Below are positions 1 through 64,000 of a stretch of DNA of 64,000 bases, one piece after another. Below the pieces are notes generated by a model. It was not told where the DNA came from. It searched no databases and saw only the letters and a program-made list of their open reading frames with translations. Position 1 is the stretch's first letter, and each line of letters opens with the position of its first letter. The DNA is from an uncultured Verrucomicrobiae bacterium (GTDB lineage: Bacteria; Verrucomicrobiota; Verrucomicrobiia; Chthoniobacterales; JAATET01): NCBI GenBank assembly GCA_963719495.1, contig CAVRCI010000008.1, positions 64,001 to 128,000 on the forward strand, written 5' to 3'. The translations under genes and the position numbers were made by a program.

Positions 1-842
1 GCTTTGAAAGGTTCGCCGATGATGTAGAGGAAGATGACGGCGGGCACCCAGATGAGCGCGGAGCCGATGCCGGGAATCACGGAAAGAATCACCATGATCG
101 TGCCCCAGAAGGCGACGCCGCTGATCCCGGCAAACCAGAACGCGATGGCCGCGAGGGTGCCCTGGATCAGGCCGATGACCATGGTGCCCTTGACGGTCGC
201 GCGGGTGACCGAGATGAAGCGTTGGAGCATGCGCACCTCGTCCTCGTGACTGAGTGGCATGTAGTAGAAGACCTTTTCGAGGATGCGGCGTCCGTCGATG
301 AAGAAGAAAAACATCGCGTAGAGCATCACGAAGAAATCGAGGAGCAGTCCGGCCGTCCCGGCGGTGAGCGAGGAGGCGCTCGACATGAGGTAGCTGCCCG
401 CCTGCTTCGCGACGTTCCCGACGTTCTGCATGATCGCTTCCGAGGTCGGCACGAGATCGGCGGCGGCGGGAACTCGCTCCACGAGCCAGTCGTGGACGTC
501 GAACGAGTTGGCGGTCGACATCTGGTTCTGCACCCAAGGGATGGCGGTTTCGCTCACGGTGAACGCCTGTTTGACCACGATGCCGAGGAAGGCGCTGACC
601 GGGCCAACGATGATGAGAAAGAGAATGAGAAGAGTGACGAGCGAGGCGGCGGTGCGGCGGCCACGAAAGATTTTGACGAGCCAGCGGTAGAGCGGGCTGC
701 AGAGGCCGGCGAGGATCGCGCCCAGCAGCAGGGCTTTGACGAAGGGCCAGCAAACCGCAATGAAAAGCGCGGAGATCGCCGCCACGAGGATGAGCACGAA
801 GGCGGTGCGGAATTTTTTGCCGCTGACGTTGAGATCTTCCAT
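1..842 (-). CDS. AI-2E family (PerM/TqsA-like) transporter, 3' end truncated by window edge
   Basis: Not in the ORF track (no stop in window). Manual translation from ATG at 842: MEDLNVSGKKFRTAFVLILVAAISALF...PFVKALLLGAILAGLCSPLYRWL...FFVMLYAMFFFFIDG...TVKGTMVIGLIQGTLAAIAFWFAGI...VIPGIGSALIWVP, a typical AI-2E pattern. Confidence 0.85.
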   Translation of the reverse strand, partial: MEDLNVSGKKFRTAFVLILVAAISALFIAVCWPFVKALLLGAILAGLCSPLYRWLVKIFRGRRTAASLVTLLILFLIIVGPVSAFLGIVVKQAFTVSETAIPWVQNQMSTANSFDVHDWLVERVPAAADLVPTSEAIMQNVGNVAKQAGSYLMSSASSLTAGTAGLLLDFFVMLYAMFFFFIDGRRILEKVFYYMPLSHEDEVRMLQRFISVTRATVKGTMVIGLIQGTLAAIAFWFAGISGVAFWGTIMVILSVIPGIGSALIWVPAVIFLYIIGEPFK

Positions 843-903
843 GGGAATCGAGTTGGTTTGGGACTCAAGCACGATTTCCACGGAGCGGGAAGGCGGGAGT
901 GCC

Positions 904-2400
904 CTACCGCCGCCTCACGACGACCCTTTCGACTCGCGAGGTCTGGCCCGCCTCGTCGACGGCGCGGAATCGGACCACGTTGCGCCCCTTTTTCAAGCGC
1001 AGTTGGAGCGTCCAGCGCGTGGTGCCGCGCAGCTTGCCGGTCCGGAATTTTCCGCGCGTCTTGAATTCGACCGCCGCCACGATTCCGTCGTCGGAGGCCG
1101 TCCCGCGGAGGCGGAATTTCGATTTGGACGTCTTGCGTTTTTGGCGACCCCGAACCGCGACGGCGGGCCGGTCGTCCGAGCGTTCGAGGGCGGGGATGAG
1201 GAACGATTTTCCGACGGCGTCGTAGACAACTCCGGCGTTCGCTTCCTGCTCCTTCCAAACGAGGGCCATGCGCCCATCGGCTCCGACCGTGATGTCCGGG
1301 TTGGCTTGGTCGCCCGCGACCTGGTCGTTGGCGCGGACGACTGCGCCGACGGGAACTCCCGTCAGGAAGTCGAGCCGCTGAACGAACACGCCCCGTCCGT
1401 CGTCTCCGGCGAAGTCTGGCGCTTCGAACGCGACGACGAAGGTCTGATCCGAAGCCATCCCGACGACCGGCAGGTTCTGATCCGCTCCGACCCCGATGCC
1501 CACGCGAAACTCGCCACCGAGCGGCTCGGCGGACGCGGTGAACCGCTGACCCGCCACCTGGAAGGGACCCGCGTCGGGAATGATGATCTCCCAGACGACC
1601 ACGAAATTCCCTTCGGGATCGGCGGCAACCGCCGGGAATCCGGGGTCATCGCGCTGGTTGGAATTCACGACAAATTCCCCCGTGAGCGCCGATCCATTCG
1701 AATTGAAAAGGCGCGCGGCGATCGCGCTACCTTCCTCATCGAGGTCGTCGCCCTGCCAGACCACGATGAGTCGGCCCAGGCCGTCTACGGCGACTTTGGC
1801 GCGCTCGGGTTCGCCGGAGAGCGTCGTGTTGACGACGATCTTGCCCGAGGTGGACGCGCCCAGGCTGGTGAAGAGCTGCATGACGATCTGGCTGCCGGCG
1901 AGGGAGAATTCCGTCCAGACGATGGCGAACTTCCCGCCCGGAAGCTGCGCGATGTCGGGAGCGCGTTGCCGTTCGCCGACCAGACTGGTGACGAAGCCCG
2001 GAGCGCCCTGCGCGTCGCCCGCGGCGTCGAAGCGGCGGAAGGCGATGATCGGGCGGTTGCCGCTCTCGTCCTCGTCTTCGTAGGCCACGACGTAGGTGCC
2101 GTCGGGGCGCGTGGCGATGGCGGGCTGTTGCTGAACACCGGGCAGGAATTGATTCACGATTCGCTGCGAGATCGATTCGTCGCCCGCCGTGGTGAATCCA
2201 GACGTGAAGACGTTCGGGGACGCTCCTGCACCGTCCCAGGCGGTAACGAATCCGGCCGGTTGCAGCGCGACGGCGGCGTTTTGCTGATTGTTCGGAGTGG
2301 TGGTGTTCAGACGGATCACGCCGGATGTCGCGACCGGAGTCGCGAGAGCCGAGGTGGCGGTGGTGGCGATGAGCGCCGTGACGAGTTGGATGGGTTTCAT
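904..2400 (-). CDS. Secreted repeat protein (tandem 'VNTT..G.Q..P.VA....G.FVVVW' repeats, probable beta-propeller) with basic C-terminal Ig-like domain
   Basis: Signal peptide MKPIQLVTALIATTATSALA; about 7 repeats of roughly 55 aa; Lys/Arg-rich C-terminal domain ending RAVDEAGQTSRVERVVVRRR. Confidence 0.8.
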   Translation of the reverse strand: MKPIQLVTALIATTATSALATPVATSGVIRLNTTTPNNQQNAAVALQPAGFVTAWDGAGASPNVFTSGFTTAGDESISQRIVNQFLPGVQQQPAIATRPDGTYVVAYEDEDESGNRPIIAFRRFDAAGDAQGAPGFVTSLVGERQRAPDIAQLPGGKFAIVWTEFSLAGSQIVMQLFTSLGASTSGKIVVNTTLSGEPERAKVAVDGLGRLIVVWQGDDLDEEGSAIAARLFNSNGSALTGEFVVNSNQRDDPGFPAVAADPEGNFVVVWEIIIPDAGPFQVAGQRFTASAEPLGGEFRVGIGVGADQNLPVVGMASDQTFVVAFEAPDFAGDDGRGVFVQRLDFLTGVPVGAVVRANDQVAGDQANPDITVGADGRMALVWKEQEANAGVVYDAVGKSFLIPALERSDDRPAVAVRGRQKRKTSKSKFRLRGTASDDGIVAAVEFKTRGKFRTGKLRGTTRWTLQLRLKKGRNVVRFRAVDEAGQTSRVERVVVRRR

Positions 2401-2655
2401 TGGGTTCTTGGTTGGGTTTTTGATTTTTCGGATTAAAAGTTGGGGGCGAGATCGGCAGGCAGGCCGCGAAGGCGGGCGTCGGCGGATTACAGGAGATCGA
2501 ACGCCGCGAAGGGCGGGCGGTCGACCCGGTGTTTGAAAACGAGGGGCGTTTCCAGACCGCCATCGGTCAGGAAGATTCGGTCTTCGAGTTGGGGCAGGGA
2601 TCGCGTCGCCATACCCCCTTAGGCGTGAGGGCGGGCCTCACAATGTGAGTTTCCC

Positions 2656-4398
2656 CTACAATCGCCACTCGGTCGGTTGCTCCGGCTGGTAGGAGCAGGC
2701 CGCGCCCGTTCGGACGGAATTTGCGAGGTGTCGCCCGAGGCCGGCGTGCGCCGCGGCGATTTTTTTGATCGCCGCCCGCACGCGCCACGTCACGCTGGTG
2801 CGCGCCTTCTCCGCCGCGTCGCCCGTCCGGCGCACGCGGTTGCCGAGACCGGTCGCGCGCTGGATTTCCTCCAAAATGGCCTCCCGCTCCTCGGCCAGCC
2901 GGGCCGACCGCCCGGTGTCGGCGCTGTCCTCCGCGTCGGCGGCGTCCGCGTCGATGTCGCGGAGGCGGGTCCGGTAGGAGGCCAGGGCCGCGGTGTCCAC
3001 GCGCTCGATGCCGCGTTCGGTCAGCTTCGCGTCGGCGAGGTCGACGCAGGGGATCTCGTCGCCGGGTGCCGCCAGCAATCGCGCCAGATCGACCAGCCCC
3101 CGCAAGTCTCGCAACTGCACGACTTCGTGGTCGAAGGCCAGCGTCCAGAGCGCGCCTTCCCGCCGGAACGTGTTGGCGACCGGCCAGTGGAGGGGGGCTT
3201 CGCTCGCCGCCCGGCGGGACGATCCCGCGAGGCCGGCCCGCCGGAGGCCCTCGCCGAGGTGGTCGACGTCCTCCTCCCGGCGGTAGGGATTCAGGTGCAG
3301 GACCCAGCGGAAGAGTTCGTCGGCTCCCGGCTCCGCGCCGCGCGAGATGCGAAGTTCGAAATCCTTCCGGAATTCCGCCAGGTAGCGCGCCGCCATTTTC
3401 CGGTCGCCGAGGTAGGCGCACATCGCGGCCTTGAACGCCGGGACGTCCACCACCTGGCCCGGCGGAGCCTTTTCCGCCACGGCCAGCGCTTCGTCGTAGC
3501 GGCGCAGCGAGAAGAGCGGCAGTGCCGCGTAGCCGTAGAACCATCCGGGGCAAAGGGGGTCGAGGCGGAGAGCGCGCTCACCGAGCGCGAGGGCGCGTTC
3601 GGGGTCGCCGTGGTAACTCCAACAACCGGCGAGTTGAATGAGATTCCGCGCGTCGTTCGGCGCGAGTTGCTCGCCGCGTTCCATGCGCGGGATGGCTCGC
3701 GCGAATTCCCGCCGGTATTGCTCCACGCGCGCGAGGATGAGTTGCACGGTGGCGTCATTGGGATCGAGTGCCTCGGCGCGCACCGCGTTTTCGTAAGCCA
3801 TTTGCTCCTTGTCTTCGAAGAGTGCCCAGGCCTGGCAGCTCCAGTCGTTGAAGTGCGAAAGCGAGATGCCCGAGTAGGCGCGGGCGTAGTTCGGGTCGGC
3901 CTCGAGGGCTTGGGAAAAAAACTCGCGCGCTTCGTCGTCGGCGGATTCCGCCCCACGTTGGAGACATTCCATTCCGCGCAGCCAGCATTCGTAGGCGGCG
4001 AGCTTGGTCGGGTGCCGACGCCGCGAGCCGGTCAGCACCGTTTGATCCAGTGAGATCGACAGGGCGTTCGCGAGCTTCGCAACGATCTCGTCCTGGATCG
4101 CGAGCACGTCATCCTCGTCGAATCGCCCGGCCCACAGGTGACGTCCACTCGCCGCTTCGACGAGCTGCACGCTGATCCGCACCACGTCGCCCGTCCGGCG
4201 GAGGCTGCCCTTGAGCAGATGGCCGACGTCGTCCGGCAGCTCGGACGACTCTTCGATCAACGTCACCGCCAGAGCCGGGAAACGCACCATCTCGGCGGCG
4301 AGGTCCTGCACGAATCCGCGGGAGAGAATCCCATCGGCCACAGACGCGGATAGCGTCTCCAGGGGCATCAGCGCCAGACTGATCGGGCGGGAGTTCAT
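2656..4398 (-). CDS. TolB-N-like/TPR putative transcriptional regulator with C-terminal winged-helix-like domain
   Basis: N-terminal 'LLKGSLRRTGDVVRISVQLVEAASGRHLWAGRFD' TolB-like domain of adenylate-cyclase/TPR proteins; TPR repeats; C-terminal 'EKARTSVTWRVRAAIKKI...LGRHLANSVRTGAACSYQP' domain seen in large AAA/TPR regulators. Confidence 0.7.
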   Translation of the reverse strand: MNSRPISLALMPLETLSASVADGILSRGFVQDLAAEMVRFPALAVTLIEESSELPDDVGHLLKGSLRRTGDVVRISVQLVEAASGRHLWAGRFDEDDVLAIQDEIVAKLANALSISLDQTVLTGSRRRHPTKLAAYECWLRGMECLQRGAESADDEAREFFSQALEADPNYARAYSGISLSHFNDWSCQAWALFEDKEQMAYENAVRAEALDPNDATVQLILARVEQYRREFARAIPRMERGEQLAPNDARNLIQLAGCWSYHGDPERALALGERALRLDPLCPGWFYGYAALPLFSLRRYDEALAVAEKAPPGQVVDVPAFKAAMCAYLGDRKMAARYLAEFRKDFELRISRGAEPGADELFRWVLHLNPYRREEDVDHLGEGLRRAGLAGSSRRAASEAPLHWPVANTFRREGALWTLAFDHEVVQLRDLRGLVDLARLLAAPGDEIPCVDLADAKLTERGIERVDTAALASYRTRLRDIDADAADAEDSADTGRSARLAEEREAILEEIQRATGLGNRVRRTGDAAEKARTSVTWRVRAAIKKIAAAHAGLGRHLANSVRTGAACSYQPEQPTEWRL

Positions 4399-4602
4399 TT
4401 ACTTTCCAGACTAACAGCCTTGTCGAGTCGCGTCCGCGAGTTCCCGTGATGGAGGGTTTGACGAACAGTGGGTTTCGAGCGTTCCAGGCCGAGGCCGAAG
4501 CTCTCGTGCGGGCGGTAGCGGCGGACGCGTTCGAGTATTTGGAATACGAGCGGCAGGCTGATCTGCTGCACGCGCCGGGGCTGCGGGAGGCGGCGGTCCG
4601 GA

Positions 4603-7600
4603 TCAGGCCGCGGTCGGCGCGGAGGACGAGGCGGTCGAGCCGTCGGTGCGGGGACGGGCGGGGGCCCGCTTGGTGAGCCATTCGAGCACGATGGTGAGCA
4701 GGGCGGGGAGGAAGGTGAGCGCGACGCCGGTCGAAAACAGGAGGCCGAAGAGGACGATCGCGCCGACGCCGCGGTAGAGTTCCGTCCCGGCACCCGGAAT
4801 GAATACGAGCGGCGAAAGCCCGAAGATCGTCGTGATCGTGGTCATCATGATGGGGCGCAACCGCGCCTCGACCGCGTTGCGGACGGCGTCGACGGCGTTC
4901 ATTCCTTCGTCGCGGTAGTGTTGGAGCGCGAGGTCGACGATGAGGATTGGGTTGTTCACGACGGTCCCGAGCAGGATGAGGAACCCGAGCATCGTGATCA
5001 TGTCGAAGGGCTGACTGATCGCTTTCAGGCCGAGCGCCGGGAGCCAGGCGCCGACGACGTTCATGAGCCAGAGCCCAAAAATCCCGCCCGCGATCCCGAG
5101 CGGCACGGTGGCCATGATGATCCACGGGTAGCCCCAGTGTTTGTAAATGACGACGAGGAGGAGGTAGCAGAGCGCGATCGAGACGAGGAAGTTCCCGCTG
5201 AGAGCCTCCTTCGTGGCGGTCAATTGGTCGCTCGCCCCCGAGATGTCGATGCTGACGCCCGCCGGGACTTCGCCGCTCGTGCGCATTCGATCGACCACGT
5301 TCTCGCGCACCAGATCGACGGCGGTCTCCAGAGCGACGGAGCGCGGCGGGATGATGTTGAGCGTCACCGTGCGCCGTCCCGCCACGCGGCGGATGGAATC
5401 GGTGTCCGTCGTCTCGATCAGATCCGCCACCGAGCTCACCGGCACGACCGCCCCGGTCGGCGTCGCGATCGGGAGGCCGCCGAGCCGCGCCAGCGACTCT
5501 CCACTTCGCTCCGTGCTGTAGAGAAAAATGTCGATCTTGTCGTCATCGAGGAAGAACTCGTCGACGAACGCGCCGTCGGTGAGCGCGGCCACGGCGAAGC
5601 CAAATTCCCCGGCGGTGAAGCCGAGCTCGGACGCCCGGTCCCAGCGCGGCCGTAGCTCGATGAGCGGCTGACCCAGCACCAGCGACGAAGGTTCGGAATT
5701 GATCTGCGGCCCGTCGAACGTGTCCCGGGCGTGTCGGTAGGCGGCGAGCGCGGTCTCGTAGATCGGCGCAAGCTCGGGCCCGCTGATGTCGAGATTCACG
5801 CTGCGGGTGCCGCCGTCGTTGCTCGAGATGATCGAGCCGCGGGACGAGAAGGCGCGCATGCCCGGATAGCGGGTGAACCGCTCGTCGAGAGCGGTCATCA
5901 GCGCGTCGATCTGCCCGGGGTCCTTCGTTTCGGAAATGATCCGCATCGACCCGGGGCTCACGCCGACGTTGAACATCCGCAGTGCCGGGACGGGAGTCTC
6001 GCCGCGCGCGATGGCGCCGGGTTCGTCGTCGAGGAAGGGGACGAAGTCGGTCTGAATCTCCCGCGCGATCCCGTCCATTTCGCTGAGGCTGTATCCGGCC
6101 GGCGCAATCATTAGCGAGAACGTCTTGGCCTCCTCGCCTTCCGGCAAATATTCCGCCGGAGGAGTCAGGAAAACGATCGCCAGCACGGTCGCGGCGAGGG
6201 TGATCGCCAGGCAGGCGAGCCGCCGGGGTTGCGATCCGACGATGAATCCCACCAGCGCCAGGATCTGGGGTTTGAGCGGCGCCCAGGCGTCCCGGCTGCT
6301 GTCCGACTTCCCCAGTTTTACTCGGGCGCAGGCGGCCGGAACAACCGTGATCGCGACGACCAGCGACATGAGGATCGCGGACGAAATCGCAATCGCGATG
6401 TCGGAGTAAAGTTGCCCCGCCTCCTGTTGCACGAAGAGGACGGGTGCGAAGACGAAGATCGTCGTGAGCGTGGAGGCCAGCACTGCGGGCCAGACCGCGA
6501 GCACGCCGGCCAATGCCGCGTCGAAGCCCCGTTTCCCCCGCGAACGCTCTCGCTCGATGTTTTCCAGGACGACAATCGTATTGTCCAACGTCATTCCGAT
6601 CGCGAAGGCCACACCCGCCAGCGAGATCACGTTGATCGTGCGCCCGGTCACCAGGAGCCCGATGAAGGCCGCGATCGCGCAGATCGGGATGCCGCACATT
6701 CCGATGAGCGTCGCCGGCACGGAGCGGAGGAAGACAAACATCACGCCCGTCGCCAGGACGGCCCCGATCGCGAGATTCTGCCAGACGTTCGCGACGGATG
6801 CCTCGACGTAGACCACGTCATCGGCGAGGAGCTCGGCGCGCAAGCCGGCGGGTTCCAGGACGTCGCGGCGGAGTTCGTCCATGACCGGCAGGACGGCGTC
6901 GCGGATGACGATCACGTTTTCGCCCGGCTCCCGCCGCACCGCGAGGGTGAGCGAGGGCTCGCCGGCGGAGTAGGATTTGCTCCGGATTTCGAAATGGCTC
7001 AGCTCGACGTCCGCGACGTCCTGCAATCGGAGGACGGCCGCTCCATCCCGCCGCACGATCAGATCCTCGAATTCCTCGATCGATTGGAAGCGTCCCATCG
7101 TCCGCAGCAGATACCGTCGCTTGCCGCTCTCGACGTCGCCGCCCGACACGTCGCGGTTGCGCGAGCGGATCGCGTCGCGGAGTTCCGAAAGCGTGACCCC
7201 ACGCTGCGCCAGTCGCGCCGGGTCGACGAGGATCTGGACCTGCCGCTCGGCGCCGCCGCTCAGCTCGACCTGCGAAACGCCCGGGATCCGCTCCATGCGA
7301 GCCCGCACCTCGTCGTCGACGAAATCCCGGACCATGTCCATGTCGACGCCCCGGGGATTTCCCGACAGCGGCGTCACCGCGAAGTAGAGAAACGCATTCT
7401 CCGAGAACGAACTCGTGAAGATCACTGGTTCGTCGACGTTTTCCGGGTAGTCCGGCACCTGGCTCAGCGCGTTGTTCACGCGGATGAGCGCCTCGTTGAT
7501 GTCGGTGCCGAAAGGAAATTCCAGCTCGATCACCGCCTCGCCGGTGGAAGCCTCCGACGTCATTCTTTGCAGGCTCGGCAGGCTGCGCAGGTATTCCTCC

Positions 7601-7794
7601 TGCTCGATCACGATCTCCTTTTCGACGTCCTGAGGCGTGGTGCCCGGCCACTGCGTCTGGATCGTGATCGTCCGGACCTCGAGGTCTGGAATCATCTGCA
7701 CCGGCACACGAAACGCGGCGAGCACCGCGAAAATGACGACGATGAAAACGCCAACCGTCAGTAGGGTCCCGCGGCGAACGAGGTATTCGATCAT
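4603..7794 (-). CDS. RND efflux transporter permease subunit (AcrB/MdtB-like)
   Basis: Probable start MIEYLVRRG (ATG at 7794, ATGA overlap with MFP stop), about 1063 aa; motifs 'AIGMTLDNTIVVLENI', 'GTVVNNPILIVD', 'RLRPIMMTTITTIFGLSPL'. Confidence 0.92.
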   Translation of the reverse strand: MIEYLVRRGTLLTVGVFIVVIFAVLAAFRVPVQMIPDLEVRTITIQTQWPGTTPQDVEKEIVIEQEEYLRSLPSLQRMTSEASTGEAVIELEFPFGTDINEALIRVNNALSQVPDYPENVDEPVIFTSSFSENAFLYFAVTPLSGNPRGVDMDMVRDFVDDEVRARMERIPGVSQVELSGGAERQVQILVDPARLAQRGVTLSELRDAIRSRNRDVSGGDVESGKRRYLLRTMGRFQSIEEFEDLIVRRDGAAVLRLQDVADVELSHFEIRSKSYSAGEPSLTLAVRREPGENVIVIRDAVLPVMDELRRDVLEPAGLRAELLADDVVYVEASVANVWQNLAIGAVLATGVMFVFLRSVPATLIGMCGIPICAIAAFIGLLVTGRTINVISLAGVAFAIGMTLDNTIVVLENIERERSRGKRGFDAALAGVLAVWPAVLASTLTTIFVFAPVLFVQQEAGQLYSDIAIAISSAILMSLVVAITVVPAACARVKLGKSDSSRDAWAPLKPQILALVGFIVGSQPRRLACLAITLAATVLAIVFLTPPAEYLPEGEEAKTFSLMIAPAGYSLSEMDGIAREIQTDFVPFLDDEPGAIARGETPVPALRMFNVGVSPGSMRIISETKDPGQIDALMTALDERFTRYPGMRAFSSRGSIISSNDGGTRSVNLDISGPELAPIYETALAAYRHARDTFDGPQINSEPSSLVLGQPLIELRPRWDRASELGFTAGEFGFAVAALTDGAFVDEFFLDDDKIDIFLYSTERSGESLARLGGLPIATPTGAVVPVSSVADLIETTDTDSIRRVAGRRTVTLNIIPPRSVALETAVDLVRENVVDRMRTSGEVPAGVSIDISGASDQLTATKEALSGNFLVSIALCYLLLVVIYKHWGYPWIIMATVPLGIAGGIFGLWLMNVVGAWLPALGLKAISQPFDMITMLGFLILLGTVVNNPILIVDLALQHYRDEGMNAVDAVRNAVEARLRPIMMTTITTIFGLSPLVFIPGAGTELYRGVGAIVLFGLLFSTGVALTFLPALLTIVLEWLTKRAPARPRTDGSTASSSAPTAA

Positions 7795-8882
7795 GGCCCT
7801 TGCTCCGTCGGCGTGGCGGTCGATTCGCCCTCCAGAACGGTCACTTCCTGACCGCTCTCGAGTGACTCGTTGCCGCGGACGACGACGCGTTCTCCCTCTT
7901 CCAGACCGTCCAGGACGATGACCGTTTCCGCCATCCGGTCGCCGATCGTCACCGCTCGTTCGGTGACCCGCTCCGTGCCATCGGTTTGCTCGACGACCCA
8001 CGCGAGGGTCGAGCCATCGGGCCGCCGCACGATCGCGTCCCTCGGAACCGTGAGCGCATCCCCGCCGCCCGCGATCTGGAAGGTCGCGCGGCCCGACACG
8101 CCGGGAAGCATTGCCGGATGCGGCGTCTCGGCCTCGACGCGGACGAGAAATGTTCGCGCCACGACATCCTTCACGGGCACCCGCGCGATCACCCGGGCCG
8201 GGATCTCGACGTCCGGTTTCGAATCCAACCGCAGGGTGACCGGCGTGGCCTCGTCGATCACCGGATACAGCTCCTGCGGAGCCCGCACGTCGAAACGCAC
8301 CGCGTCGACTTCGACGAGTTCCAGCACGGGGACGCCCGTCTCGACCCACTCGCCGACCTCCGTCATTTTCTCGCCGATGACCCCGGAAAATGGCGCGACC
8401 AGTTGGTGGCGCGCCACGATCTCGGCCCGCTCCCGCCGGTCGATCTCAAGTTGACTGAACGCCGACATTTGCACGCGCAGGGCCGCCGAGCGCGCGTCGG
8501 ATTCCGTGCGGGGCAGTCCACCGCTGGCGGCCAACTTGCGGCCTTCGTCGTAGAGCCGTCGCGTCTCCGTGAGCTGCGCCTTCGCCTCGACGACCGCCTC
8601 GGTCGCGCGCTCCAGCGCCAGCTCGGCCAGCGCGGAATCCAGCTCCAGCACGACGTCGCCGCGCTCGACTTTGCTGCCCGCGTCGACGCTTACGGATCTG
8701 ACGAGTCCGGTCGTTCGGGCCGAGAGCGACGCCCGGCGTTCCGCGGTGACTCCGCCGGAGAGACTGATGGTTTCAGCCGCCGCCGAGCGCGTGACCGTTT
8801 GCACGGTCACCAAAGCCGAGTTCTCGGCACCGACGAGAAGACGGCTTCCCACGAACAACCAGACGAACCAGGCGGATTTCAC
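7791..8882 (-). CDS. RND efflux periplasmic adaptor (membrane fusion protein)
   Basis: 'SARTTGLVRSVSVDAGSKVERGDVVLELD', 'LVAPFSGVI...VGEWV', 'GLEEGERVVVRG'; directly upstream of the RND permease. Confidence 0.9.
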   Translation of the reverse strand: MKSAWFVWLFVGSRLLVGAENSALVTVQTVTRSAAAETISLSGGVTAERRASLSARTTGLVRSVSVDAGSKVERGDVVLELDSALAELALERATEAVVEAKAQLTETRRLYDEGRKLAASGGLPRTESDARSAALRVQMSAFSQLEIDRRERAEIVARHQLVAPFSGVIGEKMTEVGEWVETGVPVLELVEVDAVRFDVRAPQELYPVIDEATPVTLRLDSKPDVEIPARVIARVPVKDVVARTFLVRVEAETPHPAMLPGVSGRATFQIAGGGDALTVPRDAIVRRPDGSTLAWVVEQTDGTERVTERAVTIGDRMAETVIVLDGLEEGERVVVRGNESLESGQEVTVLEGESTATPTEQGP

Positions 8883-9047
8883 GGCGGTAGGTTAGGTCCG
8901 GCCCCACGCCGGCGCAACTGGCAGGATCGATCCGCCGCGACCAGCTCGGAAGTGGGGACCGCTCGCTCGAAGAGGCGACCGCCCCACCAATCGAACGGTA
9001 GGGCTGGTCGCGCCGCGCCAGCCCACTTCGCATTTCACCCGCCAACC

Positions 9048-9134
9048 ATGCCAAACGATCTCTTCCACCCCCGCACCTCCTTCGAGCAATTCGAGGAAGG
9101 CCCGCAGCTCGCCCCGGAGTTCGATGCCCGATGA
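9048..9134 (+). pseudogene. Possible N-terminal remnant of phosphoribosyl-AMP cyclohydrolase (HisI)
   Basis: MPNDLFHPRTSFEQFEEGPQLAPEFDAR* resembles the 'F.PR.S.EQ.EEG..LAPKFD' N-terminus of some HisI proteins but stops after 28 aa. Confidence 0.35.
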
Positions 9135-9264
9135 AGCTGAGGACGACGGCGGAATGGACGAGGAATCCGACGATTCCGACGACGAAGACTCTGGTTCCGA
9201 CGACGGTGGCGGCGAGGAAGAGTAATCGATCGACCCAATCATTCCGAACCCTTCACTCACTAAT

Positions 9265-9738
9265 CCCAGGCTCATCCGCTCCACCGCCACCCGCCTTTCC
9301 TTCATCGCATCCTTGGCGCTGATCGCGTGGGTGGCCGTCACGTCTAACCGCGTCGTCCGCGCCGCGAATCAGCAGCGGGAAGCGTGGTCCGGGATCGACG
9401 TCCAACTCCGCAATCAGGCCGCCGGGAACCCGGCGCGCACGGACGCCGCCGAGAACGAGCGCTCCCACGGGATCACCCGACTGCTCGCCGTCGCGGAGGC
9501 TTACCCTGAGCTGAGGGCGAGCGAGGACTTCCGGACGCTCAACGCGCCGCTCACCGCCATCGAGGACGATTTGCAGTTCGCTCGGCGCTACCACAACGGG
9601 TCGGTCCGCGATTTTCGGAACCTTGCCGAGTCGTTTCCCGCGGTGTTGATCGCGGGCCCGTTCGGTATTCGGCCCGGGGAATTCTTTGAAGTCGATTCCG
9701 CGACCGAACGTCACGCTCCGGAAGTGCGCCTCGGATGA
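9265..9738 (+). pseudogene. lemA: LemA family protein with internal deletion and no good start codon
   Basis: 'NRVVRAANQQREAWSGIDVQL', 'LLAVAEAYPELRASEDF', 'IEDDLQFARRYHNGSVRDF...ESFPAVLIAGPFG' are LemA motifs; the conserved 'KRRxDLxPNLVxxVKGYxxHE' block after DVQL is missing. Confidence 0.75.
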
Positions 9739-9850
9739 AGATCGTTCTTCGGATTCTCGTTACGTTCGCGTTCGGCCTGTCGGCGGCGGCGGCGGTTCCT
9801 TGGGCGGCGGCGGTGGTGGCGGCGGGGGAGCTTGGTAGCGATGGGTGCCA
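9735..9850 (+). pseudogene. Possible 5' remnant of the gene that usually follows lemA (DUF2207-type)
   Basis: ATGA overlap with lemA stop; signal-peptide-like MKIVLRILVTFAFGLSAAAA, then degenerates. Confidence 0.3.
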
Positions 9851-10835
9851 AGGTTTGGTGGCGAGGGTGGCTGCGATCCTCTTCGGGATCGGTCGGTTGC
9901 GGGGTTCCGAATCCGGGGATTCTCAATCCCCGGCTACCGTTGGTGGGATCCCGTTCGGGATCGGCTCTCCGCTAATGAAGACTTTCAGATGGCGGTGATT
10001 GGGAGGGCTTTTTGAAAACGCCCGCTTCGCTCTGATCCTGAACGGATCGCGGCTGCGGAAGCCGGGGGTTGAAAACCGCCGGATCTTCCCCGGTTGAGCT
10101 GGCCGATCCCGACGGGATCGCAGCATTTCGTGCCAGGAGCTCCTTTCGGAGCGTGGGTGGACGTCGCTTGGAAGGCTGGTGTCGGGGCTGAAAATGGACT
10201 CGATCGCCAGCGTTCGCGGTGAGCCCACTTCACCGCCGTTGGCATTTTCCATGAGCCGTGTCCTCGTCGCGATGACCGATGCTATTCTGAAAAGCCTCGT
10301 CTGAGTTCGTTGATGCTTTTGCCCATTCGCTCGAGCTTCAAGATTGTTTCTCCGCTTTCATCGTTCAGAACTACCGAGCCCTCCGGCTTTAAAAGCGCGC
10401 CCTTCGAGAGATCAAGGAGGTGTCGCGCCAGGATTCCGTCGAGGGTCGCTTTGCCAAGTTGCTCGCCGGGGTCGAAAGGTTTGATCGTCCATCCCGACGA
10501 TCCTTCGGGCTTGATCGGGAAACTGATTGCGTAGGAGTGCGTCGGGATCCACAGAATCCCCGTTTTTCCAGCCGGATCGACTGAGAGAAATAGCGCGGAC
10601 TTTCCGTTTGATCGCCGAAAAAAGGTCGCGCGTCGGCCGGACCCGCGGGTGGAAAACTCTGGTCTTCGCCCGTTCGAATTCGTCGATCCCGAAGGCGACG
10701 GAGCACGGTCGCAATCCGTGAAATCGTTCGATTTTATAGAACAAAATTAAGTCATTCATCTATTGGAACTATGGATCGCGGTTTCCTATTCTGGGTGCGC
10801 AATCAGTCAATCAACTCAACTCTGACGACCCGCTC

Positions 10836-11798
10836 ATGGATTTTCTAACTTCTCTCTTCAACCCCGGCGTTCTCTTTTTCATTCTGGGGTTTGTCGCCGT
10901 GATCCTGAACTCGAACCTCGAGTTGCCGGAGCCCATCGTGAAATTCGTCAGCCTCTACCTGATGCTTTCCATCGGGTTCAAGGGCGGCGTCAGTCTGTCC
11001 GAGTCGTCGCTCTGGGGTGATGGCGTTCTCATGATTGGTATCGTGCTCGTGATGAGCGCGGTCGTGCCGATTTACGCTTACTACTTTTTCCGGAAGCGGC
11101 TGGGGATCGCGGACGCGGCGGCGATCGGGGCGACCTACGGTTCCAACAGCACGCTCACCTACATCACGGCGGCTGGTTTTCTGACGTCGATCGGGGTGGC
11201 TTACGAGGGTTACATGACGGTGGCGCTCGTCGTGATGGAGACGCCGGCCATCATTTTTGCGGTGGTGCTGGCGCAGGTCGCGATGAAGGGCGGGGCGAAA
11301 AAGCCGACCGGCCTCGTGATCCGTGAGGCGCTGACCGACGGGACGTTGCTGCTGATGGTCGGCAGCTTGGTGATCGGCTACGTGCTGAGCTTGATGGGAA
11401 CGGAGGAGTCGCCGCTGTCGACCTTCATCGGTGGGGACATGTTCACCGGGATGCTGGTTTTCTTCCTGCTCTACATGGGCATCGCGGTGGGGCGGAAGTT
11501 CAAGGAGATCGATTCGTTTTCGCCGGTGCTCGTGGTCTTCGCCATCGTGGCGCCGTTGCTGAACGCGGCGATTGCGATCTCGGCGTGCAAGTTTTTCGGG
11601 TTCGCGCACGGCGACTCGCTCCTGCTGACGATCCTTTGCGCTTCGTCGTCCTACATCGTGGCTCCGGCCATTTTGAAGGACACGTTGCCGGAGGCAAATC
11701 CGGCCAATTATCTGACGATGAGCATTGGAATCACCTTTCCGCTGAACATCGTGATCGGGATTCCGCTGTATTGGTGGGTGATCCAGAATTGGGTGTGA
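10836..11798 (+). CDS. sbtA: Sodium-dependent bicarbonate transporter family permease (SbtA/DUF897)
   Basis: 'LFFILG...SNLELPEPIVKFVSLYLMLSIGFKGG', 'AAAIGATYGSNS', 'ASSSYIVAPA', 'SIGITFPLNIVIGIPLY' SbtA-family motifs. Confidence 0.9.
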   Translation: MDFLTSLFNPGVLFFILGFVAVILNSNLELPEPIVKFVSLYLMLSIGFKGGVSLSESSLWGDGVLMIGIVLVMSAVVPIYAYYFFRKRLGIADAAAIGATYGSNSTLTYITAAGFLTSIGVAYEGYMTVALVVMETPAIIFAVVLAQVAMKGGAKKPTGLVIREALTDGTLLLMVGSLVIGYVLSLMGTEESPLSTFIGGDMFTGMLVFFLLYMGIAVGRKFKEIDSFSPVLVVFAIVAPLLNAAIAISACKFFGFAHGDSLLLTILCASSSYIVAPAILKDTLPEANPANYLTMSIGITFPLNIVIGIPLYWWVIQNWV

Positions 11799-11871
11799 TC
11801 GGCGACAAGGCGGTTTGGTCGTTCGTGAGGAATCAGGTGGACGCTCGCGCGGAACGCTTTAGCTTCCGGGA

Positions 11872-13332
11872 ATGCGTTTCCCGACAGTCGCCTTCATCCC
11901 GTTCTCCATCGCCGTAATTTTTGCGACCCCCGTTCGAGCCGCGACGGACTTCCAGACCTTTCAGCCAGCGACGACGGTTCTCGGGCAGACCTACTTCACG
12001 AATATTTCCGACTCCGCCGGTCTTCCCAACCGATTCGATGAGCCGGAAGGCGTTGCCGTCGATCCCACAACGGGAAAGGTTTTCATTTCCGACGCGGGAA
12101 ACAATCGGGTCCTTCGGTTCTCGAGTGCGGCGGCTCTCCAGATTGGCGCTAATCCTGAAGCCGTCATTGGACAGCCCAACTTTTCGAGTTTTGCTGCCAA
12201 CCAAGCGGGCCCGGCGTCGGCCCAGACCATGAGCTTTCCGTTCGGCATCACGGTGGACTCCCAAGGCCGACTTTGGGTTGCGGACAATAACAATAACCGG
12301 GTGCTGGGGTTCTTCGTGGCGTCATCGCTCGGCAATAATCCACCGGCCGACGTCGTGCTTGGGCAGCCGGATGCGGCCACCGTCACCAGTGGGACGTCAC
12401 CGATCAAAATGAACGACCCAGCCGGGGTCTTCGTCGGGCCGAACGATGAGCTTTGGGTGGCGGACTCCAATAACGATCGCGTTTTGCGTTTCGACGCGGT
12501 GACGGGCAAGACAACGGGCGATCCCGCCGACGGAGTTCTGGGTCAGCTCGATTTCGTCACCAATGGCGACGGAGTATCCGCGACAGAATTTAATGACCCG
12601 AATTCGCTTTTTGCCGATTCGGTAGGCCGACTTTGGGTGGCCGACACCTTCAACCACCGGGTCCTTCGCTTTGACGCCGCCGCCGGCAAGGTGAACGGTG
12701 CCGCGGCGGATGCCGTGGTGGGGCAACCCGACTTCGACACGAACGTATCCGGAACTTCGGCGCAAAAGTTCAGGACGACCTATGGAGTCTACTTCGACCC
12801 GCTCGGCAATCTGTGGGTGGGTGATTATAACAATGAGCGGGTCCTGCGATTCCCGGATGCTCTGTCCATCACGACCGGGGGCACGGCTGACTTGGTGCTC
12901 GGGAAGCCGAACTTCGCCGCGTCGAGCGGGTTGGCCAGCGCTCGAACCTTCGGCGGTCCCAGCCAGATCGCACCGGGGTCGGGGGGCTCGCTGCTCGTGG
13001 TCGACTATGATTTCAATCGTGTGCTGCGCTTCGATCCCATCAACACGCCCAACGCGCCCGAGCCCGTCGCGCCGACGGCCGGCATCAGCGTTCTCGGGAA
13101 GAAAAAGGTCTTCACGTCGGCCAAGCGCATTCGAATCAAGGGTCGGGCGGACGATGCGGTCCGGATCGAGTTCAAGGCAGGCAAGGGCGGATTCAAGAAC
13201 GCCAAGGGCAACGTCCGCCGGTGGAAAGTCACCCTTCGCCTGAAGTCCAGGCGCACCGTTCTCAAGGTTCGCGCGGTCAATGCGGATGGCGTGGTGACGC
13301 GACCGGAAAAGGTCGTGATTCTCCAGCGGTAG
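11872..13332 (+). CDS. Secreted NHL-repeat protein with basic C-terminal Ig-like domain
   Basis: Signal peptide; six 'P.G...D..G.LWVAD..N.RVLRF...A..VLGQPDF' NHL repeats; Lys/Arg-rich C-terminal domain. Confidence 0.88.
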   Translation: MRFPTVAFIPFSIAVIFATPVRAATDFQTFQPATTVLGQTYFTNISDSAGLPNRFDEPEGVAVDPTTGKVFISDAGNNRVLRFSSAAALQIGANPEAVIGQPNFSSFAANQAGPASAQTMSFPFGITVDSQGRLWVADNNNNRVLGFFVASSLGNNPPADVVLGQPDAATVTSGTSPIKMNDPAGVFVGPNDELWVADSNNDRVLRFDAVTGKTTGDPADGVLGQLDFVTNGDGVSATEFNDPNSLFADSVGRLWVADTFNHRVLRFDAAAGKVNGAAADAVVGQPDFDTNVSGTSAQKFRTTYGVYFDPLGNLWVGDYNNERVLRFPDALSITTGGTADLVLGKPNFAASSGLASARTFGGPSQIAPGSGGSLLVVDYDFNRVLRFDPINTPNAPEPVAPTAGISVLGKKKVFTSAKRIRIKGRADDAVRIEFKAGKGGFKNAKGNVRRWKVTLRLKSRRTVLKVRAVNADGVVTRPEKVVILQR

Positions 13333-13452
13333 CCGGATTCGTCGCGTGTCTCGGTCCTGGCAGTAGGGGATTTCCCGATCTTGCCCGGGCGGGCCGATTT
13401 TTACGGATGAGCGCTTGGTGAAAACATTGGTTTCCTGATACACACCTCCGCG

Positions 13453-16400
13453 ATGGCGGAGCTTGAAGACGATGCGGACCGGTTTGCGATCATTGGGATC
13501 GGGTGTCGGTTGCCGCCGAGTGGGAATTCTCTCGCCGCGTTCTGGCGCTTTTTGATGAAGGGCGGGAACGCGCTGAAGCCGATCAAGTCGGACCGGTGGG
13601 ATTGGCGGCAGTATTGGGACGGGGATCCGGCGCGGCCCGGGAAGAGTTACGCGCCGAAGGCGGCCTGGCTGGATCAGGACATCAAGCAATTCGATCCGGG
13701 GGTATTCGGGATTTCGCCGCGGGAGGCAGCGTGCCTGGATCCGCAGCAGCGGTTGCTGCTGGAGTCGACGTGGGAGGCGTTCGAGGACGCGGGATTGCCG
13801 GTCGAGCGGATGGCGGGGTCGCGGACGGGGGTGTTCATCGGGGGATTTTGTCTCGACCACCTTTTGTCGCAGACGAAGGCGGCGAATCTGGCGCTGGTGG
13901 ACGCGCATTCGCCGGGTGGCGTGATGATGACGGTGCTGTCGAACCGGATCTCGCACGCGTTCGATCTGCGGGGGCCGAGTCTCACCCTGGACACGGCGTG
14001 TTCGTCGTCGTTGGTGGCGATTCATTACGCGTGTCAGAGCCTGCGGAGCGGCGAATCGGAGTTGGCGCTGGCGGGTGGGGTGAACGTGATGGGGCGGCCG
14101 GAATTCCCGGTGATCATGAGTAAGGGGCACTTCCTTTCCCACCACGGGGAGTGCCATGCCTTCGACGAATCGGCGGCGGGCTACGCGCGAGGCGAGGGGG
14201 CGGGGGTGTTTCTGATCAAGCCGTTGGCGAAGGCGCGGGCGGATGGTGATACGATTCACGCGGTGATCCGCGGGTCGGGGGTGAACTCCGACGGGCGGAC
14301 GGAGGGGCTTTCGCTGCCCAACGGCGACGCGCAGGGGCGGCTCATTCGGGAGGTTTACGAGCGGGCCGGGGTCGCGCCGAAGGACGTGGATTACGTCGAG
14401 GCGCACGGGACGGGGACGCAGGCGGGGGATCCGGCGGAGTTGGCAGCTCTGAACGCGAATTTTGGCACCGGGCGGGAAAGTCCGCTTTGGGTCGGGTCGG
14501 TGAAGACGAACGTGGGGCACCTCGAAGCGGCGGCGGGCGTGGCGGGGATGATGAAGGCGATCGGGGTGCTGAAATATCGGAAGATTCCGAAGAACCTTCA
14601 TTTCGAAAACCCGAATCCGAAGATCCCGTTCGACGATTACGCGCTGACGGTGGTCGCGGCGACGACGGACCTGCCGGGTGCGGACGAGAAGGCGACCTTG
14701 TTCGCGGGCGTGAACGGGTTTGGTTACGGGGGGACGAACGCGCACGTGTTGCTCGAATCGGCTCCGGCGGCGGTGGTGGCCGCGACGAATGGGGCGGCGG
14801 CGGAGGGCTTGCGGGTGGTGCCGTTCTCGGCGGCGGACGAGGGGGCGCTGCGGGATCTCGCGGGGAAGTTTGCGTTTTTGCTGGGCGGGGCGAAGGCGGG
14901 GTCGATGGACGATCTGGCTTACACGACGGCGTTTCGACGGAGCCATTTGCCGGTGCGGTGCGCGGCGGTTTGCGACGGCTTGGGGGCGTTGCGGGATCAG
15001 CTGATCGCGGCGTCGACCGGGCAGCCGGCGGACGGGCTGGTGATCGGATCGCGGGTGGCCGGGGCGGAGCGCGGGCTGGTTTTTGTTTTTACCGGGATGG
15101 GACCGCAGTGGTGGGCGATGGGGCAGGAGCTGATGCGGACGGAGCCGATCGTGGCGGCCACGGTCGACGAGGTGGACGCGGTGTTTCAGCCGCTCGCGGG
15201 GTGGTCGCTCGAGGCCGCGATGCTGGCGGGCGAGGCCGAGTCGCGGATGGCCCACACGGACCTGGCGCAGCCGGCGAATTTCGCGCTGCAGGTCGGGCTC
15301 TTTCGACTGTGGGAATCGCGGGGCATTCGGCCGGCGGCGGTGGTCGGTCACAGCGTCGGCGAGGTGTCGGCGGCTTACGTGGCGGGGGTTTACTCGATGG
15401 AGGAGGCCGTGCTGGTGAGCTATCACCGCAGTCGGCTGCAGCAGACGACGGCGGGGCTGGGGGCGATGCTGGCGGTCGGGTGTTCGGAGGACGAGGCGAA
15501 CAGCTGGATCGGGGATCGCGGCGGCGTTGCGGTGGCGGCGATCAATAGTTTTGGCGCGGTGACGCTGTCGGGGGATCGGGCGGAGTTGGAGACGATCGCG
15601 GCGGAGCTGGAAGCGGCGGGGATTTTCAACAAATTTTTACGCGTCGAGGTGGCGTATCACAGTCCGCAGATGGATCCGATCGAGGCGGAGCTGCTCGAGG
15701 TGCTCGCGCCGCTGAATCCGAAGCCGGCGACGCTGCCGCTCTATTCGACGGCGTATGGCGAGATCGTGGACGCGTCGCGGTGGGGCGCGGATTACTGGTG
15801 GCGGAACGTGCGGCACGCGGTGCGGTTCGCGGATGCGGCGAAGGGTTTGCTCGAAGCCGGGTTTGGGGCGTTTCTCGAGGTTGGGCCGCATCCGGTGCTC
15901 GGGAATGCGATCAAGGAATGCGCGGCGACGCTGGGTCGCGAGGCGACGGTGTTTTATTCGCTCAAACGCAAGGAGCACGAGGCGCGGCGGATGGCTCTTT
16001 CTCTGGCGGAGCTTTACGTGGCGGGGTTCGATCCCGACTGGAGCGCGGTCGCGCCGACGCACGGGCGGATGACGGCGGTGCCGACGTATCCTTGGAAACG
16101 GCAGACGCACTGGCTGGAGTCGGAGCGCTCGTTGCTGGAGCGGGTGGGTCGGAAGGGGCCGGTCTATCTGAATCGGCCGGTGCAGGGGAATCCGACGACG
16201 TGGGAGGTCGAAATCAACCGGAATTTCTTCCCGTTTCTCTTCGACCACGGCGTGCAGGATCAGACGGTTTTCGCGGGGATGGGATACGTCGAGGCGGCGC
16301 TGACGCTGGGCCGGGAGTGCCGGGGCGGCGAGGCGTTCATCCTGGAAAACGTGAGCTTCGAGCGCGTGCTGATCGTGGACAAGATGAAGATCCAGTGTCT

Positions 16401-19400
16401 GGTCAGTTCGTTCGACGCCGAGGGCGGGCGGTTTGCGATTTCCAGCCGGACGGACGGAGAAGCGGCGAGCATGGAGCTGCATTGCCGGGGGCGGATCCTG
16501 CCGCAAGCCGAGCCCATCGTGCCGCGGATCGACCTCGACAAATGGCGGGAGCGGTGCGGCGACGAGGTCGCGATTGCGACGCTTTACGAACATTTGGGCG
16601 GGCGGGGGCTGGAATACGGCGAGGCGTTTCGACCGGCGCTCGCGATGACGGTGGGGCCGGAGCGGTTCGTGATGAAGATCGACTCGGGCCGGGTCGCAAA
16701 GGAGACGGACCATTTGTTGCACCCGTCACTGTTCGACGCGGCCCTACAGGCGGTGCTTTACCGGGCGGGCGGAAAGCACCTTTTCGTGCCGTCGGGGTTC
16801 GAGCGGTTCGAGTATTTTGGGCGGCCGGGTGGCGACGTCTGCTTCGCCGTCGGGGAGCTGGTGGAAACGAGCGCGACGCGGATCGTGGCGCACGCGTGGC
16901 TGACCGACGAGGCCGGGAACGTCGTGGCACACGCGCACGGGATCGCGTTGCAGTCGATCGAGATGGGGGGCGCGGAGGCGGCGGGGGATCCGGTCTACGA
17001 GCTGGGGTGGAAAGTCGCGCCGCGCGATGCCGTGGAGGTGGGTCGGGGCGAGGGGATGGTGTTGGTCGCGGCGGTGGCGGGTGGTCTGATTGACGCGGTG
17101 GCGGAGCGGTTGCCGGAGGCGTGGGTTCGCGACGCCGGGTCGGTGGACGAGGCGTTGGCGGCGGGACGGAAGCGGTTCGTGGTTTTTGGCGGGAGCGACG
17201 AGACGGCGACGGGGCTGGCGGACGAGGCGGAGGCGGCGATCGAGTTGCTGCGGGCGCTCGCGGTTTCGGGTGTGGCTTGTGAGGTGACGTTCGCGACCGT
17301 GCGGGCGCGGGAGGTCGTCGATGGCGAGGGCGTTGCGAACCTGGGCGGGAGCGCGTTGGCGGCGCTGGGGATGGTGGCGGAGAACGAACACGCCGCGCTG
17401 ACGTGCCGTTCGGTCGATCTAGCGGACGCGGGGCCGGACGCGGCGGATTGTCTGGCGCGGGAGCTCGCGCTGGGTGGCGCGGACGTCGCTTATCGCGACG
17501 GGCAACGGTGGGAGTGCGCGCTGGGCGGGCGGCGATTCGAGGCGGCACCGGTGGCGCTGCGGTCGGTGAGTCTCGACGAGCCGGTGACGCTCACTTTCGA
17601 CGCGAAGGGGAAGTCGGGGTCGCTGGGATTCGAGTCGGTCGAGCGGCGGGAGCCGGGGGCGGGCGAACTGGAAATTCGAATCCAGCGGGCGGCGCTCAAT
17701 TACAAGGATCTGCTCAAGGTCGAAGGGAAGATCGATCCACTGGCGCTGGAGGGAACGTTCTGGGGGACGGGCGTGGGGATGGAGTGCGCGGGGGTCGTGA
17801 CGCGGGTGGGGGCGGAGAGCGCGTTTGCGGTGGGGGACCGCGTGCTCACGATTTTGCCGGGCGCGTTTCGGAGTTACGCCACGGTTCCGGCGACCTACGT
17901 GGTGCGGATTCCGGACGGGCTGGATTGCGATCTCGCGGGGGTATCGGTGGTTTACCTCACAGCTTACCGGGGGCTCGTGGACGTCGCGGGATTGGCCGCC
18001 GGGGAGCGGGTGCTCATTCATCACGGGACCGGCGGGCTGGGGCTGGCGGCGATCGGGATCGCGAAGTGGCGGGGCGCGGAGATTTTTGCGACGGCGGGCT
18101 CGGACGAGAAGCGGGCGATGCTGCGGGAACTCGGGGTGAAGCACGTGTATTCATCGCGGACGCTGGACTTCGGCGCGCGAATTCGCGCCGATACCGGCGG
18201 GGAGGGGGTCGACGTCGTGCTGAGCGCGCAGACGGGGCAGGCGATGCACGTGAGCCTCGGGTTGCTGCGGACGGGCGGGCGTTTTGTCGAGGTGGGCAAG
18301 AAGGACATCGCCGAGGACAACGGCCTGCCGATGCGGGCGTTCAATCGCAACCTGACGTTCGCGTCGGTGGACGTCGATCGGCTGTCGCTGGAGCGTCCGG
18401 ACTTGATGAGCGCGACGCTGCGGAAGGTGGTGGATCACTTTGCCGCCGGGGATTTTTCGCAGGGCTCGGTGACGACTTTTGCGGCGGCGGACGTGCGCGA
18501 CGCCTTCGAGTTGATCGCGCGCAGTCGGCACGTCGGAAAGGTGCTCGTCGATCTGGAAAACGGATCGGTCGAGGCGCGGGAATCGGCGGGCGAATCGCCG
18601 ATGATCCGGGCGGACGGGAGCTATCTCATCACCGGCGGAACGTCGGGATTCGGGCTGGCGAGGGCTCGGTGGATGGCGGCGCGAGGCGCGGGGCGGCTGG
18701 TGCTCGCAAGCCGTTCGGGGGCGTCGGCGGCGGGGATGGACGCGGTCGTGGCGGAGCTGGAGGCGGCGGGATCGGTGGTGGACGTCGTGTCGGTGGACGT
18801 GACGGATGCGGGCGCGGTGGCGGAGCTGGTCGCACGGGCCGGGGTGGACGGGATGCCGCTGCGTGGGGTGGTGCATGGCGCGATGGTGCTGGACGACGTG
18901 ATGCTGGCCGACGTGACGCCGGAGCGGTTCCGGCGGGTGTTCGCGCCGAAGGCGGGCGGGGCGGTCAACCTGGCGGCGGCGCTCGATGGGGCGGCGGACG
19001 GATTGGATTTCGTCGTCTTCGATTCGTCGGTCTCGGCGATCGTGGGGAATGCGGGGCAGACGAGTTACGTCGTGGCGAACGCGCTGCTCGACGCGTTGGC
19101 GCGGCGTTTGCGGGCGCGGGGCGTGCCGGCGGTTTCGATCAATTGGGGCGCGTTGGCCGAGTCGGGCGTGGTGGCGCGGGACGGGCGGCTGGGCGACGTG
19201 CTGGCGGCGGGCGGGATCACGGGATTGACCGACGCGGAGGCGTTCGACGCGATGGAGAAGGCGGCGCGGTCGGGGCGGGCGCAGGTGGGGGCCTTCAAGG
19301 TGGATTGGAAACGTTGGGCGGTGGCGAATTCGCGCCGGGCGGAGGATCCGCGTTTCCGGGCGTTGGTCCGGCAGGCGCGGGATGGCGAGGGGGGGGACGC

Positions 19401-19689
19401 GGCGTCGGCGATCCGGTTGTCGCTCGAGGACGCCGCACCGGAGGCACGGGTGCGGGCGCTCGAGGAACACATGCGGGAAGTGCTCGCGAACGTGCTCAAA
19501 ATGGCGAAGGACGCGGTGCCGGTGAACCGGAAGCTCAACGAGATCGGCGTCGATTCGTTGATGGTGCTCGAGCTGGGGCTGGGGATTCGCGAGCGAATTG
19601 GCGTGGAATTTTCGGCCATGGAGTTTCTAAAGGGACCGACGCTGAAGGAGCTTTCGACGTTGGCCGAGGAGCGGCTCTGGCGGAATTAA
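13453..19689 (+). CDS. Single-module reducing type I polyketide synthase KS-AT-DH-ER-KR-ACP, no thioesterase
   Basis: KS DTACSSS, HGTGT, GHLEAAAG; AT GHSVG and VAYHS; DH DHGVQDQTVFAG and HPSLFDAALQ; ER LIHHGTGGLG; KR ITGGTSGFG, VLDD, GQTSYVVAN; ACP IGVDSL. Confidence 0.95.
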   Translation: MAELEDDADRFAIIGIGCRLPPSGNSLAAFWRFLMKGGNALKPIKSDRWDWRQYWDGDPARPGKSYAPKAAWLDQDIKQFDPGVFGISPREAACLDPQQRLLLESTWEAFEDAGLPVERMAGSRTGVFIGGFCLDHLLSQTKAANLALVDAHSPGGVMMTVLSNRISHAFDLRGPSLTLDTACSSSLVAIHYACQSLRSGESELALAGGVNVMGRPEFPVIMSKGHFLSHHGECHAFDESAAGYARGEGAGVFLIKPLAKARADGDTIHAVIRGSGVNSDGRTEGLSLPNGDAQGRLIREVYERAGVAPKDVDYVEAHGTGTQAGDPAELAALNANFGTGRESPLWVGSVKTNVGHLEAAAGVAGMMKAIGVLKYRKIPKNLHFENPNPKIPFDDYALTVVAATTDLPGADEKATLFAGVNGFGYGGTNAHVLLESAPAAVVAATNGAAAEGLRVVPFSAADEGALRDLAGKFAFLLGGAKAGSMDDLAYTTAFRRSHLPVRCAAVCDGLGALRDQLIAASTGQPADGLVIGSRVAGAERGLVFVFTGMGPQWWAMGQELMRTEPIVAATVDEVDAVFQPLAGWSLEAAMLAGEAESRMAHTDLAQPANFALQVGLFRLWESRGIRPAAVVGHSVGEVSAAYVAGVYSMEEAVLVSYHRSRLQQTTAGLGAMLAVGCSEDEANSWIGDRGGVAVAAINSFGAVTLSGDRAELETIAAELEAAGIFNKFLRVEVAYHSPQMDPIEAELLEVLAPLNPKPATLPLYSTAYGEIVDASRWGADYWWRNVRHAVRFADAAKGLLEAGFGAFLEVGPHPVLGNAIKECAATLGREATVFYSLKRKEHEARRMALSLAELYVAGFDPDWSAVAPTHGRMTAVPTYPWKRQTHWLESERSLLERVGRKGPVYLNRPVQGNPTTWEVEINRNFFPFLFDHGVQDQTVFAGMGYVEAALTLGRECRGGEAFILENVSFERVLIVDKMKIQCLVSSFDAEGGRFAISSRTDGEAASMELHCRGRILPQAEPIVPRIDLDKWRERCGDEVAIATLYEHLGGRGLEYGEAFRPALAMTVGPERFVMKIDSGRVAKETDHLLHPSLFDAALQAVLYRAGGKHLFVPSGFERFEYFGRPGGDVCFAVGELVETSATRIVAHAWLTDEAGNVVAHAHGIALQSIEMGGAEAAGDPVYELGWKVAPRDAVEVGRGEGMVLVAAVAGGLIDAVAERLPEAWVRDAGSVDEALAAGRKRFVVFGGSDETATGLADEAEAAIELLRALAVSGVACEVTFATVRAREVVDGEGVANLGGSALAALGMVAENEHAALTCRSVDLADAGPDAADCLARELALGGADVAYRDGQRWECALGGRRFEAAPVALRSVSLDEPVTLTFDAKGKSGSLGFESVERREPGAGELEIRIQRAALNYKDLLKVEGKIDPLALEGTFWGTGVGMECAGVVTRVGAESAFAVGDRVLTILPGAFRSYATVPATYVVRIPDGLDCDLAGVSVVYLTAYRGLVDVAGLAAGERVLIHHGTGGLGLAAIGIAKWRGAEIFATAGSDEKRAMLRELGVKHVYSSRTLDFGARIRADTGGEGVDVVLSAQTGQAMHVSLGLLRTGGRFVEVGKKDIAEDNGLPMRAFNRNLTFASVDVDRLSLERPDLMSATLRKVVDHFAAGDFSQGSVTTFAAADVRDAFELIARSRHVGKVLVDLENGSVEARESAGESPMIRADGSYLITGGTSGFGLARARWMAARGAGRLVLASRSGASAAGMDAVVAELEAAGSVVDVVSVDVTDAGAVAELVARAGVDGMPLRGVVHGAMVLDDVMLADVTPERFRRVFAPKAGGAVNLAAALDGAADGLDFVVFDSSVSAIVGNAGQTSYVVANALLDALARRLRARGVPAVSINWGALAESGVVARDGRLGDVLAAGGITGLTDAEAFDAMEKAARSGRAQVGAFKVDWKRWAVANSRRAEDPRFRALVRQARDGEGGDAASAIRLSLEDAAPEARVRALEEHMREVLANVLKMAKDAVPVNRKLNEIGVDSLMVLELGLGIRERIGVEFSAMEFLKGPTLKELSTLAEERLWRN

Positions 19690-19707
19690 TTTCAAACAAC
19701 ACGACTC

Positions 19708-21105
19708 ATGGAAAAATCTCTCCCCGGCATCGACAGTCTCGTCGCTTTCACCAACACGGCGGGCCTCAATGGGCGCGGCACGTTGGTTCACATCTCGCGG
19801 TCCGTCGCCGTCTTCGAGGTCTACAACCCGTATTCGATCATTCAGCTCTCGGAGGTTCTCCAGGAGCTGTCCGTGATGCGCGGCGAGCGGGTGATTTATC
19901 GTGGGCGAGGGGTGGTGACGAGCATCGTGGCGACGGGCTTGATGGTGATCGTGTCGGTGACGTTGATTGATTCGTGGAATTCCGTCGGGCACCTCGAGCC
20001 GGGTGGGGCGCTGCAGGATGCGGTCACGGCGTTCATCAACGACTGGGAGGAGGGGCAGGATCTGACGCCCGAGTATCAGCTGGCGGTGAACCAAATGGCG
20101 GATTTCCTTTCCGATTCGAGCCGATGGATCGAGGAAGCGGAGACGGCGATCGTCGGGACGGAAAAGATCGACCCCGACCGGGCGGCACGGTTCCGCGAGT
20201 CGCTGCAGGAGCCGGTGGCGGCGAAGTTGCAGGGATTGATTCAGGCCTTTGAAAACGAAGCCCGCAACGTGCCGGACGAAGAGTCGGCGCTCTACAAGGC
20301 GTTTTCGCGGCGGGAGATTCATCCCTTCATGCTCTGCGCGCCCTTTGCGTGGCGGTCGTTCTACAAGCCGCTCGGATACGCGGGCGACTACGAGATGGTG
20401 AACATGATGCTCCAGGAGTCGCCCGACGTCGGGAACAACACCTACGCGCGCATCTTCCACGATCTCACGACCAGCGTCGCGGCGTGCCTCGCGCACCGCA
20501 ATCGCATCACGATCCTCGAGCGACTGCTCGCCGAGGAGGCCGAGCGGGTGACCGAGGAAGAGCGGATCTTCACCGTGCTGACGGTGGCCTGCGGACCGGC
20601 GGTCGAGATCCAGCGTTACATCCGGACGCAGGATCTGGCGAACCAGAGCGCGCTGCACCTGATGGATTTCAACGAAGAAACGCTCGCCTACGTGCAGGAG
20701 CGCGTGGAGGCCGCGATGGACGCGTCGGGGCGGAAGCCGACGGTGAAATTCATCCGCAAGTCCATTGATGACCTGTTGAGGAACGTCCACATCGAGAACG
20801 AGGAATTCCTGCCGACCTACGACATGATTTATTGCGCGGGGCTGTTCGATTATTTCCCCGACAACGTCTGTCGCAACCTGCTCGAGCTCTACTACCAGTG
20901 GGTGCGGCCGGGTGGGTTGCTCGCGGCGACGAACGTGCATCCGAACAACCCGGAGCAATTTCTGATGGAGCATTTGCTCGAGTGGTATCTCGTCTACCGG
21001 GACGAGGCGCACCTCGAGTCGCTCGCGCCGAAGGGCTGCTCGCCGGAAGTCTTCGCCGATGACACCGGGGTGAACGTTTTCCTGACCGTGCGAAAGCCCG
21101 AATGA
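19708..21105 (+). CDS. phcB: PhcB-like class I SAM-dependent methyltransferase (3-hydroxy fatty acid methyl ester signal synthase family)
   Basis: 465 aa; 'KPLGYAGDYEMVNMML', SAM motif 'VLTVACGPAVEI', 'YDMIYCAGLFDYF', 'MEHLLEWYLVYRD'; followed by membrane kinase and receiver genes as in phcBSRQ. Confidence 0.8.
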   Translation: MEKSLPGIDSLVAFTNTAGLNGRGTLVHISRSVAVFEVYNPYSIIQLSEVLQELSVMRGERVIYRGRGVVTSIVATGLMVIVSVTLIDSWNSVGHLEPGGALQDAVTAFINDWEEGQDLTPEYQLAVNQMADFLSDSSRWIEEAETAIVGTEKIDPDRAARFRESLQEPVAAKLQGLIQAFENEARNVPDEESALYKAFSRREIHPFMLCAPFAWRSFYKPLGYAGDYEMVNMMLQESPDVGNNTYARIFHDLTTSVAACLAHRNRITILERLLAEEAERVTEEERIFTVLTVACGPAVEIQRYIRTQDLANQSALHLMDFNEETLAYVQERVEAAMDASGRKPTVKFIRKSIDDLLRNVHIENEEFLPTYDMIYCAGLFDYFPDNVCRNLLELYYQWVRPGGLLAATNVHPNNPEQFLMEHLLEWYLVYRDEAHLESLAPKGCSPEVFADDTGVNVFLTVRKPE

Positions 21106-23726
21106 CGAGCCCCCATCCAGTCGAAAGCGATCCGGTGTTGGCCGCCGCATTCCGGGCGTCCAACGGTCGGCGGCTCGTGCGCGGTCTGCTCGTTGCGAAC
21201 GGGCTGTCGGTGATCGGGGTGCCGGGTGGGTTCGTGCTGGATTACTTTTTGTATCCGGCGAATTTTTTGCAGTTTCTCGCGATCCGCTTCGGGGTGGCCG
21301 CCCTGCTGATCGTGATCATGGGCCTGCTCGTCCGGGAGCGGAAGGCGCCGCGAGTCGGTCTCGTCAATGCGCTCGGAATTCTGTCGGCGTTGATCATCAA
21401 TTTTGCGTTTTGCCTGATGATCGCGACGACCGACGGGGCGGGGTCGCCCTACGTCGTTGGGGTGATTCTGATTATCACGTGCTGGGCGGTCATGCTGCCT
21501 TGGACGGCGACGGAGACGGCCGTGGTATGCGTGGTGTCTTACGTCGGCTACGCGGTCGCGTGCTTCGCGAACGCGGGATCGCTGCAGGCCGAAAATTTTC
21601 CGCTCTTCGCGTTCAATTCGTTCTTCGTTTTGATCACGACGGCGGTTTGCGTCGCGATCTCGATTTTTCAGGCGCGGTCGCGGTTCGATGATTTTCGACT
21701 GCGGCACGAATTGGACGAGCGCAACCGCGAGCTGCGGGATCTGGACCGGCTGAAAACGCAATTCTTCTCGAACGTGAGCCACGAACTCCGGACGCCGTTG
21801 ACGATGATCCTGAGCCCCGTGGCGGATTTGCTGCGGCGGACGGAGGCCCTCGAGCCGGCGGTCCACGGGACGATGATCGTCGTGCAGCGGAACACGCTGA
21901 GGTTGTTGAAATTGATCAACGATCTGCTCGATCTCACGCGGATGGATCAAGGCGTCGACGTGCTGCGGCGGAAATCGGTGGAGGTCGACGAGTTCGCGCG
22001 AGGAATCGTCGAGTCGATGCGGCACCTCGGTCTGTCGAAGCGGTTGCGGATGAAGATCGAGGCGGGGGACGCGGGCTTGCGCGGCGATTTCGACCCGGCG
22101 CGGATGGAGAAAGTGCTGCTCAATCTGCTGACGAACGCGATGAAATACACGCCGGCCGGCGGCACGATCACGGTGCGCTGGGGGGCGGGCGAGAGGGCGG
22201 CGGGCGGCGTGTGGTTCGAGGTCGCGGATACCGGCGTCGGGATTCCCGAGGAGGATCTGGCCCGGATCTTCGACCGCTTCCACCAAGTGAAGAGCAATGC
22301 GGCGAATCAGAATCAGGGCGTCGGCATCGGGCTGGCCCTGGCGAAGGAACTCGTCGAGCAGCACGGCGGGACGGTGGACGTGAAGAGCCTCGTGGGCGAG
22401 GGGACGGTTTTCCGGGCGAATCTGCCCGCCGTCGTGGAGGATTTGGACGTCGCCGAGACCGAGCGGATGGCGTTCGACGAAATCGAGGAGCCGTTCGAGA
22501 AGGCGTTTCGCTCGGCGGACCGGAGCTGGACCTACGACGACTCGGCGGACGTGGATTTGCCGGAGGTGGGATCGGGTTCGCAGACCGTGCTGGTGGCGGA
22601 CGACGAGCACGACATGCGGCGCTACGTCGTGTCCCTGCTCGCGGAGGACTATCGCGTGATCCAGACGCAGCACGGCGGAAACGTCGAGGAATTGGTGGCG
22701 AAGCACCGGCCCGATCTCGTGGTGCTGGATTGGATGATGCCCGGGAAGGACGGTTTGCAACTCTGCCAGGCCCTGCGGTCGCGGGAGGAGAACAAGGATT
22801 TGAAAATCGTGCTGCTCACCGCGCGGGCCGACGAGGATTCGAAAATCGACGCGCTGCAGGCCGGGGCGGACGATTTTCTCACCAAGCCGTTCAGCAGCGT
22901 CGAGGTGCGGACGCGGGTGCGGAATCTCCTGCGGGCCGGGCAGATGCAACGCGACCTGCGGGCGAGCAACGACGACCTCACGGCCACGCTGACCAAATTG
23001 CGCGACACCGAGACGATGCTCATCCAGAGCGAAAAGATGAACGCGATCGGCTCGCTTTCCGCCGGGTTGCTGCACGAGATCAACAACCCGCTCAACTACA
23101 CGCTGACGGCGATCAGCATCACCCACCAGTTCCGCGACACGCTGTCGGAGGATCTGCGGGAGATCCTCGACGACGTCGAGGAGGGGATGACGCGGATCCG
23201 TGATGTCGTGACCGATCTGAAAACCTTCGCCTACCCCGAAAAGGCGGGCGTCGAGGCCGACGTGGCGGTTTCGGAATTGCTGCGCAGCGCGCTCAAGATC
23301 ACGGCCGGGGAGCTGGACGGCGTGCGGGTCGACGTCGATCTACCGGAGGATTTCGAGGTGCGCGGACAGAAGACCCAGCTCATGCACATCTTCATCAACC
23401 TGCTCAACAACGCGAGCCGCGCGATGCGGGAGGCCAACCTGGCCGGTCCGCGGGTGGTGACGGTCCGCGGGAGGACTCTGGGCGACTTGGCGGTCGTGGA
23501 GTTGCGCGACAGCGGGCCGGGGATCCCGGCGGAGATCATCAACCGCGTCTTCGATCCCTTTTTCACGACCCGGGCGGTCGGCTCGGGCATGGGGATGGGC
23601 CTGAGCATCTGCCACACGATTTTGGATTCGCACCGGGGCACGATCCGGGTGGAGAATCACCCGGACGGCGGGGCGCATTTCACCATCGAACTCCCACTCG
23701 CCGAGTCGGCGCTACTCTCATGCTAA
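21102..23726 (+). CDS. PhcS-like membrane hybrid histidine kinase (multi-TM, HisKA-HATPase-REC-HisKA-HATPase)
   Basis: About six N-terminal TM helices; H-box SHELRTPL; GVGIGLA; receiver VLDWMMPG...KPF; second H-box LHEINNPL and GSGMGMGLS; ATGA overlap with phcB-like gene. Confidence 0.85.
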   Translation: MTSPHPVESDPVLAAAFRASNGRRLVRGLLVANGLSVIGVPGGFVLDYFLYPANFLQFLAIRFGVAALLIVIMGLLVRERKAPRVGLVNALGILSALIINFAFCLMIATTDGAGSPYVVGVILIITCWAVMLPWTATETAVVCVVSYVGYAVACFANAGSLQAENFPLFAFNSFFVLITTAVCVAISIFQARSRFDDFRLRHELDERNRELRDLDRLKTQFFSNVSHELRTPLTMILSPVADLLRRTEALEPAVHGTMIVVQRNTLRLLKLINDLLDLTRMDQGVDVLRRKSVEVDEFARGIVESMRHLGLSKRLRMKIEAGDAGLRGDFDPARMEKVLLNLLTNAMKYTPAGGTITVRWGAGERAAGGVWFEVADTGVGIPEEDLARIFDRFHQVKSNAANQNQGVGIGLALAKELVEQHGGTVDVKSLVGEGTVFRANLPAVVEDLDVAETERMAFDEIEEPFEKAFRSADRSWTYDDSADVDLPEVGSGSQTVLVADDEHDMRRYVVSLLAEDYRVIQTQHGGNVEELVAKHRPDLVVLDWMMPGKDGLQLCQALRSREENKDLKIVLLTARADEDSKIDALQAGADDFLTKPFSSVEVRTRVRNLLRAGQMQRDLRASNDDLTATLTKLRDTETMLIQSEKMNAIGSLSAGLLHEINNPLNYTLTAISITHQFRDTLSEDLREILDDVEEGMTRIRDVVTDLKTFAYPEKAGVEADVAVSELLRSALKITAGELDGVRVDVDLPEDFEVRGQKTQLMHIFINLLNNASRAMREANLAGPRVVTVRGRTLGDLAVVELRDSGPGIPAEIINRVFDPFFTTRAVGSGMGMGLSICHTILDSHRGTIRVENHPDGGAHFTIELPLAESALLSC

Positions 23727-24823
23727 CTAATCCATCCAGCCGCCAATGCGGCATCCTCTACATCGACGACGAAGAAAAAGCGTTGAAATATTTCCGGCTC
23801 GCGTTCGCGCAGAAGTTCGAGATTTTCACCGCGCCATCCGGTCCCGAAGGTCTCGAGATCCTGCGGCGCGAATCCGCCAAGATCGCGATCGTGATTTCGG
23901 ATCAGCGCATGCCCGAGATGCTCGGCGCGGAGATCCTCGAGATCGTCCGCAACGAATACCCGCACGTCGTGCGCATTCTCACCACGGCTTATTCCGACCT
24001 CGAGAGTGCGATCCAGGCGGTGAACCGCGGCCACATCTACCAATACGTGGTCAAGCCCTGGGAAGTGCCGGAGCTGGGCATGGTGCTGCAGCGTGCGTCG
24101 GATTACCACCAGGTGCTGAGTGAGCGCGACGAGTTGCTGGCCGTGAAGTTGAGCACGCTGCAACGCGTGCTCTGCAGCGACCGGGTGAAGTGGCTGCTCC
24201 TGGCTTCGCGGGCGTGGGCCGAGGAGGAGCGAATCGCGCTGCGGCGGACGGTGGTCTCCTTGATCGAGGTGTTGCCGTCGCAGTTGAATCCGGCTCAGAC
24301 CAGGAAAGTGGCCGGAGTGAGCGCGCGTGACTTCGACCTCGAGCGGTTGATCTCCGGCGAATATTCGAACGCGACGATGTGCCTCGACGCGATCGACGCC
24401 CTGCGCGGTGCGTCGGGTTCGTGGAGCGAGCGGGCGACGACCGAGGTGTCCGGCCTGGCCGCCGCGCTGGCGGCCGGGTTGGAAGTGGCGGAGGATTCGA
24501 TCGAGACCGAGGCAAGTGGGTTGGCGGCGAGTGTCGCGCTCGATGGCGCGCCGATCGAGGCCTCGGAATTGGCGAGAGCGCTCGGCGGCGTGTTGGCGGA
24601 GAAGGAGTCCGGCGCGATCGCGGTGAATCTGCTGCGGACGCTGTTTGCGCTGGCGATGGCTGGTGGGAAGCTGGTCGTCACCGGTGGCGGGATGGAGTTT
24701 CGTTTTCTCGAAGGTGACGCCGAAGCGACCTCGGCGGCGGACGTGATCGCCGCGTTGCACGGACAATTCTCCCGCGCCGACCTGGCTGGTCTGCGACCCA
24801 CGGCAACCCCCGCAAAATCATGA
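23720..24823 (+). CDS. PhcQ-like response regulator (REC plus non-DNA-binding C-terminal domain)
   Basis: 'ILYIDDEEKALKYF...SDQRMP...VRILTTAYSD...YVVKPW' followed by 'ERDELLAVKLSTLQR'; no HTH recognisable. Confidence 0.75.
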   Translation: MLTNPSSRQCGILYIDDEEKALKYFRLAFAQKFEIFTAPSGPEGLEILRRESAKIAIVISDQRMPEMLGAEILEIVRNEYPHVVRILTTAYSDLESAIQAVNRGHIYQYVVKPWEVPELGMVLQRASDYHQVLSERDELLAVKLSTLQRVLCSDRVKWLLLASRAWAEEERIALRRTVVSLIEVLPSQLNPAQTRKVAGVSARDFDLERLISGEYSNATMCLDAIDALRGASGSWSERATTEVSGLAAALAAGLEVAEDSIETEASGLAASVALDGAPIEASELARALGGVLAEKESGAIAVNLLRTLFALAMAGGKLVVTGGGMEFRFLEGDAEATSAADVIAALHGQFSRADLAGLRPTATPAKS

Positions 24824-26022
24824 CAAAATTCAAAAAGAAAGGCGTTCTGATGGTCGACGACGAGGAGATCGCGTTGAAGTATTTCTCGCGGGCCTTCGAC
24901 GACCGGTTCGCGATCCATTCCGTTTTGTCGACGAAGGAAGCGATGGAGTTCCTCGAGGAGCGTGGCGACGAAATCGGGGTTCTGGTGACGGATCAACGGA
25001 TGCCGGACGCGAACGGGCTGGATCTGCTGTGCCGGGTGCGGGAGGAATTCCCGACGGTCGTGCGCATTCTGACGACGGCTTACACGGAGCAGCAGGTGCT
25101 CGTCGACGCGATCAACTCCGGGGCGGTGTATTCGTTCGTGTCAAAACCGTGGGATCTCAACGAGTTGGAGTCAGTCCTGACCAACGCGCTGGAGGATCAC
25201 GAGCGGCAGGCGGCGGAGGCCTCGCTGGTGGCGGCGAAATTCGATGAATTGCGCGCCCAGATTCTGGAGGACCGCGTCTTCGACGTCGGGATGGTATCGG
25301 CCAAGATCGGGCATTACATTCACAACGCTCTGTGCCCGCTCACGTTCATGATCGAGCAACTCCTCGAGCACAGCCCGGCTACGCCCGATCTGCCGCTCGA
25401 GTTCGTTCGCAGCACGCGGGACCACCTTTACGACGTCGCCCAGACGCTCAAGGACCTCGAGCAGGTGAGCCAGCCGACGGCCGAAGCGGACCTCGAATGG
25501 CTGAATCTCGACCACCTGGCGGTGCGGGCCCTCGCGGAGACCGAAGTGATCCGAAATCAGAAGAAGCTCCACATCGAAAAGAAGGTCGATCCGGATACGC
25601 CCCTCATCCGAGGATCACTCGATCAGATCGCCAAGCTCTTCCGCTTCATGATCGCGGAGGAGATCGTCTCGCTGCCCGAGAGCAGCACGGTGCACCTCGG
25701 GATCGCTCCCAACCTCGTGGACGGCGAGGTCCTCGGGGCGCAGATCAGTTTCGACGATTTCGTGCCGGTGGCGCGGCACACGTGCGCGGAGAGTCTGCTC
25801 CATCCCTTCAATCTGCGGGGCTCGAATCCGCGGGAGTTCGGGGTTTTTCTGGTGTCGTGCTACTTCATCGTCCGCCACCACGGGGGGTCGCTGACGGCGC
25901 GGATCAACGAGTGGGGTGGGCTTTCCCTCTCGCTATTCCTCCCCAGCGTGGACGACAGTCCGGCGACGGAGGATTTCCTGCTGACCAAAAGCCTCGGGAA
26001 TCCCTCGAACCGAAAGCGCTGA
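24820..26022 (+). CDS. PhcR-like response regulator (REC plus degenerate histidine kinase domain)
   Basis: REC 'MVDDEEIALKYF...TDQRMP...SKPW'; H-box-like 'GHYIHNALCP'; C-terminal 'FGVFLVSCYFIVRHHGGSL' HATPase-like without canonical N/G boxes. Confidence 0.72.
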   Translation: MTKFKKKGVLMVDDEEIALKYFSRAFDDRFAIHSVLSTKEAMEFLEERGDEIGVLVTDQRMPDANGLDLLCRVREEFPTVVRILTTAYTEQQVLVDAINSGAVYSFVSKPWDLNELESVLTNALEDHERQAAEASLVAAKFDELRAQILEDRVFDVGMVSAKIGHYIHNALCPLTFMIEQLLEHSPATPDLPLEFVRSTRDHLYDVAQTLKDLEQVSQPTAEADLEWLNLDHLAVRALAETEVIRNQKKLHIEKKVDPDTPLIRGSLDQIAKLFRFMIAEEIVSLPESSTVHLGIAPNLVDGEVLGAQISFDDFVPVARHTCAESLLHPFNLRGSNPREFGVFLVSCYFIVRHHGGSLTARINEWGGLSLSLFLPSVDDSPATEDFLLTKSLGNPSNRKR

Positions 26023-26026
26023 ATCG

Positions 26027-27127
26027 ATGATTGCGGGTTCCCCTTTCAAAAAAATTCTCGTCGTGGACGATGAGCCCCTCGTTCGCCAGACGCTGAGCCT
26101 GTGTCTGCGGGACGAATACGACGTGACGGCGGTGGCGTCGGGCGAAGAGGCTCTGGCGGCATCGGCGGCGGATGCCTACCCGGTCGTGCTGTTGGATCTG
26201 TGCATGGAGGGGCTGTCGGGAATCGAGACGCTCAAGCGTCTGAAGGAAATGCGCGAGGTCCAGAAAGTGATCATCCTCACCGCGCACGAGAGCACGGAGA
26301 GCGCCATCGCGGCGGTGAATCACGGTGCTTTCAACTACCTGCTCAAGCCCTTCGAGCGAAAGCACCTCAAGGACGTGATCTCCCGGGGCTTCGCGGATTA
26401 CGAGCAGGAGAATCTCCGGACGCAGGAGATGCAATCGCGGCTGATGAGCGTGCACGACACGTTTTTTTCCATGCTCTGCCACGAGTTCAACACTCCGCTC
26501 AACGTGGTGCTGGGATTCTCGGAGCTGCTTTCGCACGACACCCGGGACGCCGAGCGGTCGGGATGGATCAAGGAAATCCAAAATTCCGGGCGTCAGCTCC
26601 ACGATATCCTCATGGAAATCGTCGATTACGTGAGCGCTTCCCACCTGGCGGAAGCCGGGGTGCAGACCGAATTGCCGCTGGAGGCTCTTTCCGAGACGCT
26701 GATCGCCTTCTCGAAGGAGCGGGGTCTCGTCCTGGAGTTTCACGATATGCGCCCGACCGGACAAAAGTATCGCGGGCCGGAGCGATCGATCCTGATGGTG
26801 GCGCGCAAGCTTCTCCGCATGGCGGCGCGTGGATCCAGCTTGGCGCGGTTGTCGGTGGATGTCGTCGAGAACGGCGATGTGATGGATTTGAGCCTGGTTG
26901 TCGAGCGGGTGAACGATGGGCGCGACGTCGGCCCGCGCGCCCGGCTGGACTCGTTGTTCGACCCCTACGGGGCGATCCGTGAGGGGGCGGGGCAGAGCGG
27001 GTTGGGGCTGGAACTGGCGACCTGCCGGAAGATCGCCGAATACGCGAAAGGCACCGTCGACTGCCAGCTGGCGGGCAGCGGAGAGATGCAGTTCGTCGCG
27101 CGGATTCCAATCGAACGGGTGGGTTAG
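26027..27127 (+). CDS. Response regulator REC-HisKA with degenerate HATPase
   Basis: REC 'VVDDEP...LLDLCM...LKPF'; H-box 'CHEFNTPLN'; 'GLGLELATC' G2-like box, N-box not evident. Confidence 0.8.
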   Translation: MIAGSPFKKILVVDDEPLVRQTLSLCLRDEYDVTAVASGEEALAASAADAYPVVLLDLCMEGLSGIETLKRLKEMREVQKVIILTAHESTESAIAAVNHGAFNYLLKPFERKHLKDVISRGFADYEQENLRTQEMQSRLMSVHDTFFSMLCHEFNTPLNVVLGFSELLSHDTRDAERSGWIKEIQNSGRQLHDILMEIVDYVSASHLAEAGVQTELPLEALSETLIAFSKERGLVLEFHDMRPTGQKYRGPERSILMVARKLLRMAARGSSLARLSVDVVENGDVMDLSLVVERVNDGRDVGPRARLDSLFDPYGAIREGAGQSGLGLELATCRKIAEYAKGTVDCQLAGSGEMQFVARIPIERVG

Positions 27128-27136
27128 CGGAGGCCG

Positions 27137-28390
27137 GTGAGAGGCTTGTTTCGTTGTTTCGTCGGCGCCGCGGCTGGGCTGTTGCTGGCGGTGGGTTGCT
27201 CGCGGGTGGCGGAGCCGCCGATCCGGGTCGGGGTCTTGCATTCCGAGACCGGGACGATGGCGATGAGCGAGCGAGCCGTGATCAACGCGACTCTGCTCGC
27301 GATTGAAGAAATCAACGAGGCCGGCGGCTTGCTGGGACGGCGGATCGAGCCGGTGATCACGGACGGGGCCTCCGATCCGGCGAGGTTCGCGGTGGCGGCG
27401 GAGCGGCTGCTGGCGGGCGAGGGGGTGAGCGTGATCTTCGGTTGCTGGACTTCGGCGAGTCGGAAGTCCGTGGTGCCGGTCGTCGAGGCGGCGGGCGGGC
27501 TGCTGTTTTATCCGCTGCAATACGAGGGGATCGAGCAGTCGCCGAACGTCGTCTACACGGGGGCGACGCCGAATCAGCAGGTCGTCCCGGCGGTGAGCTA
27601 CGCGTTGCGGGAATTTGGGCCGCGGGTCTTTCTGGTCGGCTCGGATTACGTCTTTCCCCGGATGACGAATCTGATCATTCGCGATCAGGTGAAGGCCCTG
27701 GGCGGACGCGTGGTGGGTGAGGAGTATCTCCCGCTGGGCGGAACGGACGTGGGCGGAATCGTCGACGCCATCGTCGCGGCGCGGCCCGACGTGATCCTCA
27801 ACACGATCAACGGCGACTCCAACGTCCCGTTCTTCGCCGCGTTGCGCGCGATGGGGATCACGCCGGAGAGCGTCCCGACGATGTCGTTCAGCATCGGCGA
27901 GACCGAGCTGGCCCAGATGGAGCCGGGGACGATGGCGGGCGACTACGCGGCGTGGAATTATTTTCAGAGTCTGGACTCGGACCTCAACCGGACGTTCGTC
28001 GACGCTTACCGGGAGAGATTCGGGCGCGACGCCGTGACGTCGGATCCGATGGAGGCGGCTTACGCCGCGGTGAATCTGTGGGCGCGGGCGGTTCGCGACG
28101 CGAGATCGGTGGATCCCGCGGCGGTGCGGGCGGCGATCGGGGGTCAGGGATTTCACTCGCCGGAGGGGTTGGTCTACGTGGACGAGGAGACGCAGCACAC
28201 CTGGAAATCCGCTCGCGTGGGCCGGGTGCGGGCCGATGGGCAGTTCGACGTCGTCTGGGAATCCGACAAGCCCGTGCGGCCGATGCCGTTTCCGATCTTC
28301 CGGACGCGCGCGGAGTGGGAGCGGGCGCTGGAGGATTTGCGAATGGAATGGGGCGGGGCCTGGTCGAACCCGGAGGCGGTGGCTCCATGA
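27137..28390 (+). CDS. urtA: UrtA/AmiC-family urea/short-chain amide-binding lipoprotein
   Basis: Lipobox LAVGC; '[15 protein letters not shown]', '[12 protein letters not shown]', 'FYPLQYEG', 'GSDYVFPR', 'NTINGDSN', 'SDPMEAAY'. Confidence 0.9.
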
Positions 28391-31134
28391 TCCGGCAGCG
28401 GCGCATTTCCACCGAGTTGATCGTGTGGTTTCTGTTGCTGGCGGTGGTCCCGCTGGGTTTCGGCACGTGGCTCAACTACTCGGCGTCGCGGCAGTTGCTG
28501 AGCGAGGTGATCGAAACGAACCTCGCTTCGATCGGTCAGCGGCAGGGTGGGCGCATCGAGGAGTATCTGCACGCGAAGGAGGAGAGCCTGACAGCGCTGG
28601 CCGACAGCGGGACTCCGGCGGAGGCGTTGAGACTCTTCGCCGAGGCGGTCGAGGCCTCGGGGGGGGCGACGAATTTCGCCTACCGGGTGGCGGTCGCGCG
28701 GCACAGCCGGTTGCTGGAGCGTTTTCGGATCGCGATGAATCTGGAGCAGGTCTATCTGGTGAATCCGAGCGGTCGGGTGGTGCTCACGGCCGGGGGGACG
28801 GGTGAACCGCTCGGCAACTTGCTGGAGCCGCCGTTGGCGGCAAGCGGACTGGGCGAAGCGGTCGAGACGAGCTTGATGACTCTGGGGACCGTGCAATCGC
28901 GGCTCGCTGTCTTCGAGCCGGATGGGCGCCCGGCGACGTTCTTTGCGACTCCGGTTTTTGCCGACGGGATTTTCATGGGGATTCTGGCCGTCCGGCTCGA
29001 TCTGGACGAGATCGACGAGGTGGTGACCGATCCGACCGGACTGGGCGAGACCGGCGAGATGGTGGTGGCGTCGATGGACGGTGATGCGGCGGTGCTGATG
29101 ACGCCGACCCGTCACGACCCGGACGCGGCGTTTGATCGTCGAATCGAATCGGGAGCCGAGGCGGGCAATGCGGTCGTCGCGGGCGCGCTTGGCCACCGCG
29201 GCGAAGGATTGGTGACCGACTACCGAGGGGTGGAGGTGCTGGCCGTGTGGCAATACCTGCCAGCGTTGCAGTGGGGGGTCGTGGTGAAGATCGACGCCGA
29301 CGAGGCGTTCGCTCCGGTGGCGACTCTGGCCCGGCTCGCGGTGGCGGTGGCGGTCGTCGCGGTGATCCTGGCCGCGCTGGCCGCGTGGTTCGTGGCGCGC
29401 TCGTTTTCGCAGCCGATCGAGGCGCTCACGCGGGCCGTCTCGGCGGTCTCGCGGGGACAACTCGACCGCTCGGTGAGGATCTCGACGCAAAACGAAATCG
29501 GACAGCTGGGCCGGGATTTCAACCGGATGACCTCGCAGCTGCGCGACATGGTGGAGACGATGGAGGAGCGGGTTCGCCAACGGACGGCGGAGCTCGCGGA
29601 CGCCCGCGACCAGGCCGAGGAGGCCAATCGGACCAAGAGCGCCTTCCTCGCGAACATGAGCCACGAATTGCGGACGCCGATGAACGCGATCATCGGCTAC
29701 AGCGAGATGCTCATCGAGGAGGCCGAGGATCTCGGGCAGGAGGATTTTGTGCCGGATCTGCGGAAGATTCAGGGTGCCGGGAAACACCTGCTGGAGCTGA
29801 TCAACGACGTGCTCGACCTCTCCAAGATCGAAGCGGGCAAGATGACGCTTTACCTCGAGGACTTCGAGATCGCGCCCATGCTGAGTGAGGTGATTTCGAC
29901 CGTGGAGACGCTGGTCGCGAAGAACGGGAACGCGCTCGAGTTGCGGATCGGCGAAGGTCTCGGGTCCATGCGGGCGGACCTCACCAAAGTGCGGCAGACC
30001 CTCTTCAACCTGCTGAGCAACGCGTCGAAATTCACCGAAAACGGGACAATCACGCTGACCGCCGAGCGCGGCGAGGGCGATCGGATCCGGCTGGGGGTCG
30101 CGGATACGGGTATCGGGATGACGCCCGGGCAGGTCGATAAGCTCTTCCGATCCTTCACCCAGGCCGACGAATCGACGACGCGCAAATACGGTGGAACCGG
30201 GCTCGGGCTCGTGATCAGCCGGGAGTTCTGCCGGATGATGGGTGGTGACATCACGGTGACGAGCGCGGCCGGCGAAGGGTCGACGTTTCTGGTCGACCTT
30301 CCGGCGGAGGTGATCGAGCTCACGGAGGACGCGGGCGAAACGTTGTCTGCGGGGTTGGACGCCGTGGTGCCGAACCCGGCGGGGCGGACGGTGTTGGTGA
30401 TCGACGACGACGGCGACACCCGGGAGTTGTATCGGAGGACGCTGGAAAAAAGCGGTTATCGCGTGCTGGTCGCGGCGGGTGGCGAGGCGGGGTTGGAGCT
30501 GGCGCGGTCCGGTCGGCCGGACGCCATCACGCTCGATGTGATGATGCCCGGGATGGACGGTTGGTCGGTGCTGTCGGCGCTGCGGTCCGATCCGGCCACG
30601 GCGGGGATCCCGGTGCTGATGGCGACGATGCTGCGGGATCAGCAGTTGGGATTTTCGCTCGGCGCGACCGATTATCTAACCAAACCGGTCGACGCCGGAC
30701 GTCTGCGCGACGTGATCGGACGCTACGTGGATCGCGGAATCGACGCGGCGTTGATCGTCGAGGACGACGCGGATAGTCGGGAAATGCTCCGGCGAATGCT
30801 CGAGAAGGCCGGGCTGGTCGTGCACGAAGCGGCTGATGGGCGGGAGGGGCTGGACGTGGCGCGGCGGGAGTCGCCGGGCGTGATTTTGTTGGATTTGATG
30901 ATGCCGGTGATGGATGGATTCGAGTTTCTGGCGTGCCTTCGGCGCGATGCGCGGTTAAATCAAATCCCGGTCGTGGTGGTGACAGCGAAGAACCTGTCGG
31001 CAACCGATCGCGAGAACCTGAACGGCGGCGTGCAATCGGTGATCCAGAAAGACGGGATGGATCGCGATCAGCTGCTCCGCGAAGTGTGTAAACTGCTGGC
31101 CCAGACCTCCGACCCGAACGCACCGAATGGCTAA
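28387..31134 (+). CDS. Hybrid sensor histidine kinase TM-dCache-TM-HAMP-HisKA-HATPase-REC-REC
   Basis: Probable start MIRQRRIS (ATGA overlap with urtA stop); periplasmic 'GLGETGE...[11 protein letters not shown]' Cache region; HAMP; '[16 protein letters not shown]'; 'YGGTGLGL'; two receiver domains. Confidence 0.9.
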
Positions 31135-31507
31135 AATTCTCCTCGTCGAAGACAACGAAATGAATCGCGACATGCTGAGCCGCCGGCTCGCGCGCCGCGA
31201 CCACGAGGTGCTCATCGCCGTCGATGGTCAGGAGGGCGTCGACCGGGCGACCGCCGAGAAGCCGGACATCATCCTGATGGACATGAGTCTGCCGGTGATC
31301 GACGGCTGGGAGGCGACGCGGCGCTTGAAGGCCGACGAGGCGACCCGGGGCATCCCGGTGATCGCGCTCACGGCGCACGCGATGGCGGGGGACCGGGAGA
31401 AAACGATGGAAGCCGGGTGCGACGACTACGACACCAAGCCGATCGATCTGCCGCGGCTGCTCGAGAAAATTGCGACGCAACTGGCGAGGGTCGGCGGCGG
31501 GACATGA
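31127..31507 (+). CDS. Single-domain response regulator (DivK/CheY-like)
   Basis: '[19 protein letters not shown]...[15 protein letters not shown]...ALTAHAM...DTKPID'. Confidence 0.92.
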
Positions 31508-32994
31508 ACGATAGCCCCGACGCGCTGGCGACGCTGCGGCACGAGCTGCGGACGCCGATCAATCACATCATGGGCTACGGCGAAATGGTCGCCGAAGAAC
31601 TGGCGGATCTGGGCCGGGAGGATTTGGTCGCGGATCTCGGAAAAGTGCGGATGGCGGCGAAGCGTTTGCTGGAATTGATCGACCTCAATCTGCGGGAGGA
31701 CGGCGTCTTGGGTGGGGGAGTGGCGGCTTTGCCGCGGGTGGTGACGAGTCCTGAGCTGGAAGCTCAGGACGGCGACCTGGAAGGTCGCGCTCCCCGGGCA
31801 GCTCAGGACGGCGACCTGGAAGGTCGCGGTCCCCTCGATGCTGGCGCGTCCGGGGAGGGGCATTTGTTGGTGGTGGATGACGACGAGGGCAATCGGCGGA
31901 TTCTCTCGCGGCGGCTCACTCGGGAAGGCTATTCCGTCGTCGAAGCGGCGGACGGGGAAGAGGCGCTGTCGATCCTGCGCGAGCAGGAGTTCGACGTGGT
32001 TCTCCTGGACGTGATGATGCCGAAGGTGGACGGGAGCACGGCGCTGCTGCGGATGAAGGAGGATGAGGCCCTGCGTCACATCCCGGTGATCATGATCTCG
32101 GCGTTGGACGAGATCGGTAGCGTGGTTCGGTGCATCGAGGGGGGCGCGGAGGATTACCTGCCGAAGCCGTTCAACCCGACCCTGTTGCGGGCGCGGCTCG
32201 GCGCGAGTCTGGAGAAAAAGCGGTTCCGCGACCAGGAACGGACTTATCTGCGGACGATCGAGGAGACGCAGGCGCGGCTGTCGGACGAGCTGCACGAGGC
32301 GGCGAATTACGTGCGGTCGATCATCCCGGCGCCGATGTCGGAACCGTTCAAGATCGATTGGAGCTACGAGCCGTCCGGCGAGCTGGGTGGCGACGCGTTT
32401 GGTTACCATTGGATCGACGACGAACACTTCGCGATCTATCTGCTCGACGTGTGCGGGCACGGGGTCGGCGCGGCGTTGCTGTCGGTGACGGCGATCAACG
32501 TGATTCGCTCGGGTTCGCTGGCGAGCACGGATTTCCGGAAGCCCGGAGAGGTGCTTGGTGCGCTGAATAACGCGTTTCTGATGGAGAATCAGAACAACAT
32601 GTACTTCACGATCTGGTATGGCGTCGTGCATGCTCCGACGAAGCGGATGCGCTACGCGAGCGGCGGTCACCCGCCGTCGTTGCTGTTGCGGGCGGACGGT
32701 GGGGCCGAGCAGATCCGGACCCGGGGCATGATGATCGGGGCGATGGAGGGGATGAAATTCGAGGATGCCGAGGTGGAGCTTCGGACGGGAGATCGGTTGA
32801 TCGTGCTGTGCGACGGGACTTACGAGGTGACCCGGGCCGATGGAACGATGATTGATTTCGAGGACTTCGAGGCGGCCATGATCGAGCGGGCGGCGGATCC
32901 GGCGGGGCTGGAAGGATTGCTGGCGTGGGTGCACGAGTTGCGGGCGGGGCAGCCGCTGCAGGATGATTTCTCGATTGTGAGGGTGGAATTTTGA
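31504..32994 (+). CDS. HisKA-REC-PP2C (SpoIIE/RsbU-type) phosphatase
   Basis: Start MNDSPD (ATGA overlap); 'RHELRTPINHIMG'; REC 'LLDVMMP...PKPF'; PP2C 'LGGDAF', 'DVCGHGVGAA', 'CDGTYE', 'QDDFS'. Confidence 0.88.
   Translation: MNDSPDALATLRHELRTPINHIMGYGEMVAEELADLGREDLVADLGKVRMAAKRLLELIDLNLREDGVLGGGVAALPRVVTSPELEAQDGDLEGRAPRAAQDGDLEGRGPLDAGASGEGHLLVVDDDEGNRRILSRRLTREGYSVVEAADGEEALSILREQEFDVVLLDVMMPKVDGSTALLRMKEDEALRHIPVIMISALDEIGSVVRCIEGGAEDYLPKPFNPTLLRARLGASLEKKRFRDQERTYLRTIEETQARLSDELHEAANYVRSIIPAPMSEPFKIDWSYEPSGELGGDAFGYHWIDDEHFAIYLLDVCGHGVGAALLSVTAINVIRSGSLASTDFRKPGEVLGALNNAFLMENQNNMYFTIWYGVVHAPTKRMRYASGGHPPSLLLRADGGAEQIRTRGMMIGAMEGMKFEDAEVELRTGDRLIVLCDGTYEVTRADGTMIDFEDFEAAMIERAADPAGLEGLLAWVHELRAGQPLQDDFSIVRVEF
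31762..31828. repeat. Two direct copies (39-bp period) of a REP-like hairpin GCGACC-TGGAA-GGTCGC inside the phosphatase gene
   Basis: gctcaggacggcgacctggaaggtcgcg at 31762 and 31801; translates AQDGDLEGR twice. Confidence 0.8.
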
Positions 32995-33422
32995 GCGCGA
33001 AAGAGATTCGGGTGAGCATGGTGAACACGTTCGAGGCGTTCGTGCCGCTGAGCCGGAAAGTGTCGGAATTCCTGAGCGCGAACGACGTGCCGATGAACGT
33101 GATCTTTGCCGCCGAGTTGGCGATGGAGGAGCTTGTCACGAATACGCTGAAATACGGTTACGACGACGAGGCCGAGCACGAGATCGAGGTGGTGGCGCGG
33201 CTCGATGGGGAAACGCTGACGCTGGTCGTCGCGGACGACGGGCATGAGTTCGATCCGCTGGCGGAGACGGAGCCGGACGTGAACGCTTCGGCGGAGGATC
33301 GGGAGATCGGGGGTTTGGGGATCTTTCTGCTGAAGAACTCGCTGACGGAGCTGCGCTACGAGCGGGTTGGTGGGCGGAACGTGGTGACGGCGGTGAAGGC
33401 ACTCGTCGAAGATGGTGGGTGA
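32991..33422 (+). CDS. RsbW/SpoIIAB-type anti-sigma factor (HATPase_c_2 serine kinase)
   Basis: 'ELAMEELVTNTLKYGY', 'DDGHEFDPL', 'REIGGLGIFLL'; TTG start overlapping the phosphatase stop. Confidence 0.88.
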   Translation: MSAKEIRVSMVNTFEAFVPLSRKVSEFLSANDVPMNVIFAAELAMEELVTNTLKYGYDDEAEHEIEVVARLDGETLTLVVADDGHEFDPLAETEPDVNASAEDREIGGLGIFLLKNSLTELRYERVGGRNVVTAVKALVEDGG

Positions 33423-33477
33423 TGACATTTCGGCGTGGGTGGGGTGCCGATCCCGAAGGGATCGTGCGTCCTTTACC

Positions 33478-33584
33478 TGTCATGTTGAGCGAAGCGAAAC
33501 ATCTCTGGCTTCTCATCGTATTCTTGGCGTGGCGGACGGTTGGGTAGTGTAAGTCAGAGATGCTTCGCTTCGCTCAGCATGACA
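33478..33584. repeat. Inverted pair of 30-bp palindromic elements (TGTCATGCTGAGCGAAGCGAAGCATCTCTG type)
   Basis: 33478-33507 and 33555-33584 are reverse complements with two mismatches; a partial copy lies at about 51120-51140. Confidence 0.85.
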
Positions 33585-33661
33585 AGGGGGGGATGCGGGG
33601 GCTGTGGGCGTGTTTGATTGTTTTGTCTGGATGCGGCCATGGTGCCTGCAAGGATGCGCTC

Positions 33662-34072
33662 ATGGCGAAGCGGTGTTGGTTGGTGAAGCAGGAGCCCGAG
33701 GATTACTCGTGGGATGATTTCACCCGGGATGGGGGGACGGCTTGGACCGGGGTTCGGAATTTTCAGGCGCGGATCAATCTGCGGGCAATGGCGGTGGGCG
33801 ACGCGGTGCTTTTCTACCACAGCGGGAAGGTGCGGGCGGTCGTCGGGATCGCGGAGGTCGCCCAAGGGGCTTACCCTGACCCCACGGCGACCGAAGGAGA
33901 GTGGGTGTGCGTCGACCTGAAACCGAAGAAGGCTCTGAAGCAGGCAGTCACGCTTGCGACCGTCAAATCGCAGGACTCGCTGGCGCAAATCGCGCTGGTC
34001 CGCCAGTCGCGACTGAGCGTGATGCCGCTCGAGGCGGGGGAATTTCGTGAGCTGGTTGCTCTCGGGAGCTGA
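33662..34072 (+). CDS. EVE domain protein
   Basis: Start MAKRCWLVKQEPEDYSWD; 'WTGVRNFQARINLRAMAVGDAVLFYHS', 'RQSRLSVMP'. Confidence 0.92.
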   Translation: MAKRCWLVKQEPEDYSWDDFTRDGGTAWTGVRNFQARINLRAMAVGDAVLFYHSGKVRAVVGIAEVAQGAYPDPTATEGEWVCVDLKPKKALKQAVTLATVKSQDSLAQIALVRQSRLSVMPLEAGEFRELVALGS

Positions 34073-34084
34073 ACCCACCGGAGT

Positions 34085-35164
34085 TCAGCGGGGATCGAGG
34101 GATTCGGCTGAAGCGCCTCCCGCGTTGCCCGGCGAATCGAGCTGGAAGCGGGGGATGTCGTTGACGAAAGGATCCTGATCCTCGGAAAGCGGTCGACTGA
34201 GAGTTGGATGGTGGGCTGCGCGGAAGGGAAGGGTCAGTTCCTTTCCCGCGCGGCGGACGACGATGGAACTTTCGTCTCCGGCGGTCAGGAAGAACGACGC
34301 ATCGATCAAATCTTCCGGGGCGCGCACCGGGATGTCGCCGACTTGGAGGACGATGTCGCCGTTCTCGAGCCCGCTCTCGGACGCCGGGGTGTCGTTGTGC
34401 AGATTGGCGACGCGGGCGGTCGACGGAAGGTCGGGATCGGTGGCGCGCTCGACCGAGACGCCGGCCCAGCCGGGGCGGAGTTCGCCGAAGCGCTCGAATT
34501 CCATCCGCGACTTCTCGGCGGCGTTGATCGGGAGCATGAAGCAGCCAGCGTTGCCGTCGACGCCGGCGACAACGATGCCGACGACCTTACCGGCGAGATT
34601 CATCACCGGAGCGCCGCCGACGCCGCGTTGGACGGGGAGGTTGGCTCGGATGTGGGTGGTGCGGAAGTAGCGGTTGAGGTATTCGCGGTCGAAGCCGGCG
34701 ACGACTCCGAAACTCGGCGTCTCGGGCAAGCCCATGGGGTAGCCGATGGACACGATCGGGGTGGCCATCTCGACTTCCGACGAGTCGCCGATTGGGAGGA
34801 AGGGCGTGTTGGCGTCGACTTTGAGGATCGCGATGCCGGTGCGGGGGTCGGCGATGAGGAGGCGGGCGGGGAGCTTTCGCTGGCCTTGGTGGACGGTGAT
34901 GTTCTCGCCGTCGCCGACGGCGACCGTAAGCGTGTAGACGGTGCCGGACGGGTCGGCGTAGAATCCGGTGCCTTCGAGCCGCCCGTGTCGGTCGGAGCCC
35001 TCGATCCGGACGACGGCGTCCTTGTGAAGGCCGAAAAGGTGCTGAACTTGAGCGGAGATCGAGTCCGCGAGGGAGGTTTCCTGAGCGCTGAGCAAGCCAA
35101 CCGACGCGGTCAGGAGGACGACCGGCGCGAGCCACAGATCGAGCTTGAGGCGACGGCTTCGCAA
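34085..35164 (-). CDS. HtrA/DegS-like trypsin-fold plus PDZ protein, catalytic triad absent (pseudoprotease)
   Basis: S1C fold motifs GTGF, 'IGDS..V', 'IGYPMGL', PDZ 'PASESGLENGDIVLQV'; His, Asp and Ser positions are substituted. Confidence 0.8.
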   Translation of the reverse strand: MRSRRLKLDLWLAPVVLLTASVGLLSAQETSLADSISAQVQHLFGLHKDAVVRIEGSDRHGRLEGTGFYADPSGTVYTLTVAVGDGENITVHQGQRKLPARLLIADPRTGIAILKVDANTPFLPIGDSSEVEMATPIVSIGYPMGLPETPSFGVVAGFDREYLNRYFRTTHIRANLPVQRGVGGAPVMNLAGKVVGIVVAGVDGNAGCFMLPINAAEKSRMEFERFGELRPGWAGVSVERATDPDLPSTARVANLHNDTPASESGLENGDIVLQVGDIPVRAPEDLIDASFFLTAGDESSIVVRRAGKELTLPFRAAHHPTLSRPLSEDQDPFVNDIPRFQLDSPGNAGGASAESLDPR

Positions 35165-35168
35165 ATCC

Positions 35169-35585
35169 TTAAAAACTGAACGGTCGATCGTTGGAGACCG
35201 GGCGGCTTTCGAGCACGTAGCTCGGTGGCAGGTCGGCCCCGGTCGACACAGCGGCGACCGGGACGCTCAGCGGAGCCGGCGTCGTGAACGACTGGGTGAC
35301 GAATTTCGGGGCGTTGGAGCTTTCGTCCTGACCGGAGATGAGAAGAGTGGTGGCGCCAACGGCGACCGCGACGATCGACGCGTAGGCCATGCTCGGGACG
35401 CGGAATCCGTCGAGCCACGCGCTCGCGCGGTCCCGGAGGATCTCCCACGTGGGGCGGCGGAGCATCTCGTTGCGCTGGCGACGTTGGAAATCGAGGAGGA
35501 AGTCCTCGAAGTAATCTTCGTGGGGCGGGGCCACGTCGCGGCGCTGGCGAAGGAGTTTCTGGACTTCGGTCGGGTCGATTTTCAT
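35169..35585 (-). CDS. Putative anti-sigma factor (single TM)
   Basis: Directly downstream of ECF sigma; N-terminal 'PPHEDYFEDFLLDFQRRQR', one hydrophobic helix. Confidence 0.65.
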   Translation of the reverse strand: MKIDPTEVQKLLRQRRDVAPPHEDYFEDFLLDFQRRQRNEMLRRPTWEILRDRASAWLDGFRVPSMAYASIVAVAVGATTLLISGQDESSNAPKFVTQSFTTPAPLSVPVAAVSTGADLPPSYVLESRPVSNDRPFSF

Positions 35586-35591
35586 GTGGAT

Positions 35592-36182
35592 TTAAGCTCC
35601 TCTAAATTCTTCCAAGTAACTTTGCAACTGGCGATGGGCGTAAAACAAACGGGAACGCACGGTGCCTTCCGAGATTTTGAGGATCTTCGCAATCTCGGCG
35701 TGTGGCATTCCCTGGATGTCGAACATCGTAACCACGGCTCTGTGATCGTGAGACAGCTTCTGTAGGGACTCGTTCAATCTTTTTTGAAGTTCGGACAGTC
35801 CGGCTTCGCGGCGGGGGTCGGTGTTCGACGTGGCTTCGATAAAATCGGGGTTGTTCGCGATGAAGGATTCTTCGTCGTCGAGGCTGGGGCCACGGCGGCG
35901 GTTGCGCTTCTTGAGGAAGTTGATCGTCATGTTCATGCCGATCGTGTGGATCCAGGTGTAGAAACTGGATTGCTGACGGAAGCCTTTGATGGATCGGAAG
36001 GCCTTGGCGAAAACGTCCTGGAGGAGGTCGTTGGTGTCCTCGTGGTTGGAGGTCATGTTGTAGACCAAGCCGTAGAGCCGGGGGCTGTAGCGGGTGACGA
36101 GGACGTCGAAAGCCGTGGCGTCACCGTCCTTGGTGCGGCGCACGAGGTCGTCGTCCGGGGTCTCGTCGATGGGTTCGTCCAC
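35592..36182 (-). CDS. ECF RNA polymerase sigma factor (RpoE-like)
   Basis: Probable GTG start at 36182; 'DDDLVRR..DGDATAFDVLV', 'FRQQSSFYTWIHTI', 'EIAKILKISEGTVRSRLFYA'. Confidence 0.92.
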   Translation of the reverse strand: MDEPIDETPDDDLVRRTKDGDATAFDVLVTRYSPRLYGLVYNMTSNHEDTNDLLQDVFAKAFRSIKGFRQQSSFYTWIHTIGMNMTINFLKKRNRRRGPSLDDEESFIANNPDFIEATSNTDPRREAGLSELQKRLNESLQKLSHDHRAVVTMFDIQGMPHAEIAKILKISEGTVRSRLFYAHRQLQSYLEEFRGA

Positions 36183-36255
36183 TGGAAAAGGCGGGGACCG
36201 TAGCAGGGAATCCCAATTTCCGAAATCCGGAATGAGAGCAATTTCCCACCCCACC

Positions 36256-36307
36256 CCCCCCCATGCAAAACTTCGATGCGGCCGCATCGAAGTTTTGCAT
36301 GGGGGGG
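36256..36307. repeat. Perfect 52-bp palindrome with no spacer
   Basis: cccccccatgcaaaacttcgatgcgg|ccgcatcgaagttttgcatggggggg, immediately after the PNP stop codon. Confidence 0.9.
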
Positions 36308-36308
36308 A

Positions 36309-37100
36309 TCAGGGTAATTGGGGGAGGGTGGTTTGGAGGAGTTCGATGAGGGTATGGGCGGCGTTGCGGCCGGTGTCGGTGACTTCTTCGTGGCTGAGGG
36401 GATTGGCAGTGATGCCGGCGGCCCAGTTGGTGAGGCAGGAGAAGGCGACGACTTCGAGACCGAGGGCTCGGGCCTGGATGGCTTCGGGGACGGTGGACAT
36501 GCCGACGGCGTCGGCTCCGAGGGTGCGGAGCATGCGGATCTCGGCGGGGGTCTCGTATTGGGGGCCGGGGAGGCTGGCGTAGACGCCTTCGTGGAGGGTG
36601 AGGTCGAGGGACTTCGCCTCGGCGCGGAAGGTGGCGCGGAGGTCGGCGTCGTAGGTTTCGGTGAGGTCGATGAAGTTCGGGCCGCCGGTGAGGGGGGATT
36701 GGCCGGAGAGGTTGAGGTGGTCGGTGAGCATCATCCACGTGCCGGGTGGGTGGTCGGGGTGGAGGGTGCCGGCGGCGTTGGTGAGGATGATGCGCTCGAC
36801 GCCTGCGGCGTGGAGGAGGCGGACGGAAGTGGCGACCTCGGCGGCGGTCCAGCCTTCGTAGAGGTGGACGCGGCCCTGGGCCACGATGAGCGGGGTGTCG
36901 CCGAGGCGGCCGACGGCGTACTGGCCAACGTGGCCGGGGACGGTGGAGGCGGGGTGTCCCGGGATGGTGTCGAAGGGGATCCGGGCGTCGATGGTGAGGG
37001 CGTCGACGAAGGGGTTGAGGCCGGAGCCGAGGACGATGGCGGTGCGCGCGGGGCTCGCGGCCAGGGCGGGGGGGGTGGGTGGGGTTTGGGTGGTGGGCAT
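36309..37100 (-). CDS. punA: Purine nucleoside phosphorylase (trimeric PunA/XapA type)
   Basis: 'IVLGSGL', 'STVPGH', 'QGRVHLYEG', 'LTNAAG', 'GPQYETPAE', 'VGMSTVPE', 'TNWAAG...LSHEEV'; ATG at 37100. Confidence 0.92.
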   Translation of the reverse strand: MPTTQTPPTPPALAASPARTAIVLGSGLNPFVDALTIDARIPFDTIPGHPASTVPGHVGQYAVGRLGDTPLIVAQGRVHLYEGWTAAEVATSVRLLHAAGVERIILTNAAGTLHPDHPPGTWMMLTDHLNLSGQSPLTGGPNFIDLTETYDADLRATFRAEAKSLDLTLHEGVYASLPGPQYETPAEIRMLRTLGADAVGMSTVPEAIQARALGLEVVAFSCLTNWAAGITANPLSHEEVTDTGRNAAHTLIELLQTTLPQLP

Positions 37101-37140
37101 AATTGGCGCTGGAGATTTGAGGCTACGGCTCAGGGTTGGG

Positions 37141-37172
37141 TCGGCGATTGAAAATCGCCGCTCCTTGAAAGG
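37141..37172. repeat. REP-like palindrome (CGGCGATTG.AAATCGCCGCTCCTTG family)
   Basis: Near-identical copy at 49129-49160, partial copy at 47404-47426, variant at 47463-47489. Confidence 0.8.
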
Positions 37173-37197
37173 AGGTATTCCACTCAACTCTCAACTT

Positions 37198-38169
37198 TCA
37201 ACTCTCAACCGGGACCGTGGGGAATTCAGAGGCTTCGCCTTTGGTTTGGACGGACGGCTGGAAGCCGTCGTTCCTTGATAGCTTCGCCGCCGTGGCGATG
37301 GTGTTTCGGTGGAGGCGGGCGGTGTTTTCCAATTCGCGGTTGTAGCCGCCTCCGTAGAGGACCGCCAAGGGGATTTGGCGCTCGAGAAATTGTCGGACGA
37401 CGAATTCGTCGCGGGTGGTCATGTGTCTCGCGGTGAGCTGGAGCTGGCCGAAGCGGTCGTTGCGGTGGGGGTCGGCGCCGGAGATCCAGATGGCGAGGTC
37501 GGGGCGGAAGGCGTCGACGGCGTCGGGGAGGGTGGCGCGGAGTTGGGCGAGGAAGGTTTCGCCGTCGGCGTAGCGGTCGAGGGGGACGTCGAGGTCGCCG
37601 GGGACTTTGCGAGATGGGTAGTTCCGGCCGACGTGGATGGAGTAGGTGAAGACGGTGGGCGTGTCGGCGAAGATGGCGTGGGTGCCGTTGCCTTGGTGGG
37701 CGTCGGTGTCGCAGACGAAGACGCGGAGGGCGGGGTGGGTGCGTTGGAGGTCGCGGATGGTGATGGCGACGTCGTTGAGGACGCAGAAGCCTTCGCCGTG
37801 CTCGGGGAAGGCGTGGTGGGTGCCGCCGGCGAGGTTGGCGGCGAGGCCGTCCTCCAGGGCGGTCCAGGCGGCGCGGCGGGTGCCTTCGACTTCGCGGGAG
37901 CTGCGTTCGTAGAGGTCGGGACCGGGGGGGAGGCCGAGGATGGTCTTTTCGCGGTCCGAGAGGTTGGCGGCGATCAGGTTGTCGAGGTAGGCCGGGTGGT
38001 GGACGCGTTCGATGGTGGCGCGGTCGGCGGGGTCGACTTCGGTGATGTCGGCGGGTGCGAGGGTGCGGTTCGCGAGGAGGAAGCGGTGGGCGTCGCGGAA
38101 CTTCCGCATCGGGAACGGGTGGCCCGGAGGAAGCTCGAGGTGGTAGCCGGGCGAATAGAAACAGCGCAC
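37198..38169 (-). CDS. Histone deacetylase family protein (zinc-dependent amidohydrolase)
   Basis: 'GHPFPMRKF', 'AGGTHHA', 'GFCVLND', 'DTDAHQGNG', 'GADP', 'GGGY'. Confidence 0.92.
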   Translation of the reverse strand: MRCFYSPGYHLELPPGHPFPMRKFRDAHRFLLANRTLAPADITEVDPADRATIERVHHPAYLDNLIAANLSDREKTILGLPPGPDLYERSSREVEGTRRAAWTALEDGLAANLAGGTHHAFPEHGEGFCVLNDVAITIRDLQRTHPALRVFVCDTDAHQGNGTHAIFADTPTVFTYSIHVGRNYPSRKVPGDLDVPLDRYADGETFLAQLRATLPDAVDAFRPDLAIWISGADPHRNDRFGQLQLTARHMTTRDEFVVRQFLERQIPLAVLYGGGYNRELENTARLHRNTIATAAKLSRNDGFQPSVQTKGEASEFPTVPVES

Positions 38170-38188
38170 GGTCCGGCTGCGGATGGGG

Positions 38189-39496
38189 TCAGGGTTTCGG
38201 GTGGGATTCCCCGTGCGGCTGGGGAGGCTGCGAGATGAGGCGGGCGCCGCGGGAGAAGCTGAAGTAGGCCCAGGCCCACTGGAAAAACACGAGAACGCGA
38301 TTACGGAAGCCGATCAGGAAGAAAAGGTGGATGAAGGCCCAGGCGATCCAGGCGATGAAGCCGGTGACCTTGGCGAAGCCGAGGTCGCCGATGCCGCGAT
38401 GGCGTCCGATCGTGGCGAGGATGCCTTTGTCGTGATACCAGAAGTCCTCGAGCGGCTTGTTGTCCAGCTGGCGGATGATGTTCTTGCCGGCGTGGGTGCC
38501 CGCTTGCATGGCGGCGGGGGCGACGCCGGGGACGGGTTGGTGTTCTTTGTCCTTGATGGAGATCATGTCGCCGATCACGGAGACCTCGGGGTGGCCGGGT
38601 ATCGTGAGGTCCTGATTGACTTGAGCGCGGCCCTGGCGGTCGGTTTCGACGGGGATTCCCTTCGCCAGACCGGAGGCTTCGTTGCCGGCGGCCCAGACGA
38701 CGGTGTCACAGCGGATCGGGCCGCTCGCGAGGGTGACGGTGCCTTCCTCGATGTTTTTGACGGGGTCGCCGAGTTTGACTTCGACGTTGAGACTTTCGAG
38801 CTGCTTGACGGCGCTGGCGGAGAGTTTTTCGGTGTAGGTCGAGAGGATGCGGGGGCCGGCTTCGACGAGGAGGACGCGGGCGTGGCGGGGGTCGATGCGT
38901 CGGAAGTCCTGGCTGAGCGTGCGGTGGGCGAGCTCGGCGATGGCACCGGCCATTTCGACGCCAGTCGGGCCGCCGCCGACGACGATGAAGGTCATGTGGG
39001 CTTTCTGCCGGGCGGCGTCTTCGATTTTCTCCGCTTCCTCGAAGGCGGTGAGGACGCGGCGGCGAATCTCGATGGCGTCCTGAAGGCTTTTGAGTCCGGG
39101 GGCCAGGGGCTCCCATTCTTTGTGGCCGAAGTAGGAGTGGCGCGCGCCGGTGGCGAGGATCAGGAAGTCGTAGTGAAACGTGCCCTGGGCGCTGGTGACG
39201 GTGCGGGCGTCGACGTCGATGGCGGAGACTTCGGCCATGACGCAGGTGACGTTGCGCTGATTGCGGAGAATCGACCGGATCGGCTTGGCGATGTCGGCCG
39301 GCGAGAGGCCGGCGGTCGCGACCTGGTAGAGGAGCGGCTGGAAGAGGTGGTGGTTCGTGCGGTCGACGAGGATGACTTGGACCGGCGCGTTTTTCAGCGA
39401 GCGCGCGGCGGAGAGGCCCCCGAAACCGCCGCCGATGATGACGACCACGGGCAGGCTTGATTTTTTCGATTCGGTCGACAGAGTGGCGTCAGTCAT
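38189..39496 (-). CDS. ndh: Type II NADH:quinone oxidoreductase (NDH-2)
   Basis: 'IIGGGFGG', 'NHHLFQPLLYQVAT', 'VVGGGPTGVEMAG', 'VPGVAPAAMQAG', 'YHDKGILATIGR'. Confidence 0.93.
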   Translation of the reverse strand: MTDATLSTESKKSSLPVVVIIGGGFGGLSAARSLKNAPVQVILVDRTNHHLFQPLLYQVATAGLSPADIAKPIRSILRNQRNVTCVMAEVSAIDVDARTVTSAQGTFHYDFLILATGARHSYFGHKEWEPLAPGLKSLQDAIEIRRRVLTAFEEAEKIEDAARQKAHMTFIVVGGGPTGVEMAGAIAELAHRTLSQDFRRIDPRHARVLLVEAGPRILSTYTEKLSASAVKQLESLNVEVKLGDPVKNIEEGTVTLASGPIRCDTVVWAAGNEASGLAKGIPVETDRQGRAQVNQDLTIPGHPEVSVIGDMISIKDKEHQPVPGVAPAAMQAGTHAGKNIIRQLDNKPLEDFWYHDKGILATIGRHRGIGDLGFAKVTGFIAWIAWAFIHLFFLIGFRNRVLVFFQWAWAYFSFSRGARLISQPPQPHGESHPKP

Positions 39497-39507
39497 GGTC
39501 GTGTGAG

Positions 39508-39527
39508 TTTGTGAAATTTTTCACAAA
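39508..39527. promoter_or_regulatory. Rex-type operator TTGTGAA-N4-TTCACAA
   Basis: tTTGTGAAatttTTCACAAa, exact match to the Rex consensus, about 12 bp upstream of the ndh start in the ndh/nuoD divergent spacer. Confidence 0.8.
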
Positions 39528-39578
39528 GTCGGCGAATGGCAAACTGCATTCCACTTTCGAGCGTAAATACTTTCCGAC

Positions 39579-40826
39579 ATGCCCACGACTTACGAGCAAC
39601 CCGACACGCTGACGCGCAGCCTCCAAAACTTGGAAAGTTCGCAGGAGGCGGGCGAATTGTTGGGCGAGACGATGACGCTGAACATGGGCCCGTCGCATCC
39701 GTCGACGCACGGCGTGCTTCGGCTGATCCTCGAGATGGACGGCGAGATCATCACGAAGGCGACGCCGGATTGCGGTTACCTGCACCGGGGCGACGAGAAG
39801 ATCGCGGAGAACATGCAATACAATCAGTTCGTGCCTTACACGGATCGGTTGGACTATTTGGCGCCGTTGGCGAACAACGTCGCTTACGCGTTGGCGGTCG
39901 AGAAATTGATGGGCTGGGAGCTGCCGGCTCGGGGGAAGGCGATTCGGGTGATTTGTTGCGAGCTGGCGCGGATTTCGGCGCATTTGTTGGGGATCGGGGC
40001 CTATGGGCTGGATCTCGGGGCGACGTCAATCTTCCTGTTCACGTTCACGGAGCGGGAGAAAATCTACAACCTGATCGAGCAGCTCACGGGGGCGCGCTTC
40101 ACGACGAGCTACACGCGGGTGGGCGGGCAAACCCGCGACCTGCCGGAGACGTTTGCGGCGCAGACGGAGGAGTTCATTGCGTCGTTCCTGCCGGTGTGGG
40201 ACGAGCTGGATAAATTGCTGAGCCGTAATCGCATATTCGTGGATCGCACGAAGGATGTTGGGGTCATCTCGAAGGAAGACGCGATTGCCTACGCGATTTC
40301 GGGTCCGAATCTGCGCGGCAGCGGGATCGAGCACGACGTGCGGCGGGCGAATCCCTACCTCGACTACGAGAAATACGATTTCGAGATTCCGATCGGCGAA
40401 GTCGGCGATTGCTACGACCGTTATCTGGTGCGGATGGAGGAGATGCGGCAGAGCTGCAAGATCATCCGGCAGGTGCTGGCGGATCTGCCGACGGGGCCGA
40501 TCAATTACTTCGACCCGAAGAGCTCGTTGCCGCCGAAGGTCGACGTGATGATGAAGATGGAGGAGCTGATCCACCACTTCATCGTGACGACGCAGGGGAT
40601 CGACGCGCCGAAGGGCGAGATTTACTTCGGAGCGGAGAATCCGAAGGGCGAGCTCGGGTTTTACATTCTGAGCAAAGGGGGCGGTGTGCCGTATCGACTG
40701 AAGATTCGCGCTCCGTCGTTCGTGAATTTGAGCATCATGTCGAAGTTGCTGCCGGGTCACATGGTGAGTGATTGCGTGAGCATCCTGGGCAGTGTGGATT
40801 TCGTGATGGGCGAGTGCGACCGGTAG
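39579..40826 (+). CDS. nuoD: NADH-quinone oxidoreductase subunit D
   Basis: 'LNMGPSHPSTHGVLRL', 'GYLHRG.EK', 'DRLDYL', 'ENPKGELG', 'IRAPSF', 'DFVMGECDR'. Confidence 0.95.
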   Translation: MPTTYEQPDTLTRSLQNLESSQEAGELLGETMTLNMGPSHPSTHGVLRLILEMDGEIITKATPDCGYLHRGDEKIAENMQYNQFVPYTDRLDYLAPLANNVAYALAVEKLMGWELPARGKAIRVICCELARISAHLLGIGAYGLDLGATSIFLFTFTEREKIYNLIEQLTGARFTTSYTRVGGQTRDLPETFAAQTEEFIASFLPVWDELDKLLSRNRIFVDRTKDVGVISKEDAIAYAISGPNLRGSGIEHDVRRANPYLDYEKYDFEIPIGEVGDCYDRYLVRMEEMRQSCKIIRQVLADLPTGPINYFDPKSSLPPKVDVMMKMEELIHHFIVTTQGIDAPKGEIYFGAENPKGELGFYILSKGGGVPYRLKIRAPSFVNLSIMSKLLPGHMVSDCVSILGSVDFVMGECDR

Positions 40827-40874
40827 AGTTGGCGACGCTCGGGCTTGCAGTCGATCTTCCTGTGACAAGATCAG

Positions 40875-40897
40875 CGGCGGTCACAGACCGCCGCTAC
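40875..40897 (-). repeat. GTAG-type REP (GTAGCGGCGGTCTGTGACCGCCG)
   Basis: Identical to the copies at 56345-56367 and 56410-56432. Confidence 0.85.
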
Positions 40898-42572
40898 ACT
40901 TGGCGGCTGCTCGTTCGCGAGACTTGGTCAGATGTCCTGACTTTTCGAAGGCAAGCGCTTCGCCGAGCGCTTTCAGGGTGATGGGTTTGGGCAGGAAGCC
41001 GGTCATCCCAGCTTCGGCGCAGGCTTCGCGGGCGGTGGTGCTGGCGTCGGCGGTGATGGCGATGATGGGGACGGGCGGGCGTCGTTGATCCGATTCGCTC
41101 GAGCGGATGGCGCGGGTCGCGGCGAGGCCGTCGAGGTCGCGGAGACCGATGTCCATGAGAACGAAGTCCCAGACGGGGCGATCCCGCACGTTGGCGACGG
41201 CTTCGTGGCCGCTTTCCACGAACTCGACCGAATGCCCGAGCTTGCCGAGCATGGCACCGAGGAGTCGCCGATTGATGCGATTGTCCTCGGCTGCGAGGAC
41301 GCGAAGTGAGGGGGTGGGCGCCGCGGGACCGGACTTTTCGGGTTCCGGGGTGGGGGCTGATGTGGCGGGGGCGTAGAGGGTGAACGTGAAGGTGGAGCCG
41401 ACGTTTTTCTCGCTGGTGAAATGGATGGCGCCGCCCATGCGTTCGACGAGGTCGCGGCTGATGGTGAGGCCCAGGCCCGTCCCGCCCGAGCGGCGGGCGA
41501 TGCTGGAATTGGCCTGGGCGAAGGGTTCGAAGAGACGGCGCGCTTCCGCCGGGGTGACGCCTTCGCCGGTGTCGGCGACGCTGAACTCGAGGAGTTCGGG
41601 GGTCGCCCGACGGATGCCGACCTGAATGGTTCCCTTGGAGGTGAACTTCGCGGCGTTGCCGAGCAGGTTGAGCAAAATCTGTCGGAGTCGGAGAGGGTCG
41701 CAGGTGACCCATTGCGGAACGTCGTCCTCGCAGTGACCCCGAATTTCGACGCCGGTTTGGGCGCGGGTGCGCACGGTCGCGACGGCGGACGCGAGGGCCT
41801 TGCGAAGGTTGGTCGGATGGGGGTCGAGCTGGAGTCGGTTGTCGGCGAGCTTGGAGTAGTCGAGGAGCTCGTCGATGAGGTGGAGAAGCGATTGGCTGCT
41901 GGTCTCGAGGACGCCGGCGGATTCCGCGATGGGAACGCCTTCGCCGACGAGTTCGCTCACGCCGACGATGCCGTTGAGGGCGGTGCGGATTTCGTGGCCG
42001 ACGGTGGCCGTGAGGCGGCGTTGGGCCTGGGTGGCGCGTTCGGCGGCCTCGCGGGCGACGGCGAGATCGGCGATGAGGCCGGTGGTCTCGAGGGCGTTGA
42101 TCTCGGACTCGGCGACGGCGGCGAGGTCGCGGACGATGTCGAGGTCGGCGGCGGTGAATTCACGCACCTTGTAATCGAGGATGCAGAGCGATCCGAGGCA
42201 GTGGCCGGTCGGGCTGAAGAGCGGATAGCCGGCGTAGGCGCGAACGCGGGGCGTCGAGAGGACGATGCCCATGTCGGAGGTGCGTTGGTCGTCGGTGGCG
42301 TCGTTGACGACGAGGGGACGTCGGTCATGGACGACGTAGGCGCAGAAGGAGTTGGAGCGCGGGGTCTCGCAGACGTCGAGTCCGAGGTGGGATTTGAACC
42401 ACTGGCGTTCGTGGTCGACGAGGCTCACCAGGGCGGTCGGGGAGTTGGTTGCCGCCATGGCGATGCGCGTGAGGCGATCAAACCGTTCTTCCGGCGGGGT
42501 ATCCAGGATGTTGAGATCTCGTAGAATGCGAAGCCGGTCGGCTTCATCGGCGCGTGTCGGGGCCATCGGCAT
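40881..42572 (-). CDS. GAF-HisKA-HATPase-REC hybrid histidine kinase
   Basis: 'RLRILRDLNILDTPPEERFDRLT' GAF; 'GHEIRTALNGI'; 'GGTGLGL'; REC 'LMDIGL...PKP'. Stop codon lies inside the REP. Confidence 0.88.
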   Translation of the reverse strand: MPMAPTRADEADRLRILRDLNILDTPPEERFDRLTRIAMAATNSPTALVSLVDHERQWFKSHLGLDVCETPRSNSFCAYVVHDRRPLVVNDATDDQRTSDMGIVLSTPRVRAYAGYPLFSPTGHCLGSLCILDYKVREFTAADLDIVRDLAAVAESEINALETTGLIADLAVAREAAERATQAQRRLTATVGHEIRTALNGIVGVSELVGEGVPIAESAGVLETSSQSLLHLIDELLDYSKLADNRLQLDPHPTNLRKALASAVATVRTRAQTGVEIRGHCEDDVPQWVTCDPLRLRQILLNLLGNAAKFTSKGTIQVGIRRATPELLEFSVADTGEGVTPAEARRLFEPFAQANSSIARRSGGTGLGLTISRDLVERMGGAIHFTSEKNVGSTFTFTLYAPATSAPTPEPEKSGPAAPTPSLRVLAAEDNRINRRLLGAMLGKLGHSVEFVESGHEAVANVRDRPVWDFVLMDIGLRDLDGLAATRAIRSSESDQRRPPVPIIAITADASTTAREACAEAGMTGFLPKPITLKALGEALAFEKSGHLTKSRERAAAKCSGGL

Positions 42573-42636
42573 GGATCCAAACAATGCGTCCGCCCGAGCG
42601 CAAAGTCAAAGCTTGGATGGTCGGATCGCGACGGGA

Positions 42637-43788
42637 TCAATCGGACGCGGAGGCCTGGCTGGTCGCCAAGTCGCCACCCCGCTTCGCAGAAGGGTCTTCT
42701 CCGATGAGCTGGCCGATGGATTTGAGAAAATCCACGTGATCGCTGACGATTTTGAACGTTGCCAGGATTGGGACGGCGAGGAGGGCTCCGGGGATGCCCC
42801 ACAACCACGTCCAAAACATGATGGAGAAAAAGACGATGACGGCATTCAGCGTGAGGATGCGGCTGAGGACGAAAGGCGTGACGAAGTTTCCCTCGATGAT
42901 GTTGAGCCCGAGGTAAATGGCGGGGAGGAGGCAGGCCTGGCCCAAGGATTCGAACGTGAGCAGGCTCACGACAAAGGCCGCCACAATGCCCAGGAGCGCG
43001 CCGAGGTAGGGGATGAAATTCAGGAAGAACGCGAGGCTACCCCAGAGGATGGCGTTGGGCAGGCCGATGAAGTGGGCCGCGATGCCGACGGAGATGCCGA
43101 GCGCGAGGTTGATGAGGGTGACGGTCTGGAGGTAGGTCGAGATTCGGGACTCGATGTCGTTGGCGATCTCGACGGCCCGGCGTTTGTCTTTGAAGCGCGG
43201 GATGATGCGGACGACTTTGCGGAGAAATTGGTCGCCGGACGCGAGGAGGAAATAGAGGAGGATGAACATGACGAGCAGGTTGGCCATGAAGGCCGGAGTG
43301 CTGTGCATGAGGATGCCGCTGAGCGGACCTTCGGTGGCGATGGCGACCGAGGGAGGGCTTTCGTCAAGAGAGGCAATTTCCTTCACCTGCTCGGAGACCT
43401 TGGTGAATTGCTGAAAGGGCACCCGCAGGCTCTCGAGGCGGTATTTGATGTCGGGAATGCGCGAAGGGATGGCCTGGATCCAATCGGCGGCGGGCCGCAC
43501 GGCGAAGACCGTCGCCAGCGCGATCGCGGCGAGGAGAGAGAGCAGGATTACGCCGGAACCGACCGCGGGTGGGAGGTGGATACGGCGGTGGAGAAAGCGA
43601 ACGAGCGGCGTGAGGAGGAGGCTGAGCAACAGGGCGAGGACGACCGGGAGGATGAGCGCGCGGGCGAAGTAGAGGGTGTAGAGAACGCCGAGGATGGTGA
43701 GTGTGACGAGCGAGAGCGAGAGCGTGCGACGGGTGCGGTCCGTCGCCGAGAGGACGGGGGGAGATTCGGGGGGACGTTCGGATGGCAT
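42637..43788 (-). CDS. AI-2E family transporter
   Basis: 'LILPVVLALLLSLLLTPLV', 'LNFIPYLGA', 'IEGNFVTP', 'WLWGIPGALLAVP'. Confidence 0.88.
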   Translation of the reverse strand: MPSERPPESPPVLSATDRTRRTLSLSLVTLTILGVLYTLYFARALILPVVLALLLSLLLTPLVRFLHRRIHLPPAVGSGVILLSLLAAIALATVFAVRPAADWIQAIPSRIPDIKYRLESLRVPFQQFTKVSEQVKEIASLDESPPSVAIATEGPLSGILMHSTPAFMANLLVMFILLYFLLASGDQFLRKVVRIIPRFKDKRRAVEIANDIESRISTYLQTVTLINLALGISVGIAAHFIGLPNAILWGSLAFFLNFIPYLGALLGIVAAFVVSLLTFESLGQACLLPAIYLGLNIIEGNFVTPFVLSRILTLNAVIVFFSIMFWTWLWGIPGALLAVPILATFKIVSDHVDFLKSIGQLIGEDPSAKRGGDLATSQASASD

Positions 43789-43963
43789 GATCTCTTCGGG
43801 AGGTTATCGAGCGTGGAAGAAAAATTGGTTGCTTGCGAGTGAACTGTGTTGGCGGGGAGCGTCGTGAGGGGTGGATTCCCGACGGCGTTTTGGGTGTCGG
43901 GGGGGATTTGCCCTTCGGGTTGGGGACGAGGCGCCGGGCTGGAAGCTTGTTTTGCGCGAGCGG

Positions 43964-43990
43964 CGGCTCTCTCGCTTCGCTCGATTTGCC
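43964..43990. repeat. 27-bp dispersed repeat CGGCTCTCTCGCTTCGCTCGATTTGCC followed by a hairpin
   Basis: Exact second copy at 47434-47460. Confidence 0.8.
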
Positions 43991-44080
43991 GGGTGCCGCG
44001 GCGGGACGCCGCGGCTCGCACGCGGGGACGCGTGCGCTCCCCGCTCGCGCATCGCCGTCCGGGTGGGTAGGGTCACGCGC

Positions 44081-46252
44081 ATGACGGCTTTGCTTGCTAA
44101 GTTGAAGGAGGTTTACGGTTACGACGAGTTTCGGCCGTTGCAGGCGGAGATCATCGGGGATGCGCTCGACGGGAAGGACGTGTTTGCGCTGCTGCCGACG
44201 GGGGGCGGGAAGTCGCTTTGTTACCAGTTGCCGGCTTTGATGCGGGATGGGTTGACGTTGGTGGTGTCCCCTCTCATTGCGTTGATGAAGGATCAGGTGG
44301 ATGCGCTCAACGCGAACGGGGTGGCGGCGACGTATCTGAATTCGACCTTGGATGCGGACGAGGCGCGTCGGCGTTTGCGCGGGTTGCACAATGGGGAGTA
44401 TTCGCTGCTGTATCTCGCGCCGGAGCGGCTGCTGCTGGATGGGACTCTGGCGGACGTGAAGTCTTGGGGGCCGCGGTTGATCGCGATCGACGAGGCGCAT
44501 TGCATCAGCGAATGGGGTCACGATTTTCGGCCGGAATATCGGCGGTTGGCGGAGTTGCGGGATTCGTTTCCGGACGTGCCGGTGATGGCGCTGACGGCGA
44601 CGGCGACGGAGCGGGTGCGGGCGGACATCGTGCGGCTGCTGGGATTGCGGGATCCGGCGACTTACGTGGCGAGTTTCAATCGGCCGAACTTGCTTTACCG
44701 GGTGAATCCGAAGGCGGGGGCCTACGAGCAGGTGCGGGAGTTCGTGCTTGGGCGGGGGAAGGAGAGTGGGATCATTTACTGCGCGTCGCGGAAGGCGACG
44801 GAGTCGGTGGCGGAGAAATTGAAGCGGGATGGGGTGTCGGCGCTGCCTTACCACGCGGGGCTGGCCCCGGACGTGCGGTCGCGGAATCAGGAGCGCTTCG
44901 TGCGGGACGAGGTGAAGGTGATCTGCGCGACGATTGCCTTCGGGATGGGGATCGACAAACCGAACGTGCGGTTCGTGCTGCACTACGATCTGCCGGGGAG
45001 CATCGAGGCGTATTACCAGCAGACGGGGCGCGCGGGGCGCGATGGGCTGGCGAGCGAGTGCGTGCTGCTCTACGGGCGGGGGGACATCGTGAAACAGACG
45101 CGGTTCTTCGACGAGAAGGACCCGGAGGAGGCGCTGGTGGCGAAGCGGCAGCTGGATCAGCTGGTGGATTTTGCGGAAGGGTCGGTGTGCCGGCGGCGGG
45201 CGTTGCTGGGGTATTTCGGCGAGGATTGGACGGAGGAGAATTGCGGGGCTTGCGACAATTGCCTGTCGCCCCGGGAGCAGGTGGACGCGACGGTGGCGGC
45301 GCAGAAGTTTTTATCGACGCTGTATCGGATTCGGCAGGCGAGCGGCTGGGCTTTTGGGCTGAATCACGTGGTCGAGGTGCTGACGGGGGCGAACACGGCG
45401 GGGGTGCGCAAGCGCGGGCACGAGAAGCTGACGACTTACGGGGTGGGGAACGATCAGCCGGCGGCGTATTGGAAGGGGCTGGCGGGGGAGTTGATCCGGA
45501 TGGGGCTGGCGGCGCGGTCGGAGGAGAAGTTTGCGACGGTGGACATCACGGACGAGGGGATCGCGGCGCTGAAGGATCGGCGGGAGATCCGGGTGACGCG
45601 GCAGGCGGAGGCGGCGTCGACGGCGCGGGTGCGGCGTCAGGGGGTGGAGGAGTTTGGCTACGACGAGGGGTTGTTCGAGGACCTGCGGGGATTGCGGAAA
45701 GAACTGGCGGACGAGCGGGGCGTGGCGGCTTACATGATTTTTTCGGATCTGACGTTGCGGCATTTGGCGCGGGCTTATCCAGCGACGTCGGGGGATTTCC
45801 GCGGCGTGCCGGGGATCGGTGAGAAGAAGGGGGCGGAATTTGCGGAGGTTTTCCTGGAGCGGATCGCGGCGTTCGTGGACGAGAATGGGCGGCGGGGATT
45901 CGAGGACGAGGCTCCGAGGGCGGTGGCACCGCGGCCGCCGCGGGTGTCGATTGGGGATGCGACGATGGAGGTGGCCGGGGCGTTCGAGCGCGGGGAGACG
46001 GTCGCGGCGATCGCGGACGGTCGGGGGGTGAAGGAGGGGACGGTGGTGAAGCACCTCATCGCGGCGTGGGGCGATGGGATGAAGTTGGATTTGGAAAGTT
46101 GCGTGCCGGTGGAGTTGCGACCGGAGATCGAGCGGGCGTTCGATGGGAATTTTTCGGCGATGCTGCGGGACGTGAAGGATCGGTGCTCGGGGGAGGTGAC
46201 TTACGAGCATTTGCACGTGATGCGGGCGTTGCTGGTGCGGCGGGCGGGGTGA
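44081..46252 (+). CDS. recQ: ATP-dependent DNA helicase RecQ
   Basis: Start MTALLAKLK; 'PTGGGKSLCYQ', 'DEAHCISEWGHDFRPEY', 'ATIAFGMGIDKPNVR', Zn-binding 'CRR...CGACDNC', RQC and HRDC. Confidence 0.95.
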   Translation: MTALLAKLKEVYGYDEFRPLQAEIIGDALDGKDVFALLPTGGGKSLCYQLPALMRDGLTLVVSPLIALMKDQVDALNANGVAATYLNSTLDADEARRRLRGLHNGEYSLLYLAPERLLLDGTLADVKSWGPRLIAIDEAHCISEWGHDFRPEYRRLAELRDSFPDVPVMALTATATERVRADIVRLLGLRDPATYVASFNRPNLLYRVNPKAGAYEQVREFVLGRGKESGIIYCASRKATESVAEKLKRDGVSALPYHAGLAPDVRSRNQERFVRDEVKVICATIAFGMGIDKPNVRFVLHYDLPGSIEAYYQQTGRAGRDGLASECVLLYGRGDIVKQTRFFDEKDPEEALVAKRQLDQLVDFAEGSVCRRRALLGYFGEDWTEENCGACDNCLSPREQVDATVAAQKFLSTLYRIRQASGWAFGLNHVVEVLTGANTAGVRKRGHEKLTTYGVGNDQPAAYWKGLAGELIRMGLAARSEEKFATVDITDEGIAALKDRREIRVTRQAEAASTARVRRQGVEEFGYDEGLFEDLRGLRKELADERGVAAYMIFSDLTLRHLARAYPATSGDFRGVPGIGEKKGAEFAEVFLERIAAFVDENGRRGFEDEAPRAVAPRPPRVSIGDATMEVAGAFERGETVAAIADGRGVKEGTVVKHLIAAWGDGMKLDLESCVPVELRPEIERAFDGNFSAMLRDVKDRCSGEVTYEHLHVMRALLVRRAG

Positions 46253-46408
46253 GGGATGCGAATGCGAACCACGGATGGGTGAGGATGAACGCGGATGGAT
46301 TCGGATTTAGCCCGGAAGAATCGCCGGGGGGATTTGTTTTCGGGCTGCCATCGGTGATCTTTCCGGGCTGGGTCGCTTCTTCAATCTGCTTCAATCTTGG
46401 TGGGACGG

Positions 46409-47296
46409 TTACGGCTCGGCCAGAAAGGGCTTCAGTTTGGCGTAGGTGGCTGGGCCGATGCCGCTGACTCGGGTGAGGTCGGATGGGGACTTGAAGGGGC
46501 GGGATTCGATGATGCGGTTGGCCATGGTCTCGCCGATGCCGGGGAGGCGCATGAGCTCGTCGCGGCTGGCGGCGTTGAGGTCGACGCGGTCGTTGGGGCC
46601 GAGGGCGGGGCCGGTTTTCGCGAGGTCGAGTTCGGCGTCCTCGGCTCGTTGGAGGCCGCGGTCGTCGGCGATGCGATCCCAGTCGGTGAGCTCCCAAGCG
46701 CCGACTCCGCGGCGGGCGGCGGTGAGCTCGATGTCGTCGAGGTGGGCTTCGTGCTCGGCGGCGGTGAGGGTGGGAGTTTGGCGGTAGACGCCGAAGGCTC
46801 GGGCGAGGCCGTTGCGGACGAGGAGGGTGGCGAGGTCGCCGCCGGTGTTGGTGGTGACGAAGGCGTAGTAGCGCTTGTATTGGGGGCTGCCGCGTCCGTC
46901 GCTCCAGCTGGTGTGGACGGTGAAGGGCTCGGCGAGGACTTTGCGGGTGAAGCGGGCTCCTTTCTCGCCGAGGTTTTTGGCGGCCTGGATGTCCTGAATG
47001 CCGAAGTAGCGGCGCTGGGCGCGGAGGCGGCGGGCGTCGGTGTCGTCCGCGATGTGCCACTCGAAGGTATCGGCTCCGTAGAGTCGGATGGTGAATTGGG
47101 TGCCGTCGGGGGCGGTGACGGGGAAGCTGTCGCCGTCGGACCAGTCGGTGACAACCAAGCGGCAGCCGGGGATGGCGACGAGGCCGGTGGTGGGGTCGGG
47201 GACGGTGGCGACGGGCGGGGTCGAGGGTGACGCTGCGGGTGAGGTTGGAGCGCAGATTGCGCTGATTACGCAGAGGGTGAGGAGGTGGCGGCGCAC
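46409..47296 (-). CDS. Secreted thermonuclease (SNase-like) fused to ComEA-type helix-hairpin-helix domain
   Basis: Signal peptide; 'DGDSF', 'IRLYGADTFE', 'LVRNGLAR', 'GVGAW'; C-terminal 'VDLNAASRDELMRLPGIGE...V.GIG'. Confidence 0.82.
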   Translation of the reverse strand: MRRHLLTLCVISAICAPTSPAASPSTPPVATVPDPTTGLVAIPGCRLVVTDWSDGDSFPVTAPDGTQFTIRLYGADTFEWHIADDTDARRLRAQRRYFGIQDIQAAKNLGEKGARFTRKVLAEPFTVHTSWSDGRGSPQYKRYYAFVTTNTGGDLATLLVRNGLARAFGVYRQTPTLTAAEHEAHLDDIELTAARRGVGAWELTDWDRIADDRGLQRAEDAELDLAKTGPALGPNDRVDLNAASRDELMRLPGIGETMANRIIESRPFKSPSDLTRVSGIGPATYAKLKPFLAEP

Positions 47297-47495
47297 TTTC
47301 TTTGGACAGGATTTACGGGATTTTCAGGATTGGGGGTGTCGGTTTGAGGCTTCGCCTCTTGGTTGTTTCGGCAGCCGGAGCGAAGCGGAGACGGGCGAAG
47401 CCAATTGCAAATCGCCGCTCCTTGAATTGGGTTCGGCTCTCTCGCTTCGCTCGATTTGCCTGTCGGCGGCTGGAAGCCGCCGCTCCTTGTTTGGT

Positions 47496-49118
47496 TCAGG
47501 CGGGGGTTAGGGTTGGCTTTTTGGGCTTCTTGGTTTTTCGGACGATGGCGGTGGCGGTGAAGGCGACTTCGAGGGCTACGAAGGAGGCGGCGTATTCGAA
47601 ACCTCCGCTGCCGAAGCCGTAGCTGTGGAGGCCGACTCCGAGGATGAAGTTCACTCCATACCAGGCCATGATGATGGTTTGGAAGGCGAGGATGCTGCCG
47701 ACGGCGAGGCCGAAGCCGGCCCAGCGGCCGGCGATGCGGCCGTGGAGGATGAAGAGGTAGGCGAGCAGCGCGACGAGGGCCCAGGTTTCCTTCGGATCCC
47801 AATCCCAGAAGCGGCCCCAGCTGTAGTTGGCCCAAACGCCGCCGAGGATGGTGCCGACGGCGAGGAGGAAGACGCCGATCTGGAGGGTGCGGTAGATGTA
47901 GTTGTAGAGGGCGGGGCTGGGTTTGGTGCCGAGGATGACCTTGCCGAGGGCGATGTGGGCGACGCCGAGGGCGAGGGCGAAGGCGGCGTAGCTGAGCGTG
48001 ATGATGAGGACGTGGGTGGCGAGCCAGAAGTTGCTCTGGAGGACGGCGGTGAGGGGGTGGATGCCGGGATCGAGGGCGAGCGGTTGGAGGTCGGCGAGGA
48101 CGAGGGAGAGGACGGCGACGGGGATGGCTCCGAGGAGGAAGTAGCGGCTCCGGTAAATGGCTTCGAAGACGAGGGCGAAGAGGACGGTGCCGAAGGCGAC
48201 CCAGATGATCGACTCGTACATGTTGGTCACCGGGGGACGGCCGGCGATGAGGATGCGGCCGACGAAGCCGGCGAGTTGGAAGGCGAAGCCGACGGCGGCG
48301 AGGCTCCAGCCGATGGCGTAGCCGGGGCGGCGGGACCAGACGGAGGTGACGGCGAGGGTGAGGCCGGCGAGGAGGTAAAGGATCCAGGCCCAGCGGAAGG
48401 GGTGGACGTTTTGGTAGGTGGTCTCGAGGGCGATCTTCCATGCAGCGGGCTGGAATTGCGGGGCCTGTTTGGCGAGTTCGAGACGGAGGGTGGTGGCCGC
48501 GGTGTCGAAAGCGGCCTGGTCGCCGGCGAGGTAGGCGGTGCGGAGGTTGGCGAAGAGGGGGTCGGTGGGGTCGAGGGTGCGCCAGGCGGTGAGGTCGCCG
48601 GCGGGGTTGGCGACGATGCGGTAGAGGCTCCCGTTGCGGAGGGCTTCGAATTCGGCGAGGCGGAGGCCGATGGTCTCCATCTTTTTGTCGATGCCGGTGA
48701 GTTTCCCGCCTTCGGTGGTGCGTTTGGCGTTCTCGGCGTCCTGGAGGAGTTGGACGAAGGCGGCGTTGCCGGCGAGTTCTTCGTAGGAGTAGAGCGTGCG
48801 GGTGTCTTCGAGGTCGGCGGCTCGCTTGACGTCGATGGAGTCGATGAGGATGAGGGGCTGGGTGTTCCAGGCGTTCGGCTGGAACCAGAGATCGGTGATG
48901 ACGTCGAGGGCGGGGCGGCGGGCGTCGTCGGTTTTAAGCGTGGCGCGACCGGAGAGGCTGAGGAGGCTCTCCTGGGCGAAGACGAGGTAGGGTTTTTTGC
49001 GGCCGCTTTCCTGGACGGGGATGGATTCGAGCTGGGTGAGGTCGAGGGCGCGGGTGGCGGGGGCGGCCGTGGTGAGGAGCGCGAGGGCGAGGGTGAGAGG
49101 TTTGATGAACGAGTTCAT
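47496..49118 (-). CDS. ccsA: Cytochrome c biogenesis system II protein CcsA/ResC
   Basis: Start MNSFIKPL; 'GRPPVTNMYES', 'LQSNFWLATHV', WWD motif 'WANYSWGRFWDWDPKETW', 'GLHSYG'. Confidence 0.92.
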   Translation of the reverse strand: MNSFIKPLTLALALLTTAAPATRALDLTQLESIPVQESGRKKPYLVFAQESLLSLSGRATLKTDDARRPALDVITDLWFQPNAWNTQPLILIDSIDVKRAADLEDTRTLYSYEELAGNAAFVQLLQDAENAKRTTEGGKLTGIDKKMETIGLRLAEFEALRNGSLYRIVANPAGDLTAWRTLDPTDPLFANLRTAYLAGDQAAFDTAATTLRLELAKQAPQFQPAAWKIALETTYQNVHPFRWAWILYLLAGLTLAVTSVWSRRPGYAIGWSLAAVGFAFQLAGFVGRILIAGRPPVTNMYESIIWVAFGTVLFALVFEAIYRSRYFLLGAIPVAVLSLVLADLQPLALDPGIHPLTAVLQSNFWLATHVLIITLSYAAFALALGVAHIALGKVILGTKPSPALYNYIYRTLQIGVFLLAVGTILGGVWANYSWGRFWDWDPKETWALVALLAYLFILHGRIAGRWAGFGLAVGSILAFQTIIMAWYGVNFILGVGLHSYGFGSGGFEYAASFVALEVAFTATAIVRKTKKPKKPTLTPA

Positions 49119-50980
49119 TTGGGTTGGTTCGGCGATTGCAAATCGCCGCTCCTTGAAAGGGTTGGCTCGCTGGCGCTTTGCCTTTTTGGTTTGAGGTAGA
49201 ATTGGATGAAGATGCCGGCGCAGATGGCCAGAGAGCCGAACCATTTGAAGAGCCAGCCGGGATCGTAGAGGACCTGGAGGGTGGTTTCGCCGAGGTCCTT
49301 GGGGTTCCATTCGGCTTGGGAAAATTTGTAGTTGATGCCGGTGAGGTTGGCGAGGAAGCCGCCGGGCCAGCTGGCGGGTTGGTTCATCTGGGCGACGGCG
49401 GTCTTGGTCGCTCCGGATTCTTTTTCGGTGAATTTGACGGTGGAGATGTAATTGGCGGGGGTTTCGGTGCCTTCGTAGCGGGGGACTTCGAAGCTCTCGA
49501 GGCCGATGGTGAACGGGGCGGGGCGGAGTTCGAGGCCGTAGCCGAGGCGGACGACGGTGCGGTCGAGGGCGAGGGTGGTGAGGGCTCCGGACGCAATCCA
49601 TTTTGCCGGGCCGGTGCGGCCGTCGGGGGCCTGGAGGGCGGCGTGGAAACCGGGGATCCCCTTGACCTCCGGATCGCCGGGGACGGGATCGGTGAGGATC
49701 ACGGCGCGGGGGAGGAATTCGGTGACTTCGGCGGTCCAATCGGCCCAGTCGGGGGTGATGACGTCGCCGACTTGGGCGGTGCCGGTGCCGGTGGCGATCT
49801 CGTTGCGGACGGATTGCCAATCGACTCCGCCGTCGGGATTGGGGGCGAACTCGAGGGCGAGGCCGCCCTGGGCGGGATCGGACGGTGCGGCGTCGGACGC
49901 CGCGGCGGGGCCGGTGATGCGAACGAGGACGGCGGGATTGTTCGGCAGGGGGGACGCGGTGGTCGGGCGGCCGTTTTCGAGTTTGAAATCGGGCCAGTAG
50001 CTGTCGACGCGGACGGTGGTGGGTCCGGCTTCGATGGCGGTGCCGACGACCTCGGCGCGGCGGTAGGTCGCGGAGCCGACGGTGAGGGTCTGGCCGTCGG
50101 CGGCGAGGGTGACGGGGAGTCCGGTGGTGCCGTCGTCGGCGGTGACGACGGGAGCGTATTTGGCGAAGATCATGCGGGTCTCTTCGATGGTCTTGGGCGT
50201 GCGGTCGGGCAGGGACGGGAGGAAGGCGACGCGGGCCATGCCGAAGAAATCCTTCTCGATGCCGCCGTCGGATTGGAGGGCGAAGGGGAGATCGAGGTGC
50301 TGGCCGGCGGTGTCGCTGTGGAAGTGAAAGCTCACGCCGGGAAGGGCGGCGGGGTCGTCGGATGCGGCGAGGCGTTCCTGGTCGAGGAGGTTGGGGCTGA
50401 AGTCGTCGGCGACGAGTCGGTAGTCGGTGTCGGGGAGCGGCAGGGCGTCGGGGCGGTCCTGCGAGGGCAGGGCGGCTTCGGCGTCGAAATCGATGAGGTA
50501 GAGAGCGCCGTCGCGGGGGCTTTCGACCTGGAGGACGCTGCGGCTGGTGGTGATGCGGGAGACGGGGGCTTTCTCGGTGTGGAGGGTGACGTTGCCTTCG
50601 AAGCCGAGTTTCGTGCCGATGACGGCTCCGACGAGCAGGATGATGATGCCGTAGTGGGTGACGATGAACCCGGTGTGGCGGCGCTGCCAGGGCCAGCGGC
50701 TGATGGTGACGGCGAGGAGATTCACGCAGAGGACGCCGAGCCAGATGATGAACCACGGGGCCTTGTAGATGTAGGCGGCGGCGATTTTGGAATTGAAGGC
50801 GCTCTCGTAGAACGTGGCCACGCCGATGGCGATGGCGATGGTGGCCAGGAGGGTGAGGGCGAGCTTGAGGGATGCTAGGACGTGAATGATCTGCCAAGTG
50901 GTCGAACGCTCACGGCGGGCGGCGACGATGCGGCGGTGCGCGTCGCGGGTGAGCGGGGCTTTGGGTGCGGTGGTGGTCAT
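49115..50980 (-). CDS. Cytochrome c biogenesis protein CcsB/ResB-like
   Basis: 'LASLKLA...ATFYES...IYKAPWF', 'GFIVTHYGIIILLVG', C-terminal 'YDPGW..KW.GS'; ATGA overlap with ccsA. Confidence 0.85.
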   Translation of the reverse strand: MTTTAPKAPLTRDAHRRIVAARRERSTTWQIIHVLASLKLALTLLATIAIAIGVATFYESAFNSKIAAAYIYKAPWFIIWLGVLCVNLLAVTISRWPWQRRHTGFIVTHYGIIILLVGAVIGTKLGFEGNVTLHTEKAPVSRITTSRSVLQVESPRDGALYLIDFDAEAALPSQDRPDALPLPDTDYRLVADDFSPNLLDQERLAASDDPAALPGVSFHFHSDTAGQHLDLPFALQSDGGIEKDFFGMARVAFLPSLPDRTPKTIEETRMIFAKYAPVVTADDGTTGLPVTLAADGQTLTVGSATYRRAEVVGTAIEAGPTTVRVDSYWPDFKLENGRPTTASPLPNNPAVLVRITGPAAASDAAPSDPAQGGLALEFAPNPDGGVDWQSVRNEIATGTGTAQVGDVITPDWADWTAEVTEFLPRAVILTDPVPGDPEVKGIPGFHAALQAPDGRTGPAKWIASGALTTLALDRTVVRLGYGLELRPAPFTIGLESFEVPRYEGTETPANYISTVKFTEKESGATKTAVAQMNQPASWPGGFLANLTGINYKFSQAEWNPKDLGETTLQVLYDPGWLFKWFGSLAICAGIFIQFYLKPKRQSASEPTLSRSGDLQSPNQPK

Positions 50981-51005
50981 TCGCGGGTGTTGCGGTGCGT
51001 TAAGG

Positions 51006-51030
51006 TATTAGCGTTGCTAATATATGCAAC
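51006..51030. promoter_or_regulatory. AT-rich overlapping dyads upstream of ccsBA (candidate operator)
   Basis: TATTAGC-gtt-GCTAATA (51006-51022) overlapping GTTGC-N8-GCAAC (51013-51030). Confidence 0.45.
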
Positions 51031-51290
51031 TCCCGGGGATGGGGGGTGAGGGAGGTGGCGGGCGACGGGTTGCTTGGTTTGGACACCTTGGGGGATGATC
51101 GCCTCGGTGGAGGACTAGCCAGAGATGCTTCGCTTCGCTGCCAGTGACATCGGTCTGCGAGGCGCGGAATCCAGGGTGAAGGCCACGGCTCGGCGGGAGC
51201 CTCGCCCTCCGGATGCCCGATGGGGGCGGCTGGCGCCGCCCCTATCGGTTTTCGGTTCGGTTTTCGGTTTGTAAGGCGGCCGTTTGGGCC

Positions 51291-51668
51291 CTAGATCGCT
51301 TCGGTGGCGGTGATGCGGTGGGGGAGGGGGGTGCCTTGGAGGAGTTCCTGGCCGGCGGTTTGCATGATCTCGAGGCCGGGGAGATGCAGCCATTCGACTT
51401 GGATGTGGCTGCCTTGCGCCTGCTTGCGCTCGAGGATGCGGAGGAGTTCGCGCAGGCCCATGGTCGAGCCGGTGTTCAGGTAGTAAAGGAGGAGGCGGAG
51501 CTCGAGGGTCGAAGTTTCGCCAAGGGAGGCTTCCAACCACGCGCCGATCCGGTCGAAAAATTCGGTCGGGTTCTCGGGGTAGGACTCGCCGCGAAGCGTG
51601 AGCGTCGACGACTCCGCGTCGAACGACACACTCGGCGTGGTCTCGGATTCTGGAATGTTCAGGTCCAT
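51291..51668 (-). CDS. siaC: SiaC family regulatory phosphoprotein (DUF1987)
   Basis: 'TPSVSFD....TLTLRGESYPENPTEFF..I..WL', 'YYLNTGS' (phospho-Thr motif), 'VEW'. Confidence 0.85.
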   Translation of the reverse strand: MDLNIPESETTPSVSFDAESSTLTLRGESYPENPTEFFDRIGAWLEASLGETSTLELRLLLYYLNTGSTMGLRELLRILERKQAQGSHIQVEWLHLPGLEIMQTAGQELLQGTPLPHRITATEAI

Positions 51669-51680
51669 GGCGTTCTCGGG

Positions 51681-52193
51681 TTAAGCACAATCGATGCTCA
51701 GGTTGATCGAAAGTGAGGATCGGCCCGAGCTGGCGGGCGAAATTTCGATCTCGGGCGGGCTGGCGGCCTTGCGGTGAAGGTCGATGAGGCCAAGGCCCGA
51801 GCGAGCGGCGGGAGGATCGGTCTGGTGTAAACGGGCGAGGTAGAGGCGGTTGAGTTCGCCGGTCGGAATGGCGCGGATCGACGCCAGCCGATCCCGGAGG
51901 GCCGGGACGTCGGCGTTGTCGATGAGATTGGTCGTGCGAAGGACGAAACCGGTCGCCGTGCGGTTGACCGTGATGCGACCGATGCCGACGTTTTCTTCGG
52001 GGCTGCGTTCGGCGGAGTGGCGGGCGATATTCTGAGCGAGTTCGACGAAAGCTCCAAACAGGAGAATCCGACCGCCGACGGAGAGTTGGGTGCGGGCTCG
52101 GAGGGTCCGGCCGCAATCGGTGCTGATGGTTGAGGTGATGGGACCTTCGGCGAGAAAGAGCATGAGATCGTGCGGGCGGAGACCGGTTATCAT
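51681..52193 (-). CDS. siaB: SiaB family protein kinase
   Basis: Start MITGLRP (ATGA overlap); 'EGPIT', 'FVELAQNIARHS', 'TTNLI', 'ELNRLY', 'SGLGLIDL.RKA'. Confidence 0.82.
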   Translation of the reverse strand: MITGLRPHDLMLFLAEGPITSTISTDCGRTLRARTQLSVGGRILLFGAFVELAQNIARHSAERSPEENVGIGRITVNRTATGFVLRTTNLIDNADVPALRDRLASIRAIPTGELNRLYLARLHQTDPPAARSGLGLIDLHRKAASPPEIEISPASSGRSSLSINLSIDCA

Positions 52194-54382
52194 GGAACGT
52201 GGGCGGCGGGCGTTTCGGTCGGATTGGAATCGGGAAAGCGGATGCCAAGCAGCGTGACGTCGTCGCGTTGGGCGGCACCGCCGCGAAATTCCGAGAAGGC
52301 GTCGATGAGGGATCGGCGCTGGGAGGCAAGGGTTTCGGCGTGGAGTCCGGTGAGCAAATCGGTGAGGCGGCGGTGGTCGAAGACCTGACGAAGGTGGTTG
52401 GGCTGCTGGACGAGGCCGTCGGATTGCAGGTAGATGGCGAGGCCGGGTAAAATGGGCAGCGTGTGATTGGCGAATTCGATGGTGGGAGGTTCGAGGGGGC
52501 CGCCGCCGAGTCCGTGGGGGTCGCCGGGGATGACGCCGGTGAGGGCCTCGCCGTCGCCGGGGCGGACCCACCAGAGCGGGCGGTGAGCTCCGGCGAACAC
52601 GATGGCACCGGGATCGAATCGCACGATGGCGGCCTCCATTCCGTCGCGATTGGTCGCGCCATCGTCGCCTTCCTGGCCGAGGATCGCCCGGACGCGACCG
52701 TGCATCTCGGAGAGGATGGCCGCCGGGTCGCGCACGCCCTTCTCGACGACGATGTGCTCGAGCAGGAGGTGACCAATCATGGACATGAACGCCCCGGGCA
52801 CGCCGTGCCCGGTGCAGTCGACGACGGCGCAGAAGCTGACGTCGGCGGCGCGGTGGCACCAATAGAAATCGCCGGAGACGAGATCGCGGGATTGGTAGAT
52901 GAGAAAATGATCGCCGACGGCGTCCTGCAGCTGGGCCGGGGTGGGGAGGAGAGCCTGCTGGATGCGGCGGGCGTATTGGAGGCTGCTGAAGATCTTCTGG
53001 TTGGCCGCCTGACTCTCGTCGCGGGCGATTCGCAGGCGTCGGGTGATGTTTTCCTGAAACTCCCGGTCGTCGATGACCTTGTCGACGACGCGGTTGTATT
53101 CCGCGGCGATCTGGCCGACTTCCGAGTAGGGGTCGATCCGCAGGCGGCTGGTGAATTCGCCGCTTTCGCTGTGGCGCGCCATGTCGCGGATGAGATCGGT
53201 GATTTCGGTGTTGGCGCCGTGTTCGGAGACGTTGAGTCCGATCTGCTCGGCCTCGGCGTGGATTCGGAGGGGATGAACGCGATTCACGAGCGAGAGCAGC
53301 AGCCAGCCGCCGCCGAAGGCCCAGACGAAGAAGACGAGCGTCCCGAGCGCCTGGATGCCGGTCTGGGCGAGCGGATCGAGGCCGGTGCCGAGGATGGCGG
53401 CGTCGCCGAAGAGGCCGACGGCCAGCGTGCCCCAGACGCCGGGGATCGCGTGCGCGGCGGCGGCTCCGACGACGTCGTCGATGCGCAGGCGTTCGAACCA
53501 GGCAATGGCCGCGTAGCTGAGGAGGCCGCCGACGGCACCGACGGCGAGGGCCTCGCCGGTGGTGACCACGTCGCAGTTTGCGGTGATCGCAACCAGGCCG
53601 CCGATGCAGCCGTTGAGGGTGGCCGGGAGCTGCGGGAGGCCGCGTTTCGCCCACACGGCGGCGAGCGCGGCCAGGCAGCCCGCTGCCCCGGCGATGACGG
53701 TGTTCACGATGATGAGGGGGACGGCGTCGTTGAAGGCGAGGGTGCTGCCGCCGTTGAAGCCGATCCAACCGACGAAGAGAATGATCACGCCGACGGTCGA
53801 GAAAACGAGGCTGTGCGGACTGACGAGGGGGGTCTTGGAATCGAAGCGGCCCGTGCGCGGGCCAAGAATGATCACCGCGGCGAGGGCGACCCAGCCGCCG
53901 ACGCTGTGCACGACGGTGGAGCCCGCGAAGTCGCGGAAGCCGAGGTCGCGCAGCCAGCCGTCGGGGTTCCACGCCCAACCGCCGCCGATCGGGTAGAGGA
54001 CGCCGGAGATGACGATGGTGACGACGATGTAGGAGGCGAAGCTCATCCGCTCGGCCACGGCTCCGGAGACGATGGTGGCCGCGGTGGCGCAGAACATGAC
54101 CTGAAAAATGAGAAGCATCAGGGTGTCGGTTCCGAGGTCCGCCCCGGCGAAGAATTCGGTGGTCCCGAACCAGCCGGAGGGCGAGGCCCCGAACATGATC
54201 GCGAAGCCGAAGGCCCAGAAGAGGACCGTGGCGACGCAGAAATCGATGAGGTTCTTGATCGCGACGTTGACGGAATTCTTCGAGCGCACGAGGCCCGCTT
54301 CGAGCATGCAGAACCCGATCTGCATCGACATCACGAGCGCCGCGCTGGTGAGGATCCAAAGGTGGTCGATGCGGTCGGGCAC
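52190..54382 (-). CDS. Ammonium transporter (Amt) fused to HAMP-like linker and PP2C/SpoIIE phosphatase (SiaA-position protein)
   Basis: Amt motifs 'MQIGFCMLEAGLVRSKNSVN', 'FQVMFCATAATIVSGAVAER', 'DFAGSTVVHSVGGW', 'WIGFNGGS', 'IDDVVGAAAAH'; PP2C 'SLQYARRIQQALLP', 'VSGDFYW', 'DCTGHGVPGAFMS', 'SDG', 'QRDDVT'. Confidence 0.92.
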   Translation of the reverse strand: MPDRIDHLWILTSAALVMSMQIGFCMLEAGLVRSKNSVNVAIKNLIDFCVATVLFWAFGFAIMFGASPSGWFGTTEFFAGADLGTDTLMLLIFQVMFCATAATIVSGAVAERMSFASYIVVTIVISGVLYPIGGGWAWNPDGWLRDLGFRDFAGSTVVHSVGGWVALAAVIILGPRTGRFDSKTPLVSPHSLVFSTVGVIILFVGWIGFNGGSTLAFNDAVPLIIVNTVIAGAAGCLAALAAVWAKRGLPQLPATLNGCIGGLVAITANCDVVTTGEALAVGAVGGLLSYAAIAWFERLRIDDVVGAAAAHAIPGVWGTLAVGLFGDAAILGTGLDPLAQTGIQALGTLVFFVWAFGGGWLLLSLVNRVHPLRIHAEAEQIGLNVSEHGANTEITDLIRDMARHSESGEFTSRLRIDPYSEVGQIAAEYNRVVDKVIDDREFQENITRRLRIARDESQAANQKIFSSLQYARRIQQALLPTPAQLQDAVGDHFLIYQSRDLVSGDFYWCHRAADVSFCAVVDCTGHGVPGAFMSMIGHLLLEHIVVEKGVRDPAAILSEMHGRVRAILGQEGDDGATNRDGMEAAIVRFDPGAIVFAGAHRPLWWVRPGDGEALTGVIPGDPHGLGGGPLEPPTIEFANHTLPILPGLAIYLQSDGLVQQPNHLRQVFDHRRLTDLLTGLHAETLASQRRSLIDAFSEFRGGAAQRDDVTLLGIRFPDSNPTETPAAHVP

Positions 54383-54412
54383 GGCGTGGGATGAGGCAGG
54401 ATTCGTGCCCGA

Positions 54413-56308
54413 TTATTCCGCGGGTCGATCCTGGTCGACGCGGGGCGTGGGCGGAGGACCGGTGCGCCCGGGGGCGGCTCCTTGGTGAATGGACGCGAGA
54501 GTTTTCACGAGGGCGGGGCGGCGGATGGGTTTGGTGAGGATGTCGTCCATGCCCGCTTCGAGGTAGGCGCCGCTCTGCTCCCGCAGGGCGTTGGCGGTGA
54601 GGGCGACGATGGGGAGGTGGTCGGTGGGACTGGCGAGTTGGCGATCGCGTTCGAGCGATCGGAGCTGGCGGGTGGCTTCGGGGCCGTTCATGACGGGCAT
54701 TTCGATGTCCATCAGAACGAGGTCGAAGGGGTCGGTGCGGCAGACGGCGACGGCTTCGGCTCCGTTGCGGGCGGTGTGGCAGGCGCAGCCGAGCTTTTCC
54801 AGGAGGAGGACGACGAGGCGGGAATTGAGAAGATTGTCTTCGACGACGAGGACGCGGAGTCCGTCGAAATCCGTTCGGGTCGCGGGGCCCGTCGGGGGCT
54901 CGGCGGCGGCCGGGGTGCCGGGCTGAACGTCGGAGTCGAGTCGGGAGCGCGTCGTGACGGTCACGGTCATCGTGGTGCCCGCGCCGACCTGGCTGCGCAC
55001 GGCGATGTCGCCGCCCATTTTTTCGCAAATGCGCTGCGCGATCGCGAGGCCCAGTCCGACCCCGCCGTGGCGCTCGGCGTCGGAGCTGCCGGCCTGGCGG
55101 AAGGCTTCGAAGAGGCCGTCCAGCTTCGCGGCGGGGATTCCCACGCCGGTATCCTCGACGCGGAATTCCCAGGTGGTGCGGCCCGGGTCGGCGGCGGGGC
55201 CGGCCGAGACGCTGAGGGTCACGCTGCCCTCTTCGGTGAACTTGATCGCGTTCTCGACGATGTTCTGCAGGACCTGGGAAAGCCGGGTGCGGTCGGCGTG
55301 GATGATGGTGGGCGCAGTGGGGTCGACGTGGTAGATGAAGGCGACGTTCTTGGCGTCGGCGCGGACCTGGAGGATACGGGCGAGGTCGCGAAGCCAGACG
55401 GCGATCGGGTAGGACAGCTCGTGAAGTTCGAGCTCGCCGGATTCGACGCGGGAAAGGTCGAGGATTTCGTTGATGAGGGAGAGGAGGTTTTCGCCCGAGG
55501 TGCGGATCGCGGAGAGGTAGCCGCGTTGGTCGGCGGTGAGGTCGGTGGTGCCGAGGAGGTCGGCGAATCCGAGGACGGCGTTCATCGGCGTGCGGATGTC
55601 GTGGCTCATCATGGCGAGGAACTCGCTCTTGGCCCGGTCGGCCCGCTCGGCGCGTTCGCGTTGTTCGCGGAGTTCGGCGGCGGCGAGTTTTTGCTCGGTG
55701 ATGTCGATGACGAAGCCGTGCCAGAGGGTGCCGCCGTCGGGCAGGCGTTCGATGCGGGCGTGGGCGGATCGCCAGACCGTGCCGGCCTTCGGCAGGGTCA
55801 CCCGGTAATCCTCGAACCACGGGGTGAGGTCGCGGAAGGACGTGACGAGACTGCGCCAGATGCGGGCCCGGTCGTCCTCGTGCACGAGGTCGAGAATGAG
55901 CGAGCCGTTGGCGCGGGCTTGTTCCGGGGTGAGTTCGTAGATCGTGCGGATCGCCTCGCTGGAATGCAGGACGGACGTGCGACCGCTCGGGTATTGGCGG
56001 AACTGGTAGAGCATCCCGGGGAGGTCGCGCGTGAGGCGGTGAAAGAGCTCGAGGCCAGCGGGCTCCTGGCGACGGTTCGTTTCCACCCGGATGTGCAGGA
56101 CGGTGATGGTAATTCCGACGACGAAGGAACCGATGGTCGCGAGCGTCCAGGGAAGCCAATCGAATGCCCGGTCGGGCGACGCGAGCGTGTAACCCCAGAG
56201 GGTAAAAAGGACGAGCGCTCCGGCAAGACCGAAGGCGCAACTCCCGAGAAACGCCCTCAGCGCCGAGGGGCGGGGGGGTTCTTTGGAATTATCGAGAGTG
56301 CTCTTCAT
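54413..56308 (-). CDS. Membrane PAS hybrid histidine kinase (2TM-PAS-HisKA-HATPase-REC)
   Basis: Probable start MKSTLDN; PAS 'PGMLYQF...VHEDDR...WHGFVIDITEQK'; 'MSHDIRTPMN'; 'GGVGLGL'; REC 'LMDIEMP...TKP'. Confidence 0.88.
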   Translation of the reverse strand: MKSTLDNSKEPPRPSALRAFLGSCAFGLAGALVLFTLWGYTLASPDRAFDWLPWTLATIGSFVVGITITVLHIRVETNRRQEPAGLELFHRLTRDLPGMLYQFRQYPSGRTSVLHSSEAIRTIYELTPEQARANGSLILDLVHEDDRARIWRSLVTSFRDLTPWFEDYRVTLPKAGTVWRSAHARIERLPDGGTLWHGFVIDITEQKLAAAELREQRERAERADRAKSEFLAMMSHDIRTPMNAVLGFADLLGTTDLTADQRGYLSAIRTSGENLLSLINEILDLSRVESGELELHELSYPIAVWLRDLARILQVRADAKNVAFIYHVDPTAPTIIHADRTRLSQVLQNIVENAIKFTEEGSVTLSVSAGPAADPGRTTWEFRVEDTGVGIPAAKLDGLFEAFRQAGSSDAERHGGVGLGLAIAQRICEKMGGDIAVRSQVGAGTTMTVTVTTRSRLDSDVQPGTPAAAEPPTGPATRTDFDGLRVLVVEDNLLNSRLVVLLLEKLGCACHTARNGAEAVAVCRTDPFDLVLMDIEMPVMNGPEATRQLRSLERDRQLASPTDHLPIVALTANALREQSGAYLEAGMDDILTKPIRRPALVKTLASIHQGAAPGRTGPPPTPRVDQDRPAE

Positions 56309-56344
56309 GCCATCTTTCAAAAATAAACCGACAACTCGCAAATC

Positions 56345-56432
56345 GTAGCGGCGGTCTGTGACCGCCGGAGATCTCGCGACCCGGAAGTTGACGCTGCTCA
56401 GCCCGACGGCGGCGGTCACAGACCGCCGCTAC
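56345..56432. repeat. REPIN-like inverted doublet of GTAG-type REP
   Basis: gtagcggcggtctgtgaccgccg (56345-56367) and its exact reverse complement (56410-56432), 42-bp spacer. Confidence 0.85.
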
Positions 56433-56570
56433 AGCAATGGTCGGGTCGATCGTGGGATTCGGGATCATGCAAGCTACAGGTCTCCCTGCCGGGCGGCCCG
56501 GTCAATGGGTCTCCCTCTTACAATCGTCCCCGCGCCCCGTTGTGGCTGGAGTGGACCCGTCCATGAGTCG

Positions 56571-57659
56571 CTAGCGAACCTGGACGAGCGTTCCTTTCTG
56601 AATTTTCTGCGTGAGGAAGTAGGCGTCCCAGTTGGCGAGGCGGATGCAGCCGCTGCTTTGGTTGCGGCCAATTTGGTCGGGCGAATTCGTGCCGTGGATG
56701 CCGACGCTTTTGCGGTTGATGCCCATCCAGACGATGCCGACGTAGTTGTTGGGGCCGGGCGGGATGTTGAAGGCGTTGTCGCTGCGGGTGCCGTCTTTCA
56801 GGACGGATTTGTCGTAGCGGAAGTAGGGCATGAGGATGTTGGACGTAATCTTCCAATCGCCGACGGGCACCGGGACGCGGTCGGAGCCGGGGGTGCAGGG
56901 GAAGGAGGCGATGATTCTGTCGTTCTCGTAGAGCTCGATAAGGCGGGGTTCGCGGAGAATGACGAGGCGGCGATTTTCGATCTGCGAGTCTTGAGTTTCG
57001 ACTGGGGTGGCGGTGGGAGCCGGGGTGGGTTCGGTGGATGCCAGAGGGTCGGCGGGTTCGGGCGGCGGCGTGGCCGCGGCGGCGAGCTCGGCAGCCTCCT
57101 TTTTGGCTTTGGCCTCGGCTTTGCGTTGGTCGTCGAGGTCGACGACCATTTGCATCGAGAATTCGTCGACGGTCGGAACGCGGAAGGTGGTGCCGGCGAC
57201 GGGGTTGGTGACGGTCGGGTTGATCTCGCGGAGGTAGTCGAGGTCGGAGTGGAACTTCTCGGCGACGAGTTCCCACGGGTCGGCATACATCATGCCATCG
57301 AGCTTTTCCTGCTCGGCGGGCGACGAGGCCTGGCGGCCGATCCACTGCAGATCGTCTTCGGTGAGGACGTAATCGCGGAACGGCTCGGCGACGCTGGAGA
57401 GGTCGAGGCGCTGACCGGGTGGGAGGTCGTTGGCGACGTTGTAACGGTCGGCGGCGGCCTGGGTGAATTCGCCACCGAAGCCGTCGAGTTTGCCGGGGCG
57501 GAATCCGGCCTGGTCGAGGACGATCTGGACCTTGAGGAGCTCGATGCGCTGCGGGCTGTCGTAGGGTTCCTTCTCGAGGCGGCCAATGGAGGCGGCGGGC
57601 TGGGCGAAGGCGGACGCGGCGGTGAGGAGCGCGGCGAGGAGAAGGATGAGGCGGGTCAT
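56571..57659 (-). CDS. L,D-transpeptidase family protein (YkuD) with peptidoglycan-binding region
   Basis: Start MTRLILLLAA (signal peptide); 'QIVLDQAGFRPGKLDG'; 'PPGPNNYVG', 'GIHGT...SSGCIRLAN'. Confidence 0.88.
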   Translation of the reverse strand: MTRLILLLAALLTAASAFAQPAASIGRLEKEPYDSPQRIELLKVQIVLDQAGFRPGKLDGFGGEFTQAAADRYNVANDLPPGQRLDLSSVAEPFRDYVLTEDDLQWIGRQASSPAEQEKLDGMMYADPWELVAEKFHSDLDYLREINPTVTNPVAGTTFRVPTVDEFSMQMVVDLDDQRKAEAKAKKEAAELAAAATPPPEPADPLASTEPTPAPTATPVETQDSQIENRRLVILREPRLIELYENDRIIASFPCTPGSDRVPVPVGDWKITSNILMPYFRYDKSVLKDGTRSDNAFNIPPGPNNYVGIVWMGINRKSVGIHGTNSPDQIGRNQSSGCIRLANWDAYFLTQKIQKGTLVQVR

Positions 57660-57724
57660 GGGACGGCGGGATTTTGGTCGGCGGGGCGCGGAATGCAAGG
57701 AATGGACGTGGGGTGTGGGATCGG

Positions 57725-58591
57725 TCACGGACGGCCGTAGGCGACGAATTTTCCGTCGCGGCGGAAGAAGAGGAAGGCGCGGTAGCCGCCCATTTTTCGC
57801 TCCGGCGAGAAGGTGTAGACGTTGACGCCTTTGGACCCCTGGGAGCCGGCCATCTTCATTTGGCCGGAGGAGTCGGTGCCGAGGTAGGTCATGACGTGGG
57901 TGATGGCGGGCTTGCGGACGGGTTTGTAGGTGTTTTCCCAGAAGAGGAGGTCGCCGGGTTGGAGCTTTTTGCGGAGTTTGCGGGGGTCGGTGCCGACGCG
58001 CCAGAGCTGGCGGCGCTGGCGGAGGTATTCGTATTGGTCGGAGGCGGTGCGGGGGAGATCGACGCCGCGGACTTCGCGCTGGAGCCAGCGGGCGGTATTC
58101 GAGCAATCCATGACCCACGCCTTGGATTCGCCTGGTGGCGTCCAGCGCCCGTTGTAGCGGGTGCCGGTGGGTTGGCGGATGGCGGCGGCGAAGCTGGTGG
58201 AGCTGGAGGGTGTCTCCGGTTCGGTCGGACGGGTTTCTTGGGTTTCGCGGGGGACCGGGTCCGCCACGCGGGTGACGGGGCGGACGACGGGGGGTGGGGC
58301 GGCGACGGGGGGTGGGGTGGGGTCGGCGACCGGGACGGGGCGCGCCATCGGAATGGCGGTGGCGGGCCGAACGGGTGGCTGGGACGAGACCGGGATGCGG
58401 AGGAGCGCGCCGGGGGGGAGGTGGGAGGAGGTGAGCTGGTTGGCGGATTGGATCTCGGGGGCGCTCACGCCGTAGCGGGTGACGAGTGATTCCATCGTCT
58501 CGCCGGGGCGGACGAGGTGGGAGCGGGTTTGCGCGGCGGCGCTGGCGGCGAGCGCGAGGGCAAGGATGGCGGCGGCGGGGGCGAGTCTCAT
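57725..58591 (-). CDS. LysM plus NlpC/P60 peptidoglycan endopeptidase
   Basis: Start MRLAPAAA; LysM 'HLVRPGET...YGVS...I..AN'; 'MDCS', 'LPRTASDQY', 'PGDLLFW', 'THVMTYLG'. Confidence 0.88.
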   Translation of the reverse strand: MRLAPAAAILALALAASAAAQTRSHLVRPGETMESLVTRYGVSAPEIQSANQLTSSHLPPGALLRIPVSSQPPVRPATAIPMARPVPVADPTPPPVAAPPPVVRPVTRVADPVPRETQETRPTEPETPSSSTSFAAAIRQPTGTRYNGRWTPPGESKAWVMDCSNTARWLQREVRGVDLPRTASDQYEYLRQRRQLWRVGTDPRKLRKKLQPGDLLFWENTYKPVRKPAITHVMTYLGTDSSGQMKMAGSQGSKGVNVYTFSPERKMGGYRAFLFFRRDGKFVAYGRP

Positions 58592-59526
58592 GGCGCGCGT
58601 CTTAGAATATGAACGGTGATCTCGGGTGGGCAATTCAATCGCGCGGCGGCGGTGCAGCTGCCGGTTCCGGGGGAGGTGTATCCGATCATGGATTCGTGCC
58701 GCCACGGACCCGAGATGAGGCGGGAGGGAACGGCGGATTTGCGGATGACGGCGATGCCGCCGGGGAGGCAGATCTGGCCGCCGTGGGTGTGGCCGCTGAG
58801 CTGGAGGTCGAACCCGGCGGCGGTTGCTCCGCGGAAACACTCCGGCGAGTGGGAGAGCAGGATCGCGCAGGCGTCGGCGGGAACGCCGAGGGCGGTGCGG
58901 TCGAGGACGTGGGTGCGGTAGTGGTCGGCGTCGTCGACGCCGGCGATCCAGAGCGTGTCGCCGTCGCGCTCGACGGCGAGGCTTTCGTTGAGGAGGAATT
59001 GGAGGCCGGCGGCTTCGAGCGGCGGGACCATGTCGAGGAGGTCGTGGTTGCCGAGGGTCGCGAGGGGGTCGGGGCCGAGGTGCGGGACGAGGGACGCGGT
59101 CAGCTCGAGGGAGCGGGCCAAATCCTCGCCGATCTCGTTGTGGTAGTCGCCGGTGACGACGGCCCGGTCGAAGTGGGTGCGCCCGATGGCGGCGATCACG
59201 GCGGCGGGGAGTGCGGGGTCGATGTCGGTGTGGAGGTCGGTGATCTGGAGGAGCCGGTAGCCGTCGAACGCGGGGGGCAAATTGGCGAGGTGGACTTCGT
59301 TTTCGACGACGCGGACGTCGAGGCATTGGGCGTGGGCGCGTTCCCAGAGGCCGAGCAGCCGGAGTCCGAGTGGGACGAGGCGGCGCATCGGGACGTAGCG
59401 GACGGGGTGCCACCAGGCAACGGTGCGGCGGCGTTTGGACGACCAGAGACGGCGCTCTTTTCGTCGGCGGGTTGCGGCGAGGCCCGGGCCCAGCCTTTCG
59501 TCGAGATCCGCTGTGGTCGGTGGCAC
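58588..59526 (-). CDS. Metallophosphoesterase (YkuE-like)
   Basis: 'TDLH', 'TGD', 'GNHD', 'LLSHSP', 'SGHTHGGQI'. Confidence 0.88.
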
Positions 59527-59618
59527 CCGGGAGCGTTATCACGGGCGGGGACTTCGCGCCAGCGCCGACGGGGATTGCAATTCGCGGGGGGCGGCGACAT
59601 CCTGCCCGGCTTTCCGCC

Positions 59619-60233
59619 GTGCGCCTCCCGACATTTCCCCCGCTTCGCGTCCTCGTTGGGACGAGCGTGTGCGGCATTGCGCTATGGTTGGTGGGTTGCG
59701 CGGGGCCGGACGTGATCGTGCAGTCCGGGCAGCCTCCGGCGTTGTTCAATCCGAAACCGACGGCGACTTACGAGGGGAAAGCCTCCTACTACTGGAAGCC
59801 GCAACCGACGGCGAGTGGCGAGCGATTTGACCCGGAGGCGATGACGGCGGCGCACAAGACGTTGCCGTTTCAGACGATGGTGCGGGTGACGAATCTGCGG
59901 AACGGCAAGCAGTGTCTCGTGCGGATCACCGACCGGGGTCCTTACATCAAAGGGCGGATCATCGATCTGAGCCGGGCGGCGGCGCGGGAGATCGCGATGA
60001 TCAAGTCGGGCGTGGTGCCGGTGCGGGTCGAGGTGCTCAAGAAAATCGAGTTGGTCGATAAGCCGAATCTGCGGCTGACGTCGCAGATCAAGGCTCGTGG
60101 GGAAGCGTTGGCGCGCGAGGAAGCGGACGCGGCTGAACGGGCGCGCGCGGAGGAGAAGGTGAAGCCCCGGGCGCGGGCCGAGGGCGAGGGGAGCGGGGAT
60201 CGGGCGCGGGTCCGGCGGACGCGGCGGATGTAG
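59619..60233 (+). CDS. rlpA: Septal ring lytic transglycosylase RlpA family lipoprotein (DPBB only)
   Basis: Lipobox LVGC; 'GKASYY...TASGERFD...TAAHKTLPF...VRITDRGPY...IIDLS'; GTG start at 59619 is inferred. Confidence 0.85.
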
Positions 60234-60285
60234 GGTTGGTGTGGGGCGAGGGGCGGCAGCGAGGGGGTTGGGTTTTGATCGGCTT

Positions 60286-61572
60286 TCAGCCGATTTGGGT
60301 TGGTGATTGGCTGGAAGCCAATTCCACGGGCTCTACGAAGAACATTCGGGCGTCGGATTTGCCTTTTATGGGGATGAGGCCGCGGTCGGTGGCGGTGACG
60401 TGATCGCGGGCGGCGGCCAGGAATGCCGCGGAGACGTTGATGCGGGCGGATTCGCCTTCGCTTTCGAAACGGGCGGCGGTGTTGACGGTGTCGCCCCAGA
60501 CGTCGAAGGCGAACTTGCGGTTGCCGACGACGCCGGCGACCAGGGGGCCGCGGTGGATGCCGACGCGGACGTCCCAGTAGCCGAGTCCGGCGGCGGTTTT
60601 TTCCCGTTTGCGGTGGGCGATGAAGTCGCGGATTTCGAGGGCGACGCGGAGGATGCGGCCGGCGGGGTCGGGGGTGGTCTCACCCATGCCGGAGAGGCAG
60701 AGGTAGGCGTCGCCGATGGTCTTCAATTTTTCGACGTCGTGGCGGTCGGTGATGCGGTCGAATTCGACGAAGCAGACGTTGAGTTCGTCGAGGAGTTCGC
60801 CGGCGGTGAGGCCTTCGGCGATGGCGGTGAAGCCGCTGAAGTCGGCGATGAGGACGTTGACGTCGTCGAGGTGGCGGGCGGCGACGCGGCCGTGCGTTTT
60901 CAGTTCCTCGGCGACGTCGTCGGGGAGGATGTTGCGCAGGAGGGCGTCGGAGCGCTCCTTTTCCTCGGCGAGGTCGCGTTGACTTTCGATGAGTTCCTCT
61001 TTCAGGCGGATGGATTCCTGCTGGAGTTCGAGAGTGTCGTGGAGGCCGAGCTGCTGCTCGACGAGGCCGCCGAAGCCGCGGAGGAAGGCGATCTGGTGGG
61101 GGTCGAGGGTGCGGGGTTGGGTGTCGAGGACGCAGAGGGTGCCGACGTTCACGCCGGCTTCGAGGGCGAGGGGCATCCCGGCGTAGAAGCGGGCGTGGGG
61201 GTTGCCGGTCACGAGCGGACTGTGGGCGAATCGGTTGTCGAGGCGGAGGTCCGGCACGACGAGGGGGTCGTTTTGGAGGATGGCGTGGCCGCAGAACGAG
61301 ATGTCGCGGGGGGTCTCGTCGAGGTCGATGCCGTGCTTGGATTTGAACCACTGGCGGTTCACGTCGACCATGGAGATGTAGGCGATGGGGACGTCGAAAA
61401 CGCGGGCGGCGAGGGCGGTGATCTGGTCGAAACGGTCCTCGGGCGGCGTGTCGAGGATGCGGAGATGGCGGAGGGCGCGGAGGCGGGCGTCTTCGTTGGC
61501 GGGCTGGGCCAGGCAGGAGACGCGGGCGGCTTGCGGGGAGGTTGCGGGTGGGGGCTGGAGAGGACGAACCAC
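60286..61572 (-). CDS. GAF-domain class III adenylate cyclase
   Basis: GAF 'RLRALRHLRILDTPPEDRFD'; 'SDALLRNILP'; 'ADFSGFT', 'KLKTIGDAY', 'FDVWGDTVNTAARFE' (Lys/Asp ATP-specifying pair); start uncertain. Confidence 0.88.
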   Translation of the reverse strand: MVRPLQPPPATSPQAARVSCLAQPANEDARLRALRHLRILDTPPEDRFDQITALAARVFDVPIAYISMVDVNRQWFKSKHGIDLDETPRDISFCGHAILQNDPLVVPDLRLDNRFAHSPLVTGNPHARFYAGMPLALEAGVNVGTLCVLDTQPRTLDPHQIAFLRGFGGLVEQQLGLHDTLELQQESIRLKEELIESQRDLAEEKERSDALLRNILPDDVAEELKTHGRVAARHLDDVNVLIADFSGFTAIAEGLTAGELLDELNVCFVEFDRITDRHDVEKLKTIGDAYLCLSGMGETTPDPAGRILRVALEIRDFIAHRKREKTAAGLGYWDVRVGIHRGPLVAGVVGNRKFAFDVWGDTVNTAARFESEGESARINVSAAFLAAARDHVTATDRGLIPIKGKSDARMFFVEPVELASSQSPTQIG

Positions 61573-61692
61573 GACGGAGGAGGATCGTTGGCGGGGCGGG
61601 TTTGTCAAAGGAAACGGCGGCGGTGCGGGTGGGCGGCTGGGGATTTTTTCTGATTTGCGTCGCCGCGGGGTTCGTGGGAAGTAATCCGCGTT

Positions 61693-64000
61693 ATCGCACA
61701 GGATTATTACAGTTGGGAGCGGCGTCCGCGGCGGCGCCGGAGACATTTTTATCTCCGGTGGTGGTTCTGGGTGCCGATCCTGGTGCTGGTGGTGGGCATC
61801 GCCGGATTTCTGGTGACGGCGTCGGTGCTGACGTCGAAGTATCAGGCGCGCGCGGATTCGTTCGATCTCGAGGAGATGGTGAAAATGGAATCCGCGACGG
61901 TCATTTACGACCGGAACGGGGTGCAGTACGGGAAAATTTTCATCCAGAACCGGTCGCCGATCTTTGGAGACGACATTCCGCAGTTGATGCGTGAAGCCGT
62001 GATCGCGGCGGAGGACAATCGGTTCATGGAGCACCACGGGGTCGATTATTGGGGCATCGCCCGGGCGGCGATTGCGAATTATCGTTCGGGGCGCAAGAGT
62101 CAGGGCGCGAGCACGGTGACGCAGCAGCTGGCGCGGAATTCGTTCGATATGTTCGAGCGGACTTACGAGCGGAAGATCATCGAGATCCTGCTGGCGAACC
62201 GCGTGGAGGATCGTTTTTCCAAGGATCAGATCATGGAGATGTATCTGAACCGGGTGTATTTCGGCTCGGGCCTCTACGGGGTGGAGGCGGCGGCGAAGGG
62301 TTATTTCGGGGTGTCGGCTAAGGAGATGACGGCCGGGCAGTGCGCGACGCTGGCGGGGCTGCTCAAAAGCCCGAATGGCTTGTCGCCGTGGAACAACCCG
62401 GAGGGTGCGAAGGCGACGCGCAACGTGGTGCTGGGGAAAATGCGGGACGAGGGATTCATCACCGCCGAGGAGGAGCAGCAGGATCGGATGGGGCCGATGG
62501 TGACGCGGAAACGCTCGAATCCCTTCAAGGTCTCCTACGCGGTGGACTACGTGCGGCAACAGGCGGTGGCGGCGCTGGGCTACGAGCGGGCGATGAACGG
62601 AGGGTTCACGATTCACACCACGCTCGACCTCGACATGCAGCGGGCGGGAGAGATCGCCCTTCGCAAGGAATTGAACGAGGCCGAGGACCGGCCGGGTTAC
62701 GACCACGAGACCTACGCGCAGTTCGTGAAGAAATTTGCGCCAGCCGAAAATACGCTGCGGTCGGGGGGATTCCCGAGCGGGAAGGTGCCGGCGCCGGAGT
62801 ATCTGCAGGGGGCGGTGATCGCCTACCACAATCCGACGGGCGGGATTCTGACGCTGATCGGCGGGCGCGAATTCACCCACAGCGAATACAATCGCGCGCT
62901 GCAGGCGAGCCGGTCGCCGGGGACCGCTTTTTCGCCGCTCGTTTTTGCGGCGGGTTACGGGAAGGGGATTTTTCCGGGTGAGCTCGTGCAGGATGCGGCG
63001 CTGGACAACCGCTACGTGAACATCGGTGGGACGACGGGGATCCTGGGGGAGTGGGGCGTCGAGCGCGCCGACAACGAATACGAGGGCAACATCACGGCGC
63101 GGGAGGCGCTGGTGCAGTCGAAGAACGCGGCGACGGTGCGGTTCGGCTGGCGGGCGGGATTGGACGCGGTCACGGAGCTCGCGGCGAAGGCGGGGATCAC
63201 GTCGCCGATCCGGCAATTCTCGGGTTCGTTTCTGGGGACGAGCGAGGTGTCGCTGGACCAGCTGACCTTGGCCTACACGATGTTCCCGGGCTACGGGTGG
63301 CGGACGGATAATGCCTACATCATTCAGCGAATCGTGGATGGGAGTGGGCGGGTCGTCTACGAGGCTCCGACGAACAAGGTGCCCGTGGTGGCGGACTCGA
63401 CGGCGTATCAGGTGCACGTCGCGCTCGACGAAGCGCTGCACCGGGGCACGGGCGCGCTGGCGGTCTCGCGTTACGGGCTGGGAAATTACCCGGCGGCGGG
63501 AAAGACGGGCACGGCTTACAATTTTACCGACACGTATTTCGTGGGCTACACGAGCGAGGTGACTTGCGGGGTGTGGGTGGGGTTCGACAAGCCGACGAAG
63601 ATCTACCGCGGGGCGTTTGGCAACGAGTTGGCGCTGCCGGTGTGGACGAGCGTGATGAACGCGTCGGTGGCGGAATTCGAGCCACGGGAATTCGAGCGGC
63701 CGGACTCGGTGACGCCGGTGTCGATCTGCCGGATGTCTGGTCTGCTCGAGACCGGGCGTTGCGAGGATCTGATGGTGGACCCGGCGACGGGTGAGCGCCG
63801 GATGATGAAGACGTCCTACATCGAATACGCGACCGAGGCCCAGAAGCCGCACATCCCGTGCGACGTGCATGGGACCGGGGTGCGACTTTATACGCAGGAG
63901 CGGGAGGAATCGGAGTGGCCGCGGGCGGCTTCCGCGGTGGATCTGGCGATGATTCGGCCGATCGCAATTTCGGAGCCGGCTCTCGTGGGGTTGAATGACG
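61693..64000 (+). CDS. Class A penicillin-binding protein (PBP1A-like), 3' end truncated by window edge; transpeptidase SxxK degenerate
   Basis: Not in the ORF track. Manual translation: TM helix, GT51 motifs 'EDNRFMEHHGVD', 'GASTVTQQLARN', 'RKIIE', 'YLNRVYFG'; TP region 'RSPGTAFSP', 'SKN', 'GKTGT'. Confidence 0.88.
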   Translation, partial: MAQDYYSWERRPRRRRRHFYLRWWFWVPILVLVVGIAGFLVTASVLTSKYQARADSFDLEEMVKMESATVIYDRNGVQYGKIFIQNRSPIFGDDIPQLMREAVIAAEDNRFMEHHGVDYWGIARAAIANYRSGRKSQGASTVTQQLARNSFDMFERTYERKIIEILLANRVEDRFSKDQIMEMYLNRVYFGSGLYGVEAAAKGYFGVSAKEMTAGQCATLAGLLKSPNGLSPWNNPEGAKATRNVVLGKMRDEGFITAEEEQQDRMGPMVTRKRSNPFKVSYAVDYVRQQAVAALGYERAMNGGFTIHTTLDLDMQRAGEIALRKELNEAEDRPGYDHETYAQFVKKFAPAENTLRSGGFPSGKVPAPEYLQGAVIAYHNPTGGILTLIGGREFTHSEYNRALQASRSPGTAFSPLVFAAGYGKGIFPGELVQDAALDNRYVNIGGTTGILGEWGVERADNEYEGNITAREALVQSKNAATVRFGWRAGLDAVTELAAKAGITSPIRQFSGSFLGTSEVSLDQLTLAYTMFPGYGWRTDNAYIIQRIVDGSGRVVYEAPTNKVPVVADSTAYQVHVALDEALHRGTGALAVSRYGLGNYPAAGKTGTAYNFTDTYFVGYTSEVTCGVWVGFDKPTKIYRGAFGNELALPVWTSVMNASVAEFEPREFERPDSVTPVSICRMSGLLETGRCEDLMVDPATGERRMMKTSYIEYATEAQKPHIPCDVHGTGVRLYTQEREESEWPRAASAVDLAMIRPIAISEPALVGLND

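Follow-up and report, generated by a model that had tools for sequence, protein, structure and literature searches.

A polyketide synthase fixed in front of phc-like genes in Verrucomicrobiota suggests an undescribed lipid methyl-ester signal

We analysed a window of 64,000 nucleotides from the genome of an uncultured Verrucomicrobiae bacterium (GCA_963719495.1, CAVRCI010000008.1:64001-128000; positions are counted from its first letter) using domain and profile searches, structure models and comparison of the locus with other genomes. A conserved unit of six genes was identified on the + strand at 13453-27127, the intervals between successive genes being 18, -4, -7, -4 and 4 nt (negative values are overlaps). 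The features within this unit are as follows.

13453..19689, + strand: type I polyketide synthase (PKS), 2078 aa, KS-AT-DH-ER-KR-ACP, without loading or release domain; first gene of the conserved cassette (Pfam)
13480..14757, + strand: KS domain, aa 10-435 (Pfam PF00109 and PF02801)
15079..16032, + strand: AT domain, aa 543-860, with GHSVGE and VAYHS motifs (Pfam PF00698)
16192..16968, + strand: DH domain, aa 914-1172 (Pfam PF21089 and PF14765)
17656..18549, + strand: ER domain, aa 1402-1699 (Pfam PF08240 and PF00107)
18616..19158, + strand: KR domain, aa 1722-1902, with LDD motif (B-type) (Pfam PF08659)
19471..19659, + strand: ACP, aa 2007-2069, with GVDSL attachment site; last domain, 9 residues from the protein end (Pfam PF00550)
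19708..21105, + strand: PhcB-family SAM-dependent methyltransferase, 465 aa; class I SAM methyltransferase domain, residues 290-405 (Pfam)
21102..23726, + strand: sensor kinase, 874 aa, with six TM helices, kinase core 1, receiver and kinase core 2 (Pfam, two HisKA, two HATPase and one REC; TM scan)
21183..21659, + strand: membrane sensor region of the kinase, aa 28-186, with short loops (hydropathy scan, six predicted helices)
23720..24823, + strand: PhcQ-like receiver protein, 367 aa (Pfam, REC only)
24820..26022, + strand: receiver with a kinase-like tail, 400 aa (Pfam REC; NCBIfam EspC over residues 142-383)
26027..27127, + strand: PhcR-like receiver-kinase, REC-HisKA-HATPase, 366 aa; last gene of the conserved cassette (Pfam)

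With the PKS stop codon ending at 19689 and the methyltransferase ATG at 19708, the 18 bp spacing given for these genes in the original prediction is confirmed; the kinase gene (21102-23726) overlaps the methyltransferase gene by 4 nt. The same prediction had closed the cassette at 26022. However, a sixth gene (26027-27127) begins 4 nt past the 400-aa receiver gene and is kept in 17/19 extended loci, and since this REC-HisKA-HATPase gene is conserved together with the others the unit runs to 27127. An Rfam scan of 8000-34000 returned no match, a promoter scan gave one promoter-like site against 1.9 expected, and a terminator scan found none convincing inside the operon.

The first gene encodes, by Pfam, the anticipated single-module reducing PKS ending at its ACP, with neither thioesterase nor reductase, nor any other domain, after it. 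To describe its active sites we compiled a motif set of 15 proteins, made up of the window protein and 14 orthologues. The KS motifs DTACSSS and HGTGT and the AT motifs GHSVGE and VAYHS are invariant in 15/15, and the KS motif NVGH was observed in the window protein only. The DH domain retains its catalytic His and Asp; the His motif is atypical (HGVQDQTVFAG) and is kept, with DAA(L/I)(Q/R), in all 15 proteins. In the KR domain LDD is present in 14/15 (LED in one) and the Ser/Tyr/Asn catalytic positions in 15/15, while GVDSL is invariant in 22/22 aligned ACPs. The ER nucleotide motif GG(L/V)G occurs in 14/15 orthologues and is degenerate in the congener L129, so the chemistry of the PKS may vary between species. 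Full-length orthologues with 48-82% identity occupy the same position in 14/16 loci of the window's own order and 3/3 loci from other orders.

The best match of the PKS among solved structures was mycocerosic acid synthase (MAS; 9d2z_A, E 3.6e-281, best-scoring stretch residues 10-1201). Judged by its motifs the protein is a fully reducing, MAS-like module with all reducing domains looking active, and a 3-hydroxy product is for that reason not guaranteed. Like mycobacterial MAS it is a single polypeptide with the order KS-AT-DH-ER-KR-ACP, intact catalytic motifs and no thioesterase, and the two are of similar length (2078 aa vs 2124 aa in MAS). MAS is iterative, extends fatty-acyl starters and requires a separate off-loading enzyme. 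Unlike MAS, the window PKS probably has a malonyl-type AT, has no PapA5-type acyltransferase nearby and is set among signalling genes rather than genes of lipid export. In AT domains a branched hydrophobic residue together with an aromatic residue indicates malonyl. At the positions of GHSVGE and VAYHS the aligned DEBS and Lsd14 ATs carry GHSQGE and YASHS and the tylactone AT carries GHSQGE and TAGHS; by this rule the window AT would not be of the methylmalonyl type, which leads to methyl-branched products. Because VAYHS and GHSVGE fit the malonyl rule, malonyl is the probable extender, and the chains would then be unbranched. No second type I PKS was found in the genome from which the window comes, and that genome has one phosphopantetheinyl transferase gene for cofactor supply.

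The 465-aa protein had been described as PhcB-like, and sequence comparison identifies it as a full-length PhcB homologue. With Ralstonia sp. R-29 as the Phc comparator, rather than R. solanacearum itself, it showed 41.4% identity to PhcB over 456 of 465 aa (E 1e-119), and reciprocal searches returned each protein as the other's only match between the two genomes (E about 1e-110). Identity to the homologues at 5 Ralstonia and 11 Cupriavidus loci is 41-43%, ten columns are invariant in an alignment of 66 methyltransferase sequences, and relatives carry the JGI label 3-hydroxypalmitic acid methyl ester biosynthesis protein. An AF2 model (pLDDT 91) predicts a beta-barrel (residues 10-86), a helical region (100-283) and a Rossmann methyltransferase (288-465). 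The N-terminal barrel is visible in this model only; Pfam found no PilZ domain in the whole protein (E<=0.001) or in residues 1-283 (E<=5), the latter search giving nothing relevant, and solved structures searched with a profile of the methyltransferase family gave only weak matches, to the methyltransferase domain. We saw no hydrolase fold or hydrolase-like domain in the model, and the conserved cassette contains no thioesterase or other release enzyme, so that release of the chain from the ACP is not accounted for.

A multi-TM kinase was expected next. Its six TM helices and the gene overlap were both found, but the protein is not a plain kinase, Pfam giving the order TM-HisKA-HATPase-REC-HisKA-HATPase. 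A PhcS-type membrane kinase does follow phcB directly, with an architecture other than that of PhcS (TM plus one kinase core, about 447 aa). Core 2 (residues 614-868) and the kinase core of PhcS share 43% identity and the H-box LSAGLLHEINNP, and residues 9-442 align with PhcS over 463 aa at 26.6% identity; the PhcS-type core is thus the second core of the 874-aa kinase and not the one joined to the TM region. In comparisons with orthologues the sensor region showed 40-69% identity vs 56-91% for the cytoplasmic parts, making it the most divergent of four kinase segments, and in two congeners it was 41-46% identical vs 70-71% for kinase core 1. Within the genus, divergence is more rapid in the synthase parts and the membrane sensor than in the cytoplasmic parts of the kinase, a pattern consistent with a signal and receptor that are matched to each other. 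A block exchange of PKS, methyltransferase and sensor between lineages was considered but is not supported, as an AU test did not reject monophyly of the genus (p 0.96); a quick free tree split the genus, yet the constrained, genus-monophyletic tree was better, and two rows of the alignment had <25% of columns filled.

Two receiver proteins lacking DNA-binding domains had been predicted to complete the cassette. Pfam indeed detects REC only in each of them, although the number was too low, three receiver-containing genes lying downstream of the kinase. The first, of 367 aa, is like PhcQ a soluble receiver without DNA-binding domain, with 41% identity over 159 aa to PhcQ of Ralstonia sp. R-29 and 30-32% over about 350 aa to ORFs in the PhcQ position of Cupriavidus numazuensis and four Paraburkholderia loci. 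A Pfam search at E<=5 of the C-terminal parts of this and the 400-aa receiver found nothing relevant, a Protein Atlas search with the tail of the 367-aa protein gave no usable match, and the Foldseek matches listed for its AF2 model (pLDDT 85.5) rest on the receiver domain. In the tail of the 400-aa receiver no HE-type H-box was found, the sole HE dipeptide lying before it at residue 127. The third protein, of 366 aa, is like PhcR a soluble receiver and histidine kinase without DNA-binding domain. Its H-box HEFNTPL resembles HELNTPL of PhcR, and its weak similarity to PhcR (30% identity over 188 aa, E 1.6e-14) makes it PhcR-like rather than an established orthologue. The 366-aa gene is present in 14/16 and 3/3 of the extended loci.

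Conservation of the linkage between PKS and phcB beyond the window, on which the original prediction depended, was found throughout the closer relatives. A PKS lies directly upstream of the methyltransferase in 27/27 other genomes with a methyltransferase of at least 57% identity (22/22 and 5/5 loci), with PKS identity in linked loci reaching down to 44-49%. All six genes recur in 14/16 loci of the window's own order and in 3/3 loci from other orders, and Coraliomargarita algicola has the complete cassette; the upstream neighbours SbtA and NHL recur at 0/16 loci. Exact-protein look-ups placed the methyltransferase in cultured Terrimicrobium sacchariphilum and C. algicola; in T. sacchariphilum the match covers the methyltransferase only. 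At more distant loci a PKS was found in 0/16 verrucomicrobial, 0/9 planctomycete and 0/80 mostly proteobacterial loci. The set of 80 includes 5 Ralstonia and 11 Cupriavidus loci, and no PKS was found in the Ralstonia sp. R-29 genome, in keeping with the earlier statement that the Ralstonia phc operon has no dedicated PKS. The methyltransferase was matched in 13/301 genomes of the phylum of locus L053, only 1 match being full length, and in 9/301 genomes of the phylum of locus L040, with a PKS at 0/13 and 0/9 loci respectively. A single branch, with SH-aLRT support of 100, separates the 28 PKS-linked methyltransferases from the others, and one change of state suffices to explain the distribution; the linkage has a single origin.

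We compared the cassette with phcBSRQ using the operon definition given in PMC8578825, according to which the product of PhcB in Ralstonia is methyl 3-hydroxymyristate or methyl 3-hydroxypalmitate, and this product is sensed by PhcS. Both systems have a PhcB-family methyltransferase followed at once by a multi-TM kinase with the same core and H-box, and then PhcQ-like and PhcR-like receivers that by Pfam lack DNA-binding domains. The verrucomicrobial cassette differs in the 2078-aa PKS before phcB, in a TM-kinase-REC-kinase sensor of 874 aa where Ralstonia has a TM-kinase of 447 aa, in an additional receiver whose tail is kinase-like, and in its host phylum. Output of the Phc system runs through the LysR regulator PhcA; the conserved cassette contains no LysR regulator.

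A second group of relatives, for which no published description was found in the literature searched, consists of PKS-less phc-like cassettes in Planctomycetota, other Verrucomicrobiota and several Proteobacteria, comprising a methyltransferase, a fused HK-REC-HK kinase and one receiver of about 400-420 aa. They share with the window the methyltransferase family (34-48% identity), the 870-aa kinase architecture (35-44%, full length) and the type of the 400-aa receiver, which aligns to their single receiver over its full length (27-31%). They have no PKS and no counterpart of the PhcQ-like receiver or of the PhcR-like receiver-kinase. A more remote parallel is Cqs/Lqs of Vibrio and Legionella, where the signal is an alpha-hydroxyketone and the synthase a PLP-dependent acyl-CoA transferase. 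Compared by description only, these systems resemble the cassette in a lipophilic fatty-acid-derived signal, a six-TM histidine kinase without a large periplasmic domain and a synthase gene adjoining the sensor gene; they differ in an unrelated synthase and in having neither methyl ester nor PKS. Context for LqsR was taken from PMC10653808.

The interpretation we favour, with moderate confidence, is that the six-gene operon at 13453-27127 serves both to produce and to sense a signal that is a lipid methyl ester. On its own ACP, the MAS-like type I PKS would build or extend an acyl chain without branches, malonyl being the probable unit, and the chain would be released by a step outside what the cassette accounts for. 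This PKS product would be the substrate of the PhcB-family methyltransferase, which would use SAM to turn the acid into a methyl ester. The ester would leave the cell, and the six-helix sensor of the 874-aa kinase may detect the lipophilic molecule in the membrane, passing the signal through the internal receiver and the second kinase core to the PhcQ-like receiver, the kinase-tailed receiver and the PhcR-like receiver-kinase. What the analysis shows is the homology of each part, the arrangement of the genes, the retention of the catalytic motifs and the conserved, single-origin linkage of PKS and phcB. A bolder version, which we put forward tentatively and consider rather doubtful, is a new class of autoinducer whose chain comes from a dedicated type I PKS, with the PKS, methyltransferase and membrane sensor co-diversifying into species-specific pherotypes and the PhcB-type enzyme taking its substrate straight from the ACP as part of release.

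The PKS and methyltransferase could instead make a methyl-esterified lipid that is no autoinducer, for instance a storage product, a lipid of the envelope or a volatile with antagonistic activity; the kinase and receivers would then regulate its production or read some other membrane cue. The closest relative of the PKS is after all a maker of cell-envelope lipids, and a sensor without an extracytoplasmic domain could read the state of the membrane. We nevertheless regard this as unlikely, as all parts other than the PKS have homologues in a system whose known role is the synthesis and sensing of a signal (PMC8578825). The pairing of methyltransferase and sensor, conserved without the PKS across many phyla, also fits a synthase and its receptor better than a lipid pathway, and the membrane domain of the sensor and the synthase diverge together.

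Less probable still is that the methyltransferase acts on something other than the PKS product. The PKS would then be co-regulated output cargo, and the methyltransferase would use ordinary intermediates of fatty-acid synthesis, as assumed for Ralstonia. Ralstonia-type systems work without a PKS, which is thus dispensable for PhcB function in general, and the PhcB homologues at the 80, 16 and 9 distant PKS-less loci presumably still work; the cassette also contains no release enzyme. The PKS however lies upstream of the methyltransferase and not downstream from it, and this order is fixed in all 27 genomes even where PKS identity falls to 44%, with a gap of just 18 nt in the window. The PKS-linked methyltransferases moreover form a distinct, long-branched clade, as expected if the substrate had changed. 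That the adjacency is accidental or an artefact of assembly can practically be dismissed, the same order and spacing being found in 27/27 independent assemblies, where contigs of 3.76 Mb and 5.38 Mb are among those that carry the locus; the arrangement is non-accidental.

In the literature searched we found neither a published description of a PKS-linked phc cassette, in line with the view that the system is undescribed, nor a report of such signalling in Verrucomicrobiota. The survey in PMC10653808 covered only Pseudomonadota and reported phc as restricted to Betaproteobacteria, and that paper and PMC8578825 treat Phc signalling as a peculiarity of Ralstonia and Cupriavidus; the core genes of the Phc system are now found in Verrucomicrobiota. 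The presence of true phc relatives in a soil-type verrucomicrobium, with a PKS fixed in front of them, suggests an undescribed lipid methyl-ester signal, and this reading is testable in cultured relatives since cultured species carry the methyltransferase. The source of the PhcB substrate in Ralstonia is unsettled in those parts of the phc literature that we drew on, and the PKS-linked locus offers a way to approach the question. If the PKS supplies the acyl chain, the locus would also show how a synthase without a thioesterase can be unloaded. We know of no autoinducer built by a dedicated type I PKS, and if the acyl chain of the signal is indeed supplied in this way it would be the first.

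The ORF list in combination with Pfam domain assignments placed six consecutive genes on the forward strand, forming a predicted operon at window 13453-27127:

13453-19689, + strand, type I polyketide synthase (PKS), 2078 aa
19708-21105, + strand, class I SAM methyltransferase, 465 aa
21102-23726, + strand, membrane kinase, 874 aa
23720-24823, + strand, receiver protein, 367 aa
24820-26022, + strand, receiver protein, 400 aa
26027-27127, + strand, REC-HisKA-HATPase protein, 366 aa

Only 18 nt separate the stop codon of the PKS, which ends at 19689, from the ATG of the methyltransferase at 19708; the remaining junctions are, in order, overlaps of 4, 7 and 4 nt followed by a 4-nt gap. The original prediction had described positions 13453 to 26022 as a Phc-type methyl-ester quorum-sensing cassette with its own PKS. 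Its genes are as it stated and its observation was correct, since the ORFs, Pfam domains, 18-nt gap and six kinase helices were all found, although its end at 26022 misses the sixth gene.

PhcB of the Ralstonia phcBSRQ system makes 3-hydroxy fatty acid methyl esters, which are sensed by PhcS. A word-indexed search identified 4639 relatives of the window methyltransferase among 8000 scored candidates, the closest named ones belonging to Terrimicrobiaceae, Chthoniobacterales and other Verrucomicrobiota and several bearing the JGI name "3-hydroxypalmitic acid methyl ester biosynthesis protein". Exhaustive HMMER searching placed the family in 388 clusters at the 50% identity level (E ≤ 1e-30), mostly full-length, and a scan of species genomes located a relative in at least 588, of which the best 80 loci, including 5 from Ralstonia and 11 from Cupriavidus, were kept. 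No R. solanacearum locus is among these 80, and the PhcB used for comparison is that of Ralstonia sp. R-29 (locus L030); it shares 41.4% identity with the window protein over 456 aa (E 1e-119), each being the sole match of the other between the two genomes. In its AF2 model (pLDDT 91) the methyltransferase has a Rossmann domain together with a helical region and a small beta-barrel. The top Foldseek match of the model is an uncharacterised protein and, among the matches listed (to rank 50), those with annotated function are all methyltransferases. Judged by its sequence, the 465-aa methyltransferase is a PhcB homologue.

Several genome samples were searched for a PKS beside this methyltransferase. 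Thirty-two of 301 genomes from the organism's own order contained a methyltransferase match, the window's genome included; the PKS C-terminus lies directly upstream in 22/22 loci from the other genomes with 66-91% methyltransferase identity, and a PKS is upstream in 0/7 loci from nine genomes with 36-39% identity (two genomes yielding no locus). Fifteen of 401 genomes from the phylum had a match, again counting the window's own, with the PKS upstream in 5/5 loci from other orders of the same class (58-62%) and in 0/9 at 34-41%, so that the PKS is directly upstream in 27/27 related genomes. No PKS was found upstream in the planctomycete loci (0/9, from 301 genomes, 42-48%), in the phylum of locus L053 (0/13, from 301 genomes, 26-46%, only one match being full-length) or, at E ≤ 1e-10, in the best 80 loci, mostly from Proteobacteria, out of at least 588 species genomes (0/80). 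The tree built from 123 methyltransferases sets the 28 PKS-linked sequences apart as one whole side of a branch (SH-aLRT 100), and a single state change is required. A long branch meets this clade, as flagged by a tool warning, and its sister group is therefore uncertain. These data indicate a conserved PKS-phcB linkage with a single origin. Exact-protein look-up traced the linked methyltransferases at L124 and L139 to Terrimicrobium sacchariphilum and Coraliomargarita algicola respectively, and the 90% identity cluster of the latter includes proteins from two Thalassobacterium species.

Gene content was further checked in 20-kb stretches from 16 own-order genomes. Methyltransferase, kinase and 367-aa receiver are present in 16/16, the 400-aa receiver in 15/16, the 366-aa gene in 14/16 and a full-length PKS in 14/16, the PKS being partial in L121 and cut by a contig end in L122. 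All six genes are likewise present, at 36-62% identity, in 3/3 stretches from other orders. Two sister-family genomes show that downstream cassette genes can be lost: L131 has neither the 400-aa receiver nor the 366-aa receiver-kinase, and L132 is without the 366-aa gene. In L121, from a congener with a ~79% complete genome, the kinase ORF spans only 634 aa and the match to the PKS does not begin until residue 632; these shortened genes may reflect frameshifts or assembly errors.

The PKS comprises a single set of Pfam domains, with no domain detected by Pfam C-terminal to the ACP:

aa 10-435, + strand, KS domain
aa 543-860, + strand, AT domain
aa 914-1172 (window 16192-16968), + strand, DH domain
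aa 1402-1699, + strand, ER domain
aa 1722-1902, + strand, KR domain
aa 2007-2069, + strand, ACP domain

Its best match of solved structure is mycocerosic acid synthase (2124 aa, E 3.6e-281), with which it shares domain order. No other type I PKS was found in the genome to which the window belongs; the four further matches there are open frames of 360-585 aa that align to its KS or AT part only. This genome contains one PF01648 phosphopantetheinyl transferase gene, with its ORF at G000:C13:725230-725421. When the window PKS is compared with 14 full-length orthologues, the motifs DTACSSS, HGTGT, GHSVGE, VAYHS and the KR Ser/Tyr/Asn are invariant (15/15), DAA(L/I)(Q/R) is kept in 15/15 and ACP GVDSL in 15/15 as well as in 22/22 aligned ACPs; NVGH was recorded for the window PKS only. 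The KR motif is the B-type LDD in 14/15 and LED in one. Of the 15 proteins 14 retain the ER nucleotide motif, which is degenerate in a congener's orthologue (L129:2894-8962). The ER of this orthologue falls to 37% identity to the window in one comparison and to 31% in another, the remainder of its PKS and cassette being intact, and that species may be able to dispense with the ER. The usual DH motif is HxxxGxxxxP. In the window PKS its Gly and Pro are replaced, the catalytic His residing in an atypical HGVQDQTVFAG; this motif is kept in 15/15, with D-H-x-V-x-[DN]-Q-x-V-F-A-G invariant, and may represent a functional dehydratase variant. Where the window AT has GHSVGE and VAYHS, alignment placed GHSQGE and YASHS in the DEBS and Lsd14 ATs and GHSQGE and TAGHS in the tylactone AT, and by a general rule of AT specificity the window residues point to malonyl as the probable extender unit. 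On the basis of the motifs and AT residues the PKS appears complete and fully reducing, a fatty-acid-synthase-like machine without a loader or release domain. As all of the reducing domains look active, the product may be a saturated ester; a 3-hydroxy ester would require the last cycle to halt early.

The six predicted membrane helices of the 874-aa kinase lie within residues 28-186. PhcS aligns to its residues 9-442 (26.6% over 463 aa) and, through the PhcS kinase core, to residues 614-868 at 43% identity, so that in comparison with Ralstonia the PhcS-type core is placed behind an internal receiver; PhcR aligns to residues 495-865 (25.9%). The H-box of the second core is LSAGLLHEINNPLN, that of PhcS being LSAGLLHEINNPVN, and the first core carries SHELRTPL, which resembles AHELNTPL of PhcR and CHEFNTPL of the 366-aa protein. 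The membrane sensor is thus joined to a different kinase core than in Ralstonia. The ~870-aa form is not unique to the window, as it aligns full-length at 35-44% in 11 of the best 80 species-genome loci, and in all verrucomicrobial and planctomycete loci examined the methyltransferase is followed by a match to the first 420-510 residues of the kinase. PhcQ shares 41% identity with the 367-aa receiver over 159 aa, and ORFs in the PhcQ position from Cupriavidus numazuensis and four Paraburkholderia loci share 30-32% over ~350 aa. The 400-aa receiver matches the single receiver of PKS-less cassettes with a fused HK-REC-HK kinase, and its tail is kinase-like, with no HE-type H-box detected there; the 366-aa protein shares its architecture with PhcR, to which it is 30% identical over 188 aa. 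Pfam detected no DNA-binding domain in these three proteins, in agreement with PhcR and PhcQ, likewise described without one in PMC8578825. A 345-aa ORF immediately 5′ of phcB in Ralstonia sp. R-29 (L030:8291-9328) occupies what PMC10653808 gives as the site of phcX (LqsR family); the window's cassette lacks a counterpart.

Divergence within the genus is uneven. In two congeners kinase core 1 and the internal receiver retain 70-71% and 79-84% identity to the window, and the membrane sensor 41-46%, the DH 46-49% and the N-terminal part of the methyltransferase 67-73%. Exchange between lineages was considered; for the synthase-plus-sensor block genus monophyly was not rejected (AU test, p 0.96), making faster divergence the simpler reading. 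The uneven pattern supports a matched signal-receptor pair.

The neighbourhood 3′ of the cassette contains four further genes:

27137-28390, Peripla_BP_5 binding protein, directly after the cassette
ending at 31134, dCache-HAMP hybrid kinase with two receivers
31417-32994, REC-SpoIIE phosphatase
32991-33422, HATPase_c_2 anti-sigma-kinase-like protein

These genes look like a partner-switching module and appear to be a unit separate from the cassette. The binding protein and dCache hybrid kinase accompany the cassette in only 2/16 own-order stretches, both of the same genus, and the upstream SbtA-like transporter and NHL-repeat protein in 0/16. An AcrB-family RND transporter (1248 aa, window 4603-8349, - strand) lies 5 kb upstream and is not conserved beside the cassette in relatives. 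Nearly all 2-kb bins of the window have a positive GC skew, with values of +0.26 to +0.35 along extended tracts, the PKS gene among them; in the second half both strands carry genes.

From the observed homologies, gene order, packing, intact motifs and single-origin linkage a pathway can be proposed in which the PKS would build or lengthen an unbranched acyl chain attached to its ACP, the chain would leave the ACP and the PhcB-type enzyme would methylate its carboxyl group. The ester would then partition into membranes and be read by the six-helix sensor, initiating a phosphorelay that passes the internal receiver and the PhcS-type core and involves all three receiver proteins. Release is the weak point of this pathway, as the cassette contains no thioesterase and the listed structural matches of the PhcB-type model, where annotated with a function, are methyltransferases throughout.

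Full-text searches of openly accessible journals returned nothing relevant for PhcB in Verrucomicrobia, where the matches were judged by title and abstract, or in Opitut-, and full-text searches for the distribution of phcBSRQ homologues, PhcB with acyl carrier protein or metagenomic 3-hydroxypalmitic acid methyl ester homologues were likewise without relevant result; PhcB with polyketide synthase gave, among the matches listed, only the Ralstonia lipopeptides ralsolamycin and ralstonins. The survey in PMC10653808 was confined to Pseudomonadota and describes phc as limited to Betaproteobacteria. The cassette is a real and conserved variant of an established signalling system, found in a phylum new for it and equipped with a dedicated synthase, and its predicted role in signalling is plausible.

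Follow-up and report, generated by a model that had tools for sequence, protein, structure and literature searches.

The window, a stretch of 64,000 nucleotides from an uncultured Verrucomicrobiae bacterium, contains a cassette of three genes on its minus strand. The first is a single 730-aa open reading frame at 52190-54382(-) that encodes an Amt-HAMP-PP2C fusion, a SiaA equivalent according to its Pfam (Ammonium_transp and SpoIIE), NCBIfam and PDB matches. Its stop shares four nucleotides (ATGA) with the start of a 170-aa siaB-family kinase gene (51681..52193, minus strand), which matches NF038262 above the cut-off and PDB 6KKO, and this gene is followed by siaC (51291..51668, minus strand), coding for a DUF1987 phosphoprotein (Pfam SiaC, E 3.4e-26). 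Downstream of siaC stand a 14-bp hairpin (51217..51248), terminator- or REP-like in sequence, and then resB. No GGDEF gene adjoins the cassette; the sole GGDEF match of the same genome is a REC-like-GGDEF-EAL protein on contig C2, and it gives no match to the stalk profile described below. Three PII matches occur in the genome, none adjoining the cassette and one beside the canonical amt, with which it forms a separate amt-glnK pair. Thus, the gene content set out in the original prediction, namely one reading frame joining Amt and PP2C, an overlapping siaB, a following siaC, and neither a GGDEF gene after siaC nor an adjacent PII gene, is borne out by the neighbours and by the genome-wide matches. 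No sigma-70 promoter match was found. The genome (G000) also carries a paralogue of the fusion on contig C6; both copies are intact and are 69% identical to each other. A gene for a PAS-HisKA-HATPase-REC hybrid kinase, a candidate client of the switch, lies 30 bp before the fusion (54413..56308, minus strand). Neither this gene nor the C6 copy had been mentioned in the prediction.

The Amt domain (aa 8-391; 53210..54361, minus strand; Pfam PF00909 Ammonium_transp, E 3.6e-114) is of the receptor type. Its best PDB matches are Sd-Amt1 (8QJ3, E 1e-113) and Ks-Amt5 (6EU6), with transporters far lower. The strict N1/N2 receptor signature, QX6EX15NX2D[FT]X54-60TX2[ST] (PMC11152129), is matched at aa 21-106 (54065..54322, minus strand). 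The N1/N2 residues are Q21, E28, K43, N44, D47, T103 and S106, with Y118 just past this interval, and all eight site residues of Sd-Amt1 are retained in the alignment. Of the 75 homologues tested, 56 carry the strict signature, whereas the canonical glnK-linked Amt of the same genome does not. Both pore histidines are retained as predicted, H159/H311 aligning to H169/H323 of Sd-Amt1. The predicted Phe-gate motifs are likewise found: F97 and F209, which we take to be the gate, are invariant across 41 homologues. With an intact Amt domain, both pore histidines and a transducer fused at the C terminus, the protein has the domain features of the ammonium receptors (AmR). The presence of N1/N2 is no proof of sensing, since N1/N2-bearing plant Amt1 transporters exist and these sites occur in 29.6% of Amt sequences (PMC11152129). 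It is from the sequence that we infer ammonium gating of the phosphatase, and the sign of the effect is unsure because the response of Ks-Amt5 is biphasic.

Between receptor and phosphatase lies a HAMP-like linker with a coiled coil (about aa 393-475; 52958..53206, minus strand), which aligns through the HAMP linker of Sd-Amt1 and to the SiaA model from position 342 onwards. These alignments favour the HAMP-like linker of the prediction, although Pfam HAMP has no match in it. The SiaA-type PP2C follows (aa 443-716; 52235..53056, minus strand; PDB 6K4E, E 4e-40), with Pfam SpoIIE spanning aa 519-716 and the DCTGHGVPGA motif, by which its type had been predicted, at aa 522-531. The catalytic residues D505, D522, C523, G525, D655, G656 and D707, paired by order and motif with those reported for SiaA (PMC7647112), are kept and are conserved among the homologues. 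Against the NCBIfam SiaA model, aa 399-716 score 185 bits, where the full-length cut-off is 700; the Amt takes the place of model positions 1-341, and the sensor that a complete SiaA has at its N terminus is missing.

The siaB product scores 88.2 bits against the SiaB-family kinase model NF038262 (cut-off 85) and falls below the cut-off of the SiaB equivalog NF038264. Unlike free-standing SiaBs, it has no N-terminal helix, and the alignment, together with a quick version of the phylogenetic tree, points to a triple fusion as the likely source from which the gene separated. In SiaC, N65-T66 align to N67-T68 of P. aeruginosa, which is the NT phospho-motif that had been predicted; the codon of T66 is at 51471-51473, and a Gly replaces S69 of P. 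aeruginosa. On the SiaC surface, only the copies of the window and of another genome of its genus (G004) combine a changed K72 with a basic residue at M75, while D79 and D114 are also altered in G010 and G011. The surface residues give no clean split of the loci with and without a stalk kinase.

The fusion and its operon are conserved. Among 120 proteins listed, at least 70, the window copy and its paralogue counted, are Amt+SpoIIE homologues that align with 95% or more of the query, and at least 7 of those listed fuse Amt, PP2C and SiaB in one chain; at locus L126, SiaB is fused to SiaC. Such a domain-architecture search had been suggested with the prediction. The gene context agrees with the replacement of SiaA by Amt-PP2C: where flanking DNA is available, each of the 16 distinct loci has siaB, and all 15 that extend far enough have siaC. 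An Amt-PP2C junction that stays in open frame occurs in 6 of 17 family genomes, that of the window included, and in 11 metagenome loci. In a scan of genome contigs, 1 of 79 loci is a close full-junction match and other PP2Cs dominate. No relative of the fusion was found in viral contigs, and none of the 61 plasmid records matching the Pseudoalteromonas homologue, which belongs to a distant branch, covers 80% of that query.

The prediction had left the effector of SiaC unknown. This holds only for the window's genus, in which no stalk kinase was found; for the family, the relatives place a kinase with a SiaD-like helix right after siaC. It is a sensor-less histidine kinase, found in every one of the 10 distinct loci from outside the genus that have enough DNA, and on sequence comparison it bears a SiaD-like SiaC-docking helix, the stalk, whose Asp stands 43 residues from the phospho-His in 10 of 10 kinases. 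When a stalk profile is run against 177,635 PDB sequences, SiaD (7E6G) ranks second, with a weak E of 0.25 and in register with the proximal SiaC motif of SiaD, and the NCBIfam SiaD model matches 2 of 9 stalks (best E 0.0031). Among 400 genomes of the phylum, five besides the window's own contain SiaC, and in this held-out test the stalk kinase is the next gene in all five, three of them outside the training set. The profile missed the stalk kinase of G191 and matched in G426 (E 6e-4), a genome without SiaC. A model of the SiaC-stalk complex for the G010 pair reaches 0.82, the best of three controls being 0.00, and passes a mark that 116 of 157 solved pairs attain, as do 2 of 215 mismatched ones; the pair is that of a relative, not of the window, and the pass may reflect memory of the solved SiaC-SiaD structure. 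The runs share at least 92% of contacts, the partner pLDDT is 90, and SiaC T68 contacts stalk S56. From these comparisons and this model, the stalk kinase likely replaces SiaD in the relatives. No response regulator was identified for it.

We consider it reasonably probable that the locus works as a threonine switch gated by ammonium, with a sensor-less histidine kinase, and not SiaD, as its predicted output in most relatives. Ammonium would bind at N1/N2 and cause the HAMP helices to pair, as proposed for Sd-Amt1, and this pairing would switch the dimeric PP2C, probably on. The phosphatase would remove the phosphate from SiaC T66, opposed by SiaB, and free SiaC would clamp the stalk of the kinase, with its conserved Asp 43 residues N-terminal to the phospho-His, and so change kinase activity. 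In the window's genus, where the kinase appears to have been lost, SiaC would likely serve a client without a classical stalk.

Alternatively, the Amt domain may transport or act as a scaffold, with a phosphatase that is constitutive or reads some other cue, such as membrane state, as for SiaA. The intact His pair, the fact that some N1/N2-bearing Amts transport (PMC11152129), and a reported response of SiaA to membrane perturbation (in the accessible part of PMC12834913) are in keeping with this; however, the closest solved relatives are two receptors that bind and do not transport (PMC11152129, PMC5764959), the linker aligns with that of Sd-Amt1, and the genome has its separate amt-glnK pair, so that we regard a transporter or scaffold as quite improbable. 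That the fusion is an assembly artefact, and hence absent from relatives, is refuted because independent assemblies carry it: the homologues are near full-length, and the junction is open in the family genomes and metagenome loci counted above. Two DNA runs, which gave short contigs only, yielded no near-identical junction-spanning contig, and we leave an artefact a negligible probability.

What, then, does SiaC serve in the window's genus? In G000, neither a motif regex nor two stalk profiles nor a survey of H-boxes revealed a stalk protein (best 9-11 bits; motif in none of the 20 recognised H-boxes, among 29 kinase-like ORFs), and none was found in G002 or G004. A diverged stalk could hide in the genus, since the profile missed 2 of 13 known stalks on leave-one-out. 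The switch may have been orphaned, SiaC still being cycled without output after the loss of its kinase client and the cassette itself being lost: a 600-bp scar stands in its place in G001, the equivalent site in G003 is empty, of the 5 other genus genomes only 2 were found to carry the junction, and both siaB of G004 and the kinase gene upstream of the C6 paralogue are frameshifted. These frameshifts may, however, be sequencing errors, and G000 retains two intact copies. Moreover, against G004, the dN/dS is 0.10 for Amt, 0.20 for HAMP-PP2C and 0.20 for SiaC at a dS of 0.9-1.2, similar to the neighbours (0.17-0.24), and the window's siaC is under purifying selection. With the kinase apparently lost and selection still maintaining the switch, a client lacking the classical stalk is likely for SiaC, and an orphaned switch is unlikely. 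For the window copy, the chance of another, unseen client falls a little short of even, and the absence of any live output is rather less likely than that. The nearest candidate is the upstream PAS hybrid kinase, with a docking site unlike the SiaD stalk. Besides its place in the window, 30 bp away on the same strand, it stands before each of the 4 genus loci, the paralogue at another chromosomal site among them; these are the loci in which no stalk kinase was found, and the hybrid kinase is under selection (dN/dS 0.24). Yet these four loci form one clade, so their linkage to it counts as one event; its orthologues stand without the cassette near resB in G003, G013 and G016, that of G001 adjoins only the scar, and it has no score against the stalk profile. 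We therefore put it forward as a doubtful, if tangible, client.

With SiaABCD of Pseudomonas aeruginosa (PMC7647112, PMC7278518, PMC8457831), the cassette has in common the catalytic residues of HAMP-PP2C, a SiaB-family kinase, the N-T phospho-site of SiaC, the A-B-C-output gene order and the docking helix of the output protein, the output being present here only in the relatives. In contrast, SiaA uses an N-terminal sensor and the fusion an Amt receptor domain, the relatives have a histidine kinase in the output position instead of SiaD (neither was found in the window's genus), the kinase is often fused to the phosphatase, and none of the three proteins of the cassette reaches its SiaA, SiaB or SiaC equivalog cut-off. 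Sd-Amt1 (Amt-HAMP-GGDEF, PMC11152129) and Ks-Amt5 (Amt-histidine kinase, PMC5764959) share N1/N2, the Lys/Tyr switch residues and the His pair with the fusion, and Sd-Amt1 alone also matches its HAMP linker; their transducers are a direct cyclase and kinase, whereas that of the fusion is a Ser/Thr phosphatase that would work via a partner switch. By their description, Amt-GI5 and SAR11_0049/0050 of SAR11 have the same three-domain plan and a similar size (716 aa). In the accessible parts of PMC11796062 and PMC2944026, this Amt-HAMP-phosphatase is proposed as an ammonium sensor and no cognate transducer is named, whereas the window-type fusion has the genes for kinase and substrate beside it and, in relatives, that for the output as well. 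The original view that the combination is undescribed thus holds in part: the Amt-HAMP-phosphatase is in print for SAR11, but our literature search found no paper on a Sia-linked Amt-phosphatase operon, on its link to SiaB/SiaC or on its kinase output. A SAR11 Amt partner switch has no support in the accessible part of PMC3870248.

The activating signal of SiaA has been called unknown (PMC7278518) and is poorly defined. A SiaA-type phosphatase that naturally comes with a small, defined ligand opens the HAMP-to-PP2C switch to study in vitro, and the fusion offers a test of how a dimeric enzyme can be driven by a trimeric Amt. The operon supplies the downstream partners not found for the SAR11 Amt-phosphatase. 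The Sia switch would be modular at both ends, with Amt as input and a histidine kinase as output, and the stalk-less lineage is a direct hunting ground for a new SiaC client. It is tempting, though decidedly tentative, to propose for Verrucomicrobiota a PII-independent nitrogen pathway that runs from receptor-phosphatase through SiaC to a sensor-less kinase, with the SiaC of the window's genus rewired to a stalk-less client. If true, Thr and His phosphorylation would be joined in a PII-independent pathway whose receptor-phosphatase is often one chain with the opposing kinase, and the rewired SiaC of the genus would reveal a second docking mode.

ORF and domain analysis bore out the three ORFs described originally, which lie on the minus strand: an Amt-HAMP-PP2C fusion (52190–54382, 730 aa), siaB (51681–52193) and siaC (51291–51668), together the cassette. 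In a Pfam scan, the fusion contains Amt at aa 8–391 and SpoIIE at aa 519–716, and the NCBIfam model of the SiaA phosphatase matches aa 399–716, that is, the SiaA linker and PP2C without the SiaA sensor. The catalytic-region residues of SiaA, D457, D474, C475, G477, D600, G601 and D653 (PMC7647112), have equivalents by order and motif in D505, D522, C523, G525, D655, G656 and D707; among 41 homologues, C523 is conserved in at least 90% and the other six are invariant. The window's siaB passes the NCBIfam SiaB-family cut-off, and the phospho-motif claimed for siaC holds, with T66 aligned to T68 of P. aeruginosa SiaC. As had also been stated, no GGDEF or PII gene lies beside the cassette: in the window's own genome (G000, 98.6% complete), a canonical amt-glnK pair, the one GGDEF match and the three PII matches all lie elsewhere. 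An ORF at approximately 60286–61650 (minus strand), 6 kb from the cassette, may encode a GAF domain with an adenylate cyclase, judging by its motifs as read by eye.

The domain-architecture search proposed originally found the fusion beyond the window. Among the 120 matches listed, at least 70 proteins join Amt and SpoIIE and match 95% or more of the query length; at least 7 of these 70 additionally carry a SiaB domain. Of 17 genomes from the family, 6 have the Amt-PP2C junction, as do 2 of another 400 from the phylum. It also occurs in 11 metagenome loci, which sample the window's clade alone because the search pattern was built on its spacing. An assembly artefact is ruled out by these homologues and junctions. 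The source-named close homologues among the matches listed are from Chthoniobacterales, Opitutaceae and Puniceicoccus, which makes this a clade within Verrucomicrobiota. The matches listed also include Amt-PAS-SpoIIE fusions (P0081, P0083, P0084, P0113), some with cyanobacterial source names, and the same Amt type is common to many Amt-kinase fusions among them.

The loci annotated came from genomes (8) and metagenomes (11). Adding the window and merging four duplicates (L120, L127, L128, L129) leaves 16 distinct loci; G009, on a 2.6-kb contig that lacks context, would be the 17th and stands outside the count. All 16 have siaB, and siaC is found in 15/15 reaching far enough. One locus has a SiaB-SiaC fusion (L126:1133–2002), and another the order siaB-siaC-kinase-amt (L124:2348–6461). 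A second cassette copy in G000 (contig C6, L010:8391–13355) encodes Amt-HAMP-PP2C-SiaB as one chain of 904 aa, followed by siaC. The PAS kinase gene upstream of this copy carries a frameshift close to a homopolymer, which may be a sequencing error. By alignment, the window's SiaB is missing the first helix of free SiaBs, and in a quick tree the split copies (window, G004) are nested in a clade of triple fusions. The siaB overlap is likely a secondary split, although two independent fusions would need no more steps.

The best solved-structure matches of the fusion are the ammonium receptors Sd-Amt1 (E 1e-113) and Ks-Amt5, with transporters scoring well below, and the Sd-Amt1 alignment continues through its HAMP linker. 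The Sd-Amt1 site residues Q22, E29, K44, N45, D48, T104, S107 and Y119 (PMC11152129) align, in the same order, with Q21, E28, K43, N44, D47, T103, S106 and Y118. The receptor signature of that paper, which also notes transport by some signature-bearing Amts, is present in the window fusion and in 56/75 homologues, and for most of the other 19 the mismatch appears to lie in the spacing or the final residue. By the same motif test, it is absent from the canonical Amt of G000.

What, then, would SiaC act on? Outside the window's genus, a small HisKA-HATPase kinase comes next after siaC in 10/10 loci extending past it (L119 and L122 end too early to count). Its sole N-terminal part is a helix of SiaD pattern, the stalk (RVTRVSDITQ in the relative G010), and the helix Asp lies 43 residues N-terminal to the phospho-His in all ten. 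In SiaD, the SiaC-bound helix residues are K77, V78, R80, I81, S82, D83 and Q86, with SiaC T68 inserted at S82 and Q86 (PMC8457831). A 9-helix stalk profile run against 177,635 PDB sequences placed SiaD second and in register, although E was 0.25 and an unrelated protein ranked first; the NCBIfam SiaD model matches 2/9 stalk helices. The effector, originally called unknown, is predicted to be the stalk kinase in relatives outside the window's genus.

SiaC occurs in 5 of the 400 phylum genomes, the window's own not counted. The profile matched the gene after siaC in four, two of them outside the training set, and also one genome without SiaC; it missed the fifth, G191, where inspection revealed the same stalk kinase. 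In G392 (L145:5106–9051) and G191 (L148:2817–6823), siaC precedes a stalk-bearing hybrid kinase, PAS-like-PP2C replaces Amt-PP2C, and Ser stands for the phospho-Thr; the Sia locus of G103 (L146:183–1996) likewise has siaC followed by a stalk-bearing hybrid kinase. A complex model of G010 SiaC with aa 1–155 of its kinase, two copies of each, reached 0.82 versus 0.00 for the best control (contact agreement at least 92%, partner pLDDT 90), with SiaC T68 contacting the stalk serine; because a like complex is already solved (7E6G), a pass indicates likeness, not binding. The pass mark is reached by 116/157 solved and 2/215 mismatched pairs, counts only roughly valid here.

Gene neighbourhoods in the window's genus show no stalk kinase at any of its four loci, and stalk searches of G000, G002 and G004 found none (leave-one-out recovered 11/13 known stalks at E <0.01, so the search is good, not complete). 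The window copy is without the usual output of its relatives. Simple decay of the cassette in this genus would be one explanation, but dN/dS against G004 is 0.10 for Amt and 0.20 for both HAMP-PP2C and SiaC, like the neighbouring genes, which argues against it. A PAS hybrid kinase (54413–56308, minus strand), ending 30 bp upstream of the fusion, precedes the cassette in all four genus loci, and it also occurs cassette-free, close to resB, in G003, G013 and G016. G001 has a scar of ~600 bp (L162:9720–10315) with short pieces of amt, HAMP, PP2C and, by eye, the siaC end; this is the whole cassette collapsed by deletions. From these cassette-less kinases and the scar, the cassette looks as if it had been inserted behind a resident PAS kinase, duplicated together with it on one occasion and, in some lineages, lost. 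In the window, a REP-like perfect 23-bp inverted repeat (56345–56432) precedes the PAS kinase gene on its upstream side. A 7-3-7 perfect palindrome just upstream of resB (51006–51022), identical in G001, G003 and G004, is likely an operator for cytochrome c biogenesis genes.

The combination had been offered as lacking a known description. SpoIIE domains on two Pelagibacter Amts are noted in PMC2944026, and an Amt-HAMP-phosphatase of SAR11 is already in print as a probable sensor, its role not assessable there (PMC11796062). The PMC11152129 supplement gave no match to four phosphatase terms, and the architectures of its Fig. 7B may include the Amt-PP2C fusion. In the openly accessible full-text literature, where DUF1987 is mentioned by one paper, we found no link of Amt to SiaB/SiaC, nor any between SiaC and a histidine kinase. 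Every component has a precedent; we came across no publication there that describes how they are wired together.

In Sd-Amt1, cyclase activity is raised by NH4+, with HAMP pairing as a model (PMC11152129), and SiaA-PP2C is dimeric (PMC7647112). By analogy with both, ammonium would activate the fusion's phosphatase and thereby release SiaC to clamp its client; we infer all catalytic steps, and the sign of the ammonium effect, in this way. As read from sequence, the cassette is a genuine and conserved Sia-switch variant, in which the input is a putative ammonium receptor and the output, for most relatives, a predicted histidine kinase.
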